Positions 1-46,225 of a stretch of DNA of 46,225 nt are shown here, piece by piece; position 1 is the first letter of the stretch; the number at the start of each line of letters is the position of its first letter. This DNA is from Ignavibacteriales bacterium. GTDB taxonomy: Bacteria; Bacteroidota; Ignavibacteria; UBA10030; JAHEZR01. The DNA lies in assembly GCA_037446075.1 (NCBI GenBank), contig JBBIJH010000004.1:1-46225 (forward strand). The letters are read 5' to 3'. The notes below the pieces were generated by a model. The model was not told the origin of the DNA and did no database searches. It saw nothing but the letters and a program-made list of their open reading frames with translations. Position numbers and translations under genes: made by a program.

Positions 1-522
1 AAAATCTTTCAAGACGCTGCGCTGTCGCCCCTGAAAGTGCTCAAGGATTGCCTTCCGTTGCTCCTGATAGCGGCGGCTTTCGAAGACTTCGGGGATATTC
101 TTTACAAGGTCCTCGACCAATTTCTGCATGTCAGTTTTGAGTGCGGAGCCTTTGCCCGCTGGGAGGGCAATCATGATTGGGGTGTCCTGATTCTTGAAGT
201 TGTGGACGTAGCACTTGTCCGTTAGGTTTACAGGCCGACCAGCGAATTCCTGGAGAAGGCGTTTGATCGTTGTGGTTCTTCCTGTACCCGAGAATCCAGT
301 GACGAAAATGTTGTACCCGAAATGTCTCATATCCAGACCGAGTCGGAGAGCACGCAACGCTCGCTCCTGGCCGATGATCTCTTTGGCTGGTTTGACCTCT
401 TGCGTGGTCTCGAACCCGAGAGACTTTGGGTCGCAGCGCCATCGCAGAGACTTGATTGGGACTTCTTTAAACCTGTTCTTCGCAAGAATTTTTAAAGGCC
501 GATGCGAATTCAATTGTTTCAT
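1..522 (-). CDS. Lon-like protease (LonB/LonC, COG1067-type), N-terminal part; runs off the left edge
   Basis: Translated by hand, not in the ORF track. ATG at 522 follows an in-frame TGA: MKQLNSHRPLKILAKNRFKEVPIKSLRWRCDPKSLGFETTQEVKPAKEIIGQERALRALRLGLDMRHFGYNIFVTGFSGTGRTT...DKCYVHNFKNQDTP. The 'IIGQERA..AL..GL....GYNIFV.G..GTG' and 'CYVHNF' motifs are typical of this family. Confidence 0.85.
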   Translation of the reverse strand, partial: MKQLNSHRPLKILAKNRFKEVPIKSLRWRCDPKSLGFETTQEVKPAKEIIGQERALRALRLGLDMRHFGYNIFVTGFSGTGRTTTIKRLLQEFAGRPVNLTDKCYVHNFKNQDTPIMIALPAGKGSALKTDMQKLVEDLVKNIPEVFESRRYQEQRKAILEHFQGRQRSVLKDF

Positions 523-547
523 GGTGAGTCATCTTCCAGAATTCATG

Positions 548-1765
548 TTAGTATTCTTTTCTAGCAGAGTAACAGTTAAGAAGGATGCCCACCATCACCA
601 GGGATGTAATGATGGACGATCCCCCATAACTCAAAAACGGTAGAGGAATACCAATAACGGGCATCAATCCGAGAGACATGCCGATGTTCACGATCACATG
701 AATTCCAAAGATCGATGTGATTCCGATTGCCGTAAGACTCGAGAACCTGTTCTTGACTATCGAGGCAATGCGAACTCCACGGAGGAGCAAGAACGTGAAC
801 AGGCCCAACACTACGATTGCTCCGATGAAGCCAAATTCTTCTCCCGGTACACAGAAGATAAAATCTGTCCATTGTGCGGGGATGAATCGAAGTTGTGTTT
901 GGGTGCCTTGCAGAAAGCCTCTCCCAAACAAGCCCCCCGATCCGATCGCCACCTTGGCTTGCAGCGCATTGTAACCCGCTCCCAGTGGGTCCATATCGGG
1001 AGCAAGAAATGTGGCAATCCGTTTTTGCTGGTACAGTGGGAGTCGGCTGTAAAGGTACTGCGCCGCGATCCCAATCGTTACAGAGGTCGAAAACACTACA
1101 GTGGAAGTGAAGAAGTCTCGGCGCAAGATCAACAAAAGGACAAGGACAGCGACAACAGCGATGATGAAACCCGTCGTACTTACCAAGGCAGCAGCGGCTA
1201 CCGCAAAAGGGGAAACTAAAGCAAGCGCAGTAAAGACAGAGGCCCCTGCCCAGTATAGGATCGCGGGAAACATCGCGCAGAACACGAGGGCAGTTCCAGC
1301 ATCGGGTTGCAAAATCACAAGGATGACGGGCAGCATCAACAAAACAGAGGTTGTGATCAAACCTTTTGTGCTTTCAGTTTCCGTTGTTGGCTTTGAAAGG
1401 TAAGCTGCTAGAGCAAGAACAGTCGTAAGCTTCACAAGTTCCGATGGCTGTCCCCCGATTACTCCTAGACCAATCCAGCTTGTCGATCCAGCGATCGTTC
1501 TTCCTTTGCCCAAGACGAAGACAAGTGTGAGAAGAGACAAGATGTAGAGGGGAAGGGCAGCATCCTGAAGTAAACGGCGCGGGACGAAAAGAACCAGAGC
1601 CATTCCCAGAAATCCCATTGCAGCCCAGATGATCTGTCGATGAAAATTCACAGAAGCTCCCGCAGCGTGCGTGGCACTGTAGACCGAGATCAATCCAATC
1701 ACGACCAGTGCTAGCACGGTGAGGAACGTCTTAAAGTCAAAGTACTCTTTGAAATAGACATTCAT
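548..1765 (-). CDS. rodA: Rod shape-determining protein RodA (SEDS family)
   Basis: Multi-TM protein with QPSELVK, QPDAGTA, AIGSGG, TDFIF and [10 protein letters not shown] motifs; lies directly downstream of PBP2. Confidence 0.95.
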
Positions 1766-3609
1766 CGCAGCGTAGATCTGACGCTCGAGAGGGGCGCCGA
1801 GCTTGTCTCGCTTGCTTCAAGCTTTTGTCTCGGTGGCTTACCCGGCTCCGATTCTCCTTTTAGGTATTTCTCGATTAACTTCCCCGCGAGGGGAGCTGCT
1901 TGAGTACCTCCAAATCCCGCGTTTTCCACGAGGATGCAGACAGCGATCCTCGGATCTTCGAAGGGAGCGAAGCCGATGAACCACGCGTGATCTTTCCCGT
2001 GTGGATTCTGCGCCGTCCCCGTTTTCCCAGCAATTTCGATTCCGGGTACACGTGCTGACCTCCCCGTTCCTCCTGTGCCATTTACCACGAGAACCATACC
2101 CTGCCGCACGACATCCCAAACCTCGGGTGAAACCGGCAAAGTCCGGCTTCGATGGAGAAGCGTGTCTGTTTTTCCGACTCTCTTGTTGTAGATCGCTCGG
2201 ACGACGTGCGGTTGGTAGACTGTACCTTTATTCGCGATAACCATGGCGTAGGAGGCCATCTGAAGGGGCGAAGCGCCCACCTCACCCTGCCCGATAGCGA
2301 GACTTACGAGATAGCCTCGAGTCCATTTTCCTTTCCCATAAACTTTGTCAAAGTATTCTTCGGAGGGAAGAAGTCCAGCCGTTTCCTCACCGATGTCGAT
2401 TCCTGTAGGGCTTCCGAAACCGTACAAAGCCCCATACTTTGACCAAAAAGTCAAGCCAGTCTTCAGCATCAAATTGTAGAAGAAGACGTTGCACGACTTC
2501 TCAATTGCCTCGACGACGTTAACCGAGCCGTGTCCCTTCTGAGTATGGCACTTGAAGGTCCTGTTCCCAAATCGGAAGTAGGCGTGACATGTGATCCGCC
2601 AGTTCGTATCGATGATTTTCTCTTGGAGTGCTGCCGTGGCCAGAACCATTTTGAATGTCGATCCCGGCGGATAACGCGTCATTGTAGCACGGTTGAAGAG
2701 CGGTTTTTCAGGATGGGCATTCAGCGAATCCCAGATCTCTGGAGGTGTCACGCCACTAAAATTCGCAAGGTCATAGTCCGGTTTGCTCACAATGGCCAGA
2801 ACCTCGCCATTTCGTGGATCGAGGGCCACAATGGCTCCTCGCTTATCTGCCATCAACGTCTCAGCAAATTCCTGCAGTCCGGCATCAAGAGAGAGGTAAA
2901 TGTCGTATCCTTCCTTCGGGGGAATGTCACTACGGCCCTCATTGTAGGGACCCACAATTTGTCCGACAGCATTCACCAGCTGATATTCAAATCCCTTTTC
3001 TCCGCGGAGCGCGCTCTCATATTTAGCTTCTAAGCCCGCGGCACCAATGAGGTCTCCAGGCTTGTAGTATTCACCCGCCTCCGCCAGTTGTCGGTCAGAA
3101 ATTTCTCGTGCGTATCCAAAGAGGTGGGAGGCACGGGCCGGGGTTCGATACGATCGTCTCGTCTCGACCTGATAGCTGACCCCCGGCAGGCGATCTCGGT
3201 TCTCTTCGATGAGTGCGAGTGTCCGAAACTCCGCATCCCGCCGGATGCGTGCGGGGGCGAAAATGGAGTATTGTCTGCCGCGTCGGATGCGTTCCCGGAT
3301 CGTGGCCGTATCTAGACGTAGGATGGAAGAGAGAAGTGGAAGGGCACTCTCCTTGAATTCACTGGGAGTTATGGTCACTGTATACGAAGCACGGCTGTCA
3401 ACCATCAGCTTTCCGTTCCGATCGAACATGCAGCCCCGGATCGGCTCCCTGACCACTGCACGGATGCTGTTCTCCTCAGCTTTTTTTCCGTAGCGCGCTT
3501 CACTTAAGAGTTGAAGTTGAACAAGGCGTAGAGCGAAAACGAGAGCGACGCCACCGATCGTAATGTAGAAGGCTTTGCTGCGAGTCACCAGTTGTGATTC
3601 TTCAGTCAT
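1762..3609 (-). CDS. mrdA: Penicillin-binding protein 2
   Basis: N-terminal TM, SxxK (PPGSTFK), SxN (SCNVFFY) and KTG (GKTGTAQ) motifs; mre cluster context. Confidence 0.95.
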
Positions 3610-4112
3610 CGCAGTAGCACTCTGTCTCCTCGGGCTCTCGAGAAACCAAAGATGGGCAAGAAGCTTAACACAGAAGTATAGGCTGTCGTTGTCATGCCAT
3701 AGAGGAACAGGGTTCGCCAGAAAGGCATTTCGGACCCCTGAACGAAAATCGAGAAATAAATAACGTTGTGAACCATCGAAACCAGCATAGTCAGAACGGT
3801 GTATCGATAGCTGGCCAACGTCTGCTCCATTTTTTCTTCGTTGTAGAAATACCCGGCGACAAAGCCGCTAACAGTCTTCGATAGCGCAGACAGCCCTATG
3901 AAATCTCCCCCGATGACATCAAGTGTAAGCCCAAGAACAAACCCAGCGACGGTTGCATGAATCTGGCCAAAACGTAATGCAAGATACACCAGCCAGAGGA
4001 CGATTGCATCGGGGGTAACTCCACCCACGGAAATGAATCGGAGAAAAGTTGTCTGGATGAGAATGAGGATGACTGTAATGACTGCATATCGAATCGAAAG
4101 AGACGTTTTCAT
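3606..4112 (-). CDS. mreD: Rod shape-determining protein MreD
   Basis: Small hydrophobic protein with TPD and GF.LGL..D motifs, located between mreC and mrdA. Confidence 0.9.
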   Translation of the reverse strand: MKTSLSIRYAVITVILILIQTTFLRFISVGGVTPDAIVLWLVYLALRFGQIHATVAGFVLGLTLDVIGGDFIGLSALSKTVSGFVAGYFYNEEKMEQTLASYRYTVLTMLVSMVHNVIYFSIFVQGSEMPFWRTLFLYGMTTTAYTSVLSFLPIFGFSRARGDRVLLR

Positions 4113-4143
4113 GCGAAAGGCCGATCACCGAATGAGTCCTGAC

Positions 4144-4971
4144 TCATCGACGTGCCCGTAGCTCCAACTGCATGCGGGCCGAGTCAGGCTGGAATTTCAT
4201 CACGAACACTTCCTCCAGTGCTGTGAAATCGACTGCGTTCTCAATTTCGATGCGCTGAAAGAGACTTCCCGGTTGCTGGGTCACGGACGCCACGACGCCG
4301 ATTCGCAGACCGGGCGGATACGTGTTACTGTACTCTGAGGTTTCGGCGATGTCTCCCACTTTTACATCGAGTGTCTTGGGCACGTTCTTCATCAGGCTGT
4401 ACCTGCCGCCTTCCCACGCAATGATCCCGTCAACGCGGCTGCGCTGAATCTTCGCACTTGCACGGAAATCGCGATTCAACACAATTTGCCCGATCGAATA
4501 CGCCGGACTCGTGGCAAGGATCTTCCCCACCAGCCCGGCGTCGGTGACGATGGGCATCCCCACCCTGACCCCGTCTTTCTCACCCGCATGGAGCGTGATC
4601 GTATTTCGAAGAAGGTAGAGGCTTTTCCCAACTACCTTTGCGGGGATCACCTCATAGCGTGTTGTTTCTTTGAATCCCAGCAGTCGACGCAAACGGAGAT
4701 TTTCCAATCGTGCCTCGCGTAGTTGATTGACCTCGTCCGCGAGGTTGAGATTCACCTGCCGGAGAACTTCATTCTCTCTCTGGATTTGGAAGAAATTCGG
4801 CACGAAGGATAGAGTCTCCTGAACCCTGCCGACCACCGCGATACCAATCGCCCGAATCCGACGAATCTGCTGGTTATCATTCTCTGCCATAAACGCGACA
4901 GATGCAACGACTAAGAGAGCAAGGAGAAAGTACTCTCGGAACTGCTGCACTATGAGAAACAAACGCCTCAT
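4144..4971 (-). CDS. mreC: Rod shape-determining protein MreC
   Basis: TM segment, coiled coil (ENLRLRRLLGF), GLVGKI and YPPGL motifs. ATG at 4971 preferred over TTG at 4983. Confidence 0.93.
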   Translation of the reverse strand: MRRLFLIVQQFREYFLLALLVVASVAFMAENDNQQIRRIRAIGIAVVGRVQETLSFVPNFFQIQRENEVLRQVNLNLADEVNQLREARLENLRLRRLLGFKETTRYEVIPAKVVGKSLYLLRNTITLHAGEKDGVRVGMPIVTDAGLVGKILATSPAYSIGQIVLNRDFRASAKIQRSRVDGIIAWEGGRYSLMKNVPKTLDVKVGDIAETSEYSNTYPPGLRIGVVASVTQQPGSLFQRIEIENAVDFTALEEVFVMKFQPDSARMQLELRARR

Positions 4972-5009
4972 ATTGGCCCCCAAAGGAAAGATGGCGGGAA
5001 GGAGCCGAC

Positions 5010-6035
5010 CTAGTAGCGTCGACTCTTGAGGAGAACTTTAGAATATTGATTGAGGTTCTCCAGCACTTTTCCTGTTCCTCGCACAACCGCAGTCAGCGGA
5101 TCCTCCGCTACATGGACGGGGAGGCCTGTCTCCAGCCTCAGACGCTCGTCAAGCCCTCGCAGCATCGCACCGCCGCCAGTCAGCATGATGCCCCGGTCGA
5201 GGATGTCGGACGAGAGTTCTGGAGGAGTGCGTTCGAGTGCGAGTTTCACTGCATTGACGATCTGCGAGATGCATTCGTTCAGTGATTCCCGAATCTCTGC
5301 GGAACTTCCCTCCGTTGTCTTTGGAACCGCGTTGACGAGGTCGCGTCCCTTCACCTGAATATTAATCTCTTCCTTCATTGGCATCGCCGAGCCAACCTCA
5401 CACTTGATCGCCTCCGCCGTCCGCTCGCCAATCAAAAGATTATGATTTTTCTTGAAGTACTGGATGATGGCGTTGTTCATCTCATCACCGGCGATCCGGA
5501 TGGACTCCTCGTTGACGATTCCTGAGAGGGCAATGATGGCGATCTCCGTCGTTCCGCCACCGATGTCTACAACCATATTCCCGACGGGTGCATCGACGTC
5601 CAGGCCAATTCCAATTGCGGCCGCCATTGGTTCCGCGATCAGATGGACCTCCTTTGCCCCCGCATGCTCAGCGGAATCTCGCACCGCTCGCTTCTCCACC
5701 TCCGTAATACCACTCGGAACAGAGATCACGATCCGTCTACTCGGCATCCAGTTGGCGTGGATCTTCTTGATGAACTCTCTCAGCATCCCTTCTGCAATCT
5801 CGAAGTCAGCGATGACGCCATCTTTCATCGGTCGGATCGTGCGGATGTCGCGATGCGTGCGCCCCACCATCTCCCGTGCTTCATTCCCGATGGCAACGAT
5901 CTTCTTCGTGTTCCGGTCGAAAGCAACAGTCGAAGGCTCGTGGAGGACGATGCCTTTGCCTTTCATCCAGATTTTAGTATTCGCGGTGCCGAGATCGATG
6001 GCGAGGTCGGCGGAGAAAATCGAGAAGAGGCCCAT
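5010..6035 (-). CDS. mreB: Actin-like protein MreB
   Basis: IDLGTANT, GVIADF, EPMAAAIG, VDIGGGTTE and LTGGGA motifs. Confidence 0.98.
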   Translation of the reverse strand: MGLFSIFSADLAIDLGTANTKIWMKGKGIVLHEPSTVAFDRNTKKIVAIGNEAREMVGRTHRDIRTIRPMKDGVIADFEIAEGMLREFIKKIHANWMPSRRIVISVPSGITEVEKRAVRDSAEHAGAKEVHLIAEPMAAAIGIGLDVDAPVGNMVVDIGGGTTEIAIIALSGIVNEESIRIAGDEMNNAIIQYFKKNHNLLIGERTAEAIKCEVGSAMPMKEEINIQVKGRDLVNAVPKTTEGSSAEIRESLNECISQIVNAVKLALERTPPELSSDILDRGIMLTGGGAMLRGLDERLRLETGLPVHVAEDPLTAVVRGTGKVLENLNQYSKVLLKSRRY

Positions 6036-6047
6036 GTCAGATTAATT

Positions 6048-6075
6048 CAAAATGCAAAATGCAAGATTGAAAATT
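6048..6075 (+). repeat. Four imperfect tandem heptamers (caaaatg caaaatg caagatt gaaaatt)
   Basis: Read directly in the purH-mreB spacer. Confidence 0.55.
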
Positions 6076-6104
6076 ACTAGGGTTTCTCGCACTTAAGTTC
6101 TGAT

Positions 6105-7649
6105 TCAGTGTCTGAAGTGTCGCACTCCCGTAAACACCATCGCAATGTTGCTGTCGTCCGCTGCCTTAATGACTTCCTCATCACGCACAGACCCTCCGGG
6201 TTGAATCACCGCTGTTGCACCTGCACATACTGCTTCAAGCAGTCCATCTGCAAACGGGAAGAAGCCGTCCGATGCTACGACTGTGCCCTTCAGGTCAAGC
6301 CCCGCCTCTTTAGCTTTCCATGCTGCGAGCTTTGATGCGTCGACCCGCGACATCTGTCCCGCACCGATTCCTATCGTGCGGTCTTTTCTGGCGTACACGA
6401 TGGCGTTGGACTTCACATGCTTGGCAACCTTCCATGCAAAAAGCATCGCTTCGAGTTCTTCCTCGCTCGGTTTCCGCTTTGTGACGACTTTCAGCTTGTC
6501 TGGCGATAAGCGATAATCATCAAGCTGCTGGACAAGATAGCCGCCGATGACCGCCCGGATATCAAGGCTTTGCAGTCCTCTGAGTTCGCCTTTTTGCTTG
6601 ATCAACCGTCGGTCTTTTTTCTTCTTCAGGAGCTCTAAAACATCCTCAGGATACTCCGGAGCAATTACCACCTCGGTATAAATCTCGTTGATGGCCGCGG
6701 CAGTTTGGATGTCTAGAGGACGGTTCACGGCAACAATACCACCAAAGGCAGATTTCCCATCAGTCGCAAGAGCTTTCTGATAAGCATCCATTAATCTCTC
6801 AGCAGAAGCGACACCACATGGATTATTATGCTTTACAATGACTGCCGTTGGCTCGTCGAATTCCGCCACGAGGTGCACGGCAGCGTTGATATCAAGGATG
6901 TTATTGAACGATAGCTCCTTCCCGTGAAGCTTCTCAAAGTATCTCCCAAACCCACCGTAAAGAGCAGCCGCCTGGTGGGGGTTTTCTCCGTAGCGGAGTA
7001 GCTCGGCTCTCGAGGCTTGGACGCGGAGTTCAGGCGGGAGGGTCGCTGACTCCTTGCCGTTTTTTCGTCCAAGGAATTGAGAAATCACGTTATCGTAGTG
7101 CGCTGTATACCGAAACGCCTCCTGCGCAAGTTCAAAGCACGTCTTTTCCGAGAGGCTTCCACCACTTTCTCTCATCTCAGCAAGAATGCGACTGTATTGA
7201 GATGGGCTTGTCACGACTGCTTTGGACTTGAAGTTCTTGGCTGCGGCACGCAGCATCGCGGGCCCCCCAATGTCGATCTGGTCGAGCGCTTCCTCCAGCG
7301 TCACGTTATTGCGACGGACGGTTTCTTCAAACGGATAGAGGTTCACGACGATGAGATCAATAGGCTCAATTCCGAGTTCTTCCATCTGCTGCCGATGGCC
7401 CGGGTCGTCTGGCTTGCCTAACAGAGCTCCATGGATCTTCGGATGGAGAGTCTTCACTCTGCCATCGAGTATTTCCGGAAAATTTGTGATTTCGGAGACA
7501 GGATGGGTATACACCGAGTGCTCTCGCAGGAGCGCTTCTGTACCGCCTGTGGAGATAATCTCCACCCCCATCTCTTGGAGAGATCTCGCAAGCTCCACAA
7601 CGTTTGTCTTGTCAGACACGCTGATGAGGGCGCGGCGAATCTTGACCAC
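6105..7649 (-). CDS. purH: Bifunctional AICAR transformylase/IMP cyclohydrolase
   Basis: [48 protein letters not shown] and TGVRHFRH motifs. Confidence 0.98.
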
Positions 7650-7651
7650 TG

Positions 7652-8284
7652 TTAGTCCTTGTCTTCGAGAATTGTCACCTGACCATCATTCACTCGTACT
7701 CGGTCCTCAGCAAAAAGTTGGAGAACCTCGGGGTACAGCTGGTGCTCGACAGTATGGATCTTTGCTGCCAGAGTTTCAGGGGTCTCACCGTCTTCGACCG
7801 GCACCGTGTGCTGCTTCACAATCGGCCCGTGGTCATATTCTTCATCGACGATGTGCACTGTGGCGCCGGAGACTTTTCTTCCGGCTCTGAGCACTTCCTC
7901 ATGGACGCGGAGCCCATACATCCCTCGTCCGCCAAAGTCTGGCAGAAGTGCAGGATGAATGTTGAGGATTCGATGCTGGAATCTACGCACGATACTCGGG
8001 GATAGCTTCTTCATATACCCCGCAAGGACAATGAAGTTTACTCTATGTTGGGCAAGCACGTCCATCAGTGCTCTTTCAAAGGACTCCTCGGTAGGGAACT
8101 GCTTCTGGCTAAGGTGGTATGCTGGAATGTTGTGGGCATGGGCGATTTCTAAGACGGGAGCACCAGAGTTGTTGCTGATGACCACAGAGACAGTGACGTT
8201 ACGGAGCTTTCCTGTTTCAATCGCCCGGAGGATCGCTTCGCAGTTGGATCCTCGTCCGGAGGCAAACACCGCGACATTGAGCAT
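7652..8284 (-). CDS. purN: Phosphoribosylglycinamide formyltransferase
   Basis: ASGRGSN, LAGYM, NIHPALLP.F.G, GATVH and YDHGPI motifs. Confidence 0.97.
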   Translation of the reverse strand: MLNVAVFASGRGSNCEAILRAIETGKLRNVTVSVVISNNSGAPVLEIAHAHNIPAYHLSQKQFPTEESFERALMDVLAQHRVNFIVLAGYMKKLSPSIVRRFQHRILNIHPALLPDFGGRGMYGLRVHEEVLRAGRKVSGATVHIVDEEYDHGPIVKQHTVPVEDGETPETLAAKIHTVEHQLYPEVLQLFAEDRVRVNDGQVTILEDKD

Positions 8285-8318
8285 GCACTCACCCTGCCAC
8301 TAGAACAACGAGCGATAG

Positions 8319-8347
8319 AATGTAAATATTATTTGGAAGATTGTCAA
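8319..8347 (-). promoter_or_regulatory. sigma70-type promoter for purN-purH (possibly continuing into mre)
   Basis: Minus strand reads TTGACA-N17-TACATT, about 35 nt upstream of the purN ATG. Confidence 0.7.
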
Positions 8348-8360
8348 TTTCAGCCTGCGC

Positions 8361-9314
8361 TCAGGCGACTGCGCTCTCCAGAAACTCCAAGCTTCCGGCA
8401 CGTGCACTGATTCTTGCCTTGAGGCCAATGGGCATCGTTAGCTTTTGCGGGATGTGACCGAAAGCTACGTTGGAAAGAATTGGGATCTTCAAGTCCTCCA
8501 GCAGTTCCCTCTGCACGTCTTCCACGGTGAGACTTGGCTTGCTTTTGTCAGCTGGCACACAATCCGCGAAAGAACCAAGGATGAGTCCCTTAATTGCTCT
8601 CAATATCCCGGCAAGTTTCAATTGAGTAAGCATCCGGTCAACGCGGTAGGGTTCTTCACCCACTTCCTCCAGAAAAAGAATTTGATTGGCATAGTCCGGC
8701 TGAAAGGGAGTTCCCATGAGAGAGATAATCATTGATAAGTTTCCACCGAGAAGTCTTCCCTTCGCGGGGGACTTTTTGGTTTGAGATCCAAAGCGGCGTA
8801 ATCTTTCTCCACCGGGATTCATAACTTTTCCAAGAGAAAGGGGAGAGGTGATCAACCTCCAGAAGAATTCTTCCGTGGAGGGATCCATCTTCTGGAACAT
8901 CTCCACTGCAACCATCGGCCCAGAGAAGGTGATCAAATTCACCTTCTTAAAGATTGCAAGCTGGAGTGCAGTAATGTCACTGTAACCAACAAGGATCTTC
9001 GGATTCCGCCGGATGAGATCGTAATCGATCTTCGGCAGCAGTCGCGGTGTTCCGTATCCTCCTCGAGCCATGAAGATTGCTTTCACCGAGTGGTCAGCAA
9101 ACATGGCGTGGAGGTCGGCAAGCCGTTCCGCATCCCTTCCGGCGAGGTATCCGTGGACATTCTTCGCATGCTTTCCAAGCTTGACTCGATAACCAAGTCG
9201 TTCGAGATACCGGATCCCCTTGTCAATTTTCTCGGGTGAGGAAGGAGCGCTTCCTGGTGCGATCACTCCGATGACATCATTCGGTTTCAGGGGTGGAGGT
9301 TTGAGAACCGTCAC
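8361..9314 (-). CDS. LD-carboxypeptidase, peptidase S66 family (LdcA/MccF-like)
   Basis: ARGGYG, GYSDIT (catalytic Ser), GGNLS, LFLEEVGE (Glu) and FGH (His) motifs. Confidence 0.92.
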   Translation of the reverse strand: MTVLKPPPLKPNDVIGVIAPGSAPSSPEKIDKGIRYLERLGYRVKLGKHAKNVHGYLAGRDAERLADLHAMFADHSVKAIFMARGGYGTPRLLPKIDYDLIRRNPKILVGYSDITALQLAIFKKVNLITFSGPMVAVEMFQKMDPSTEEFFWRLITSPLSLGKVMNPGGERLRRFGSQTKKSPAKGRLLGGNLSMIISLMGTPFQPDYANQILFLEEVGEEPYRVDRMLTQLKLAGILRAIKGLILGSFADCVPADKSKPSLTVEDVQRELLEDLKIPILSNVAFGHIPQKLTMPIGLKARISARAGSLEFLESAVA

Positions 9315-9799
9315 GGATTTCCGGCGACTGGAACTTGTGGAAGGTTGGCGGACAACGTTGCTAATATAGAGAGAAAAGATGGAAAAACAAACACAGAACC
9401 TTTGGGTCCAGCTGGGAAAACCGCTCAGCGGGGGCGGATGATCTGCCTGCAGATATTAGCATGATGCCAGGCACGCCGATAGGGTGTGCGGCGAGAGGGC
9501 CGTCTGTTTTTCTGATCTCGCTGTGGCATTATCCCGCTGGTGACACCGTACTCATTTAACATTATTCCCATGCGTAAGGTCATGCTCTTGACAGGGTGGT
9601 CGAATCTTGCTGATCGGGATTGGCTCAGGAAGAAAAAATCAAGGCCGCCTGCACCACTTCGGGTAGAATTTTGATGAGGCCGTGCGAACTCTTGACTTTC
9701 ATTATCAAATTTTAGAAATTGGAATTAAATCCTTTCGCATTGTCCCTATACTTTTGAAAACAGGCAAATCCAAAGGACCCAAGGGCGCGATCGTCTTTC

Positions 9800-11473
9800 T
9801 TGAAATCCGCCCTCAAAGCTGCCATGGAACCTTCTTCGAGCAACTCTGATCAGACGATAAAGATCCTCAGGTCGTCCGCTTCGTCACAGGGCAGAAGGCG
9901 ACTGATCCGCACAACAACCGGGATCGAGCCGTATGCCGGGCCGTGGAATATAAAAACCGCGTCGCATTTGCTTCGGCGGACAGTCTTCGGTCCGACGCGT
10001 GGGGAGATTGCGGAGGCAGCTACCCGGTCCCTCGATGAGGTACTGGAGATACTCTTTCAGGATCAACCCCAACCTGATCCGCCTGTGAACCCCAGCACAG
10101 GGTTGACGTGGGTGAACTCGCCATACGATCCGACGAATGATGGAGCGTACCGAAACTACCTGAAGGCGTGGTGGCTCGGTGTCATGATGAGCCAGGGTGT
10201 CTCAATTCGCGAGAGGATGGTCCTTTTCTGGCACAACCACTTTGCAACAGAGACTGCCGATGTTCAGGATTCGCGCTACATGTACTTGCAGAATGTTCTC
10301 TTCAGGCAGTACGCGCTAGGCAATATCAAAGAACTTGTGAGAGCTGTAACGATTGATCCGGCGATGCTTCGCTACCTCAACGGCAATACGAACATCAGGG
10401 GACGAGTTCAGGAAAATTATGCACGAGAGCTTCAGGAACTCTTCACGATTGGCAAAGGACCGCAGCGAGGACCCGGAGATTATACGAACTACACTGAGCA
10501 GGATGTGCAGGCCGCGGCTCGAGTCCTGACGGGTTGGCGCGATGTCCGCGCAGCTGCTCCTCCTCGATCTGAATTTGTTCCGTCAAATCATGATCCAACG
10601 GATAAAGTCTTCTCTTCAGCCTATCAAGGGACGGTGATCCGGGGCGGCTCAACAGCATCGGACGGCCCAAGAGAATTGGATGAACTGCTCGAGATGATCT
10701 TCTCCCAGGAAGAGACTGCAAGATTTCTTTGCAGGAAGTTCTACCGCTGGTTCGTGTACTATGATATCGACGCGAACGTTGAACAGAATGTCATCGAGCC
10801 GATGGCGCAAATGCTGCGGTCGAATAACTATGAGGTGAAACCTGTACTCGAAGCCCTCTTTCGAAGCGCCCATTTCTTTGATGAGAATAACATTGGCTGT
10901 GTCATCAAGAACCCCGTCGAGCTTGTTGTGGGGAGCTACAGGCAGTTGGGGATCAGCCTACCCGAGACGACGACCTCGGCCTATTACTCACTCCTCGGCG
11001 CTTTGCGCAACACTGCCCGAACGCTTCAGATGGACCCCCTCGATCCTCCAAGCGTCGCTGGTTGGCCAGCATACTATCAGATTCCCGATTTCTACGAGCT
11101 ATGGATCAGCACTGCAACGCTTCCAGCCCGCGGCGGCTACTCAGACTCCCTCGTGACGGGCATTCGAAGCGGCGGCTCTCGTTTCGCCGTTGATGCGATT
11201 GCCTACGCGAGGATGGTCTCGGATCCGAGCGACCCGCATAAGCTCATCGACGAGATGTCGGAGCACCTTTTTCCGATCGAGCTTACAGCCAATCAAAAGG
11301 AATACCTCCTCGGAAACGTGTTGATCCCAGGTCTCCCAGAGTATGAATGGACAGCCGAGTGGAATACTTATGCCAGCGATCCGAATAATGTTCAGAAACG
11401 AGAGGCTGTTGCTGAGAAACTTAACACTCTGCTGAGATTCATGATGCGCATGGCAGAGTTTCAATTAGCCTGA
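9800..11473 (+). CDS. DUF1800 family protein
   Basis: HLLRRT.FG, ERMVLFWHNHFAT, DPAMLRYL, ENYARELQELFTIG, YTEQDV..AARVLTGW and PPSVAGW motifs; paired with DUF1501. The start may be the ATG at 9824. Confidence 0.9.
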   Translation: MKSALKAAMEPSSSNSDQTIKILRSSASSQGRRRLIRTTTGIEPYAGPWNIKTASHLLRRTVFGPTRGEIAEAATRSLDEVLEILFQDQPQPDPPVNPSTGLTWVNSPYDPTNDGAYRNYLKAWWLGVMMSQGVSIRERMVLFWHNHFATETADVQDSRYMYLQNVLFRQYALGNIKELVRAVTIDPAMLRYLNGNTNIRGRVQENYARELQELFTIGKGPQRGPGDYTNYTEQDVQAAARVLTGWRDVRAAAPPRSEFVPSNHDPTDKVFSSAYQGTVIRGGSTASDGPRELDELLEMIFSQEETARFLCRKFYRWFVYYDIDANVEQNVIEPMAQMLRSNNYEVKPVLEALFRSAHFFDENNIGCVIKNPVELVVGSYRQLGISLPETTTSAYYSLLGALRNTARTLQMDPLDPPSVAGWPAYYQIPDFYELWISTATLPARGGYSDSLVTGIRSGGSRFAVDAIAYARMVSDPSDPHKLIDEMSEHLFPIELTANQKEYLLGNVLIPGLPEYEWTAEWNTYASDPNNVQKREAVAEKLNTLLRFMMRMAEFQLA

Positions 11474-11512
11474 AGATCGCCCGACCATCGATTGCCAGTG
11501 TAAGGGATACTT

Positions 11513-13102
11513 ATGAAGAGAAGAGATTTTCTTAGACGCGTCCTCCCCGTCACAGCACTACCCTTTGTAATCAATGGGCTTCCGCTCCGAGCGTACGGGA
11601 GATCACCATTCCTTGAGGCGCTCATTGGTGCCACAGTGGCAACGGATCGCGTTCTCGTCCTCATTCAACTGAACGGTGGGAATGATGGGATCAATACCGT
11701 CATCCCGCTTGATCAGTACTCCAGCTATTTCAATGTCCGTAGCAACATCGCCATCCCCGAAAACCAAGTTATCCGACTGACAGACGCCACTGGCCTTCAC
11801 CCCGCGATGACGGGAATGAAGAGTTTGTACGACGACGGAAAGCTCACCGTCGTGCAGGGCGTGACGTATCCCAATCCAAACCTTTCTCACTTCCGTGCAA
11901 CGGACATCTGGCTCACGGCTTCAAACTACGATGAATACCTTACGACAGGATGGATAGGGCGCTATCTTGAGTATGAGTTTCCACAATACCCGGATGGCTT
12001 TCCGAACGAAGTTATGCCCGATCCACTTGCAGTTCAGATCGGGTCGGTGATTTCTCTTGGTTTACAAGGGGCGGGTAGGACAATGGGGATCGCGATTCAG
12101 GATCCTCAAACCTTCTACCAGCTTGTGAGCAGTGGCTCGACGGGCGGGACCGACACTCCACCTCAAACTCCGGCCGGACGCGAGCTATCCTATATTCGAC
12201 AGGTTGCCCTCCAGTCTCAGCAATACGCTACCCAAGTGAAGGGTGCAGCGGACAAGGCGCAGAATCGATCGACACTGTATCCCCCGGCTAACCAGAACAC
12301 GCTTGCAGATCAACTGAGGATCGTGGCGCGGTTAATAGCGGGTGGTTTGAAGACTCGCATCTACGTTGTGAACCTTGGCGGCTTTGACAATCACTCCAGC
12401 CAGGTCGTTAGCGGAAGTCCGATGACAGGTATACATGCTACTCTTTTGGGTCGGCTGGCGACGGCTGCTCAAGCTTTTCAGGATGACCTTAGACTCCTTG
12501 GCATAGAAGACCGTGTTGTAAGTATGACGTTCTCGGAGTTCGGGCGGCGCGTGGCCTCAAATAGCAGCCTCGGGACGGACCACGGCACTGCTGCGCCAAT
12601 GTTCCTCTTTGGGAAAATCGTGAAGCCGGGAATTGTCGGGTACAATCCGAGCTTGACAGATCTCTCCAGCGGAAACCTCAAGATGCAGTACGATTTTCGC
12701 CAGGTGTATGCCTCGGTTCTCGGTCAACTGTTCAGTGCTGATCAAAGGGAACTCAGCACCGTGCTCCTGAGAAACTTCCAGCCCTTGCCGCTCGTCCAGC
12801 CGCTCGTGACCAACGTTGTGAGAGGTGAAGTTCTTCCGGCGACCTACCGTCTGTACGAGAATTATCCCAATCCATTCAACCCGACGACAACGATTTCCTA
12901 TGACCTACCCGTAGACGTTGACGTTGTTCTCAGAGTGTATGACATGCTCGGTCGGGAAGTGAGAACGCTCTTGAACGAGCGACAAGCCGCTGGCACCCAT
13001 CGAGTACTCTTCGATGCGTCAAATCTCTCAAGCGGCGCATACATCTACGAGCTTCGGGCAGGTTCGTTTATTGATCGCAAGAAAATGTTAATGATCAAGT
13101 AG
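11513..13102 (+). CDS. DUF1501 family protein with twin-arginine signal and C-terminal T9SS sorting domain
   Basis: MKRRDFLRR start; LVLIQLNGGNDG, PNLSHFRATDIW, GGFDNH, FSEFGRR, GTDHG and DFRQVY motifs; tail NYPNPFNPTTTI...SGAYIY...KKMLMIK. Confidence 0.9.
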   Translation: MKRRDFLRRVLPVTALPFVINGLPLRAYGRSPFLEALIGATVATDRVLVLIQLNGGNDGINTVIPLDQYSSYFNVRSNIAIPENQVIRLTDATGLHPAMTGMKSLYDDGKLTVVQGVTYPNPNLSHFRATDIWLTASNYDEYLTTGWIGRYLEYEFPQYPDGFPNEVMPDPLAVQIGSVISLGLQGAGRTMGIAIQDPQTFYQLVSSGSTGGTDTPPQTPAGRELSYIRQVALQSQQYATQVKGAADKAQNRSTLYPPANQNTLADQLRIVARLIAGGLKTRIYVVNLGGFDNHSSQVVSGSPMTGIHATLLGRLATAAQAFQDDLRLLGIEDRVVSMTFSEFGRRVASNSSLGTDHGTAAPMFLFGKIVKPGIVGYNPSLTDLSSGNLKMQYDFRQVYASVLGQLFSADQRELSTVLLRNFQPLPLVQPLVTNVVRGEVLPATYRLYENYPNPFNPTTTISYDLPVDVDVVLRVYDMLGREVRTLLNERQAAGTHRVLFDASNLSSGAYIYELRAGSFIDRKKMLMIK

Positions 13103-13174
13103 AAACTAATAAGGAGGAAGTAAGCAACGGAAGCTTTGTCAGAGAGTGCCTCTTCTTGCAACAGGTCCTGCGAC

Positions 13175-13199
13175 AGAGCCTCGGCAGAGGTTTTCTTTT
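13175..13199 (+). terminator. Probable intrinsic terminator after the DUF1501 gene
   Basis: agagcctc-ggca-gaggtttt hairpin (with G-U pairs) followed by ctttt. Confidence 0.5.
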
Positions 13200-13276
13200 G
13201 AAGAAGGTACATTGCACCCTCATGAAGGCTCGGGATACAAAGAGGGAGAATCTTTTAGTCTAAAGGTTGCGTTACC

Positions 13277-13305
13277 TTGATTGTTCCAGCTAATTTCGAT
13301 ATATT
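13277..13305 (+). promoter_or_regulatory. sigma70-type promoter of tRNA-Pro
   Basis: TTGATT-N17-TATATT, ending 15 nt before the tRNA. Confidence 0.6.
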
Positions 13306-13319
13306 CGGCTGAGGCTTCA

Positions 13320-13393
13320 CGGAACGTAGCGCAGCCTGGTAGCGCACCACGCTTGGGACGTGGGGGTCGCGGGTTCAAATCCCGCCGTTCCGA
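13320..13393 (+). tRNA. tRNA-Pro(TGG); CCA not encoded
   Basis: Acceptor stem CGGAACG/CGTTCCG, D arm GCGC..GCGC, anticodon arm CCACG-CTTGGGA-CGTGG, T arm GCGGG-TTCAAAT-CCCGC. Confidence 0.97.
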
Positions 13394-13433
13394 CTCATCT
13401 CTCGGCAAGTAGGACTCCTGCCCTCTTATTTTC

Positions 13434-13688
13434 TTGGTCTACGTTCTTCGCAGCCTCAAAGATGGCAAGCTCTATATCGGTCAAACGAACAATCTTCAGG
13501 ATTATCTGCTCAGACACAATCAGGGACAAGTGAGATCCACAAAGGCTAGACGTCCGCTTCAGCTCATTTACTTCGAGGTGTACAAAGCTCGCAGTGAAGC
13601 TCGAAGACGCGAGGATTTCCTGAGATCTCCTCAAGGGTGGTTGTTCCTGAAGAGCACACTCCTTCAAGCGCAGCCCATCGCAACGTGA
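13434..13688 (+). CDS. Small stand-alone GIY-YIG nuclease family protein, possibly degenerate
   Basis: VYVLRS...LYIGQT..L.....HN.G...STK..RP..LIY.E......A..RE pattern. No ATG (frame reads ATT-TTC-TTG), and the usually conserved Arg four residues before HN is Tyr. Confidence 0.8.
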   Translation: MVYVLRSLKDGKLYIGQTNNLQDYLLRHNQGQVRSTKARRPLQLIYFEVYKARSEARRREDFLRSPQGWLFLKSTLLQAQPIAT

Positions 13689-13795
13689 CCCCCGAAGGAG
13701 TCCTTCGGACCTTCGGGGGTAGCGGACCACGCTTGAGACGTGGGGGTCGCGGGTTTCCCAACGGGATCACTTCCTGACAAATGCCGCCGTTTCGA
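13679..13795 (+). pseudogene. Decayed second copy of tRNA-Pro with two inserted segments
   Basis: cgcaacgt matches the tRNA 5' end (cggaacgt). 13718-13755 matches tRNA positions 13338-13375 with 2 mismatches. A 22-nt insert (13756-13777) splits the T-loop, then caaatgccgccgtttcga matches the 3' end with 2 mismatches. Confidence 0.85.
13687..13719. repeat. About 33-bp palindromic mini-element, copy 1
   Basis: Perfect 10-bp inverted repeat cccccgaagg/ccttcggggg (13689-13698, 13710-13719); related copy at 21813-21846. Confidence 0.7.
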
Positions 13796-14348
13796 CGGCG
13801 GGTTCTTCCTCGATACAGCTTTCACTGCTTCAGAGTCATAGAGTTCGCCAGCAGAAAGGTGGCGGAGCCCAGCCTGACTCTTAGCCTGCGGGCACCCGCA
13901 CCGGGTAATCCGGCTATGAGGTCGAGCAATAAGGGTCTTTCTCACCTTCGACTCCGCCCCTCCCATTCATTCTTAAGGTCTTACCGTCTACTACCTTTAG
14001 GCCGGAAATGAGCCGGATTCTTACCTCTCGGCGCCATGGTATCGTACCATTGTTGCCTCTGAGGGGATTGATCGATCTGTGAGACCCTGTTTTTCAGCCG
14101 ATTTGACATCCCTGTGCTTGTAATTTTTACTTTTTTTCATTATCCTTCGAGCGGGTTACACTTGCTGGGAAACACAATCTACCACTCCGACAACTAATAG
14201 AAACCAGACTTGAGCATATCGTGGCGCGAGTAATCCAAAGGGGGCTTCCGTAAACTAGACCGTATCCTTCTCACATCAACCCCGTTGTATCTATCGGGAC
14301 TAATCAAAGCAATATCCAAACCCAAGAGTAAACTTCCGAGGCACTCAC

Positions 14349-15713
14349 ATGGCGACAAAAGAAGGTCGTATCTTAGTGGTCGATGATGAGGAGACATTCC
14401 GCTACATGCTTACCTCGCTCATCGAAGCGGAGGGATACACGGCTCATTCCGCCGCCGACGGGGTTCAGGGAATCAACGCCGTGCAGGCAAAAGCTTTTGA
14501 CATCGCTCTCATAGATGTGCGGATGCCAAAGGTGGACGGAGTGGAAGTGTTGAAATTCATTAAAGAATATTCGCCCGACACCGAGGCGATCATGGTGACC
14601 GCGGTTGGAGATCTCCGAATTGCTGTCGAGTGCATGAAGCTTGGTGCCTACGACTACATCACGAAGCCTTTTTCCACAGAGGAGCTCTTAGGAACTATCG
14701 AACGAGCACTGGAACGGAAACGGCTGCTGCGTGAAAACGTATTGATGAGAAAAGAGCTGTCTCGTTATGTGGGTTCCTCAGAAATTATTGGCCAAAGCCC
14801 GAATTTCCAGAAGGTGCTGGAAGTTGCTGCAAGAGTGGCCCCCACGGAATCCACAATTCTGATCCAGGGTGCTAGCGGAACCGGAAAGGAGTTAATCGCC
14901 AATTTCATTTATAAGAACAGCATGAGGAAAGATGCGCCCTTCGTTGCTTTGAATTGCGCCTCGATCCCCGATTCCCTTATCGAGAGTGAGTTGTTTGGAC
15001 ACGAGAAAGGCGCTTTCACCGATGCGCGTGCGACAAAGCAGGGACTGGTAGAGATCGCAAACGGAGGTACCCTTTTTCTCGATGAGGTTGGTGATGTGAG
15101 CATGATGGTCCAGCCGAAGCTTCTACGCTTCATCCAGACAGGAGAGTTCCGGCGTGTCGGCGGGAACAAGGTGATGAAGTCCGATGTCCGAATCATCTCG
15201 GCCACAAATAAAGACCTAGCTCAGGAAGTACGAGCAGGACGATTCCGTGAAGACCTTCTCTATCGCCTGAATGTGATCACGATTGAAATTCCTCCACTGA
15301 GAGACCGGAAGGAAGACATCCCCCTCTTTGTGGACTGGTTTCTAAAGAACAAGCTTCAGATGAAGACCCAGTGCCAGATCAGCCCCAAGGCACTGGAGGT
15401 TCTTATGAAGTATGATTGGCCGGGAAATGTGCGAGAATTGGAAAACGTGATCGAGAGGGCAGCGATCCTCTGCAATGATTATATGATCCAGCCTCAAGAC
15501 CTTTCGCTTCCGCTGAAAGCAACCATGCTTGCCTCCTCGTTCCGTGAAGAAGATGTTCTAGGCAGCCCACTACCGATGAAAGAAATCGAACGGCTTCATA
15601 TCCAAGGAGTCCTCAAAAATACAGGAGGAAACAAACCGAAGGCTGCCAAAGTGCTTGGCATTAGTCTGAAGACACTGTATACCAAGATCAGTCAGTACCA
15701 GATTCAAGTATAA
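14349..15713 (+). CDS. sigma54-dependent response regulator (NtrC/AtoC family: receiver, AAA+, Fis-type HTH)
   Basis: LVVDDE, IDVRMP (phospho-Asp), GAYDYITKPF, GASGTGKE, ESELFGHEKGAFTDA, LFLDE, RFREDLLYRLNV, WPGNVRELEN and AAKVLGIS..TLY motifs. Confidence 0.96.
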   Translation: MATKEGRILVVDDEETFRYMLTSLIEAEGYTAHSAADGVQGINAVQAKAFDIALIDVRMPKVDGVEVLKFIKEYSPDTEAIMVTAVGDLRIAVECMKLGAYDYITKPFSTEELLGTIERALERKRLLRENVLMRKELSRYVGSSEIIGQSPNFQKVLEVAARVAPTESTILIQGASGTGKELIANFIYKNSMRKDAPFVALNCASIPDSLIESELFGHEKGAFTDARATKQGLVEIANGGTLFLDEVGDVSMMVQPKLLRFIQTGEFRRVGGNKVMKSDVRIISATNKDLAQEVRAGRFREDLLYRLNVITIEIPPLRDRKEDIPLFVDWFLKNKLQMKTQCQISPKALEVLMKYDWPGNVRELENVIERAAILCNDYMIQPQDLSLPLKATMLASSFREEDVLGSPLPMKEIERLHIQGVLKNTGGNKPKAAKVLGISLKTLYTKISQYQIQV

Positions 15714-16170
15714 GTTCGGAGAGAATCACCCTTACCCTTCTTGACGGCTCTTCCTCAGGCGAAGCTGCAATCAAATGCCCCTGGGCCCCTCATGCAGCTT
15801 CGGAATCTATCCTGCATGCATATAAGGTAGAACTCTTCTTTTCCGCCGGGCCCAGCCATTTCTGTCTATTTCCTCAATATGGAATCGGGGCAGCTGCTCA
15901 AAGAACTCCCTGGACTGCCCCATTAACCACTTGCCCCTGTCACGATGCCCCGTCACCTATGTCTGCCAAGCCCGGAATTCCGCCATCCCTTTGTAGAATC
16001 TCTTAAAAAGAACTTACAAATCGTTATACCTGAGGCTGGGGTAGACTGATCCTCCTTTGAATCTGCCCGGTTCACTCTTGACCCCGTTCTCGGCAAAACC
16101 GAGTTGATTTCTGAAGTTTTGCCACCCAGAGATGAATCGTTCTCACTCGTCGACTTGCTGTGATTCCCAC

Positions 16171-16187
16171 TTGGCACAGCCGTTGAA
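16171..16187 (+). promoter_or_regulatory. sigma54 (-24/-12) promoter candidate for the TIGR03790-like gene
   Basis: TTGGCAC-AGCCG-TTGAA versus consensus YTGGCAC-N5-TTGCW; the -12 element reads GA instead of GC. Confidence 0.6.
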
Positions 16188-16246
16188 CCTCTCACTAGTA
16201 GTCATTGAGAAGTTGGCCGAATGACTCGAGGGAAGAAACCACAGAC

Positions 16247-17941
16247 ATGAAGACGAGAACGAGAACCTTCGGAAGTATCATCGGGGCGACCATGATACTT
16301 ACGGTCCATCCCACTCAGGCTGAAGGGCAGACAAATTATAACGACGTCCTTATAGTCATAAACAGTAACAGCCCGATCTCCGAGCAGGTGGGAACTTACT
16401 TTGCCAGCGTCCGTGGAGTTCCCCCGTTGAACATTGCAAGGATCAGCGTGTCAGCGAACGAGGAGATTGACAGCACCGAGTTCAACTCCTTGAGATCACA
16501 GGTGGAGAACCACATCACAAGCAACGGCCTGACGAACCAGATCAACTACATCGTTACGACGAAAGGGGTACCGTTGAAAGTAAACAGAGGGAATACGTTT
16601 TCAACAAGTTCTCCCTCTTCCTCGGTGGAAAGCGAACTCGCTTTGATTCTCGGCCCCTACGCAAGCTCGATCGGTGGGAACGGGATTGTTTTCTCACCCT
16701 ACTACTATGCGAATGCCCACTTCTCGCGGTCAACGTATGGTTTCTATCTTACAACTCGACTTGACGGCTATACTTTTGAAGACATCAAGGGGATCATTGA
16801 TCGCGGCGGGCCGAGTCAGTCGTTTTCTTCGACCGGCACGCGGTTCGTTTTTGATCAAGATCCTGAATGGAATAGCACGTTGCCTGGACTGAACAATGCG
16901 ATGGCATCTGCTCAAAACATTCTTGTCAACAGAGGACTAGGCAGTCTTCTCGACCAAACCACGACCTACCTCACGAACCAGCCATCTGTCATCGGGTATG
17001 TCAGCTGGGGAAGCAACGACCACTATGCAAGCCTCTATACACAGTACGCCAAGCCCGGGAACACCTGGGCGCCTGGCGCCATAGTGGAGACGTACGTATC
17101 GACCTCCGGCAGAACCTTTACCCAACCCGCAACCTATGGACAGTCTCTCATCGCCGATTGGATCGCGGAGGGAGCGACGGGTGCAAAGGGATACGTCTTC
17201 GAGCCGTTCTCATTTGCAATGGCCATCGTCTCTGTTCTCTTTGACCGTTATACCAACAACTACAACCTCGCGGAAAGCTACTTCATGGCTTCTCGGTCGC
17301 TGTCATGGATGGACGTTGTTATCGGCGATCCGAAGACGTCTCTGAATGCGGTCCAAGTTCCGAATCCAGTGGAACTCGCATGGTTCACGGCCGAAATCAA
17401 TGGGCTGGCGGCGGAGTTAAAGTGGGGAACAATTTCGGAAACCAATAACTACGGTTTCGAAGTACAGCGCAAAGCAGATGGAGAATCGGACTTCACAACG
17501 ATCCCTGGAAGCTTCGTTCCCGGACACGGCACTACTCTGACTCCACAGTCGTACAGTTTCGTTGATCGAAATCCGCCGTCCGGAAAGGTCTATTACCGAC
17601 TGAAGCAGATCGATCTGGACGGGACGTTCGAGTATCACGGGCCCATCGTGATTGTCAACCCTGAATCAAGTAAGAAAGCGAAAGTCTATCTCGCTCAGAA
17701 CTATCCCAACCCCTTCAACCCGTTGACGAATATCAAATTCGTCTTACCGACTCCGGACCACGTGGTCTTAAGGGTTTACAACACGGCCGGTCAGGAGGTC
17801 GCGACGCTAATCGATGGACCTCGCGAGGCGGGAGTTCATTCTGCCAAACTCGATGCCGGGCATCTTGCTAGCGGAATGTATTTCTATGTGCTCAAGACAA
17901 GCGAAATGACGATTGCACGGAAAATGATCTTGGTGAAGTAG
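16247..17941 (+). CDS. TIGR03790-like protein with Ig-like 'PVEL' module and T9SS C-terminal domain
   Basis: Signal-like N terminus; VLIVINSNSPIS..VGTYFA..RGVP..N, TTKGVP, TRLDG, ADWIAEGATGAKGYVFEP and LAESY..A...LSW..VVIGDP motifs; then PVELAWF...ETNNYGFEV...YYRLKQIDLDG and QNYPNPFNP...KMILVK. ATG at 16247 preferred over TTG at 16205. Confidence 0.8.
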   Translation: MKTRTRTFGSIIGATMILTVHPTQAEGQTNYNDVLIVINSNSPISEQVGTYFASVRGVPPLNIARISVSANEEIDSTEFNSLRSQVENHITSNGLTNQINYIVTTKGVPLKVNRGNTFSTSSPSSSVESELALILGPYASSIGGNGIVFSPYYYANAHFSRSTYGFYLTTRLDGYTFEDIKGIIDRGGPSQSFSSTGTRFVFDQDPEWNSTLPGLNNAMASAQNILVNRGLGSLLDQTTTYLTNQPSVIGYVSWGSNDHYASLYTQYAKPGNTWAPGAIVETYVSTSGRTFTQPATYGQSLIADWIAEGATGAKGYVFEPFSFAMAIVSVLFDRYTNNYNLAESYFMASRSLSWMDVVIGDPKTSLNAVQVPNPVELAWFTAEINGLAAELKWGTISETNNYGFEVQRKADGESDFTTIPGSFVPGHGTTLTPQSYSFVDRNPPSGKVYYRLKQIDLDGTFEYHGPIVIVNPESSKKAKVYLAQNYPNPFNPLTNIKFVLPTPDHVVLRVYNTAGQEVATLIDGPREAGVHSAKLDAGHLASGMYFYVLKTSEMTIARKMILVK

Positions 17942-17944
17942 AAC

Positions 17945-18952
17945 ATGTACCGTCAACTTAGAGTCGCAACGATCCCCAGACCTCTCTCTGATCAGCTCCA
18001 GGGCGCACATGACCGTCCTCTTGTCGTGCACCCGAGGATGGCCTGGATTCTTTACTACGAACAAAAACGAAACGTCCGTGCAGTGTGTCAGAAGTTCGGC
18101 ATCAGTCGGAAGACATTTTATAAATGGCTGAAGCGCTACCGAAAGTCGAACGGTGACCCGGCAAGCCTCGTTGATGTTTCTCGAAGACCGCACCGCTTCC
18201 CAAGAGCGACATCCCGGGAGGTCCTCCAGATCCTTCTTCAGGTGAAGAAAGAGACTGGATACGGGCAGCGCCGATTGAAACAATACTTGGCCGAAAAGTA
18301 CAACATCTCGATCTCCGAACACACGATCTGGAAGCTCCTTAAGCGCTATAACGGGGACAACGGCCTTGGTGTTCATGCAACACCATCTACTCCTGAGATC
18401 AGACCAGGGAGCATCGTTCAAATCGTGGTTCGAAATATCGCCCCGTACATCAATCAGCACGAATATGTTCAGTACACGGCGTTCGATGCATGCACGAAAT
18501 TGAGAATTTCGAAGGTCTACCGAAAATACTCCTGGCGAAGTGCGGCTGACTTTGTAAAGTTGGCCATCGAGAGATTTCCGTTTAGTATCAAGGAGCTACA
18601 AACACCGGAGGATGATCCCTTTACAAATTCTCAAGCTGGCAATGAAATCTCAACGATAATGTGCGAACCTGTGCCCGCGCTTCTCGAGAAGGCGAACATC
18701 AAACATACTGTTCTCCCAGAGGATCAATTGAAACAGACACCGGCTATGAAACTGCTGCAGGAGGAGGACGAGGAGTTCTTCAAACGAAACTCGTACCGAA
18801 AATTGGATGATCTGATCCGTGCCGCCGCAGAGTACGTGACCGTGTACAACAACCATCGGAAGCATAGCGATCTCAATGGCCTGACGCCATTACAAAAGCT
18901 TCGATCATATCCGGAGTACAAGAATATCGTCTATTTTGACCCGTATGCCTGA
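17945..18952 (+). CDS. IS481-family transposase homolog with intact HTH domains but no DDE triad (likely domesticated)
   Basis: VCQKFGISRKTFYKWLKRY, SRRPH, YG.RRL, ISEHTIWKLLKR, QYTAFD, FPFSI and YNNHRKHSDLNGLTP motifs. Catalytic motifs are altered (VQIVVR, QTPEDD, PAMKLL). No terminal inverted repeats were seen. Confidence 0.8.
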   Translation: MYRQLRVATIPRPLSDQLQGAHDRPLVVHPRMAWILYYEQKRNVRAVCQKFGISRKTFYKWLKRYRKSNGDPASLVDVSRRPHRFPRATSREVLQILLQVKKETGYGQRRLKQYLAEKYNISISEHTIWKLLKRYNGDNGLGVHATPSTPEIRPGSIVQIVVRNIAPYINQHEYVQYTAFDACTKLRISKVYRKYSWRSAADFVKLAIERFPFSIKELQTPEDDPFTNSQAGNEISTIMCEPVPALLEKANIKHTVLPEDQLKQTPAMKLLQEEDEEFFKRNSYRKLDDLIRAAAEYVTVYNNHRKHSDLNGLTPLQKLRSYPEYKNIVYFDPYA

Positions 18953-19729
18953 AGCGATCACCCCGCGCATCAGTAGAACAGCCCGCAGCAGCGCCAGAGT
19001 CCTCCTGAGGTCTGCATCGCATGGGGTGAGAGCTACAGGCTACGGAAGATCTATTCCCTCAAGCATCAAGTTACTGTCTGAACCTTTTTCTCTACTAGTT
19101 CTTCCCAGTGGTTGAACTCTGCAATCCACCCCTTTCTCCGTGTAACAATTCATTGACTCGTAATCGCCAGACTAAGAGAGCGGCTGGCCCGCGTCAACAC
19201 CATTTAACCCTTGGTCCTCCGACAAGAGCGGAATTGACACGGAGTCAGGTAAACACCCATGACTCAAGGCAAAAGGAGATTCATTGAAGTCATGTCGTAG
19301 CAAGCATCTTGGCATTCGCTGATGACAGTGTATCCACTTTGAGAAACAAACTGTCTCGGCAAGATGCAGCAACTGCGCTTATAGGAAGAACTTTAGGTCG
19401 TCCCTACAACCGCTTCTTAATCTGCAGAGATGTTCTCAAGCTTGCCCCAGAACTCGGCTAATGTGAAGTTGAACAGCGAGTAGTTGAACGCATTTCCTTG
19501 AGATCTCTCTTGTCTCAACTTATGCGTGCTACAGACTGGACAGGATAAGGATTCCTCAGTCCGGGGAGTCGACACGGCATTCCTTCAACGTACGAGGATA
19601 TGCATTACCCGAAGGGCATGATACCTATGAACTCCGTTTGAGTGAGTTCAGTAACCACCGTACCTATGGCCCTTCTCCATAGTCCGAAACCTATCAGCAG
19701 ACATCGCTCCTAAGGATTTCCCAAACTTC

Positions 19730-19758
19730 TTGACTTGCGAACACACATCATATAAATT
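19730..19758 (+). promoter_or_regulatory. sigma70-type promoter about 430 nt upstream of the next gene
   Basis: TTGACT-N17-TAAATT. Confidence 0.55.
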
Positions 19759-20185
19759 TGTTCCAAGCCTGCCGCCTGTCTACGACCCGACGTGTTGGGT
19801 CGCAGAGAAGAAAGATTAGATTGAAAATTCGCTATGGCGAAGTGAAGAGATAGCGGTTAATGAGAAAGTTTGTACATCTGATCCTCTATCGAACAATCAA
19901 AGATCCCGTGACGGGGAAACAAGTAGCTATTCTTTGTACATGGATCATTATCGTTTTGTAACCAGAGTCACTGATGTGCAGAAATTGCTATAGAACTTTC
20001 ACTAAGATCACCTATCCCTTGAGACTCTCTGCAACATATTTTCCACAACAGGATCGTCGAGCAGAAGAGACAGGTTACAGCTCGAGGAAGTTGATACGCA
20101 GGTACCGATTCATACAATTCATGATTGTCCGACAAAGAAACTAGCTCACAACACTCAAAACAACCTTCCGAAAGGAAAAGGGGAG

Positions 20186-21367
20186 ATGAAAAACCTGATA
20201 AGAGTTGCCGTATGTCTTCTGGTATCAGGATTGCTGCTGACCCTGGTTTTGCCACCAGGCGCGACGGGGCAAGTCTCAAGCTTTCCGTATTCTTATACGT
20301 TTACACTCGGGGCAAATCAGAACCCCATAACGGGAGACGGAAACTGGAGTTCCCAGGCCAGCGGGGCAAGTGACTGGAAAGGAAAGACCGCCGGTGGTAC
20401 TTCCGGCGGAAGTGCAGAACATGGTAAGTTCAAGACCTCAGGTCACTATGCACGGTTGAGGGTACAGCTGAACACAACAGGAGTCGTCTATACTGGAGGA
20501 GAACTTTTCGAGTTTAATATAAAAAGGGCAGGTGACGGTACCCCTGCGGGTAATGCCGCCGCAACTATCACAATTGAATATTCCACTGACGGTGTCAACT
20601 ATACCACCATATCCGGCCCTACGGCCCTGTCCACCTACTTGCCCACTACTAACTACACCTTTAAAAGTCACTCATTGCCAGCGGGAGTCGGTGGCAATGC
20701 TAGCGTATACATCGCGATAAGAGTCCAATCCGGCAGCAACTCCGACAACCACGATAAACTGAACGTAGATGATGTTTCCATTAGTGGCGGCACCCTTCCC
20801 ATCCAGATGGCCTCAGCTTCTTCAGCGGTCATCCGTGACAACGACGTGGAAGTTGCGTGGAGAACTATCTCTGAGACGAATAACTACGGCTTCGAGATCC
20901 AGCGGAGACGAGGAGACGTGGGCGAGTGGGGCCAGATCGCTTTCGTCGAAGGACACGGAACGACCCTGTCTCCCCAATCCTACTCCTATGTCGATCGTGG
21001 CCTGGCTTTCGGAAAGTACTACTACCGCATCAAGCAGATCGACTTGGATGGAACGTCCGAGATCTTCCCTGAGATGGAAGTCAACGTCGGCCTCGCCCCA
21101 GACAAGCTGGTCCTCGCACAAAACTATCCGAACCCCTTCAACCCGAGTACGCTGATTGACTTTGCGGTACCGATCAGTGGACATGCGTCAGTAAAAGTGT
21201 ATAATGTACTCGGCCAGGAGGTGGCCACACTGTTTGAAGGGAACGCAGAGGCTGGCAGGATTTACATTGCTCGATTCGATGCGTCGCGTTTATCAAGCGG
21301 GATGTACTTCTACGCCCTCAGATCTGCAGGCAAGGTCGAGACGAAGCGGATGCTCTTACTCAAGTAA
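20186..21367 (+). CDS. Secreted T9SS cargo: small G/S/T-rich beta-sandwich passenger, 'LPIQ' Ig-like module and CTD
   Basis: Good RBS (aaggggag), Sec signal, IEYSTDG...VYIAIRV...NVDDVSISG passenger, then LPIQMAS...ETNNYGFE...QNYPNPFNP...KRMLLLK. Confidence 0.85.
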   Translation: MKNLIRVAVCLLVSGLLLTLVLPPGATGQVSSFPYSYTFTLGANQNPITGDGNWSSQASGASDWKGKTAGGTSGGSAEHGKFKTSGHYARLRVQLNTTGVVYTGGELFEFNIKRAGDGTPAGNAAATITIEYSTDGVNYTTISGPTALSTYLPTTNYTFKSHSLPAGVGGNASVYIAIRVQSGSNSDNHDKLNVDDVSISGGTLPIQMASASSAVIRDNDVEVAWRTISETNNYGFEIQRRRGDVGEWGQIAFVEGHGTTLSPQSYSYVDRGLAFGKYYYRIKQIDLDGTSEIFPEMEVNVGLAPDKLVLAQNYPNPFNPSTLIDFAVPISGHASVKVYNVLGQEVATLFEGNAEAGRIYIARFDASRLSSGMYFYALRSAGKVETKRMLLLK

Positions 21368-21393
21368 CGGTTTCTGGTGGAGCAGGAGATTAG

Positions 21394-21455
21394 CCTCCCC
21401 GGCGCCGTTCCAAGCGGACTACAGGAGGAAGTGGTCCGGTGAACAGCCGGGGAGG
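21394..21455 (+). other. Long nested hairpin downstream of the 20186 gene
   Basis: cctccccggc/gccggggagg (10-bp perfect) enclosing gttc/gaac and cggactac/gtggtccg, with an aggaggaa loop. Confidence 0.55.
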
Positions 21456-21472
21456 TGACCAATGTAGCATCG

Positions 21473-21510
21473 ACCCCGTGGTTCCATGTGAGCCACAGGG
21501 TTTTTCTTTT
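21473..21510 (+). terminator. Intrinsic terminator
   Basis: acccc-gtggttc-catgt-gagccac-agggt hairpin followed by ttttctttt. Confidence 0.7.
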
Positions 21511-21664
21511 GCTTAATAAGGCCCCGGAAGGCGGCAAACACGCTGCCAGAGGGGCTTTGCTGCTTGTCCTTCTGTTCCCGTTGAAGCAGACATCCGACGG
21601 TCCCGGTCAGGGGAGCGCGACCGAACAGGAGAATTTCATCCGTCGGAGTTCGCCTTCTCGCCAT

Positions 21665-21688
21665 GACAGGACGGGAGTCCCGTCCTAC
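21665..21688 (-). repeat. GTAG-type REP-like palindrome
   Basis: Minus strand reads GTAG-GACGGG-ACT-CCCGTC-CTGTC; 9-bp perfect stem aggacggga/tcccgtcct. Confidence 0.6.
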
Positions 21689-21812
21689 TCGAAGAGTGAA
21701 AAACAGAAGCGAGATTGCTTCCCTGCCTGCGCTCGCAATCATACCTCGATGGACTTTTTGGACAGCCCCGACCTCCACTGATGTTCTGCAAAATAAGCCC
21801 CCGGCTTGTCGC

Positions 21813-21846
21813 GACCCTCCGAAGGAGTCCTACAGACCCTCAGGAG
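21813..21846. repeat. About 33-bp palindromic mini-element, decayed copy 2
   Basis: gaccctccgaaggagtcctacagaccctcaggag aligns to gacccccgaaggagtccttcggaccttcggggg (13687-13719) with 1 indel and 5 substitutions. Confidence 0.65.
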
Positions 21847-22156
21847 AGAATTTACGGGAACGATCGCTATAAGTTAGGTTCAGAGATAGGTGACTTTGCT
21901 CTGGAAGCACTTCGGCGAGTTTTCTCGGCCAAAAGATCGTTCACTTTGCGGCACCGTGTAACAAAATAAAAAAACGGGTGCCTCAAGGTATTACAGAGTT
22001 GGAACCATGTCACTTGATCGTCTCCATTTCTTTTTTTTCGTGCCACTATGTGACTTGATAGTCTCTCACTACTTCCTCGTTTTTCCCCTTCATTTGGGCC
22101 AGTACGCTCTGTTGTGAAACTCTTCAGCACTGTAGATCGCCTATTCCGCGTTTTCT

Positions 22157-22173
22157 CTGGCATAGTGGTTGCA
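22157..22173 (+). promoter_or_regulatory. sigma54 (-24/-12) promoter for the lipoprotein-cargo unit
   Basis: CTGGCAT-AGTGG-TTGCA, near consensus, ending 58 nt before the ATG at 22231. Confidence 0.8.
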
Positions 22174-22230
22174 ATACTAGTAGACAATAATGCTCAATCA
22201 ATGTTCGACCAATCTAAAGAGGCATAACCA

Positions 22231-22818
22231 ATGAAACGCTTCGATCTTTTACCCAAAATAACATTGCTGGTCTGGATAGCAATCGTGGCACAGGGGTGTC
22301 AGAAGGCGGGCCCAGTTGAGCCAGCTGATGGATCAACCAAACAAGCGCCTGCGTTCATCAAGCTGCCGAAGAACAACGCGCTCCACAAGATCATCTCCGT
22401 GACGAAGACGATCTATGCTCAGAGTGGTGGCGAACTGAAGCTCAATTACGACTATGGTGAAGGGGCCAAGAAGGTCAACATCGACGTAAGCCTCAAGTTT
22501 GAACCGGGGTCGGTCAGCCGAGATGTGGATATCACCCTGAGTGTGGATGATGCCGTGCTCATGACCACTATCGACCTCTCGTTTGCGCCTGAGGGTCTCG
22601 TGTTCCTGAAGCCCGCTATCCTTGACGTTAACGCCCAGGGCTTGGATCTTTCCGGCATTCCTCCCGGAGCAAACATCAATCTCTATTATTTTAATAAGCA
22701 GACGGGCACATGGGAGCAAATACCGACGAGGAGAATTTCTGTCAACATCTCCAACGGACAGCTACAATGCAAGGACGGCGAGATTCCTCACTTCTCACGG
22801 TATGCTTTCGGCTATTAG
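22231..22818 (+). CDS. Lipoprotein with ZU5-like domain ending in an HFS motif
   Basis: Lipobox AQG-C; F.PEGLVF.KPA.L...LYYFN..TG.W......V.......G.I.HFSRY pattern. Confidence 0.7.
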   Translation: MKRFDLLPKITLLVWIAIVAQGCQKAGPVEPADGSTKQAPAFIKLPKNNALHKIISVTKTIYAQSGGELKLNYDYGEGAKKVNIDVSLKFEPGSVSRDVDITLSVDDAVLMTTIDLSFAPEGLVFLKPAILDVNAQGLDLSGIPPGANINLYYFNKQTGTWEQIPTRRISVNISNGQLQCKDGEIPHFSRYAFGY

Positions 22819-22850
22819 TTTGAAAGATTCTTTCGACTGGAAAAACGAAA

Positions 22851-24995
22851 ATGAAGAGGTTATTCAAGATTCTGGTACTATCTGCAGCCGCGCTGTTCTT
22901 AGCCTACAGTGTGGCTTGGGGCGCCACGAAGACCTGGACGGGGAACAGTAGTACCAATTGGAGCAACTCAAGCAACTGGGACATCGGGGTCCCTACTACA
23001 GCCGATGCTGCCATCATCCCAAGCGGAAGACCCAATTATCCTGTCATCAGCTCAGCGCTTACTGGAGTCACCAGTGTCACGATCAACTCCGGCGGTTCTA
23101 TCACTATGAGTGCTGGTGGTAGTCTGGCCCTATCAGGGAATTTCCAGGTCGATGGAACCTTCACGATGAACGGTGGAAGCCTCTCAGTTAAGGATTTCAA
23201 GGGAACAGGAACCACCAGCATGACCGCGGGAACGCTCACAATTAAGCATGACTATAAGCCGACAAGTGGCACCTTTACCGCCACAGGTGGGACAGTTGTC
23301 TTCGCAGGGAATGCAGGTGAAGGGGCTTTCCCTTCGGGACTCTCCACGACTCAGTTCTTCAATGTTCGAATCAACAGTGGAGTTGATCCGGGCTTTGATA
23401 ACAATGCCGTCTCCTTCTCCCTTGCTGGGGATTGGACCAATAATAGTAGTGGCCTTAGCTTGGCAGGGAAAGCAACCACGGTGGCCTTTAATGGGAGCAG
23501 CGCGCAGACAATCGGCGGGAGCCAGAGCACCACCTTTCGCAACGTCACCATCAACAACCTAGGAGGTACTGTAACACTTGCCCTTAACCAGACCATAACC
23601 AATGGCAACCTAACCATTTCTGGCGGCACACTTGATCTGTCGTCCTACACGATAAATCGTTCCTCTGCCGCTGGCACGATCACCGTAAGCAACGGTGCAA
23701 CATTGAAAATCGGTGGAACGAACAGTTTTCCGTCGAATTATACGACACACTCGCTTGACACAGCAAGCACAGTCGAATACAGTGGCACCAACCAAACGGT
23801 AAGCAATGAAGCCTACGGGAATCTCACCCTCAGCGGTAGTGGCACGAAAATGATGCCGAATTCGGTAATGACTATTGCAGAAAACTTGACTATCTCTGGT
23901 ACCGCTTCAGCAACGGCAAGAGCCAATATCACCGTCAACGGTAACTTCACCATCGAATCCGGAGCAAGCTTTAACGCGGGTTCAAGTTACATAGTGATCC
24001 ATGGTAGTGGTTTTTTCACAAAGAGAGGGGTTGGGAACGACTCAGTCGTGTTTCCAGTTGGGATCTCCTCTAGCTATAATCCCGTCACGATTAGTAACTC
24101 AGGCGGCTCAGCAGATTTCTCGGTCCGCGTTGATACGACATTCGATTATTCGCTCCCCGATCCGAGCAGGGCTGTACGGTGCCAGTGGAAGATCACAAGT
24201 TCTGGAGGGACAATAGGTAACGCAACGGTCACCCTTCAATGGACCAGCTCAGATGAGGCTACCAACTTTAGTCGCACAGGTCCTGTGTACATCTTTCATC
24301 ATAACGGGATTTACTGGGAGCAATTCCCTGCAACGGTGACGGATCTTGGAGATGGAGCGTACAGTGCAACTGCAAGCGGTTTTACATCGTTTTCACCATT
24401 TGGCGTTGGCAACGACGGCGCCCTCCCCATCCAGCTTGCATCGTCAAGTGCACAGGTTATCCGTGGGAACAATGTCGAGGTCGCATGGAAGACCGTGTCC
24501 GAAACCAACAACTACGGCTTTGAGGTCCATCGAAAAGGCGCAAACTCGCGCGAGTGGACGAGACTTGGCTTTGTCCAGGGACACGGAACAACTTTAGAGC
24601 CGAAATCCTACTCCTATATCGACCAATCTGTTCCCGTCGGGAAATACTACTATCGCATCATGCAGATCGACCTCGATGGAAAATCTGAGACTTTCCCCGA
24701 GATGGAGGTCGCGGTCGGTGTTTCTGCTGATAAAGTAATTCTCGGGCAGAACTATCCCAACCCGTTTAACCCGACGACAACTATTGACTTTGTGGTACCA
24801 CAGAGTGGGTTTGCAACGCTGAAGGTATACAACGTTCTCGGGCAGGAAATGGCAACTTTGTTCGAAGGGGCGGCCGATGCAGGGGCGGTATATACCTTCC
24901 GTTTTAACGCATTAAACTTGCCCAGTGGGCTGTACTTCTATACTCTCCGGGCTACTGGAAGCGTCGAAACCAGAAGGATGTTATTGATAAGATGA
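22851..24995 (+). CDS. Secreted T9SS cargo: G/S/T/N-rich beta-repeat adhesin-like protein
   Basis: Sec signal, TWTG..STNWS..SNW start, QTIGG..TTF.N.TI repeats, SFSPF motif, LPIQL module and CTD (RRMLLIR). Confidence 0.85.
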   Translation: MKRLFKILVLSAAALFLAYSVAWGATKTWTGNSSTNWSNSSNWDIGVPTTADAAIIPSGRPNYPVISSALTGVTSVTINSGGSITMSAGGSLALSGNFQVDGTFTMNGGSLSVKDFKGTGTTSMTAGTLTIKHDYKPTSGTFTATGGTVVFAGNAGEGAFPSGLSTTQFFNVRINSGVDPGFDNNAVSFSLAGDWTNNSSGLSLAGKATTVAFNGSSAQTIGGSQSTTFRNVTINNLGGTVTLALNQTITNGNLTISGGTLDLSSYTINRSSAAGTITVSNGATLKIGGTNSFPSNYTTHSLDTASTVEYSGTNQTVSNEAYGNLTLSGSGTKMMPNSVMTIAENLTISGTASATARANITVNGNFTIESGASFNAGSSYIVIHGSGFFTKRGVGNDSVVFPVGISSSYNPVTISNSGGSADFSVRVDTTFDYSLPDPSRAVRCQWKITSSGGTIGNATVTLQWTSSDEATNFSRTGPVYIFHHNGIYWEQFPATVTDLGDGAYSATASGFTSFSPFGVGNDGALPIQLASSSAQVIRGNNVEVAWKTVSETNNYGFEVHRKGANSREWTRLGFVQGHGTTLEPKSYSYIDQSVPVGKYYYRIMQIDLDGKSETFPEMEVAVGVSADKVILGQNYPNPFNPTTTIDFVVPQSGFATLKVYNVLGQEMATLFEGAADAGAVYTFRFNALNLPSGLYFYTLRATGSVETRRMLLIR

Positions 24996-25014
24996 ATTTG
25001 ATAGGCAGTGTAAT

Positions 25015-25050
25015 AAAACCCCGTAGGGTCCATACTCTAGGGTTTTTTTT
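25015..25050 (+). terminator. Intrinsic terminator
   Basis: aaaaccc(cg)tagggt-ccat-actcta-gggtttt hairpin with a T8 tract. Confidence 0.75.
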
Positions 25051-25215
25051 ATCCTTGGGCTCTCCTACGGTTTGCTCACGACAGCGTAGCGGCACCCCGG
25101 GAATACACATAGGTATCATGGATTCCCCTTGGAATTCTCATAGCCGGTTATCACGAGAACGCATCGATGTTTCCCTCGCATTGATATCGTTCATCTCCGC
25201 TGCCAAACCTCAGCC

Positions 25216-25228
25216 TGTAACTCTTACA
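25216..25228. promoter_or_regulatory. Candidate upstream activator site
   Basis: Perfect palindrome TGTAA-CTC-TTACA about 105 nt upstream of the sigma54-like promoter at 25334, with A-tracts in between. Confidence 0.5.
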
Positions 25229-25333
25229 AACGTATTGAAAAATCTGATCTGAGAAAAAAAGTGCTTTTCGCGGAAAAAATTCGACTCTATCATCATTTGT
25301 TGAAATTTGGGCAATTGTCTATCTTTTCCAATA

Positions 25334-25349
25334 CGGCACGGAATTTGAA
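25334..25349 (+). promoter_or_regulatory. sigma54 (-24/-12) promoter candidate
   Basis: CGGCAC-GGAAT-TTGAA; same GA variant at -12 as the 16171 site. Confidence 0.55.
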
Positions 25350-25447
25350 AAAAATTGCTAATAGCCCTTATACCTGCGAGACGGGGACTGTACGAAAGGA
25401 GACAATAAGTAGTCCAAGGTCCCAGGGAACATCAATGTCAGACAGAA

Positions 25448-28087
25448 ATGCTCCTCTCAAGGCATTCCAATGCTGGAGAATCCATCCTGTCGCCGCCCGC
25501 TAAGGCTAGCGGCAACAGGTTGTCGAGGCTGGCCCGGTGCTCTTTGAGCTTACTGCTCACGGCCTTGAACCTGCTCACTGCCCATAGCTCAGCCTGGGCT
25601 GCTACACGTACATGGACAGGGACCACGAGCACCAGCTGGAGTACCTCATCCAATTGGGATACCGGAGTTCCCGGTGGTGCAGACGCTGCGGTCATTCCGA
25701 GTGGCGCGGCGAGGTATCCGAATATAACTTCGGCGCTTCCAGGGATAGCCAGTCTTACGATTAACTCCGGTGCGTCTGTCACCATGGGCACGGGGGGAAG
25801 TCTCTCCATGACTGGGAATTTTCAGAATGATGGGACCTATACCATGACAGGTGGAACACTCTCTGTCAAAGATCTCAAAGGCACAGGAACATTCGATGTG
25901 AGCGGTGGAACCATCAACATCAGCCACGACTACAAACCGAGTGGAGGAACCTTTACGGCAACGGGTGGCACGGTGGTCTTCACGGGTACTGCAGGCAATG
26001 GAGCCTTCCCGTCAAACGTTTCTACAACCCAGTTCTTCAATGTCCAGTTCGATGCAGATGCAGGAATCGATAACAACGCCGCCGTTTCGATATCAGTAGC
26101 CGGAGATTGGATAAACAACAACGCTGCCAACTCTCTGACTAGTCGGGCAACCACCATCACGTTCAATGGAACTGGCGCGCAGACAATAGGGGGAACTTCG
26201 AGCACTACATTTAACAACCTCACGATGAGTAAGTCCAGTGGCACTCTCACACTTGGAGGAAATATTGCTGTTGCGGGTAATTGGACAAACAACGGGGGGA
26301 CTCTCTCGGCAGGTACGAGCACAGTCACATTCTCAGGGGCTTCAAAGACTATTGGTGGAACAACCTCCACTACATTCAATAGTGTTACCGTTACAGGTAC
26401 GATCACATTAGACCAAGCAATCACGATTGCTGGGGATTTGACAGTCTCTGCAGGCACGTTAGACCTCTCGACCTACACCGCGAACCGTTCAACAGCGGGC
26501 GGTACCCTGACAGTCGCCAATGGAGCTACACTGAAGATTGGGGGCACGAACGGTTTTCCCTTGAATTATTCGACTCACACTCTTGGCTCGACAAGCACTG
26601 TAGAATATAGCGGCACGAACCAAACAGTGAGTAACGAATCCTACGGCCATCTAACTCTCAGCGGAAGCGGAACCAAGACAATGCCCGGATCGGCAATGAC
26701 CGTTGGTGGAAACTTTAGCCTTTCTGGAACAGTTTCCGTTACCGCGGCAGCTGACTTGACTGTTAATGGTAACGTTACTATCGGGTCTGGGACGACCTTC
26801 GATGGAAGCTCATTCACACACACTATCAAAGGGAATTGGTCAAACAGTGGGACGTTTACTTCCAGTACAAGCACGATCGTGATGGCTGGGACAAGCGCAC
26901 AGACGAAGACAGGCTCAACGTCGTACAATCTTACCATCAACAACGCTGCTGGCGTTACCTTCAACAGTAGCGAAACAGTGGATAATACCTTGACGCTCAC
27001 GAGCGGAAAGATCACGCTTGGATCCAATTCACTGACCATCGCTTCCGGTGGGAGCATCAGTGGTGGATCGTCCTCAAGTTACATCGTTACCAACAGCACA
27101 GGAGTGTTAACCCGTAATAGTGTCGGGGCAAGCGATGTCCTCTTCCCTGTCGGTACTGCTTCCACCTACAACCCTGTAACGATCAACAATGCTGGCACGG
27201 CTGATAATTTCTCTGTCCGGGTGCAATCGAGTTTCGATAATGCCCCGAACGACGCCAACACGGTTGTCAATCGCCAGTGGACGATCACAGAAGCGACTGC
27301 AGGGGGAAGCAACGCCACCATCACACTCCAGTGGAACACGGCTGATGAAGCTGCCGGCTTTGTTCGGGCGAATCCCATCTACATCGGTCGGCACACTGGG
27401 AGTCAATGGGTCCAAACGGCAGCGACGTTCACCGATGTTGGCGGCGGAGTCTATACCGCCTCAGCCAGCGGGTTTAGCTCCTTTTCACCCTTTGGTGTGG
27501 GGAATGATGCCGCCCTCCCCATCCAGCTTGCATCTTTCTCGGCCTCCGTCCTACGCGGGAGAGATGTCGAGGTTATCTGGAAGACCATCTCCGAGACTAA
27601 CAACTACGGCTTTGAGGTCCACCGAAAACGCGGAGAGTTGGGCGAGTGGACGAAACTTGGCTTTGTCCCTGGACATGGAACAACTTTAGAGCCATACTCC
27701 TACTCTTACATCGACCGATCGGTCCCATTCGGCAAGTACTACTACCGCTTGAAGCAGATTGATCTGGATGGGAAGTCAGAGAAATTTCGCGAATTGGAAG
27801 TCACTGTTGGTCTGGCACCGGATAGAATGATCCTTGCACAGAATTATCCGAACCCATTCAACCCGAGCACGCTCATTGAGTTTGTTGTGCCTCAGAGTGG
27901 GTACACAACCTTGAAGGTATACAATATCCTTGGGCAGGAAGTGGGAACTCTCTTCGACGGAGTCGCTGAGGCGGGGGAAATACATGCTGTCTTATTCGAT
28001 GCATCGAGGTTTGCAAGTGGACTTTACTTCTATACCCTTCGGAGCGCGGGGAAGATCGAGACAAAGAGAATGCTGTTACTCAAATAG
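25448..28087 (+). CDS. Secreted T9SS cargo: longer paralog of the 22851 protein
   Basis: Co-linear with 22851 (HDYKP..GTFTATGGTVVF, GATLKIGGTN.FP.NY, STVEYSGTNQTVSNE.YG), with extra repeats, SFSPF, LPIQL module and CTD. Start codon uncertain. Confidence 0.85.
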   Translation: MLLSRHSNAGESILSPPAKASGNRLSRLARCSLSLLLTALNLLTAHSSAWAATRTWTGTTSTSWSTSSNWDTGVPGGADAAVIPSGAARYPNITSALPGIASLTINSGASVTMGTGGSLSMTGNFQNDGTYTMTGGTLSVKDLKGTGTFDVSGGTINISHDYKPSGGTFTATGGTVVFTGTAGNGAFPSNVSTTQFFNVQFDADAGIDNNAAVSISVAGDWINNNAANSLTSRATTITFNGTGAQTIGGTSSTTFNNLTMSKSSGTLTLGGNIAVAGNWTNNGGTLSAGTSTVTFSGASKTIGGTTSTTFNSVTVTGTITLDQAITIAGDLTVSAGTLDLSTYTANRSTAGGTLTVANGATLKIGGTNGFPLNYSTHTLGSTSTVEYSGTNQTVSNESYGHLTLSGSGTKTMPGSAMTVGGNFSLSGTVSVTAAADLTVNGNVTIGSGTTFDGSSFTHTIKGNWSNSGTFTSSTSTIVMAGTSAQTKTGSTSYNLTINNAAGVTFNSSETVDNTLTLTSGKITLGSNSLTIASGGSISGGSSSSYIVTNSTGVLTRNSVGASDVLFPVGTASTYNPVTINNAGTADNFSVRVQSSFDNAPNDANTVVNRQWTITEATAGGSNATITLQWNTADEAAGFVRANPIYIGRHTGSQWVQTAATFTDVGGGVYTASASGFSSFSPFGVGNDAALPIQLASFSASVLRGRDVEVIWKTISETNNYGFEVHRKRGELGEWTKLGFVPGHGTTLEPYSYSYIDRSVPFGKYYYRLKQIDLDGKSEKFRELEVTVGLAPDRMILAQNYPNPFNPSTLIEFVVPQSGYTTLKVYNILGQEVGTLFDGVAEAGEIHAVLFDASRFASGLYFYTLRSAGKIETKRMLLLK
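27588..27766 (+). repeat. 179-bp perfect direct repeat, copy 1
   Basis: Compared base by base with 29935-30113: identical from tctccgagactaac to gattgatctg. Confidence 0.95.
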
Positions 28088-28193
28088 AGAGGCCCCGAAG
28101 AAGTAACGGTCCCGTTATCTTTATAGCGGGGGTCTTGGTCAAGTGAACCAGAGTGTATCTGAATTCAAGAAAACAAATCATCAGTGCCACCTC

Positions 28194-30434
28194 ATGAGAA
28201 GGTTACCTCGTAGAAGAATATTCCTCTTGGGGCTGACACTTCTCTTCTGGCTTTCCCTTCTGGAAGCAGCAGCACAGCCCTGGTGGGACTCCAATTATTC
28301 GAACCGGAAGCAAATTACCATTACGGCCGGCTCAGTCACCATCCCGAGCGGCTACTCGGTTCCGACCACCTTCGATCACGCAGGCTTAGTCACCGCCGGT
28401 AAGTCGCAGGCCGATGGCGATGATGCAAGGGTGCTGTATTGGAATGGCAGCAGCTGGGTGGAGCTGGATCGGGCCTTGGACGAGAACTCTAACTGGAACA
28501 GTGCTTCTACAAAGATTTGGTTCAAAACGCAGGCATCAATCAGCGCCAGTGGCACTGACAACAACTATTACCTCTACTATGGCAATGCCACCGCAGGGAA
28601 TCCCCCCGCCAACAAATCCAACATCTATCTTTTCTTTGATAACTTTGAGGCTGGTAATCTCAACAATTGGACGATTGTTGATGGACTTTGGCAAGTGGCT
28701 ACTGACAATCCGCGCACAGGCACTTACTCGCTCAAGTATCCGGCCGAGACCAGTGCTGATAGACACATCGTCGCTAATCCTGCTCTCAACGAGGCAGGGG
28801 TGTATCTCGATGCATGGTGGAGGTTTAGTGACGTGGCATCCATGGATATTGCACAAATCTTCCGCCGTCCAGCAGGAACCCACTCCAGCTACGATACCAA
28901 CTTAGAGGGCACAGCTGGATGGGACATCGCGAAGGAAATTAATGGCTCGTGGAGCGAGCTTGCTGCCAACACAGGTACACCAACAGCTAACACGTGGGTA
29001 CGAATTGCGATAGCGATTTATGGCACTGGTATGCGTGTTTTCAAAGATGGCACACAGATCAATCCCGCCAGTGGTTCGTTCAACGTTGGCACGGAGCTGA
29101 CGTCTGGGAATATTGGCTTCCGGAAGTGGAATGTAGATCCAGGCTTTGCCTGGTGGATCGATGATGTCGTTGCAAGGAAATATGTTGATCCCGAGCCCAG
29201 CAGCTCGCTGGGTGCTGAAGAGCACGCAGCCTTCCGCGCCGCGGCTTCGGCGGGTGCTCCGTCAGGCACACTGACCCTAACCATAGCCAAGCCAACAGGC
29301 ACAGTGAGCGGCGACGTTATGATTGCCGCAATCGGCGTTCGTCCAAACACTGCGGTCATCACCCCTCCTTCTGGCTGGACTCTCATTCGTCGCACCGACC
29401 AAGCCTCTGGCGCCGCGAACTCGCAAGCCATCTACCGAAAGGTTGCTGGGGAGAGCGAACCTGCGAGTTACTCATGGACATTTAACACCTCCACCGGATC
29501 GGCTGGAGGAATCATGACTTTCTGGGGCGTAAGTACTACCTCACCGATAAACGTCGAGAATGGCCAAGCAACGTCCTCTGCCCTTACGCATAGCACTCCG
29601 AGTGTGACGACGACCATCGACAATACGTTACTCGTCACGGCACACAGCTTCTCATCCGCAGCAACCTGGACCGCGCCTACCGGCATGACCGAGGCAGTGG
29701 ACGTCGCTTCGCGTGCAGTTCCAAACGCTGCGGGACTCTCACTTGAGATGAGCTATGTAGGCCAGCCGGTGGCGGGCGCCACTGGAACAAAGACGGCAAC
29801 AGCGTCGAACGATGCGGATGCCGGCGTCGCTCACATCCTCGCACTCACACTTACCTCCCCACTTCCTATCCAACTTGCATCATTCGCGGCATACGTTGTC
29901 CGGGACCAGGAAGTGGAGGTAGCTTGGATCACAGTCTCCGAGACTAACAACTACGGCTTTGAGGTCCACCGAAAACGCGGAGAGTTGGGCGAGTGGACGA
30001 AACTTGGCTTTGTCCCTGGACATGGAACAACTTTAGAGCCATACTCCTACTCTTACATCGACCGATCGGTCCCATTCGGCAAGTACTACTACCGCTTGAA
30101 GCAGATTGATCTGAACGGAAAATCCGAGACCTTTCCCGAGATGGAAGTCACCGTTGGTATGGGGCTAGACAAGGTGGTCCTTGCGCAGAACTATCCAAAC
30201 CCGTTCAATCCTACGACCACCATTGAGTTCATCGTACCGCAGAGCAGCCACGCATCGTTGAAGGTCTACAACATCCTAGGGCAGGAAGTCGCGAGCCTCT
30301 TCGAGGGGAATGCGGTGGCGGGACAAATATACAGCGCTCGGTTCATTGGATCCAAACTCCCAAGCGGCCTCTACTTCTATGTGCTCTCCAGCGCTGGAAA
30401 AACCCTGACACGACCGATGGTGTTGTTGAAGTGA
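28194..30434 (+). CDS. Secreted T9SS cargo: DUF2341-like domain, lectin-like sandwich, A/T-rich domain, LPIQL module and CTD
   Basis: WWDSNYSNRKQITI...DGDDARV...ELDR...IWFK...YYLYYGN...FFDNFE (DUF2341-like); WWIDDVVARKY; KPTGTVSGDVMIAA..PPSGWT; CTD. ATG at 28194 preferred over GTG at 28143. Confidence 0.8.
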   Translation: MRRLPRRRIFLLGLTLLFWLSLLEAAAQPWWDSNYSNRKQITITAGSVTIPSGYSVPTTFDHAGLVTAGKSQADGDDARVLYWNGSSWVELDRALDENSNWNSASTKIWFKTQASISASGTDNNYYLYYGNATAGNPPANKSNIYLFFDNFEAGNLNNWTIVDGLWQVATDNPRTGTYSLKYPAETSADRHIVANPALNEAGVYLDAWWRFSDVASMDIAQIFRRPAGTHSSYDTNLEGTAGWDIAKEINGSWSELAANTGTPTANTWVRIAIAIYGTGMRVFKDGTQINPASGSFNVGTELTSGNIGFRKWNVDPGFAWWIDDVVARKYVDPEPSSSLGAEEHAAFRAAASAGAPSGTLTLTIAKPTGTVSGDVMIAAIGVRPNTAVITPPSGWTLIRRTDQASGAANSQAIYRKVAGESEPASYSWTFNTSTGSAGGIMTFWGVSTTSPINVENGQATSSALTHSTPSVTTTIDNTLLVTAHSFSSAATWTAPTGMTEAVDVASRAVPNAAGLSLEMSYVGQPVAGATGTKTATASNDADAGVAHILALTLTSPLPIQLASFAAYVVRDQEVEVAWITVSETNNYGFEVHRKRGELGEWTKLGFVPGHGTTLEPYSYSYIDRSVPFGKYYYRLKQIDLNGKSETFPEMEVTVGMGLDKVVLAQNYPNPFNPTTTIEFIVPQSSHASLKVYNILGQEVASLFEGNAVAGQIYSARFIGSKLPSGLYFYVLSSAGKTLTRPMVLLK
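29935..30113 (+). repeat. 179-bp perfect direct repeat, copy 2
   Basis: Identical to 27588-27766. Confidence 0.95.
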
Positions 30435-30465
30435 TAAGGAGCGAAGGTTGTGATCCCGAGCCTCT

Positions 30466-33400
30466 TCACCTCACCTTCGCCATCCTCTGGGTTTGAACGA
30501 CCGTGCTTTCTCCATTCTTTAAGACAAGGCTGTAGAAATAGACACCATTCGCCACCTCATTCCCATCGTTATCGCGCCCATCCCAACGGACTCGATTGAA
30601 CCCAAAGCGCAGGGAGCTTACCGGCACTTCAATGGATCGGATCAAACGCCCAGCGACGGTGTAAATTTTGATCGTGAGGTTATCAGGAAGGTGTGCTCCA
30701 GTGAGGTTGAAGGTGAAATCGGTTTCGGATGGAAAGGGGTTGGGGTAGTTATAGACGTTCAGGAGCTGAGGGGTCGTCTCGACACTGAAATCCACCCGAT
30801 AAGTCGCGCCGCCCGCCAAGTTCTCCGAAGCATCTCGTGCGTCAACAAGAAGTGTGTGTCCTCCTTTTTCCAGCGTGGGTCGGAACTGAACTTCGACTTT
30901 TTTGTTACCACTCACCGTCGAATCAAACGTGATCTGAGGATTCCCTGCATAAAGAATCCGTCGGTTGTCAAGTCGGAGCGTCACACTCCCGGTATCCCGA
31001 ATGGCAAGTGGACTGTTATCGAAGAGCCTGACGAGAATCGTCGGCTGTGCCGACACATAATCGCCGCTGACGATCGGAAGGCCGTCGAAGGTAACCTGAA
31101 GCTCCGGCGGGACGGTATCTTTCCGGACATAAAAAGTCCGAGTGGCGGTATTATTGATGTCGTAAAGTTCGGGCTGGCCGAGCGGATCAAGGGCTACGAC
31201 GAGTGTCTGCGTGGCACGACGACCTACAGTATTCAACGATGCTGCAACAGTTTTTGACCGCTCCGCCTCGAGAGTATCCACACGTACCGAAGCGAATAGC
31301 TGCCGCGTGTTACCTGGACCAACTGTATAAAAATTTACTCTCAGACTGTCCATTGTTGTGTAGCCGATGTTATGGACTTCTACCGTGAATTCTATTGGCT
31401 CGCCTTCAAGGACAGAATCTCGCTTTATGCTAACCAGCTGCGGTGCAATGGCTAGATCAGGTGGGCCTTCGTAATCGACGGACCAAGTTTTCAGTACCGG
31501 CGTCGCAGTCCCGAAATTACTGTACAGGAAAGCCTGGAGCTTCAGGGCTGGATAGATCTTCGCATCAATCCCACTGAGGTCGGCGACCAAAATGGTTTTC
31601 GGTAGAGTATCGATAACAGCATTTGTCCTCGCGTCGATGATTCTCAAGGAGATATCAGTCCCCGCGTCGGGAGCGTTGTTTTCCCAACTGATTGAATTCC
31701 AGCGTCTCGCTGGCCCGATTTTCCCTGTTTTCAGTCTGCCCACCCGAGCGCGGTAGTAGCTGGGGATAACATAGCTAACCTCGGCAACGCCGTCCTTGCT
31801 ATAACTTTCACGAACGAACCCTGTTCGTTTCTGTGCCAGCAGGGCCCAGGATTCTCCCGGTCGCACCGATCGAATCTGTTGCGCGCCGAGGGATTCCAGA
31901 GCGAGGTAGAGGTTCTCATTGACGTTCGTGTATCCATCGAAGATTACGGTGATCCCAATAAAATCATCTGGAGAAATCTGTGCAAGATACCGAGCCATGC
32001 TGTCGGCAAGGCTGGTAGAACTTTGAACATCGAACGGTCGGTGTTGAAATTCTCCACTCAATTCACTGATCCTGGCCACCATGAATGCGCTTCCTACTTC
32101 CCACCAGAGGCCAGTCGCAGTTTGGGGCCCAACTCTGATGATACTATAGTAGTCCCGGTCGGCATTGTTCCGATACCCCAACGATCGGACATAGATGGGT
32201 ATTCCCCCCAGCCGTACAATCGTTACACCCGAATCGGTGACTTCGGTTTGGTAGTTTTCTCCTGTTGTAAACTGATCTCGACTTCTCTGGCTCCACCGAA
32301 TTTTCCCCGCTGGCGGAGCGGAAGCAGAGATAAGAAACGATGACACCATCCAGGCGCTCGTATCTCTCCCGTCATAACTGCGCGTACGCCAGTAGTAGAG
32401 GCCGTCCGTTGTCAATGGGGGGGTTGTCCATCTGGAAGTGAGAACGCCCGCGTCGATTGCCGGAGAAGCAACCTTTCGCGGACTGTTAAACTGCGCGCTG
32501 GTGTCGACTTCAAAGAAATATTTTAGAAGGGCGCTGGGAGAGGTCGTAGGGCTGTTTATCTCCAGAACCTGTGAGCCTCTGGGCACAACCGAGGAAGGCG
32601 CTGGCCTTAGAGGCAGAATCTTGCTGGCAAAGACTTGAACCGGCAACTCGATTTGATTGTTTAGCTTGCTCACTTCGACGACTCGGTTCGCAGGGTCGAT
32701 CTGTACCGAGACAACGTGATTGCCCGCCTTTCCAAGGACATCCCAGAGCGCAATCAGAGAATCGCTCGTGCCGATGGACGGCAGGCTGTACGTCCCTCTT
32801 CCAATTGGCAGATTGCTTCCATTGAAATTATCTGCCAGTCTCACTTGAACGCTATCCCGGGGAACCAGGCCGAAGTTTTTGATGGTCGCGCGAATCCGGA
32901 CTATGCTATCGACTTCCGCTGGGACAGCGGGCTGAAATGACACGTTTGGCTCCCTGACCTCCAGCTCAGGCATCGTTGGCAAAGCCAATGCCGCGGTCGG
33001 ATCGCCAAGAAGTGGATGTAAACCCACACCAGCAATGATTCGAGGAGAGGTGGGCGAAACCTTCCAGAGATCGATGCGTGCAATGGTCGTTAACTTCCCC
33101 ATATTCCGGACCGTATCTCTCGCCATTGACCGCAAGAAGGAGTCTGTCAGGATCCGACCGATATCGATGTAGCCAAGACTGGAGCCTGCCCAGGCCCCAA
33201 TGGCCGCCCTCTGGTTGGCCAGAAGCCAGTCCTCGGTGAGAACGTTTTGAACCGGGTCAGCAAACGCCGCCACGTTGCAACTAACGCTGGAGATAAACAC
33301 GAATTGGCCGTTCGTATTGCGAAGTGCATTTGGATCACCAGCATCCACTCCCCAGATGCGACCGCCGGAGTGGCCGATGAAGTTGAGGAAGAGCGTTCCC

Positions 33401-35913
33401 TCGCTAATGATGTCTTGAATGAGTTGCTTGTTTTCACCATCGATGATGGCATCTGTCGTCTTGTACACACGAAAGGGCGTACCGCCAACCGGTGCAGGGG
33501 TCACATAAGCATTGATAAAGGATTCCGCCTGACTGTTGAAGCTCAATTTCTCTCCATCAGTATTTCCCCCGGTGATAAACAGAAAGTTCTTCACCCACTC
33601 GCCGAGAGGTGTTCGATCGTACTGGATGAGTTTCTCCACCACCTGCTCCGCTTGAACCGAATTCTCAGCCGGGATCCTCCCAATGAACATTGACGGAACG
33701 ACGCTGCCAGAGTCGAAAGAGACAAACCAGTTGTCGGTCGGTGGATTCCCGTAGGCCGGGACAAAATTCCTTTTGACTGTGTTGCTGCGCAAGAACTTGA
33801 AGTCCCATGATGCATCCCCCAGCAACAGGACAAATGTTGGAGCGGGACTTTGCCATCGCTCATATGCGTACCGGAGAAAAGGTTTAATCGCCTCCGGATT
33901 AAAAATCCCAAAATTGAACTCATCATAAATATCCTGAATATCAATCACCGATGTTCGGAGACTTAACTGAGAAGCCCTGTAATCAGCTAACCTCTGCGCG
34001 GTTTGCTTGAAGAGCACGTGCGTAATGATGATATAATCTGCCCCCGCCGGGTTTATGCGGATGTCTGAGAATTGTTTCCTTTCAACTCTTGCTGGTTTAA
34101 GCTTCTGAGATTCAACCACCACGATGTACTGCTTGCTTGTGGACCCTGTATCGCGGAACGTGATGGAATACGTCCGCGCTCCCTGGGAGGCAATGATGCC
34201 ACCGGCGAATTTCTTTCCATCGGACAGGTTGTACACATCAATTGCACTTGATTGAAAGTTCGACACAGTGTATCGTGTCAGCACCGGACCAGAAGTCGCT
34301 TCAGAGGTAAAAGTGAGTTCGTTTGAACTTGCTCTGAACTGACTGGGATACGAGATCTCAAACCAGTCCATGTAAAACTTATTCACTTGCGCCTGCGTGG
34401 GAAGTGATTGAATCGTCAAACTATTCGAGCCTTCTCTGAGAACCGATGGGGGAAAAGTTGCAGTGAAGACCGTGTCGTAGTTAAAGTCAAATTCCACCTG
34501 GCCAAGGATGGTTCCGTTCAACGTGACCTTTGCGATGTGGTCGGGTGTCGTGAAATGCTGACTCATGCCATTGAAGCGCACACGGATGGAAGCGTTGACC
34601 CCTGCTGCAGTGTGGATTCCCTCCAGCGAGAAACTGTACGAGTTCGTTGTGCCGGGAAAGAATTCATTCCAGAACCATCCTTCTCCCCTCACATCTTCCG
34701 GTTGAATAATCTCCACCTCGCTATAGCCGTAATAGTAATTCAGATCCTGTTCAAGATGGATTGTCTTCATGAAATACGTGGCAGGAGTTCCGCTCGAGTC
34801 TGTGCTTTCCAGTGTCATCCGCATCCCATTTGCACCACCCCAGGTCAACCAGTAGGCACTTGTATCCGTATAGCGATCGAAGTACTGACCTTTTCCATAG
34901 TTGCGTCGGGCATAGAACTCAATATAGTCGCCTACGTTGAACTTCCCGTCAAATTCTCCCTCAAGGTAGACGGGAACCTGAAGACCGCGATGATACAGCT
35001 TCAGCGTGCGTGGATTAATCGTGCTCGGATCCACTCCTGCCGCGTAGATGTCGCTGTCTGTTATTTTGTATAGACCGTCCCTCACAATCGAAAGCTTAAG
35101 ATAAGGCCGAGTCGGGTCGAACCAGTCCCGGAGAGTATCCACCTTGATCCCACCCAGATCGCTTGATACTGGTCGAGCGCGCCACTTTTTTGCCTCTTCG
35201 TAGTTCGATAGAAGACTCTTGTAGACCTCTTCAAAGTATGGATCGCTCCTCACAGATCGGAAGGATTTAGTTTCGTCTTCTACTGGCGGAAAAGTGAATC
35301 GCAGGTTTAGCGTGAGGGAGGTAAGCTTTCTAAGCTGACGAGTAGCGGGATTGTATTGAAATGGGTGGAACAAAACCTTCACCACACGCTGGTGCCGCAG
35401 CTCCGAGACCCCGTCCAGGCTTGCTACCTCTGGGGGAGTCCAGGTATTGCTTGAGTACGCTGCTTCATCAACGATGTAATCTTCGTGAGCGTTCCTGTCC
35501 TCATCCAGTTGAATCCGCGGGACCGGCGCCACAAGCTGTTCGGGAATGGTCTCGTACGTTGATTGCACAAGCTCGAGTGTAACTCTGGCACCCACGGGGA
35601 TACCGAGCAAAACGCCATCCGTCGGCAACAACGGCTTTCCTTGATCTCCTTCGTCAAAGGCTGCACCTTCAAAGCGGAGGAAAGTTCTGCCTTGAACAGT
35701 CACCGGGTCTTGAGGATACGAGCCTGGTAGGACTTGAAACTTGATTCCTGAATTGTCAGAAGAGAGGATAGAAACGGTGGTTCGCCCATCACGAGCGGAC
35801 GAGCATTGCGTGATAGCAAGATACAAGAGCAGGCTGAAGAATAGGATCCTCCTGCTCGGCAGGCTGAGTAACTCTGCAGAATGAGTTACTGGCTTGTTCC
35901 CCCTGAAAATCAC
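30466..35913 (-). CDS. C25 family cysteine peptidase (PorU/gingipain-like) with propeptide, CARDB-like domains and T9SS/FlgD-like tail
   Basis: G.P.LP...PFQYNP propeptide; ADYIIIT, QDIYDEFN.G, FVLLLGDA, TDNWF, IGRIPA, FIGHSG (His), VSCN (Cys) and LLGDP motifs; IDPANRVVE...NN; NYPNPF...KIYTVAGRLIR...WDGRD...ANGVYFY. GGAG RBS; starts 13 nt after the WecB stop. Confidence 0.9.
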   Translation of the reverse strand: MIFRGNKPVTHSAELLSLPSRRILFFSLLLYLAITQCSSARDGRTTVSILSSDNSGIKFQVLPGSYPQDPVTVQGRTFLRFEGAAFDEGDQGKPLLPTDGVLLGIPVGARVTLELVQSTYETIPEQLVAPVPRIQLDEDRNAHEDYIVDEAAYSSNTWTPPEVASLDGVSELRHQRVVKVLFHPFQYNPATRQLRKLTSLTLNLRFTFPPVEDETKSFRSVRSDPYFEEVYKSLLSNYEEAKKWRARPVSSDLGGIKVDTLRDWFDPTRPYLKLSIVRDGLYKITDSDIYAAGVDPSTINPRTLKLYHRGLQVPVYLEGEFDGKFNVGDYIEFYARRNYGKGQYFDRYTDTSAYWLTWGGANGMRMTLESTDSSGTPATYFMKTIHLEQDLNYYYGYSEVEIIQPEDVRGEGWFWNEFFPGTTNSYSFSLEGIHTAAGVNASIRVRFNGMSQHFTTPDHIAKVTLNGTILGQVEFDFNYDTVFTATFPPSVLREGSNSLTIQSLPTQAQVNKFYMDWFEISYPSQFRASSNELTFTSEATSGPVLTRYTVSNFQSSAIDVYNLSDGKKFAGGIIASQGARTYSITFRDTGSTSKQYIVVVESQKLKPARVERKQFSDIRINPAGADYIIITHVLFKQTAQRLADYRASQLSLRTSVIDIQDIYDEFNFGIFNPEAIKPFLRYAYERWQSPAPTFVLLLGDASWDFKFLRSNTVKRNFVPAYGNPPTDNWFVSFDSGSVVPSMFIGRIPAENSVQAEQVVEKLIQYDRTPLGEWVKNFLFITGGNTDGEKLSFNSQAESFINAYVTPAPVGGTPFRVYKTTDAIIDGENKQLIQDIISEGTLFLNFIGHSGGRIWGVDAGDPNALRNTNGQFVFISSVSCNVAAFADPVQNVLTEDWLLANQRAAIGAWAGSSLGYIDIGRILTDSFLRSMARDTVRNMGKLTTIARIDLWKVSPTSPRIIAGVGLHPLLGDPTAALALPTMPELEVREPNVSFQPAVPAEVDSIVRIRATIKNFGLVPRDSVQVRLADNFNGSNLPIGRGTYSLPSIGTSDSLIALWDVLGKAGNHVVSVQIDPANRVVEVSKLNNQIELPVQVFASKILPLRPAPSSVVPRGSQVLEINSPTTSPSALLKYFFEVDTSAQFNSPRKVASPAIDAGVLTSRWTTPPLTTDGLYYWRTRSYDGRDTSAWMVSSFLISASAPPAGKIRWSQRSRDQFTTGENYQTEVTDSGVTIVRLGGIPIYVRSLGYRNNADRDYYSIIRVGPQTATGLWWEVGSAFMVARISELSGEFQHRPFDVQSSTSLADSMARYLAQISPDDFIGITVIFDGYTNVNENLYLALESLGAQQIRSVRPGESWALLAQKRTGFVRESYSKDGVAEVSYVIPSYYRARVGRLKTGKIGPARRWNSISWENNAPDAGTDISLRIIDARTNAVIDTLPKTILVADLSGIDAKIYPALKLQAFLYSNFGTATPVLKTWSVDYEGPPDLAIAPQLVSIKRDSVLEGEPIEFTVEVHNIGYTTMDSLRVNFYTVGPGNTRQLFASVRVDTLEAERSKTVAASLNTVGRRATQTLVVALDPLGQPELYDINNTATRTFYVRKDTVPPELQVTFDGLPIVSGDYVSAQPTILVRLFDNSPLAIRDTGSVTLRLDNRRILYAGNPQITFDSTVSGNKKVEVQFRPTLEKGGHTLLVDARDASENLAGGATYRVDFSVETTPQLLNVYNYPNPFPSETDFTFNLTGAHLPDNLTIKIYTVAGRLIRSIEVPVSSLRFGFNRVRWDGRDNDGNEVANGVYFYSLVLKNGESTVVQTQRMAKVR

Positions 35914-35926
35914 TTTTCTCCCCTGG

Positions 35927-36676
35927 TTATTTTTTTTTCTGTCCGATAGCGGCTCTCAACACACGTGCGATAAAGAGCGGATTGCCAAAGACGTACCGTT
36001 TGAAAAGTCTCCTCGGTTCGTGGACCAGACGATAGAGCCATTCGAGTCCGTGCCGGGCCATCCACCGGGGACAGCGCCGCTTCCGACCCGAGACATAATC
36101 AAAGCAGGAACCAGCAGTGAGGACTAAATTGACATTGAGTCGGTTTCGATATTTCATCAACCACTGCTCCTGAAGCGGCATCCCAAAACCGACAAGGAGA
36201 ACCGCCGGGCGCAATTGATTAATTTCCTCAATGATTTTCTCGGAGGCAGGGCCATCCTTCTCGAAATAACCATGATGGCAGCCGACAAGTTTCAGCTGGG
36301 GAAATCTCTCCTTTATTCTCTTCGCAGCATCGCCGACAACTTCACTTTTTGAACCCAGCAGATAGACACTGGCTCCCCTAAACTCGCATATTCGGAGAAG
36401 ATCCCAAACCCAATCTGTCAGTGCAATTCGCTCGGGAATCTGAGAACCCAGCAATTTCGCTCCGAGCCGCACCCCTTCCCCATCGCAGTAAGCAACGTCG
36501 GCGCTATTGAAAAACTCGGCAAGCCGTTCGTCATTGTATGCCAAGTTGATGCCATGAACGTGGATATAAGCAAGCGTAGCCCTTGAGCCGTTCTCAAGAA
36601 TTTGCTCAACGCGGCCATTCAATGATGCAGTCGTGAAGGGGTCAATCGCTACACCAAGAACATTCACGCGCCTCAC
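35927..36676 (-). CDS. WecB/TagA/CpsF family glycosyltransferase (GT26)
   Basis: CDGEGV, VYLLG, HHGYF, VGFGMPLQE.W, P.WM...GLEWLYRL..EP.RL.KRY motifs. Confidence 0.95.
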   Translation of the reverse strand: MRRVNVLGVAIDPFTTASLNGRVEQILENGSRATLAYIHVHGINLAYNDERLAEFFNSADVAYCDGEGVRLGAKLLGSQIPERIALTDWVWDLLRICEFRGASVYLLGSKSEVVGDAAKRIKERFPQLKLVGCHHGYFEKDGPASEKIIEEINQLRPAVLLVGFGMPLQEQWLMKYRNRLNVNLVLTAGSCFDYVSGRKRRCPRWMARHGLEWLYRLVHEPRRLFKRYVFGNPLFIARVLRAAIGQKKK

Positions 36677-37830
36677 GCCCCCATCCTCACCCGAGATTCA
36701 TGATCAGCAAGATAGAACTGCTTGACTTTCTCAAAGACCTCGTCTAACGAGATCAGCGTCATACACGGAGCCCACTTTCGTATGCAATCCTCTTGATCGC
36801 ATGGGCTGCATTCAAGTTTTTTATAGAGGAATGAGTCGGCTCCTACGCGAGGGCCTGTAAGCTCAGGTGGCGCAGGTCCGAAGAGTCCCACAATCGGCGT
36901 CCCGACTGCAGCCGCGAGGTGCAGAGGACCGGAGTCGTTCCCGATAAAGCAACGTGAGCGAGCAATCACAGCTGCAAGCTGATTGAGGTCAAGTCCTAAG
37001 ACAAAGCTAACCCGTGGGTATTCACTGAATTCATGAATAAGCGGAAGAAGATAGCTCCGATCGCCCTCAGAGCCGATAACGAGGACACGATCAGAAGTAA
37101 AGTCGATAATTCGGCTGATCAGTTCCCTGAAGTTGCTCAGCGGCCAGGCGCGATAACTCCAGCTTGCGCAAGGATGGACAACAACGTAGGTCTGGTCGTC
37201 TATGAATCTTTGAGCATCACTGGGCAGCTTCTTTGCCTCTATCAGAGGTCTTAGGAACCCGATAGCGTCGGACTGCGGTGGAGTCGGCATTCCTAACGCC
37301 ATCGTCAGATGCTCCACCCGCTTGCCGATGCTTCGAACACCCTCCGAGGCCCGATTCGCGAGAGAGAAGCCTATCGAGAGCACCCGATGCGATTGCAGAT
37401 GGACCACTTTTGCACGGCTGTAGTCAAGGTAGCCACACTTGTATCTTGCTCCGCTGAGAAGAGCAAGGAGCCCATGGCGAACCGATGGGCTTGCGCTGAC
37501 AACAAGATCGAATCTCTTAAGCCGGATCTCTCGAACAGTCTGAAGGAACTGACTAAAACGCAAGGAGGGCAGGGAAGCGAAGACACCATCGACGTGAGGG
37601 AGAAGCTTGAGAAGACTCGCATGACTTGGCTGTACCATCGCCCAGAGAGAAGCTTGCGGGAAAAAATTTCTGAGAGCTGGGAACAGGGGAAGAGATACTA
37701 TAAGATCTCCGAGTTTTGTGAGTTCGATGACTAAAATCCGCTTCATGCTCCCTCTGGGAAGGTCGTTCTCCCCACGTATGAAGGAGAGAGTTCTCTTGAT
37801 GAACAACAAACAATTATACAGGAACCTCAT
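36673..37830 (-). CDS. Glycosyltransferase family 9 (heptosyltransferase-like)
   Basis: ILVI....LGDL, VVHP.A....R.WP, IGNDSGPLHLAAAVGTP.VGLFGP motifs and C-terminal CSPC..C..C. ATG at 37830 preferred over the ORF-track start at 37902. Confidence 0.9.
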   Translation of the reverse strand: MRFLYNCLLFIKRTLSFIRGENDLPRGSMKRILVIELTKLGDLIVSLPLFPALRNFFPQASLWAMVQPSHASLLKLLPHVDGVFASLPSLRFSQFLQTVREIRLKRFDLVVSASPSVRHGLLALLSGARYKCGYLDYSRAKVVHLQSHRVLSIGFSLANRASEGVRSIGKRVEHLTMALGMPTPPQSDAIGFLRPLIEAKKLPSDAQRFIDDQTYVVVHPCASWSYRAWPLSNFRELISRIIDFTSDRVLVIGSEGDRSYLLPLIHEFSEYPRVSFVLGLDLNQLAAVIARSRCFIGNDSGPLHLAAAVGTPIVGLFGPAPPELTGPRVGADSFLYKKLECSPCDQEDCIRKWAPCMTLISLDEVFEKVKQFYLADHESRVRMGA

Positions 37831-37991
37831 CTTCGGGATAGGCTCAATTTTCAAACAATATAAAGATTGAGTAGGTAAATAACAACTGAATTTCGGGCGC
37901 ACTCCACAAGCTCGGCCTCAGCAACCGAAAATAGGAAGATGTTTGAGAAGCACGGAAAGGTGAGAACCTGCGGAAGGAACACGGCTATCGC

Positions 37992-39131
37992 CTAGGGTTG
38001 AGTCGAGAGGGTTTTGAAGAGGTCATAGTACTGTCGTGCGACGACGGGAACCGCATATTGCTTCTTGACCTTCTCCAGTCCCTTTGCAGCAAGCTCCATC
38101 CTTTTGGAAGGATCAGCATGAAGCGCGAGAAGCGAGCGACGCAAGTCATCGACATCTCCTTCTCGAAACACAACTCCTGCTTCGCCGATGACGTTTGGAA
38201 TCTCTCCGGAGTTCGACCCCACCACCGGCACCTCGCATGCCATAGCCTCGATCAAAATCCTCCCGAATTGTTCCTTCCAGTAGTCCGTGGTCTTCGATGG
38301 AAGTACAACCACGTCTGCACAGCTCAAGTAGCGCGGAAGATCTGAGTGCCTCAGAGGGCCAGTCCAAACGATCTTATTCTCAAGGCCAAGCTCATGTCCC
38401 AACTCCATCCACCCAGCTTTTGCAGGACCTCCTCCGGCGATGAGAAGTGTAAAGTCAAAATCAAGCAGAGCTGCCGACCGAAGGAGAACATCCACTCCCT
38501 TTTCCGGAACGAACCTTCCAAAGTAACCGATGACAAAACCTTTCAACGCAAGTTGGCTCTTGATGTTTGAATCCCATGTCTTCCTGAACACCTGCGTGTC
38601 GACTGCGGGTGGAATAACGGTCACCGCCTCAAATCCCTTCCTCTGATAAATCTCCTTTGCTGTTTGATTGTGGGCGATGCAGTGATCTGCGTGCGAGAGG
38701 ACATACCTTTCCGCTAACGCGTTGAGCCAAGCAAGCTTGTACGGAAATCTACTGTTGGTGTAATCGATGTTGCGGTAGGAGGTAAAAACCACTTTAGATT
38801 TTGGAGAACGGCTATCCCTGAGCAAGATTGCTTGGCAGCCCAGATAACTCTCAGGTTCCCCGTTGATCCAGAGGATGTCAGGACGGAGCTGCTTCAGGAA
38901 TCTGCCGAGGGAAAGGTAGATTGCCCGGTGTGATCTTCCGGTGAAGAGGGTCCTGCTGGCAAACACCGGTAAACTGCTTTCTTCGGGCTCGAATCGAACC
39001 AGCCCGAAAAGTTCTTGCCACGAGGAAGGCAAAAGGAGAAAGATTTGGTTCCCGTGCAGCCCGTTCAGTGCGCGGTAGAGACCACGGTCCAAAGAACGGA
39101 TGGCATTATGGTCTACAGCAAGAATCTTCAT
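37992..39131 (-). CDS. Glycosyltransferase family 4
   Basis: GRFVPEKGV, VLPS...WKEQFGR.LIEAMAC..PVVGS.SG.IP motifs. Confidence 0.93.
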   Translation of the reverse strand: MKILAVDHNAIRSLDRGLYRALNGLHGNQIFLLLPSSWQELFGLVRFEPEESSLPVFASRTLFTGRSHRAIYLSLGRFLKQLRPDILWINGEPESYLGCQAILLRDSRSPKSKVVFTSYRNIDYTNSRFPYKLAWLNALAERYVLSHADHCIAHNQTAKEIYQRKGFEAVTVIPPAVDTQVFRKTWDSNIKSQLALKGFVIGYFGRFVPEKGVDVLLRSAALLDFDFTLLIAGGGPAKAGWMELGHELGLENKIVWTGPLRHSDLPRYLSCADVVVLPSKTTDYWKEQFGRILIEAMACEVPVVGSNSGEIPNVIGEAGVVFREGDVDDLRRSLLALHADPSKRMELAAKGLEKVKKQYAVPVVARQYYDLFKTLSTQP

Positions 39132-39146
39132 CTGAGAACAAAACGT

Positions 39147-40295
39147 CTATGATACTGCTCGCCCGAGAAGACGGAAAACAGCGCCAGATACCTCGCCTAC
39201 AGATATCTCAGTCATGCACTCATGCGTCCCGATTGGGCAGCGAGCACCGCCGTGTGGTGTGCAGGGCCGACACCACAGCGCCTTCCGCTCAATGACGACG
39301 TGTTGAGAGCCAAAGGGGGCGAACCCGAACTCGGGCACCGTAGGACCGAAAATCGCAACACATGGCGTCCCGACAGCGGCAGCGATGTGCATGGGCGCAG
39401 AGTCATTCGTCACGAGTACCCCACATCTGCGTAGCATCTCCGCGGATTGCAGTGGGGTGAAGCGGCCACACACGTTTAGGACTCTATCCGATGGAGATTG
39501 CCGGGCGAGACGCTCGCACAACTCGGCATCCTCATGTCCGCCAATCAGCACAACGGTGCACCCTCCCTGGATAAGACCGGAAATGAGTGACCCGTAACAA
39601 TCAAGAGGCCACCGCTTGGTAGCCCAGACTGAACCAGGAGCGACTGCAACCATGTCCCGACTCGACTTGCCCGATAGAAACTCATCGACTCGTTTTTGAT
39701 CTGTGGGAGATGGGTAGAGCTTGGGCTGAAGCAAGGTCTCCTCGATCTTAATCCCAAGTGGGAAAAGAAGTTGCAGGTGCCGTCGGATGGCATCAGACTC
39801 GGGGTTAAGGGAAACGACGTCCGTAAAGAACGGCGACACAAAGCTCCCTTTGCCTCCCAAAGCATGCCAGATTCGCTCGGCAAAGAGAATGGGCCGAGCA
39901 TGAGCTGACGATCTCAGCTCTTGAGGAAACTTCACCCTGTCTGCAAAGAGGAGAAGTCCAGAACTCTGATCGGTGCCGATGCGCCGAGGGACACGAGCTA
40001 GAAACACCACGAGGGCTGTGCGAATTGAGCCTGGGAGTACCAGAGCGATCGAATACCCATTCTGCTTCAGGCGGCGGGCAATTCGCCATACACCGAATAA
40101 GCCGCGGTCACTTCCACGGTTGTCGTACGTCAATACCGAGGAGACCGCTGGGTGAGAAGCCAAGAGCCCTTCGAATCCTTTCGCCACGAGGACGTCAACA
40201 CGGGCATCAGGATAGGCGTGTCGGAGATGCTGAAGAAGGGGGATTGTTAGAACCAAATCGCCAAGGAAGATTGTTTGAGCAACGAGGATGTTCAC
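39147..40295 (-). CDS. Glycosyltransferase family 9 (WaaF-like)
   Basis: QT.FLGDLVL..P, APGSVWATKRWP, TNDSAPMHIAAAVG, FGPTVPEFGF.P and CRPC..HG...CP....CM motifs. GTG at 40295 overlaps the upstream stop (GTGA), so it is preferred over 40415. Confidence 0.9.
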   Translation of the reverse strand: MNILVAQTIFLGDLVLTIPLLQHLRHAYPDARVDVLVAKGFEGLLASHPAVSSVLTYDNRGSDRGLFGVWRIARRLKQNGYSIALVLPGSIRTALVVFLARVPRRIGTDQSSGLLLFADRVKFPQELRSSAHARPILFAERIWHALGGKGSFVSPFFTDVVSLNPESDAIRRHLQLLFPLGIKIEETLLQPKLYPSPTDQKRVDEFLSGKSSRDMVAVAPGSVWATKRWPLDCYGSLISGLIQGGCTVVLIGGHEDAELCERLARQSPSDRVLNVCGRFTPLQSAEMLRRCGVLVTNDSAPMHIAAAVGTPCVAIFGPTVPEFGFAPFGSQHVVIERKALWCRPCTPHGGARCPIGTHECMTEISVGEVSGAVFRLLGRAVS

Positions 40296-41869
40296 TTTTC
40301 TTTTTCCTTTACCCCCTCTCGTTTGGGCACATGTAAATAGAGTACTAGGTATACCGAATCTCGAATTGCTGGCTGCGGATTCCAAATTACCTCTGTGTAG
40401 GTAGAGTGAAACCATTTCTTGTCTTCGTCGTTGCGAAACAACCCGTCCCCGTACCCGTGAAAGAGAGCGTTGCGAGGAACCTCCCAGTTCCGAAGCACTA
40501 TAAATTCTGGCTGTTTAGCCTTAATATAGTTCCCAAACCACGCATCTGAATTTGGAAACCGCTTTCGATAGGACAGGACCTCTGGTGAGACAAGACCAAT
40601 ATAGTCATCGATGTATAACTTAGATTCCCATCCGACAACTCCGATTGGCTCCAAGAGAACGTGAGCACCCGGCGAAGCGTGCTTCCGCAACCAGACTCCC
40701 AACCCCTTGTTTTGGCGAAGAAAGAGTCCACCGGGGTTCTTGGTCCAGCGCACTACCCCTACAAAAAGCAACAGGACCAAAACTATGATTGCCGATGTCT
40801 TCAAGAATCGCTCTGCGAGCCTCCGGTTGGCAAGTGCAGCAAACCTCGACTGGAGGTGATCGAGAAGATATCCAAGTGTGACAAAGTAGGAAACATAACC
40901 GGGAAGATAGTACCAATCAGCCATTACTACCCTCCCGAAGGAGAAGGCTAAATTGTAGGTAAGGAAGAAGGAAGGGAAAATCACGAGAAGATTCTTCGAC
41001 CGAACAGCATGGATAAATCCCCACAAAACCGGGATAAGAAAGAGGATGATTAGGAACAACTGGAAACCAGCTAAGAATCCCTGTAAAGCCTGAAATGGAA
41101 AGTATCCAAGGAGAATTCTCAGCGGGTCGAAAGACGGAAACAGATGATCCCAGCTAATTCTTTTCGCAACGACAGCGTGTGGAACCCAAGAACCAAAATA
41201 ATATATTGAGAAGAACACCCAAGGCGCATAAACCGCCCCCGTCCAGAGGAATGGGCGCAGGGCGAGTCGCTTCATAGTCCAGAGCTGCCAAAGTACGCAC
41301 AAGGCAATCCAAAGGACAGAATCGATTCGACACAGAAATAGCAAGCCAAACAGTATGAAGGTGGCCGTTACCTGCCCGTTCCGGAGGGAGTACAGTGACG
41401 CTAGCATCAGCATCACTGCAGTAGATGCTTCCATTCCGGAAATACCAATCAAAACTACCTTTGGATAGACAGCAAAGAGTAGACAAGCAAGGAACCGGGT
41501 CAAGTTGTTAAACGACGAAAGAAGGTGCCACAGGAAGATCAGTGAAACAACATCCATTGCGAGGGAGAAGAGGCGGGAGGCAACGGGAATCGCTGCAGAA
41601 CCGAAGAGTTCCCCAAAAGATGCAAGAACGAGGACGTAGAGAGGCGAGCTTGTTCCCTGTACTTTCTCTCCTGCGTTAAATACAAACCCCTTACCGCTCG
41701 CAAGGTTCTCCGCGTATCTATACGTGATAAATGCATCGTCGGCTGTGTATCCCGTCACTTCATAGAGGAGGATCCTGCTGCTTACTAGGAGCAGGAGCAG
41801 AATCAGTAGATCCCTAGACTCCGTCTTCACCACGGCATAGCTTTCCCGAACTACATTCTGCGGGTTCAA
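40292..41869 (-). CDS. Polytopic membrane glycosyltransferase, GT-C fold
   Basis: DDAFITYRYAENL..G.G..FN.GE.V.G.SSPL loop after the first TM, SGME, R.D, many TMs and a soluble C-terminal domain with D..GLV. Confidence 0.75.
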   Translation of the reverse strand: MNPQNVVRESYAVVKTESRDLLILLLLLVSSRILLYEVTGYTADDAFITYRYAENLASGKGFVFNAGEKVQGTSSPLYVLVLASFGELFGSAAIPVASRLFSLAMDVVSLIFLWHLLSSFNNLTRFLACLLFAVYPKVVLIGISGMEASTAVMLMLASLYSLRNGQVTATFILFGLLFLCRIDSVLWIALCVLWQLWTMKRLALRPFLWTGAVYAPWVFFSIYYFGSWVPHAVVAKRISWDHLFPSFDPLRILLGYFPFQALQGFLAGFQLFLIILFLIPVLWGFIHAVRSKNLLVIFPSFFLTYNLAFSFGRVVMADWYYLPGYVSYFVTLGYLLDHLQSRFAALANRRLAERFLKTSAIIVLVLLLFVGVVRWTKNPGGLFLRQNKGLGVWLRKHASPGAHVLLEPIGVVGWESKLYIDDYIGLVSPEVLSYRKRFPNSDAWFGNYIKAKQPEFIVLRNWEVPRNALFHGYGDGLFRNDEDKKWFHSTYTEVIWNPQPAIRDSVYLVLYLHVPKREGVKEKEK

Positions 41870-42631
41870 TTAATGCGTACACTGATAGAGCACGAGACTC
41901 GTTCCTTTCAGATGCTTTAGCGAAAGAGACGTGCTCAGCCGGTTCAAGAAATCAGTAACATCGTTCCAGACAAGATAGTCATGCCAGATGATTGTCCCAT
42001 GGGGGGCGCACAGTTCAAGAGCCCGCTGGGTGTCATTTTGGATATACTCATATGAGTGCGACCCGTCGATGAAGATCAGATCGATCTTGCCCCTCAGCGG
42101 AGAGTAGTCAAATACAGCCGAGTCCGTGAGGATTTGGCGAATCTTCTTTTCAGCTTCTGTGCCGGCAAAACGTTCACCAATTCTAACTGAATCAATGAGA
42201 AGACGGTCACCGGAGTCGAGCCTCAGCCTCGTTCTACGAGTTGTAGGCGGCAAATCCACGGTGTATACGACTGAGCCTTCAGGTGCATTGAGCGCGAATT
42301 GAAGAGTCGCATTTCCATCATACGTGCCAAACTCGAAGATCGCCCGCGGCTTTGTTGACTTGACTATTGCAGCAAGAATGGCAAGCTCGGAAAAGGAAAC
42401 ATTCCCCGCACGGTACGAGTACTTTTCAAATGTTATCCTGAGAGGTTCAATCGGTGGAAACATATCTGTAAATTCCACCGAAGGAAAAACCTTCCTCAGT
42501 TGCTGGCGCTTGTGAAAGGAGAGGACTGAGTTCACAAACGCTACTCTGCGCGGACGATCAACAAAATAGCAGATAAAGAAGTTGTAGATGAAGCCCCAAA
42601 GACCCCTTAAAAATCGAGAAAGTCTCCCCAT
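41870..42631 (-). CDS. Class I SAM-dependent methyltransferase (Methyltransf_24-like)
   Basis: IFEFGTYDG, TVDLP, DLIFIDGSHSYE...D and IIWHDY motifs. Confidence 0.9.
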   Translation of the reverse strand: MGRLSRFLRGLWGFIYNFFICYFVDRPRRVAFVNSVLSFHKRQQLRKVFPSVEFTDMFPPIEPLRITFEKYSYRAGNVSFSELAILAAIVKSTKPRAIFEFGTYDGNATLQFALNAPEGSVVYTVDLPPTTRRTRLRLDSGDRLLIDSVRIGERFAGTEAEKKIRQILTDSAVFDYSPLRGKIDLIFIDGSHSYEYIQNDTQRALELCAPHGTIIWHDYLVWNDVTDFLNRLSTSLSLKHLKGTSLVLYQCTH

Positions 42632-42676
42632 AGTGAAGTCCTGTGAAACGGACCGAACTGAGTCGCTAAGTTGCTT

Positions 42677-44206
42677 TTAATGAATTGGTTCCACGATGAA
42701 GACACTACCTCTGTACGCAAAGGGCCTTTCCGAACCGAAGGCAGCCACTAGCTTCAGCGTCTTGCCCTCTCTGAAGAAAGCTTCCAAGAGTCTTTGCGTT
42801 TGCATAGTTATGTATTCATCGTAATCGGATCGGAAGGCTCTCGTCGCCACAACGACGTTGATCTCCTCCAACATTTGTCTCTCCCGAGCAGAATTGATTG
42901 CAAATGGGTCGAAAAAGGAAAGATCATGCCGAATCTTCCTAAGGTCCCAGTATAAGTTTGGAGCCCCTAGGAGAAGGACATTTGATTGCGCCGGAATTGA
43001 TTGCTCCACCTCGCGGGCTACCCGAGAAACCACTGTTGCGTTTTTCAGCTCGACAAGATAAAGATAAGAAAAGTATCCATCGAAGAGAAGGGCATTTGCT
43101 ATCGCTCCGAAGACGAGCAATCTTGCTAATTGCCTAAATCGAGGCGCCCAGTCCTTGATGGAGGTGACAAACGCGAGCCCGATTGTGAGTGCCACAACTG
43201 GCACATAGTACAGTACATAGAACAACTCGAAGCTAAGAATACTAACAGAGCACGTTAGAACCGTGAAGATGACTACGGGTACCTCCCGGGTTGACCAATT
43301 TTCTGCAAACATCTTCCTTACAGAAAACACTATCGAAATAGCCAAGGGACCAAGCAGAAAAAGAAGGGTTCGGTAGCGAATAGCCCAATTGTAAATCGAC
43401 TGGGCAACGCCTCGCTCAAACTTTCTGGAGAATTGAAATGACATCTGCGCAAGAAACTCTTGAGGATCGCGCGCCCAATACAAAGCCAACGCTAGACCGA
43501 CAAAAGCAACTGAGAACACGGGAGCCCAAAGAGAAAGCCTGCTGATTGCCCTGTGGCGATATAGCATGAGCCGGTGCAAGAAAAGACCAACCGGAGCGAC
43601 AATCCCGATCGGATGAGAAGCTACAGCAAGAGCGCCCAATAGGAGAGTGGCTCCGTTCCATCGCTTTTTCAGATCACGGAGCCACGCGAGATGCGCCACT
43701 AATGCCGACATCATCCAGACGAGTGTGAAGCTATCCATTCTCCCCAGCTTGGAGTAGCGCAAGAAGAACGGGTCGACTACAGTGAGCAACAGAACCAGAG
43801 CAAGAATCGGAAACGGTAACCGAAGTTGCCTGCCGAGAATGTACGTCAAGGCAACTACCACTGACCCGCACAAAATCGAAAAGATCCGCAGCGACTCAAA
43901 TCCATAGCCAAAAACTTGAAAGAAAATCCCCAGTGCAAGATAGTAAGCCGGCGGCATCCAGAAAGTCCTCCGCTCAAGTCCAGCAATGACTGGAGTTCTT
44001 AACTCACCGTGTTCAAAAAGGGAGTGAGCCGCCGGAGCAAAATACATTTCGTCCGGCAGTGGCGGGGGAAAAACCCGCAGTAGAACAAGAGAGAAGCAAA
44101 TATAGAAGCAGAGGGCCCCAAGAAGCGTCCAAGCACGTCTCAGAGCCCTGGCAGATTCCTCTGGCTTGTAAGGGGAGGAAAGCAACGAGGGACTGAGAGA
44201 TGCCAT
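42677..44206 (-). CDS. ArnT/PMT-like polytopic membrane glycosyltransferase (GT-C)
   Basis: PDE..F...A motif after the first TM, WMPP.Y, R..S, GRMD and HP motifs; many TM segments. Confidence 0.75.
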   Translation of the reverse strand: MASLSPSLLSSPYKPEESARALRRAWTLLGALCFYICFSLVLLRVFPPPLPDEMYFAPAAHSLFEHGELRTPVIAGLERRTFWMPPAYYLALGIFFQVFGYGFESLRIFSILCGSVVVALTYILGRQLRLPFPILALVLLLTVVDPFFLRYSKLGRMDSFTLVWMMSALVAHLAWLRDLKKRWNGATLLLGALAVASHPIGIVAPVGLFLHRLMLYRHRAISRLSLWAPVFSVAFVGLALALYWARDPQEFLAQMSFQFSRKFERGVAQSIYNWAIRYRTLLFLLGPLAISIVFSVRKMFAENWSTREVPVVIFTVLTCSVSILSFELFYVLYYVPVVALTIGLAFVTSIKDWAPRFRQLARLLVFGAIANALLFDGYFSYLYLVELKNATVVSRVAREVEQSIPAQSNVLLLGAPNLYWDLRKIRHDLSFFDPFAINSARERQMLEEINVVVATRAFRSDYDEYITMQTQRLLEAFFREGKTLKLVAAFGSERPFAYRGSVFIVEPIH

Positions 44207-44259
44207 CGTGGCCCTGTCAGAGGAGACACCGGACGTGAAGGAGAAGGACGGAAACCACT

Positions 44260-46225
44260 CTAGAGCTTCTTTGCCAGGAGGATGACATTATAACTCCACT
44301 TCCCCCACGAAACATCATTATCGAGGTCACCTAATTTCTTGAAGAACCGATCCCAATGAAGCTTGAGATGCTTATTGAAAAAGTTGTTGACGGCAAAGGT
44401 CATCGGGTACAGGAACAGACCCCCGTAGTGCTTTCGCAGAACGCGGAATTTCAGAGACAGCAGTTGTGAGAGGTCGCTATCTGAGTAGTGCCGATGTATC
44501 TTCGAGGGATCAACCGCGCCATCCATGCGCGCCCGAAGGTTTTGAGGATCAAGAAATCGAAATATCCCTCTGTGGGGTACGGACAGGATCAGCGTGCCTC
44601 CTGGACGCAGTATCCTATGCACCTCCCCAATCACTTGTTCATCTTTACGCACGTGCTCGAGTACATCGAGAAGAAACACGGTATCCACTGAATTGGAAGT
44701 GAAAGGGAGCCTTAGAGCGGAAGCCTCAACCGGATGAACGGGGCAACCGGTGTGCCTCAGCTTCTGCAGCGCCGTCCAACCGATGTCAACGGCGATAGCA
44801 GTTGAAGACTTCATCCCGATGGCGAAGCAAAGTGGTGCTGAAGATGATCCTACATCTACTGCAACCCGCGATTCTGGCATCCACGCGAAAGCGAATTTCT
44901 GACGGTCGGTCAGCTCTAACCTTGATCCATTTAAGTGTACAGTCACAGCTCGAGGGCGCACGAATAAGTTAGCAATAGCAGAGACGCGTGCACCGAGTGA
45001 TTGAACTAGCTGGGCGTCGTCTGCAGAAAGAGGCTTGACAAAATACGAGATGAGTAGGAACAGTGCAAGGTATAGGCAGAGGGAAACCACAAGGTTTATC
45101 CCAGCAACATTAGAAACAATTAGTCTCGTCAGCGCAGCGCAGACGGCACTGCTCCCAATAACCACCAGGCCCGTCCTAATAGGGAGGTGCACATTCAAGA
45201 GCTTCCGTGAGTAAGCGGCATGGGTTCCTGCAATGATGAGGGCAGCTACCCCCATTGCGTACACCGAGCCCAGCACTCCGATTCGGGGGATCAGCATCAA
45301 TGCAAGAATCAAGTTCACGTAGCCGCTTAGTCCACTGCTGAAGACCAGGGCTCGTGTCTTACCTAAGGCTTGTAAGTAATCTGCAGCAGTGCCGCCCCCT
45401 AGCAACCGAGTTCCAGCCAGAAACAGGGCGTATAGTTGGAATAAACGGAGGCTTGGTTGGTACTCCGGAGAGTACAAAGCTGGTATCAAGGCATCTGCAA
45501 ATACCACTGCAAAGATGAATGCAGGGACAACTGTTAGGACAAGTCCTCGTGACATTGATTCCCAGTATCTGGGGAGTAGCTTCTCATCCGTGATCGCAAC
45601 AGTTGTAAACGCGGCGACAGAAATTCCATAAAGGCCCGTTGTCAAGCCAAAGTTGATGAAGTGGGCAAAGCTTATCGCGACGTCGTAAAACCCGATAGCT
45701 TGTGAACCCACGAGAAAATAGCTGAGCAGGAGGATGTTGGCTTGCTTCCCAAGAACGAACTCCAATAATCCGTTTATCCAATACTGCACACCACGCAGAA
45801 TCATCGGCCTAGTGCTCCCTCCAATTTGACTCCCAAGAAGCGAATCCCGTAGGAAAACGGATAATCCAGCGATTTGGACAAGCGAAGTACCTATCAGAAG
45901 AAGGAATATCTCGCGCAAACCATGTCCCGCTGAGAGAAGATACATAGCGCCGAGGAGCTCAAGAATTCTGACGGCCAGAGCCGTCAAAGTAATCGTGCGC
46001 GCTTGCAACTTTGCGATGTGGAAAGATATTAGGATAGAGGCTACACCTCTCAGGGCGAAGTAAATGGTGATAATAGAAACGATGTCAACAAAAGCCGGTG
46101 GTGCATTCAATACCTCCACAGCCAAGTCGCGCAGCAACAGAAAGAGCAGCCCTACCACAGCGACACTCACTAATCTCATCGCCAAGAGCCCCCTCAAAGC
46201 ACCAACGGCTGTCTCTCTCCGTTCT
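44260..46225 (-). CDS. Wzx-like oligosaccharide flippase fused to a C-terminal class I SAM methyltransferase; 5' end lies outside the window
   Basis: Frame stays open to the right edge (ERRETAVGALRGLL...). Flippase motifs IGFY..A, ..Q.LGKT, NL.L...LIP.IG..G; then VDVGS, ASA..LPF...SVD.VFLLDVLEHV and RILRPGG.LILSVP. Confidence 0.85.
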   Translation of the reverse strand, partial: ERRETAVGALRGLLAMRLVSVAVVGLLFLLLRDLAVEVLNAPPAFVDIVSIITIYFALRGVASILISFHIAKLQARTITLTALAVRILELLGAMYLLSAGHGLREIFLLLIGTSLVQIAGLSVFLRDSLLGSQIGGSTRPMILRGVQYWINGLLEFVLGKQANILLLSYFLVGSQAIGFYDVAISFAHFINFGLTTGLYGISVAAFTTVAITDEKLLPRYWESMSRGLVLTVVPAFIFAVVFADALIPALYSPEYQPSLRLFQLYALFLAGTRLLGGGTAADYLQALGKTRALVFSSGLSGYVNLILALMLIPRIGVLGSVYAMGVAALIIAGTHAAYSRKLLNVHLPIRTGLVVIGSSAVCAALTRLIVSNVAGINLVVSLCLYLALFLLISYFVKPLSADDAQLVQSLGARVSAIANLFVRPRAVTVHLNGSRLELTDRQKFAFAWMPESRVAVDVGSSSAPLCFAIGMKSSTAIAVDIGWTALQKLRHTGCPVHPVEASALRLPFTSNSVDTVFLLDVLEHVRKDEQVIGEVHRILRPGGTLILSVPHRGIFRFLDPQNLRARMDGAVDPSKIHRHYSDSDLSQLLSLKFRVLRKHYGGLFLYPMTFAVNNFFNKHLKLHWDRFFKKLGDLDNDVSWGKWSYNVILLAKKL

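Follow-up and report, generated by a model that had tools for sequence, protein, structure and literature searches.

Evidence that an IS481-family transposase without catalytic aspartates has been domesticated in an Ignavibacteriales bacterium

The window analysed here, a 46,225-nt stretch of contig JBBIJH010000004.1 from an Ignavibacteriales bacterium (assembly GCA_037446075.1, genome G000), contains an intact, uninterrupted 335-aa reading frame, found by ORF calling and translation, which starts at the ATG at 17945. It follows a gene encoding a protein with a T9SS sorting domain, and a sigma-54-type promoter element, an imperfect palindrome and a sigma-54 activator gene lie further upstream. 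The features are as follows:

14349..15713, + strand: sigma-54 activator gene, encoding receiver, AAA+ and Fis-type HTH parts (Pfam Sigma54_activat, 236 bits; Response_reg; HTH_8)
15991..16019, + strand: imperfect palindrome TTGTAGAAT-N14-TTACAA, a candidate regulator-binding site (conservation across loci)
16172..16187, + strand: sigma-54-type -24/-12 element TGGCACAGCCGTTGAA (TGGCAC-N5-TTGAA), 60 nt before the ATG at 16247 (conservation)
16205..17941, + strand: TIGR03790-family protein with a T9SS C-terminal sorting domain (NCBIfam TIGR03790 and Por_Secre_tail)
17945..18952, + strand: gene for the IS481-derived, catalytically dead protein P0001, 335 aa (ORF and translation, NF033577 alignment, membership of the DDE-less clade)
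18032..18358, + strand: N-terminal DNA-binding region, with HTH 1 (residues 30-75), leucine zipper and winged HTH 2 (residues 91-138) (Pfam, AF2)
18413..18856, + strand: RNase H-like core of the integrase/transposase type, lacking the catalytic triad, residues 157-304 (AF2, Foldseek, no PF00665)
18425..18427, + strand: column of the first catalytic Asp (D1), here V161, codon GTG; VQVDIK of intact relatives reads VQIVVR
18605..18607, + strand: column of the second catalytic Asp (D2), here P221, codon CCG; TDNDSVF/TDNGxEF reads TPEDDPF
18746..18748, + strand: column of the catalytic Glu, here M268, codon ATG; alignment anchored on the downstream conserved D-E-E-F

The protein has its parts in the same order as IS481-family transposases (NF033577; nearest are the DDE-intact P0068 group and the elements at loci L135-L138), namely HTH, leucine zipper, winged HTH and RNase H-like core, and shares with them the C-terminal motif YNNHRxH..L.G.TP. 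Pfam matches to HTH_23, HTH_28, HTH_32, HTH_29 and LZ_Tnp_IS481 each exceeded their cut-off; in the core only C-terminal rve_2/rve_3 pieces were recognised, and the Pfam search gave no match to PF00665 (rve). The NCBIfam IS481 model aligned end to end, with residues 31-318 on model positions 2-283 of 284. Unlike IS481 transposases, P0001 lacks D1, D2 and, in this copy, the Glu, and it scores 141.5 bits against that model, below the cut-off of 224. The AF2 model (whole-model mean pLDDT 82.5) places helices at residues 30-75 and 91-138, for the most part at pLDDT >85, and gives the core an RNase H-like topology (beta1-3/alpha/beta4/beta5/alpha), its best Foldseek matches in the PDB being IstA, TnsB and retroviral integrases. 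Conservation is highest in the N-terminal DNA-binding region, to which HTH-only relatives are 54-66% identical. Some sources annotate members of the family as 'transposase'.

Catalytic columns were assigned by aligning P0001 to DDE-intact relatives. A preliminary description of the sequence had read both aspartates as replaced, in VQIVVR and TPEDDPF, through changes that each need several substitutions, and the alignment agrees, with V161 (GTG) and P221 (CCG) in the two columns and, by the genetic code, two base changes for D to V(GTG) and three for D to P(CCG). It had also called the catalytic Glu replaced, which holds in that the residue is non-acidic, but the residue that it named, K269 (AAA, 18749), lies one position off the column, which is M268. 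Of 120 listed homologs, the 107 of full length (285-370 aa) entered the alignment, 71 of them lacking Asp at both D1 and D2 and 36 being D-D-E. Acidic residues stand in the D1 and D2 columns of 0/71 members of the DDE-less clade and of 36/36 intact relatives, D2 being Pro in 54 of the 71 and acidic in none; for the Glu column the figures are 38 of the 71 and all 36 intact relatives. Substitute acidic residues, which the preliminary description had named as a possible objection, were not found at D1 or D2 in the clade or within 4 positions of V161 in P0001. The D223 column is acidic in 58/71 clade members; D223 is inherited from the TDNDSVF motif of the sister group, where this Asp is non-catalytic. 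Judged from its sequence, P0001 cannot carry out DDE chemistry. It is extremely unlikely that it is still a recombinase or nuclease with a non-canonical active site, acting for example in site-specific inversion at TGTA...TACA palindromes; an RNase H-like fold under purifying selection and the frequently acidic D223 and Glu columns speak for such an activity, but no clade member has an acid at D1 or D2, the three positions in P0001 itself are occupied by V, P and M, the acid at D223 has a non-catalytic ancestry, and whole lineages have dropped the core.

The DDE-less proteins descend from transposases and form one clade, with a support of 99 for 79 rows (71 database proteins and 8 from genomes) in a FastTree tree of 115 rows and an SH-aLRT of 100 in an IQ-TREE tree (LG+C20, 44 chosen rows), in trees that kept the three catalytic columns and with 'dead' and 'DDE' groups that were set by the trait itself. 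The clade branches from within the DDE-intact IS481 proteins, and its sister group (the P0068 group) is DDE-intact. Metagenomic relatives of the sister group, 56-63% identical to P0068, have TGT...ACA inverted repeats, and one sister element was found at two sites, with a target duplication of 14-15 bp at one. The sister repeats were taken from metagenome contigs because the 151 genomes of the order gave only the dead family: no close active sister IS481 was found in them, and the best matches (<=38% identity) were the dead family itself. When a profile was run exhaustively against 1.84 billion cluster representatives, the top 12 full-length proteins lacked D1 and D2 (451-305 bits), and from rank 13 (295.8 bits) downward all full-length matches were D-D-E. 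Full-length open orthologs continue down to 35% identity, and among sampled genomes the clade is confined to one order, labelled as Ignavibacteria-type MAGs.

Unlike the sister IS481 elements, the P0001 gene has no TGT...ACA repeats and no target duplication, and it is an immobile, single-copy gene whose position is fixed and which is subject to purifying selection. The absence of terminal repeats, noted at the outset, was borne out, as 22 short inverted pairs were found in 15700-20200 and none of them flanks the ORF. Multiple copies with inverted repeats had been put forward as evidence that would count against domestication, and the outcome favoured it: G000 has one copy and no further IS481-family match. 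Most holder genomes likewise gave one match each, the single-contig genome G113 among them. Assembly of repeated elements is poor in MAGs, which make up nearly all of the genomes; conserved unique flanks and near-complete genomes argue against hidden extra copies. The proposed check on selection gave non-synonymous change far below synonymous change, the dead core included, with ratios that are bounds rather than estimates because synonymous sites are saturated in every pair: between G040 and G023 (84% amino-acid identity) dN was 0.10 and dS about 2.7, with dN/dS of 0.017 in the HTH part and 0.048 in the core, and between G000 and G002 pN was 0.218 against a saturated pS of 0.852, with a core pN/pS of 0.27. 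That P0001 is a recently inactivated IS copy, a pseudogene still open by chance, is scarcely credible. The 'transposase' label and the missing catalytic residues fit such a copy, but the orthologs are full length and open down to 35% identity, synteny extends across families, inverted repeats are lacking, D1 and D2 are lost in 71/71 DDE-less homologs and dN is far below dS; together these results rule out a recent dying copy.

The upstream gene scored 177.6 bits against the TIGR03790 model (cut-off 67) and also matched Por_Secre_tail; its likely start is the ATG at 16247 (MKTRTR...). Its TAG stop ends at 17941 and is followed by three nucleotides (AAC) before the ATG at 17945, which is the gap that had been described, and no terminator-like site was called within it; the two genes are probably co-transcribed. 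Rfam on 13000-22500 returned a tRNA at 13320-13393 only, with nothing in the ORF-poor 18953-20185, and comparison of G000 with G002 gave no conserved block in the downstream intergenic region. The syntenic orthologs that domestication predicts are present: a TIGR03790 gene immediately precedes the family gene, in the same orientation, in G002, G003, G027, G011 and G016, across three families of the order (f1, f2 and f7), and directly upstream in 15/80 species-representative related loci. The other 65 of the 80 have other neighbours, 29 of the 80 following an Fe-S oxidoreductase gene (second subclade), and the protein persists in subclades B and C, which have no TIGR03790 gene. Besides G000, genomes with a TIGR03790 gene also have a family member in 10/10 cases, and the two genes are unlinked in G008, G031 and G040. 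A PorU-like sortase gene is downstream at 11/80 loci and within the window at 30466-35913.

The TIGR03790 protein has a hydrophobic N-terminus resembling a signal peptide, and with this and its T9SS sorting domain it should be exported. Its structure model is mediocre (pLDDT 68), with weak matches only, to gingipain K (TMq 0.31) and PorU, and no paper on TIGR03790 was found in the freely accessible literature. A host function apart from DNA, in which P0001 would for example assist the TIGR03790 protein, or the T9SS/PorU-like machinery encoded close by, as a scaffold or chaperone, is suggested by the 3-nt gap, by the co-occurrence of the two genes across genomes and by the PorU-like genes at 11/80 loci and in the window. 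We nevertheless regard it as highly unlikely, for the conserved part of P0001 is a classical double HTH, the protein is expected to be cytoplasmic (no export signal was noted in it) and its supposed client exported, and subclades B and C have kept the one without the other.

Derived forms of the family suggest that the protein works through its HTH part. HTH-only forms of 143-189 aa occur at 26/80 loci and make up one clade within the TIGR03790-linked subclade, and in G019 and G033 the core is decaying behind a kept N-terminal region, with stop codons interrupting the match and core remnants downstream, whilst in P0087 and P0088 the family HTH is fused to a response-regulator receiver domain. 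IS3-family elements such as IS911 encode OrfA-type HTH-leucine-zipper proteins, and the HTH-only forms share this architecture of HTH and zipper with IS911 OrfA; unlike OrfA, they lie outside any IS, and their place in the chromosome is conserved, either following the TIGR03790 gene or preceding the PorU-like gene.

The sigma-54 promoter of the preliminary description stands, in that the element is conserved across related loci. When the upstream regions of G000 and G002 are compared, strong conservation is confined to the -24/-12 element (21 nt, 95% identical). Of 17 loci inspected, 6 have TGGCAY-N5-TTGAA ahead of the TIGR03790 gene, and three loci that lack this gene (L035, L036 and L038) have TGGCAT-N5-TTGAT immediately ahead of the dead-transposase gene; the -12 part of the element reads TTGA, where TTGC is usual. 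About 180 nt upstream of the element begins the palindrome, of which TTGTAGAAW is invariant in 10 related loci and present in G019 too, and across the entire genomes of G000 and G002 the pattern TTGTAGAAW...TWACAA has a single match in each. Element and palindrome accompany the family gene even without a TIGR03790 gene. The activator encoded at 14349-15713 is a likely candidate to drive the operon promoter, and the palindrome might just as well serve such a sigma-54 activator as its upstream activating sequence; an 87%-identical ortholog of this activator holds the same position in G002, orthologs of 65-67% identity lie on other contigs in G003, G011, G016 and G027, and the best match in G038 reaches only 55%.

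Similar palindromes recur within the window. The form TGTAR...TTACA is found 105-230 nt upstream of two further sigma-54-type T9SS-cargo promoters and of the activator gene, in all at 5 sites with 9 strand matches against 1.73 expected, a number that 0/100 shuffles reach. The 17-kb locus of G002 did not repeat this pattern of several palindromes (2 matches against 1.5 expected), and only the palindrome upstream of TIGR03790 is conserved there. The hexamer TGTAAC, to which the preliminary description had drawn attention, is not enriched alone in the window (17 matches against 11.75 expected). The palindrome and the inverted repeat of the active sister element L138 (TGTAGAGTTTATGG...) share the initial TGTAGA, and the ends of the palindrome read TGT...ACA, like those of a miniature IS. 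A search of the window for the sub-terminal motif of the sister IS (ATAGACATRGGTAACAC) gave one match with 3 mismatches at 25103-25119, where 0.09 were expected and 9/100 shuffles had at least one, which is not significant alone. It is possible, though on balance unlikely, that the dead transposase recognises relics of its own IS ends, which would now be enhancer-like sites of a sigma-54 circuit; if true, an IS481 transposase would have been recruited together with its ends, as a co-activator or architectural factor for the sigma-54-dependent expression of cell-surface proteins.

Recognition of IS ends would also underlie a role as transposition inhibitor or immunity factor, in which the protein would bind the ends, multimerise and poison the transpososomes of invading related IS481 elements. 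Truncated or inactive transposases inhibit transposition in other systems (Tn5 Inh, IS911 OrfA), and in P0001 the N-terminal region that would bind the ends and the fold of the core are both preserved; metagenomes contain DDE-intact sister elements whose ends are intact, and the search of 151 genomes of the order found no close active sister copy. This absence is, however, equally expected if there is nothing to inhibit, the conserved operon positions behind host genes and the sigma-54 promoter point to a host function, and the HTH-only and receiver-fused derivatives suit a regulator better, which makes an inhibitor improbable in our judgement.

We consider the domestication of an IS481 transposase to be strongly supported. 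The retained, immobile gene proposed in the preliminary description agrees with the clade-wide loss of the aspartates, the synteny, the low non-synonymous change and the lack of repeats, and with a probability of roughly 0.78 we take the gene to be a domesticated (exapted) IS481-family transposase that serves as a single-copy host gene and most likely encodes a sequence-specific DNA-binding protein. An IS481-like element would have been immobilised in an ancestor inside the order, its transposase would then have lost both catalytic aspartates, and the gene would have been kept in single copy. In the window it would form the second gene of a two-gene operon behind the TIGR03790/T9SS-cargo gene, driven by the sigma-54-type promoter with its upstream palindrome. 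The double HTH and leucine zipper would bind DNA, the protein acting as a transcription factor or architectural factor and probably regulating this cell-surface/T9SS locus, and the dead RNase H-like core may be kept as a structural or oligomerisation module.

Domesticated DDE transposases of eukaryotes are textbook cases, CENP-B, for example, being derived from the pogo transposase. Arabidopsis ALP1/ALP2 are described as domesticated PIF/Harbinger transposases without catalysis (PMC7282668). The gene described here is likewise for a host protein that keeps the fold and the DNA- or protein-binding parts, has neither mobility nor catalytic residues and is conserved among species; unlike the eukaryotic domesticates it is bacterial and IS481-derived, lies in a putative operon with a sigma-54-type promoter, and has HTH-only and receiver-fused derivatives. 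In prokaryotes, TldR regulators are TnpB-derived, nuclease-dead proteins used as transcription factors. RAYTs are described as domesticated from Y1 transposases of IS200/IS605 (PMC3333891). Both RAYTs and TldR are, like P0001, single-copy, vertically kept descendants of IS proteins, but they belong to other enzyme classes; P0001 has the DDE/RNase H fold, and no guide RNA or REP-like repeat family was found with it. To our knowledge, the known prokaryotic transposase domestications involve other enzyme classes, and a search of the freely accessible literature found no bacterial domesticated DDE transposase, IS481 included.

Bacteria offer few documented cases of a former jumping-gene enzyme that one order has retained over a very long time as a single-copy host gene. 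Within this one order the stages form a full evolutionary series, from active sisters with repeats through the full-length dead form to decaying cores, HTH-only proteins and a receiver fusion, which makes the family well suited to studying the passage from selfish DNA-binding enzyme to host regulator and the reasons for keeping a dead RNase H-like core. The annotation of the family as 'transposase' also means that counts of mobile elements are inflated in Ignavibacteria-type genomes.

The 335-aa protein under study (P0001) is encoded by an uninterrupted open reading frame of 335 codons at 17945–18952 (+), whose ATG is separated by 3 nt from the TAG stop of the TIGR03790 gene upstream, and the coordinates agree with the preliminary description on this spacing. 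The claim of an intact IS481-like gene was likewise upheld. Pfam detected the IS481-type N-terminal modules (HTH_23/28/32/29 and LZ_Tnp_IS481), while in the integrase core it matched C-terminal rve_2/rve_3 pieces only and found no PF00665 (rve) domain. The NCBIfam IS481 model aligned over positions 2–283 of 284, but at 141.5 bits the score stayed below its cut-off (224). The AlphaFold2 model (mean pLDDT 82.5, alignment of 43 sequences) predicts helical DNA-binding modules at residues 30–75 and 91–138, a disordered linker (138–148) and an RNase H-like core with strands at 157–164, 175–181, 187–192, 217–221 and 253–257 plus the usual helices; its closest PDB structures are the IstA transposase, TnsB and retroviral integrases. 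As modelled, the transposase fold is retained and its chemistry lost.

The catalytic columns of the IS481 D-D-E triad are occupied in P0001 as follows.

18425–18427 (+), GTG: V161 at the first Asp column (D1), from alignment with relatives in which the triad is intact
18605–18607 (+), CCG: P221 at the second Asp column (D2), from the same alignment with DDE-intact relatives
18746–18748 (+), ATG: M268 at the Glu column, from alignment anchored on the conserved downstream D-E-E-F

All three catalytic residues are replaced, as had been proposed, though the Glu position is M268 and not K269, an off-by-one slip without consequence. Alternative acidic residues, which might have restored the active site, gave no replacement: none lies within four residues of V161 in P0001, and of E222, D223 and D224, directly after P221, the conserved one (D223) was rejected as it is inherited from the TDNDSVF motif of the sister group, where this Asp is non-catalytic.

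A word-indexed search supplied 120 of 150 homologs, of which the 107 full-length proteins (285–370 aa) were aligned. Within this set, 71 of the 107 lack Asp at both D1 and D2, and the remaining 36 are D-D-E. Across the 71, the D1 column holds A21, S12, F12, T11, G11, V3 and R1, and the D2 column P54, V4, I3, T3, K3, N2, H1 and R1; the Glu column is acidic in 38 of them, and non-acidic in P0001 and its two nearest relatives. In a FastTree phylogeny (115 rows) the 71 DDE-less proteins and eight from genomes formed one clade (support 99). An IQ-TREE analysis of 44 rows under LG+C20 likewise united 25 chosen DDE-less representatives (SH-aLRT 100), and both trees have a DDE-intact sister group. In both, the trait itself served to delimit the dead and DDE groups, and the alignments still contained its three columns. 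On these sequences the whole clade is dead, through a single loss of catalysis; it splits into three subclades, with P0001 in subclade A. When 1.84 billion cluster representatives were searched exhaustively with a profile, 149 matched at E ≤ 1e-30. The top 12 full-length matches (451–305 bits) are without D1 and D2, the full-length ones from the 13th (295.8 bits) downward are all D-D-E, and 28 of the 149 are short proteins consisting of the HTH region only.

Members of the sister group are genuine insertion sequences. On metagenome contigs, elements encoding proteins 56–63% identical to the DDE-intact homolog P0068 carry terminal inverted repeats of ~28 nt (TGTA...ATAGACATRGGTAACAC), the right one overlapping the ORF end, and one element was found at two sites, with a 14–15 bp target duplication at one of these. 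The P0001 gene, in contrast, has neither terminal inverted repeats nor a target duplication: no bracketing inverted-repeat pair was found around it, in line with the preliminary description. It is single-copy in its own genome (2.9 Mb, 268 contigs, 95% complete), where no other IS481-family match was found, so the multiple copies expected of a mobile element are lacking there. The dead family occurs in 19 of 41 relatives at E ≤ 1e-10, nearly always as one match each, and in a phylum sample of 401 genomes the 17 genomes that matched at E ≤ 1e-30 were all from the window's order. Among 151 genomes sampled from the order, 28 of the 32 that belong to one taxonomic family matched, almost always once, a single-contig genome included. 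Related-locus records mostly carry Ignavibacteria-type or Bacteroidota MAG labels, with a few odd ones besides.

Selection was estimated from pairs in which synonymous sites are always saturated, the ratios therefore being upper bounds. Between G040 and G023 (84% amino-acid identity; dN 0.10, dS ~2.7) dN/dS was 0.017 in the HTH region and 0.048 in the core, and between the window's genome and its relative G002 (64% identity; pN 0.218, pS 0.852) pN/pS was 0.18 and 0.27, respectively. These values are well below 1 in both regions, and the low core ratios indicate that the dead core is likewise constrained in these lineages.

Gene context is conserved as well. In subclade A the family gene is directly preceded, on the same strand, by a TIGR03790-family gene whose product has a T9SS sorting domain. 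This arrangement occurs in G002, G003 and G027 and also in G011 and G016, which carry HTH-only forms; three families of the order are represented among these genomes, which supply the syntenic orthologs called for earlier. Of 80 species-representative loci (54 long and 26 short forms), 15 have the TIGR03790 gene as the neighbour on the 5' side (6 long, 9 short). It is present in 11 of 41 relatives, the window's genome counted, and the other ten holders all possess a family member (10/10), adjacent in seven and unlinked in three. A PorU-like C25 sortase gene lies downstream and convergent in 11 of the 80 loci, beside HTH-only relatives. In subclade B, 29 of the 80 loci have, within two genes upstream, an Fe-S oxidoreductase gene that follows a DUF4905 gene. 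The order there (L045–L084, e.g. L052 2992–7642 and L059 6943–7635) is DUF4905 protein, ~667-aa Fe-S oxidoreductase (TfrB/LdhH-like), then dead transposase, followed 3' by an OmpR-type response regulator or a ~200-aa unnamed protein. In the third subclade (L040 7050–7499; cluster c8 neighbours in L041, L043 and L044) a small SET-domain protein gene comes after the dead-transposase gene.

Within subclade A, the 26 HTH-only proteins (143–189 aa) group as a single clade (support 92), its resolution limited by a tree of 111 columns. Most of their loci hold no trace of the core downstream; in G019 (L010, one stop) and G033 (L016, three stops) core remnants are decaying behind a retained N-terminal region, and L087 is partially truncated. 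Two metagenomic proteins of 261 aa (P0087, P0088) join a response-regulator receiver domain (residues 3–113) to the family HTH region, which nests inside the HTH-only clade. Taken together, the derived forms suggest that what selection preserves in every case is the N-terminal DNA-binding region.

The 5' regions of the TIGR03790 gene have little in common between the window's genome and G002, their strongest shared block being 21 nt (95% identity) centred on TGGCACAGCCGTTGAA at 16172. This conserved element agrees with the sigma-54 promoter proposed earlier: of 17 loci examined, six have TGGCAY-N5-TTGAA 5' of the TIGR03790 gene, and in three loci without that gene TGGCAT-N5-TTGAT directly precedes the dead-transposase gene, at a distance of ~45 nt. 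Further 5', with its start ~145–200 nt upstream of the –24/–12 element, is an imperfect palindrome (TTGTAGAAW-N13-16-TWACAA) whose first nine bases are invariant in ten loci. It occurs once per whole genome in both the window's genome and G002; in G019, with its decaying core, palindrome and promoter are still present. Both elements thus accompany the P0001-family gene, also where the TIGR03790 gene is absent. The sigma-54 activator gene (14349–15713) adjoins the operon in the window and in G002 (activators 87% identical), its orthologs (65–67%) lie elsewhere in G003, G011, G016 and G027, and the best match in G038 reaches 55% only. Within the homolog genes of L164, L168, L169 and L172 (minus strand), TTGTAGAA is the reverse complement of the conserved HTH T-F-Y-K codons, probably a coincidence, and such matches are not to be counted as sites.

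Sites, promoter-like elements and the sortase gene of note in the window are:

14119–14160: palindrome TGTAAT...GGTTACA, ~190 nt upstream of the activator gene, which could be an autoregulatory site
15992: TGTAR...TTACA site at the imperfect palindrome 5' of the operon described above, intergenic
21957–21995 and 25216–25228: TGTAA...TTACA palindromes, 105–200 nt 5' of the 22158 and 25334 elements, respectively
22158–22173 (+): exact sigma-54-type –24/–12 element TGGCATAGTGGTTGCA, 57 nt before a T9SS-cargo ORF at 22231
25334–25349 (+): sigma-54-type –24/–12 element CGGCACGGAATTTGAA, one mismatch, before a T9SS-cargo gene at 25448
25103–25119 (+): ATACACATAGGTATCAT, sole match in the window to the sister IS sub-terminal inverted-repeat motif (3 mismatches; chance expectation 0.09), intergenic, ~215 nt before the promoter-like site at 25334
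30466–35913 (–): PorU-like C25 peptidase, 1814 aa, with Peptidase_C25, Propeptide_C25, CARDB and FlgD_ig domains

A bolder and less probable possibility makes the palindromes relics of IS ends still recognised by P0001: the conserved palindrome opens with TGTAGAAW, against TGTAGAGT in one sister repeat (L138), its two ends read TGT...ACA, and TGTAR-N2-32-TTACA has five sites in the window (nine strand matches against 1.73 expected, reached in 0 of 100 shuffles), four of them intergenic, 5' of the activator gene, the operon and two further sigma-54-type promoters. However, the sites could instead be enhancer sites of the activator itself, the extra ones are not conserved at the G002 locus, and the inner motif of the sister repeat occurs in the window no more than by chance.

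Elsewhere in the window, the PorU-like protein scores 433.6 bits to the NCBIfam model 'putative T9SS sortase PorU2', just short of the cut-off of 450, and four T9SS-cargo genes separate its gene from the P0001 side. The adjoining 35927–46197 (–) encodes a run of glycosyltransferases (WecG/TagA, two GT9, GT1/GT4) with PMT-like and methyltransferase genes, which suggests a surface-glycan module next to the T9SS cargo cluster. The TIGR03790 protein (16247–17941, +; AF2 model pLDDT 68) gave weak whole-chain structure matches to gingipain K (TMq 0.31) and PorU, dominated by C-terminal Ig-like domains. The 1.2 kb 3' of the P0001 gene (18953–20185) holds no ORF ≥80 aa in its first kilobase, two short doubtful ORFs overlapping its end from 19968, and three TGTAAC hexamers (19141, 19957, 20074); it gave no Rfam match and no similarity to the downstream region in G002.

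Set against an active IS481 transposase, P0001 departs in triad, model cut-off, inverted repeats and copy number, and it agrees with a domesticated transposase in all tests runnable in silico. We conclude that it is one, as the preliminary description had suggested: the family combines IS481 descent, lost catalysis, immobility, selection and conserved context. P0001 most likely acts through sequence-specific DNA binding. Its gene would be expressed from a sigma-54-dependent operon by co-transcription with the TIGR03790 gene, and the dead core, where retained, may serve as a structural or oligomerisation module.

Our abstract-level literature search found no report linking IS481 with domestication and none on TIGR03790; the domesticated DDE transposases that it turned up were all eukaryotic. 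RAYTs are a bacterial transposase domestication of another class (PMC3333891). Such a family is not categorically new. TnpB-derived TldR is a further bacterial precedent from another class, and to our knowledge all bacterial precedents come from other transposase classes. The dead IS481 family is relevant both to the mobile-DNA field and to gene regulation in the FCB group.
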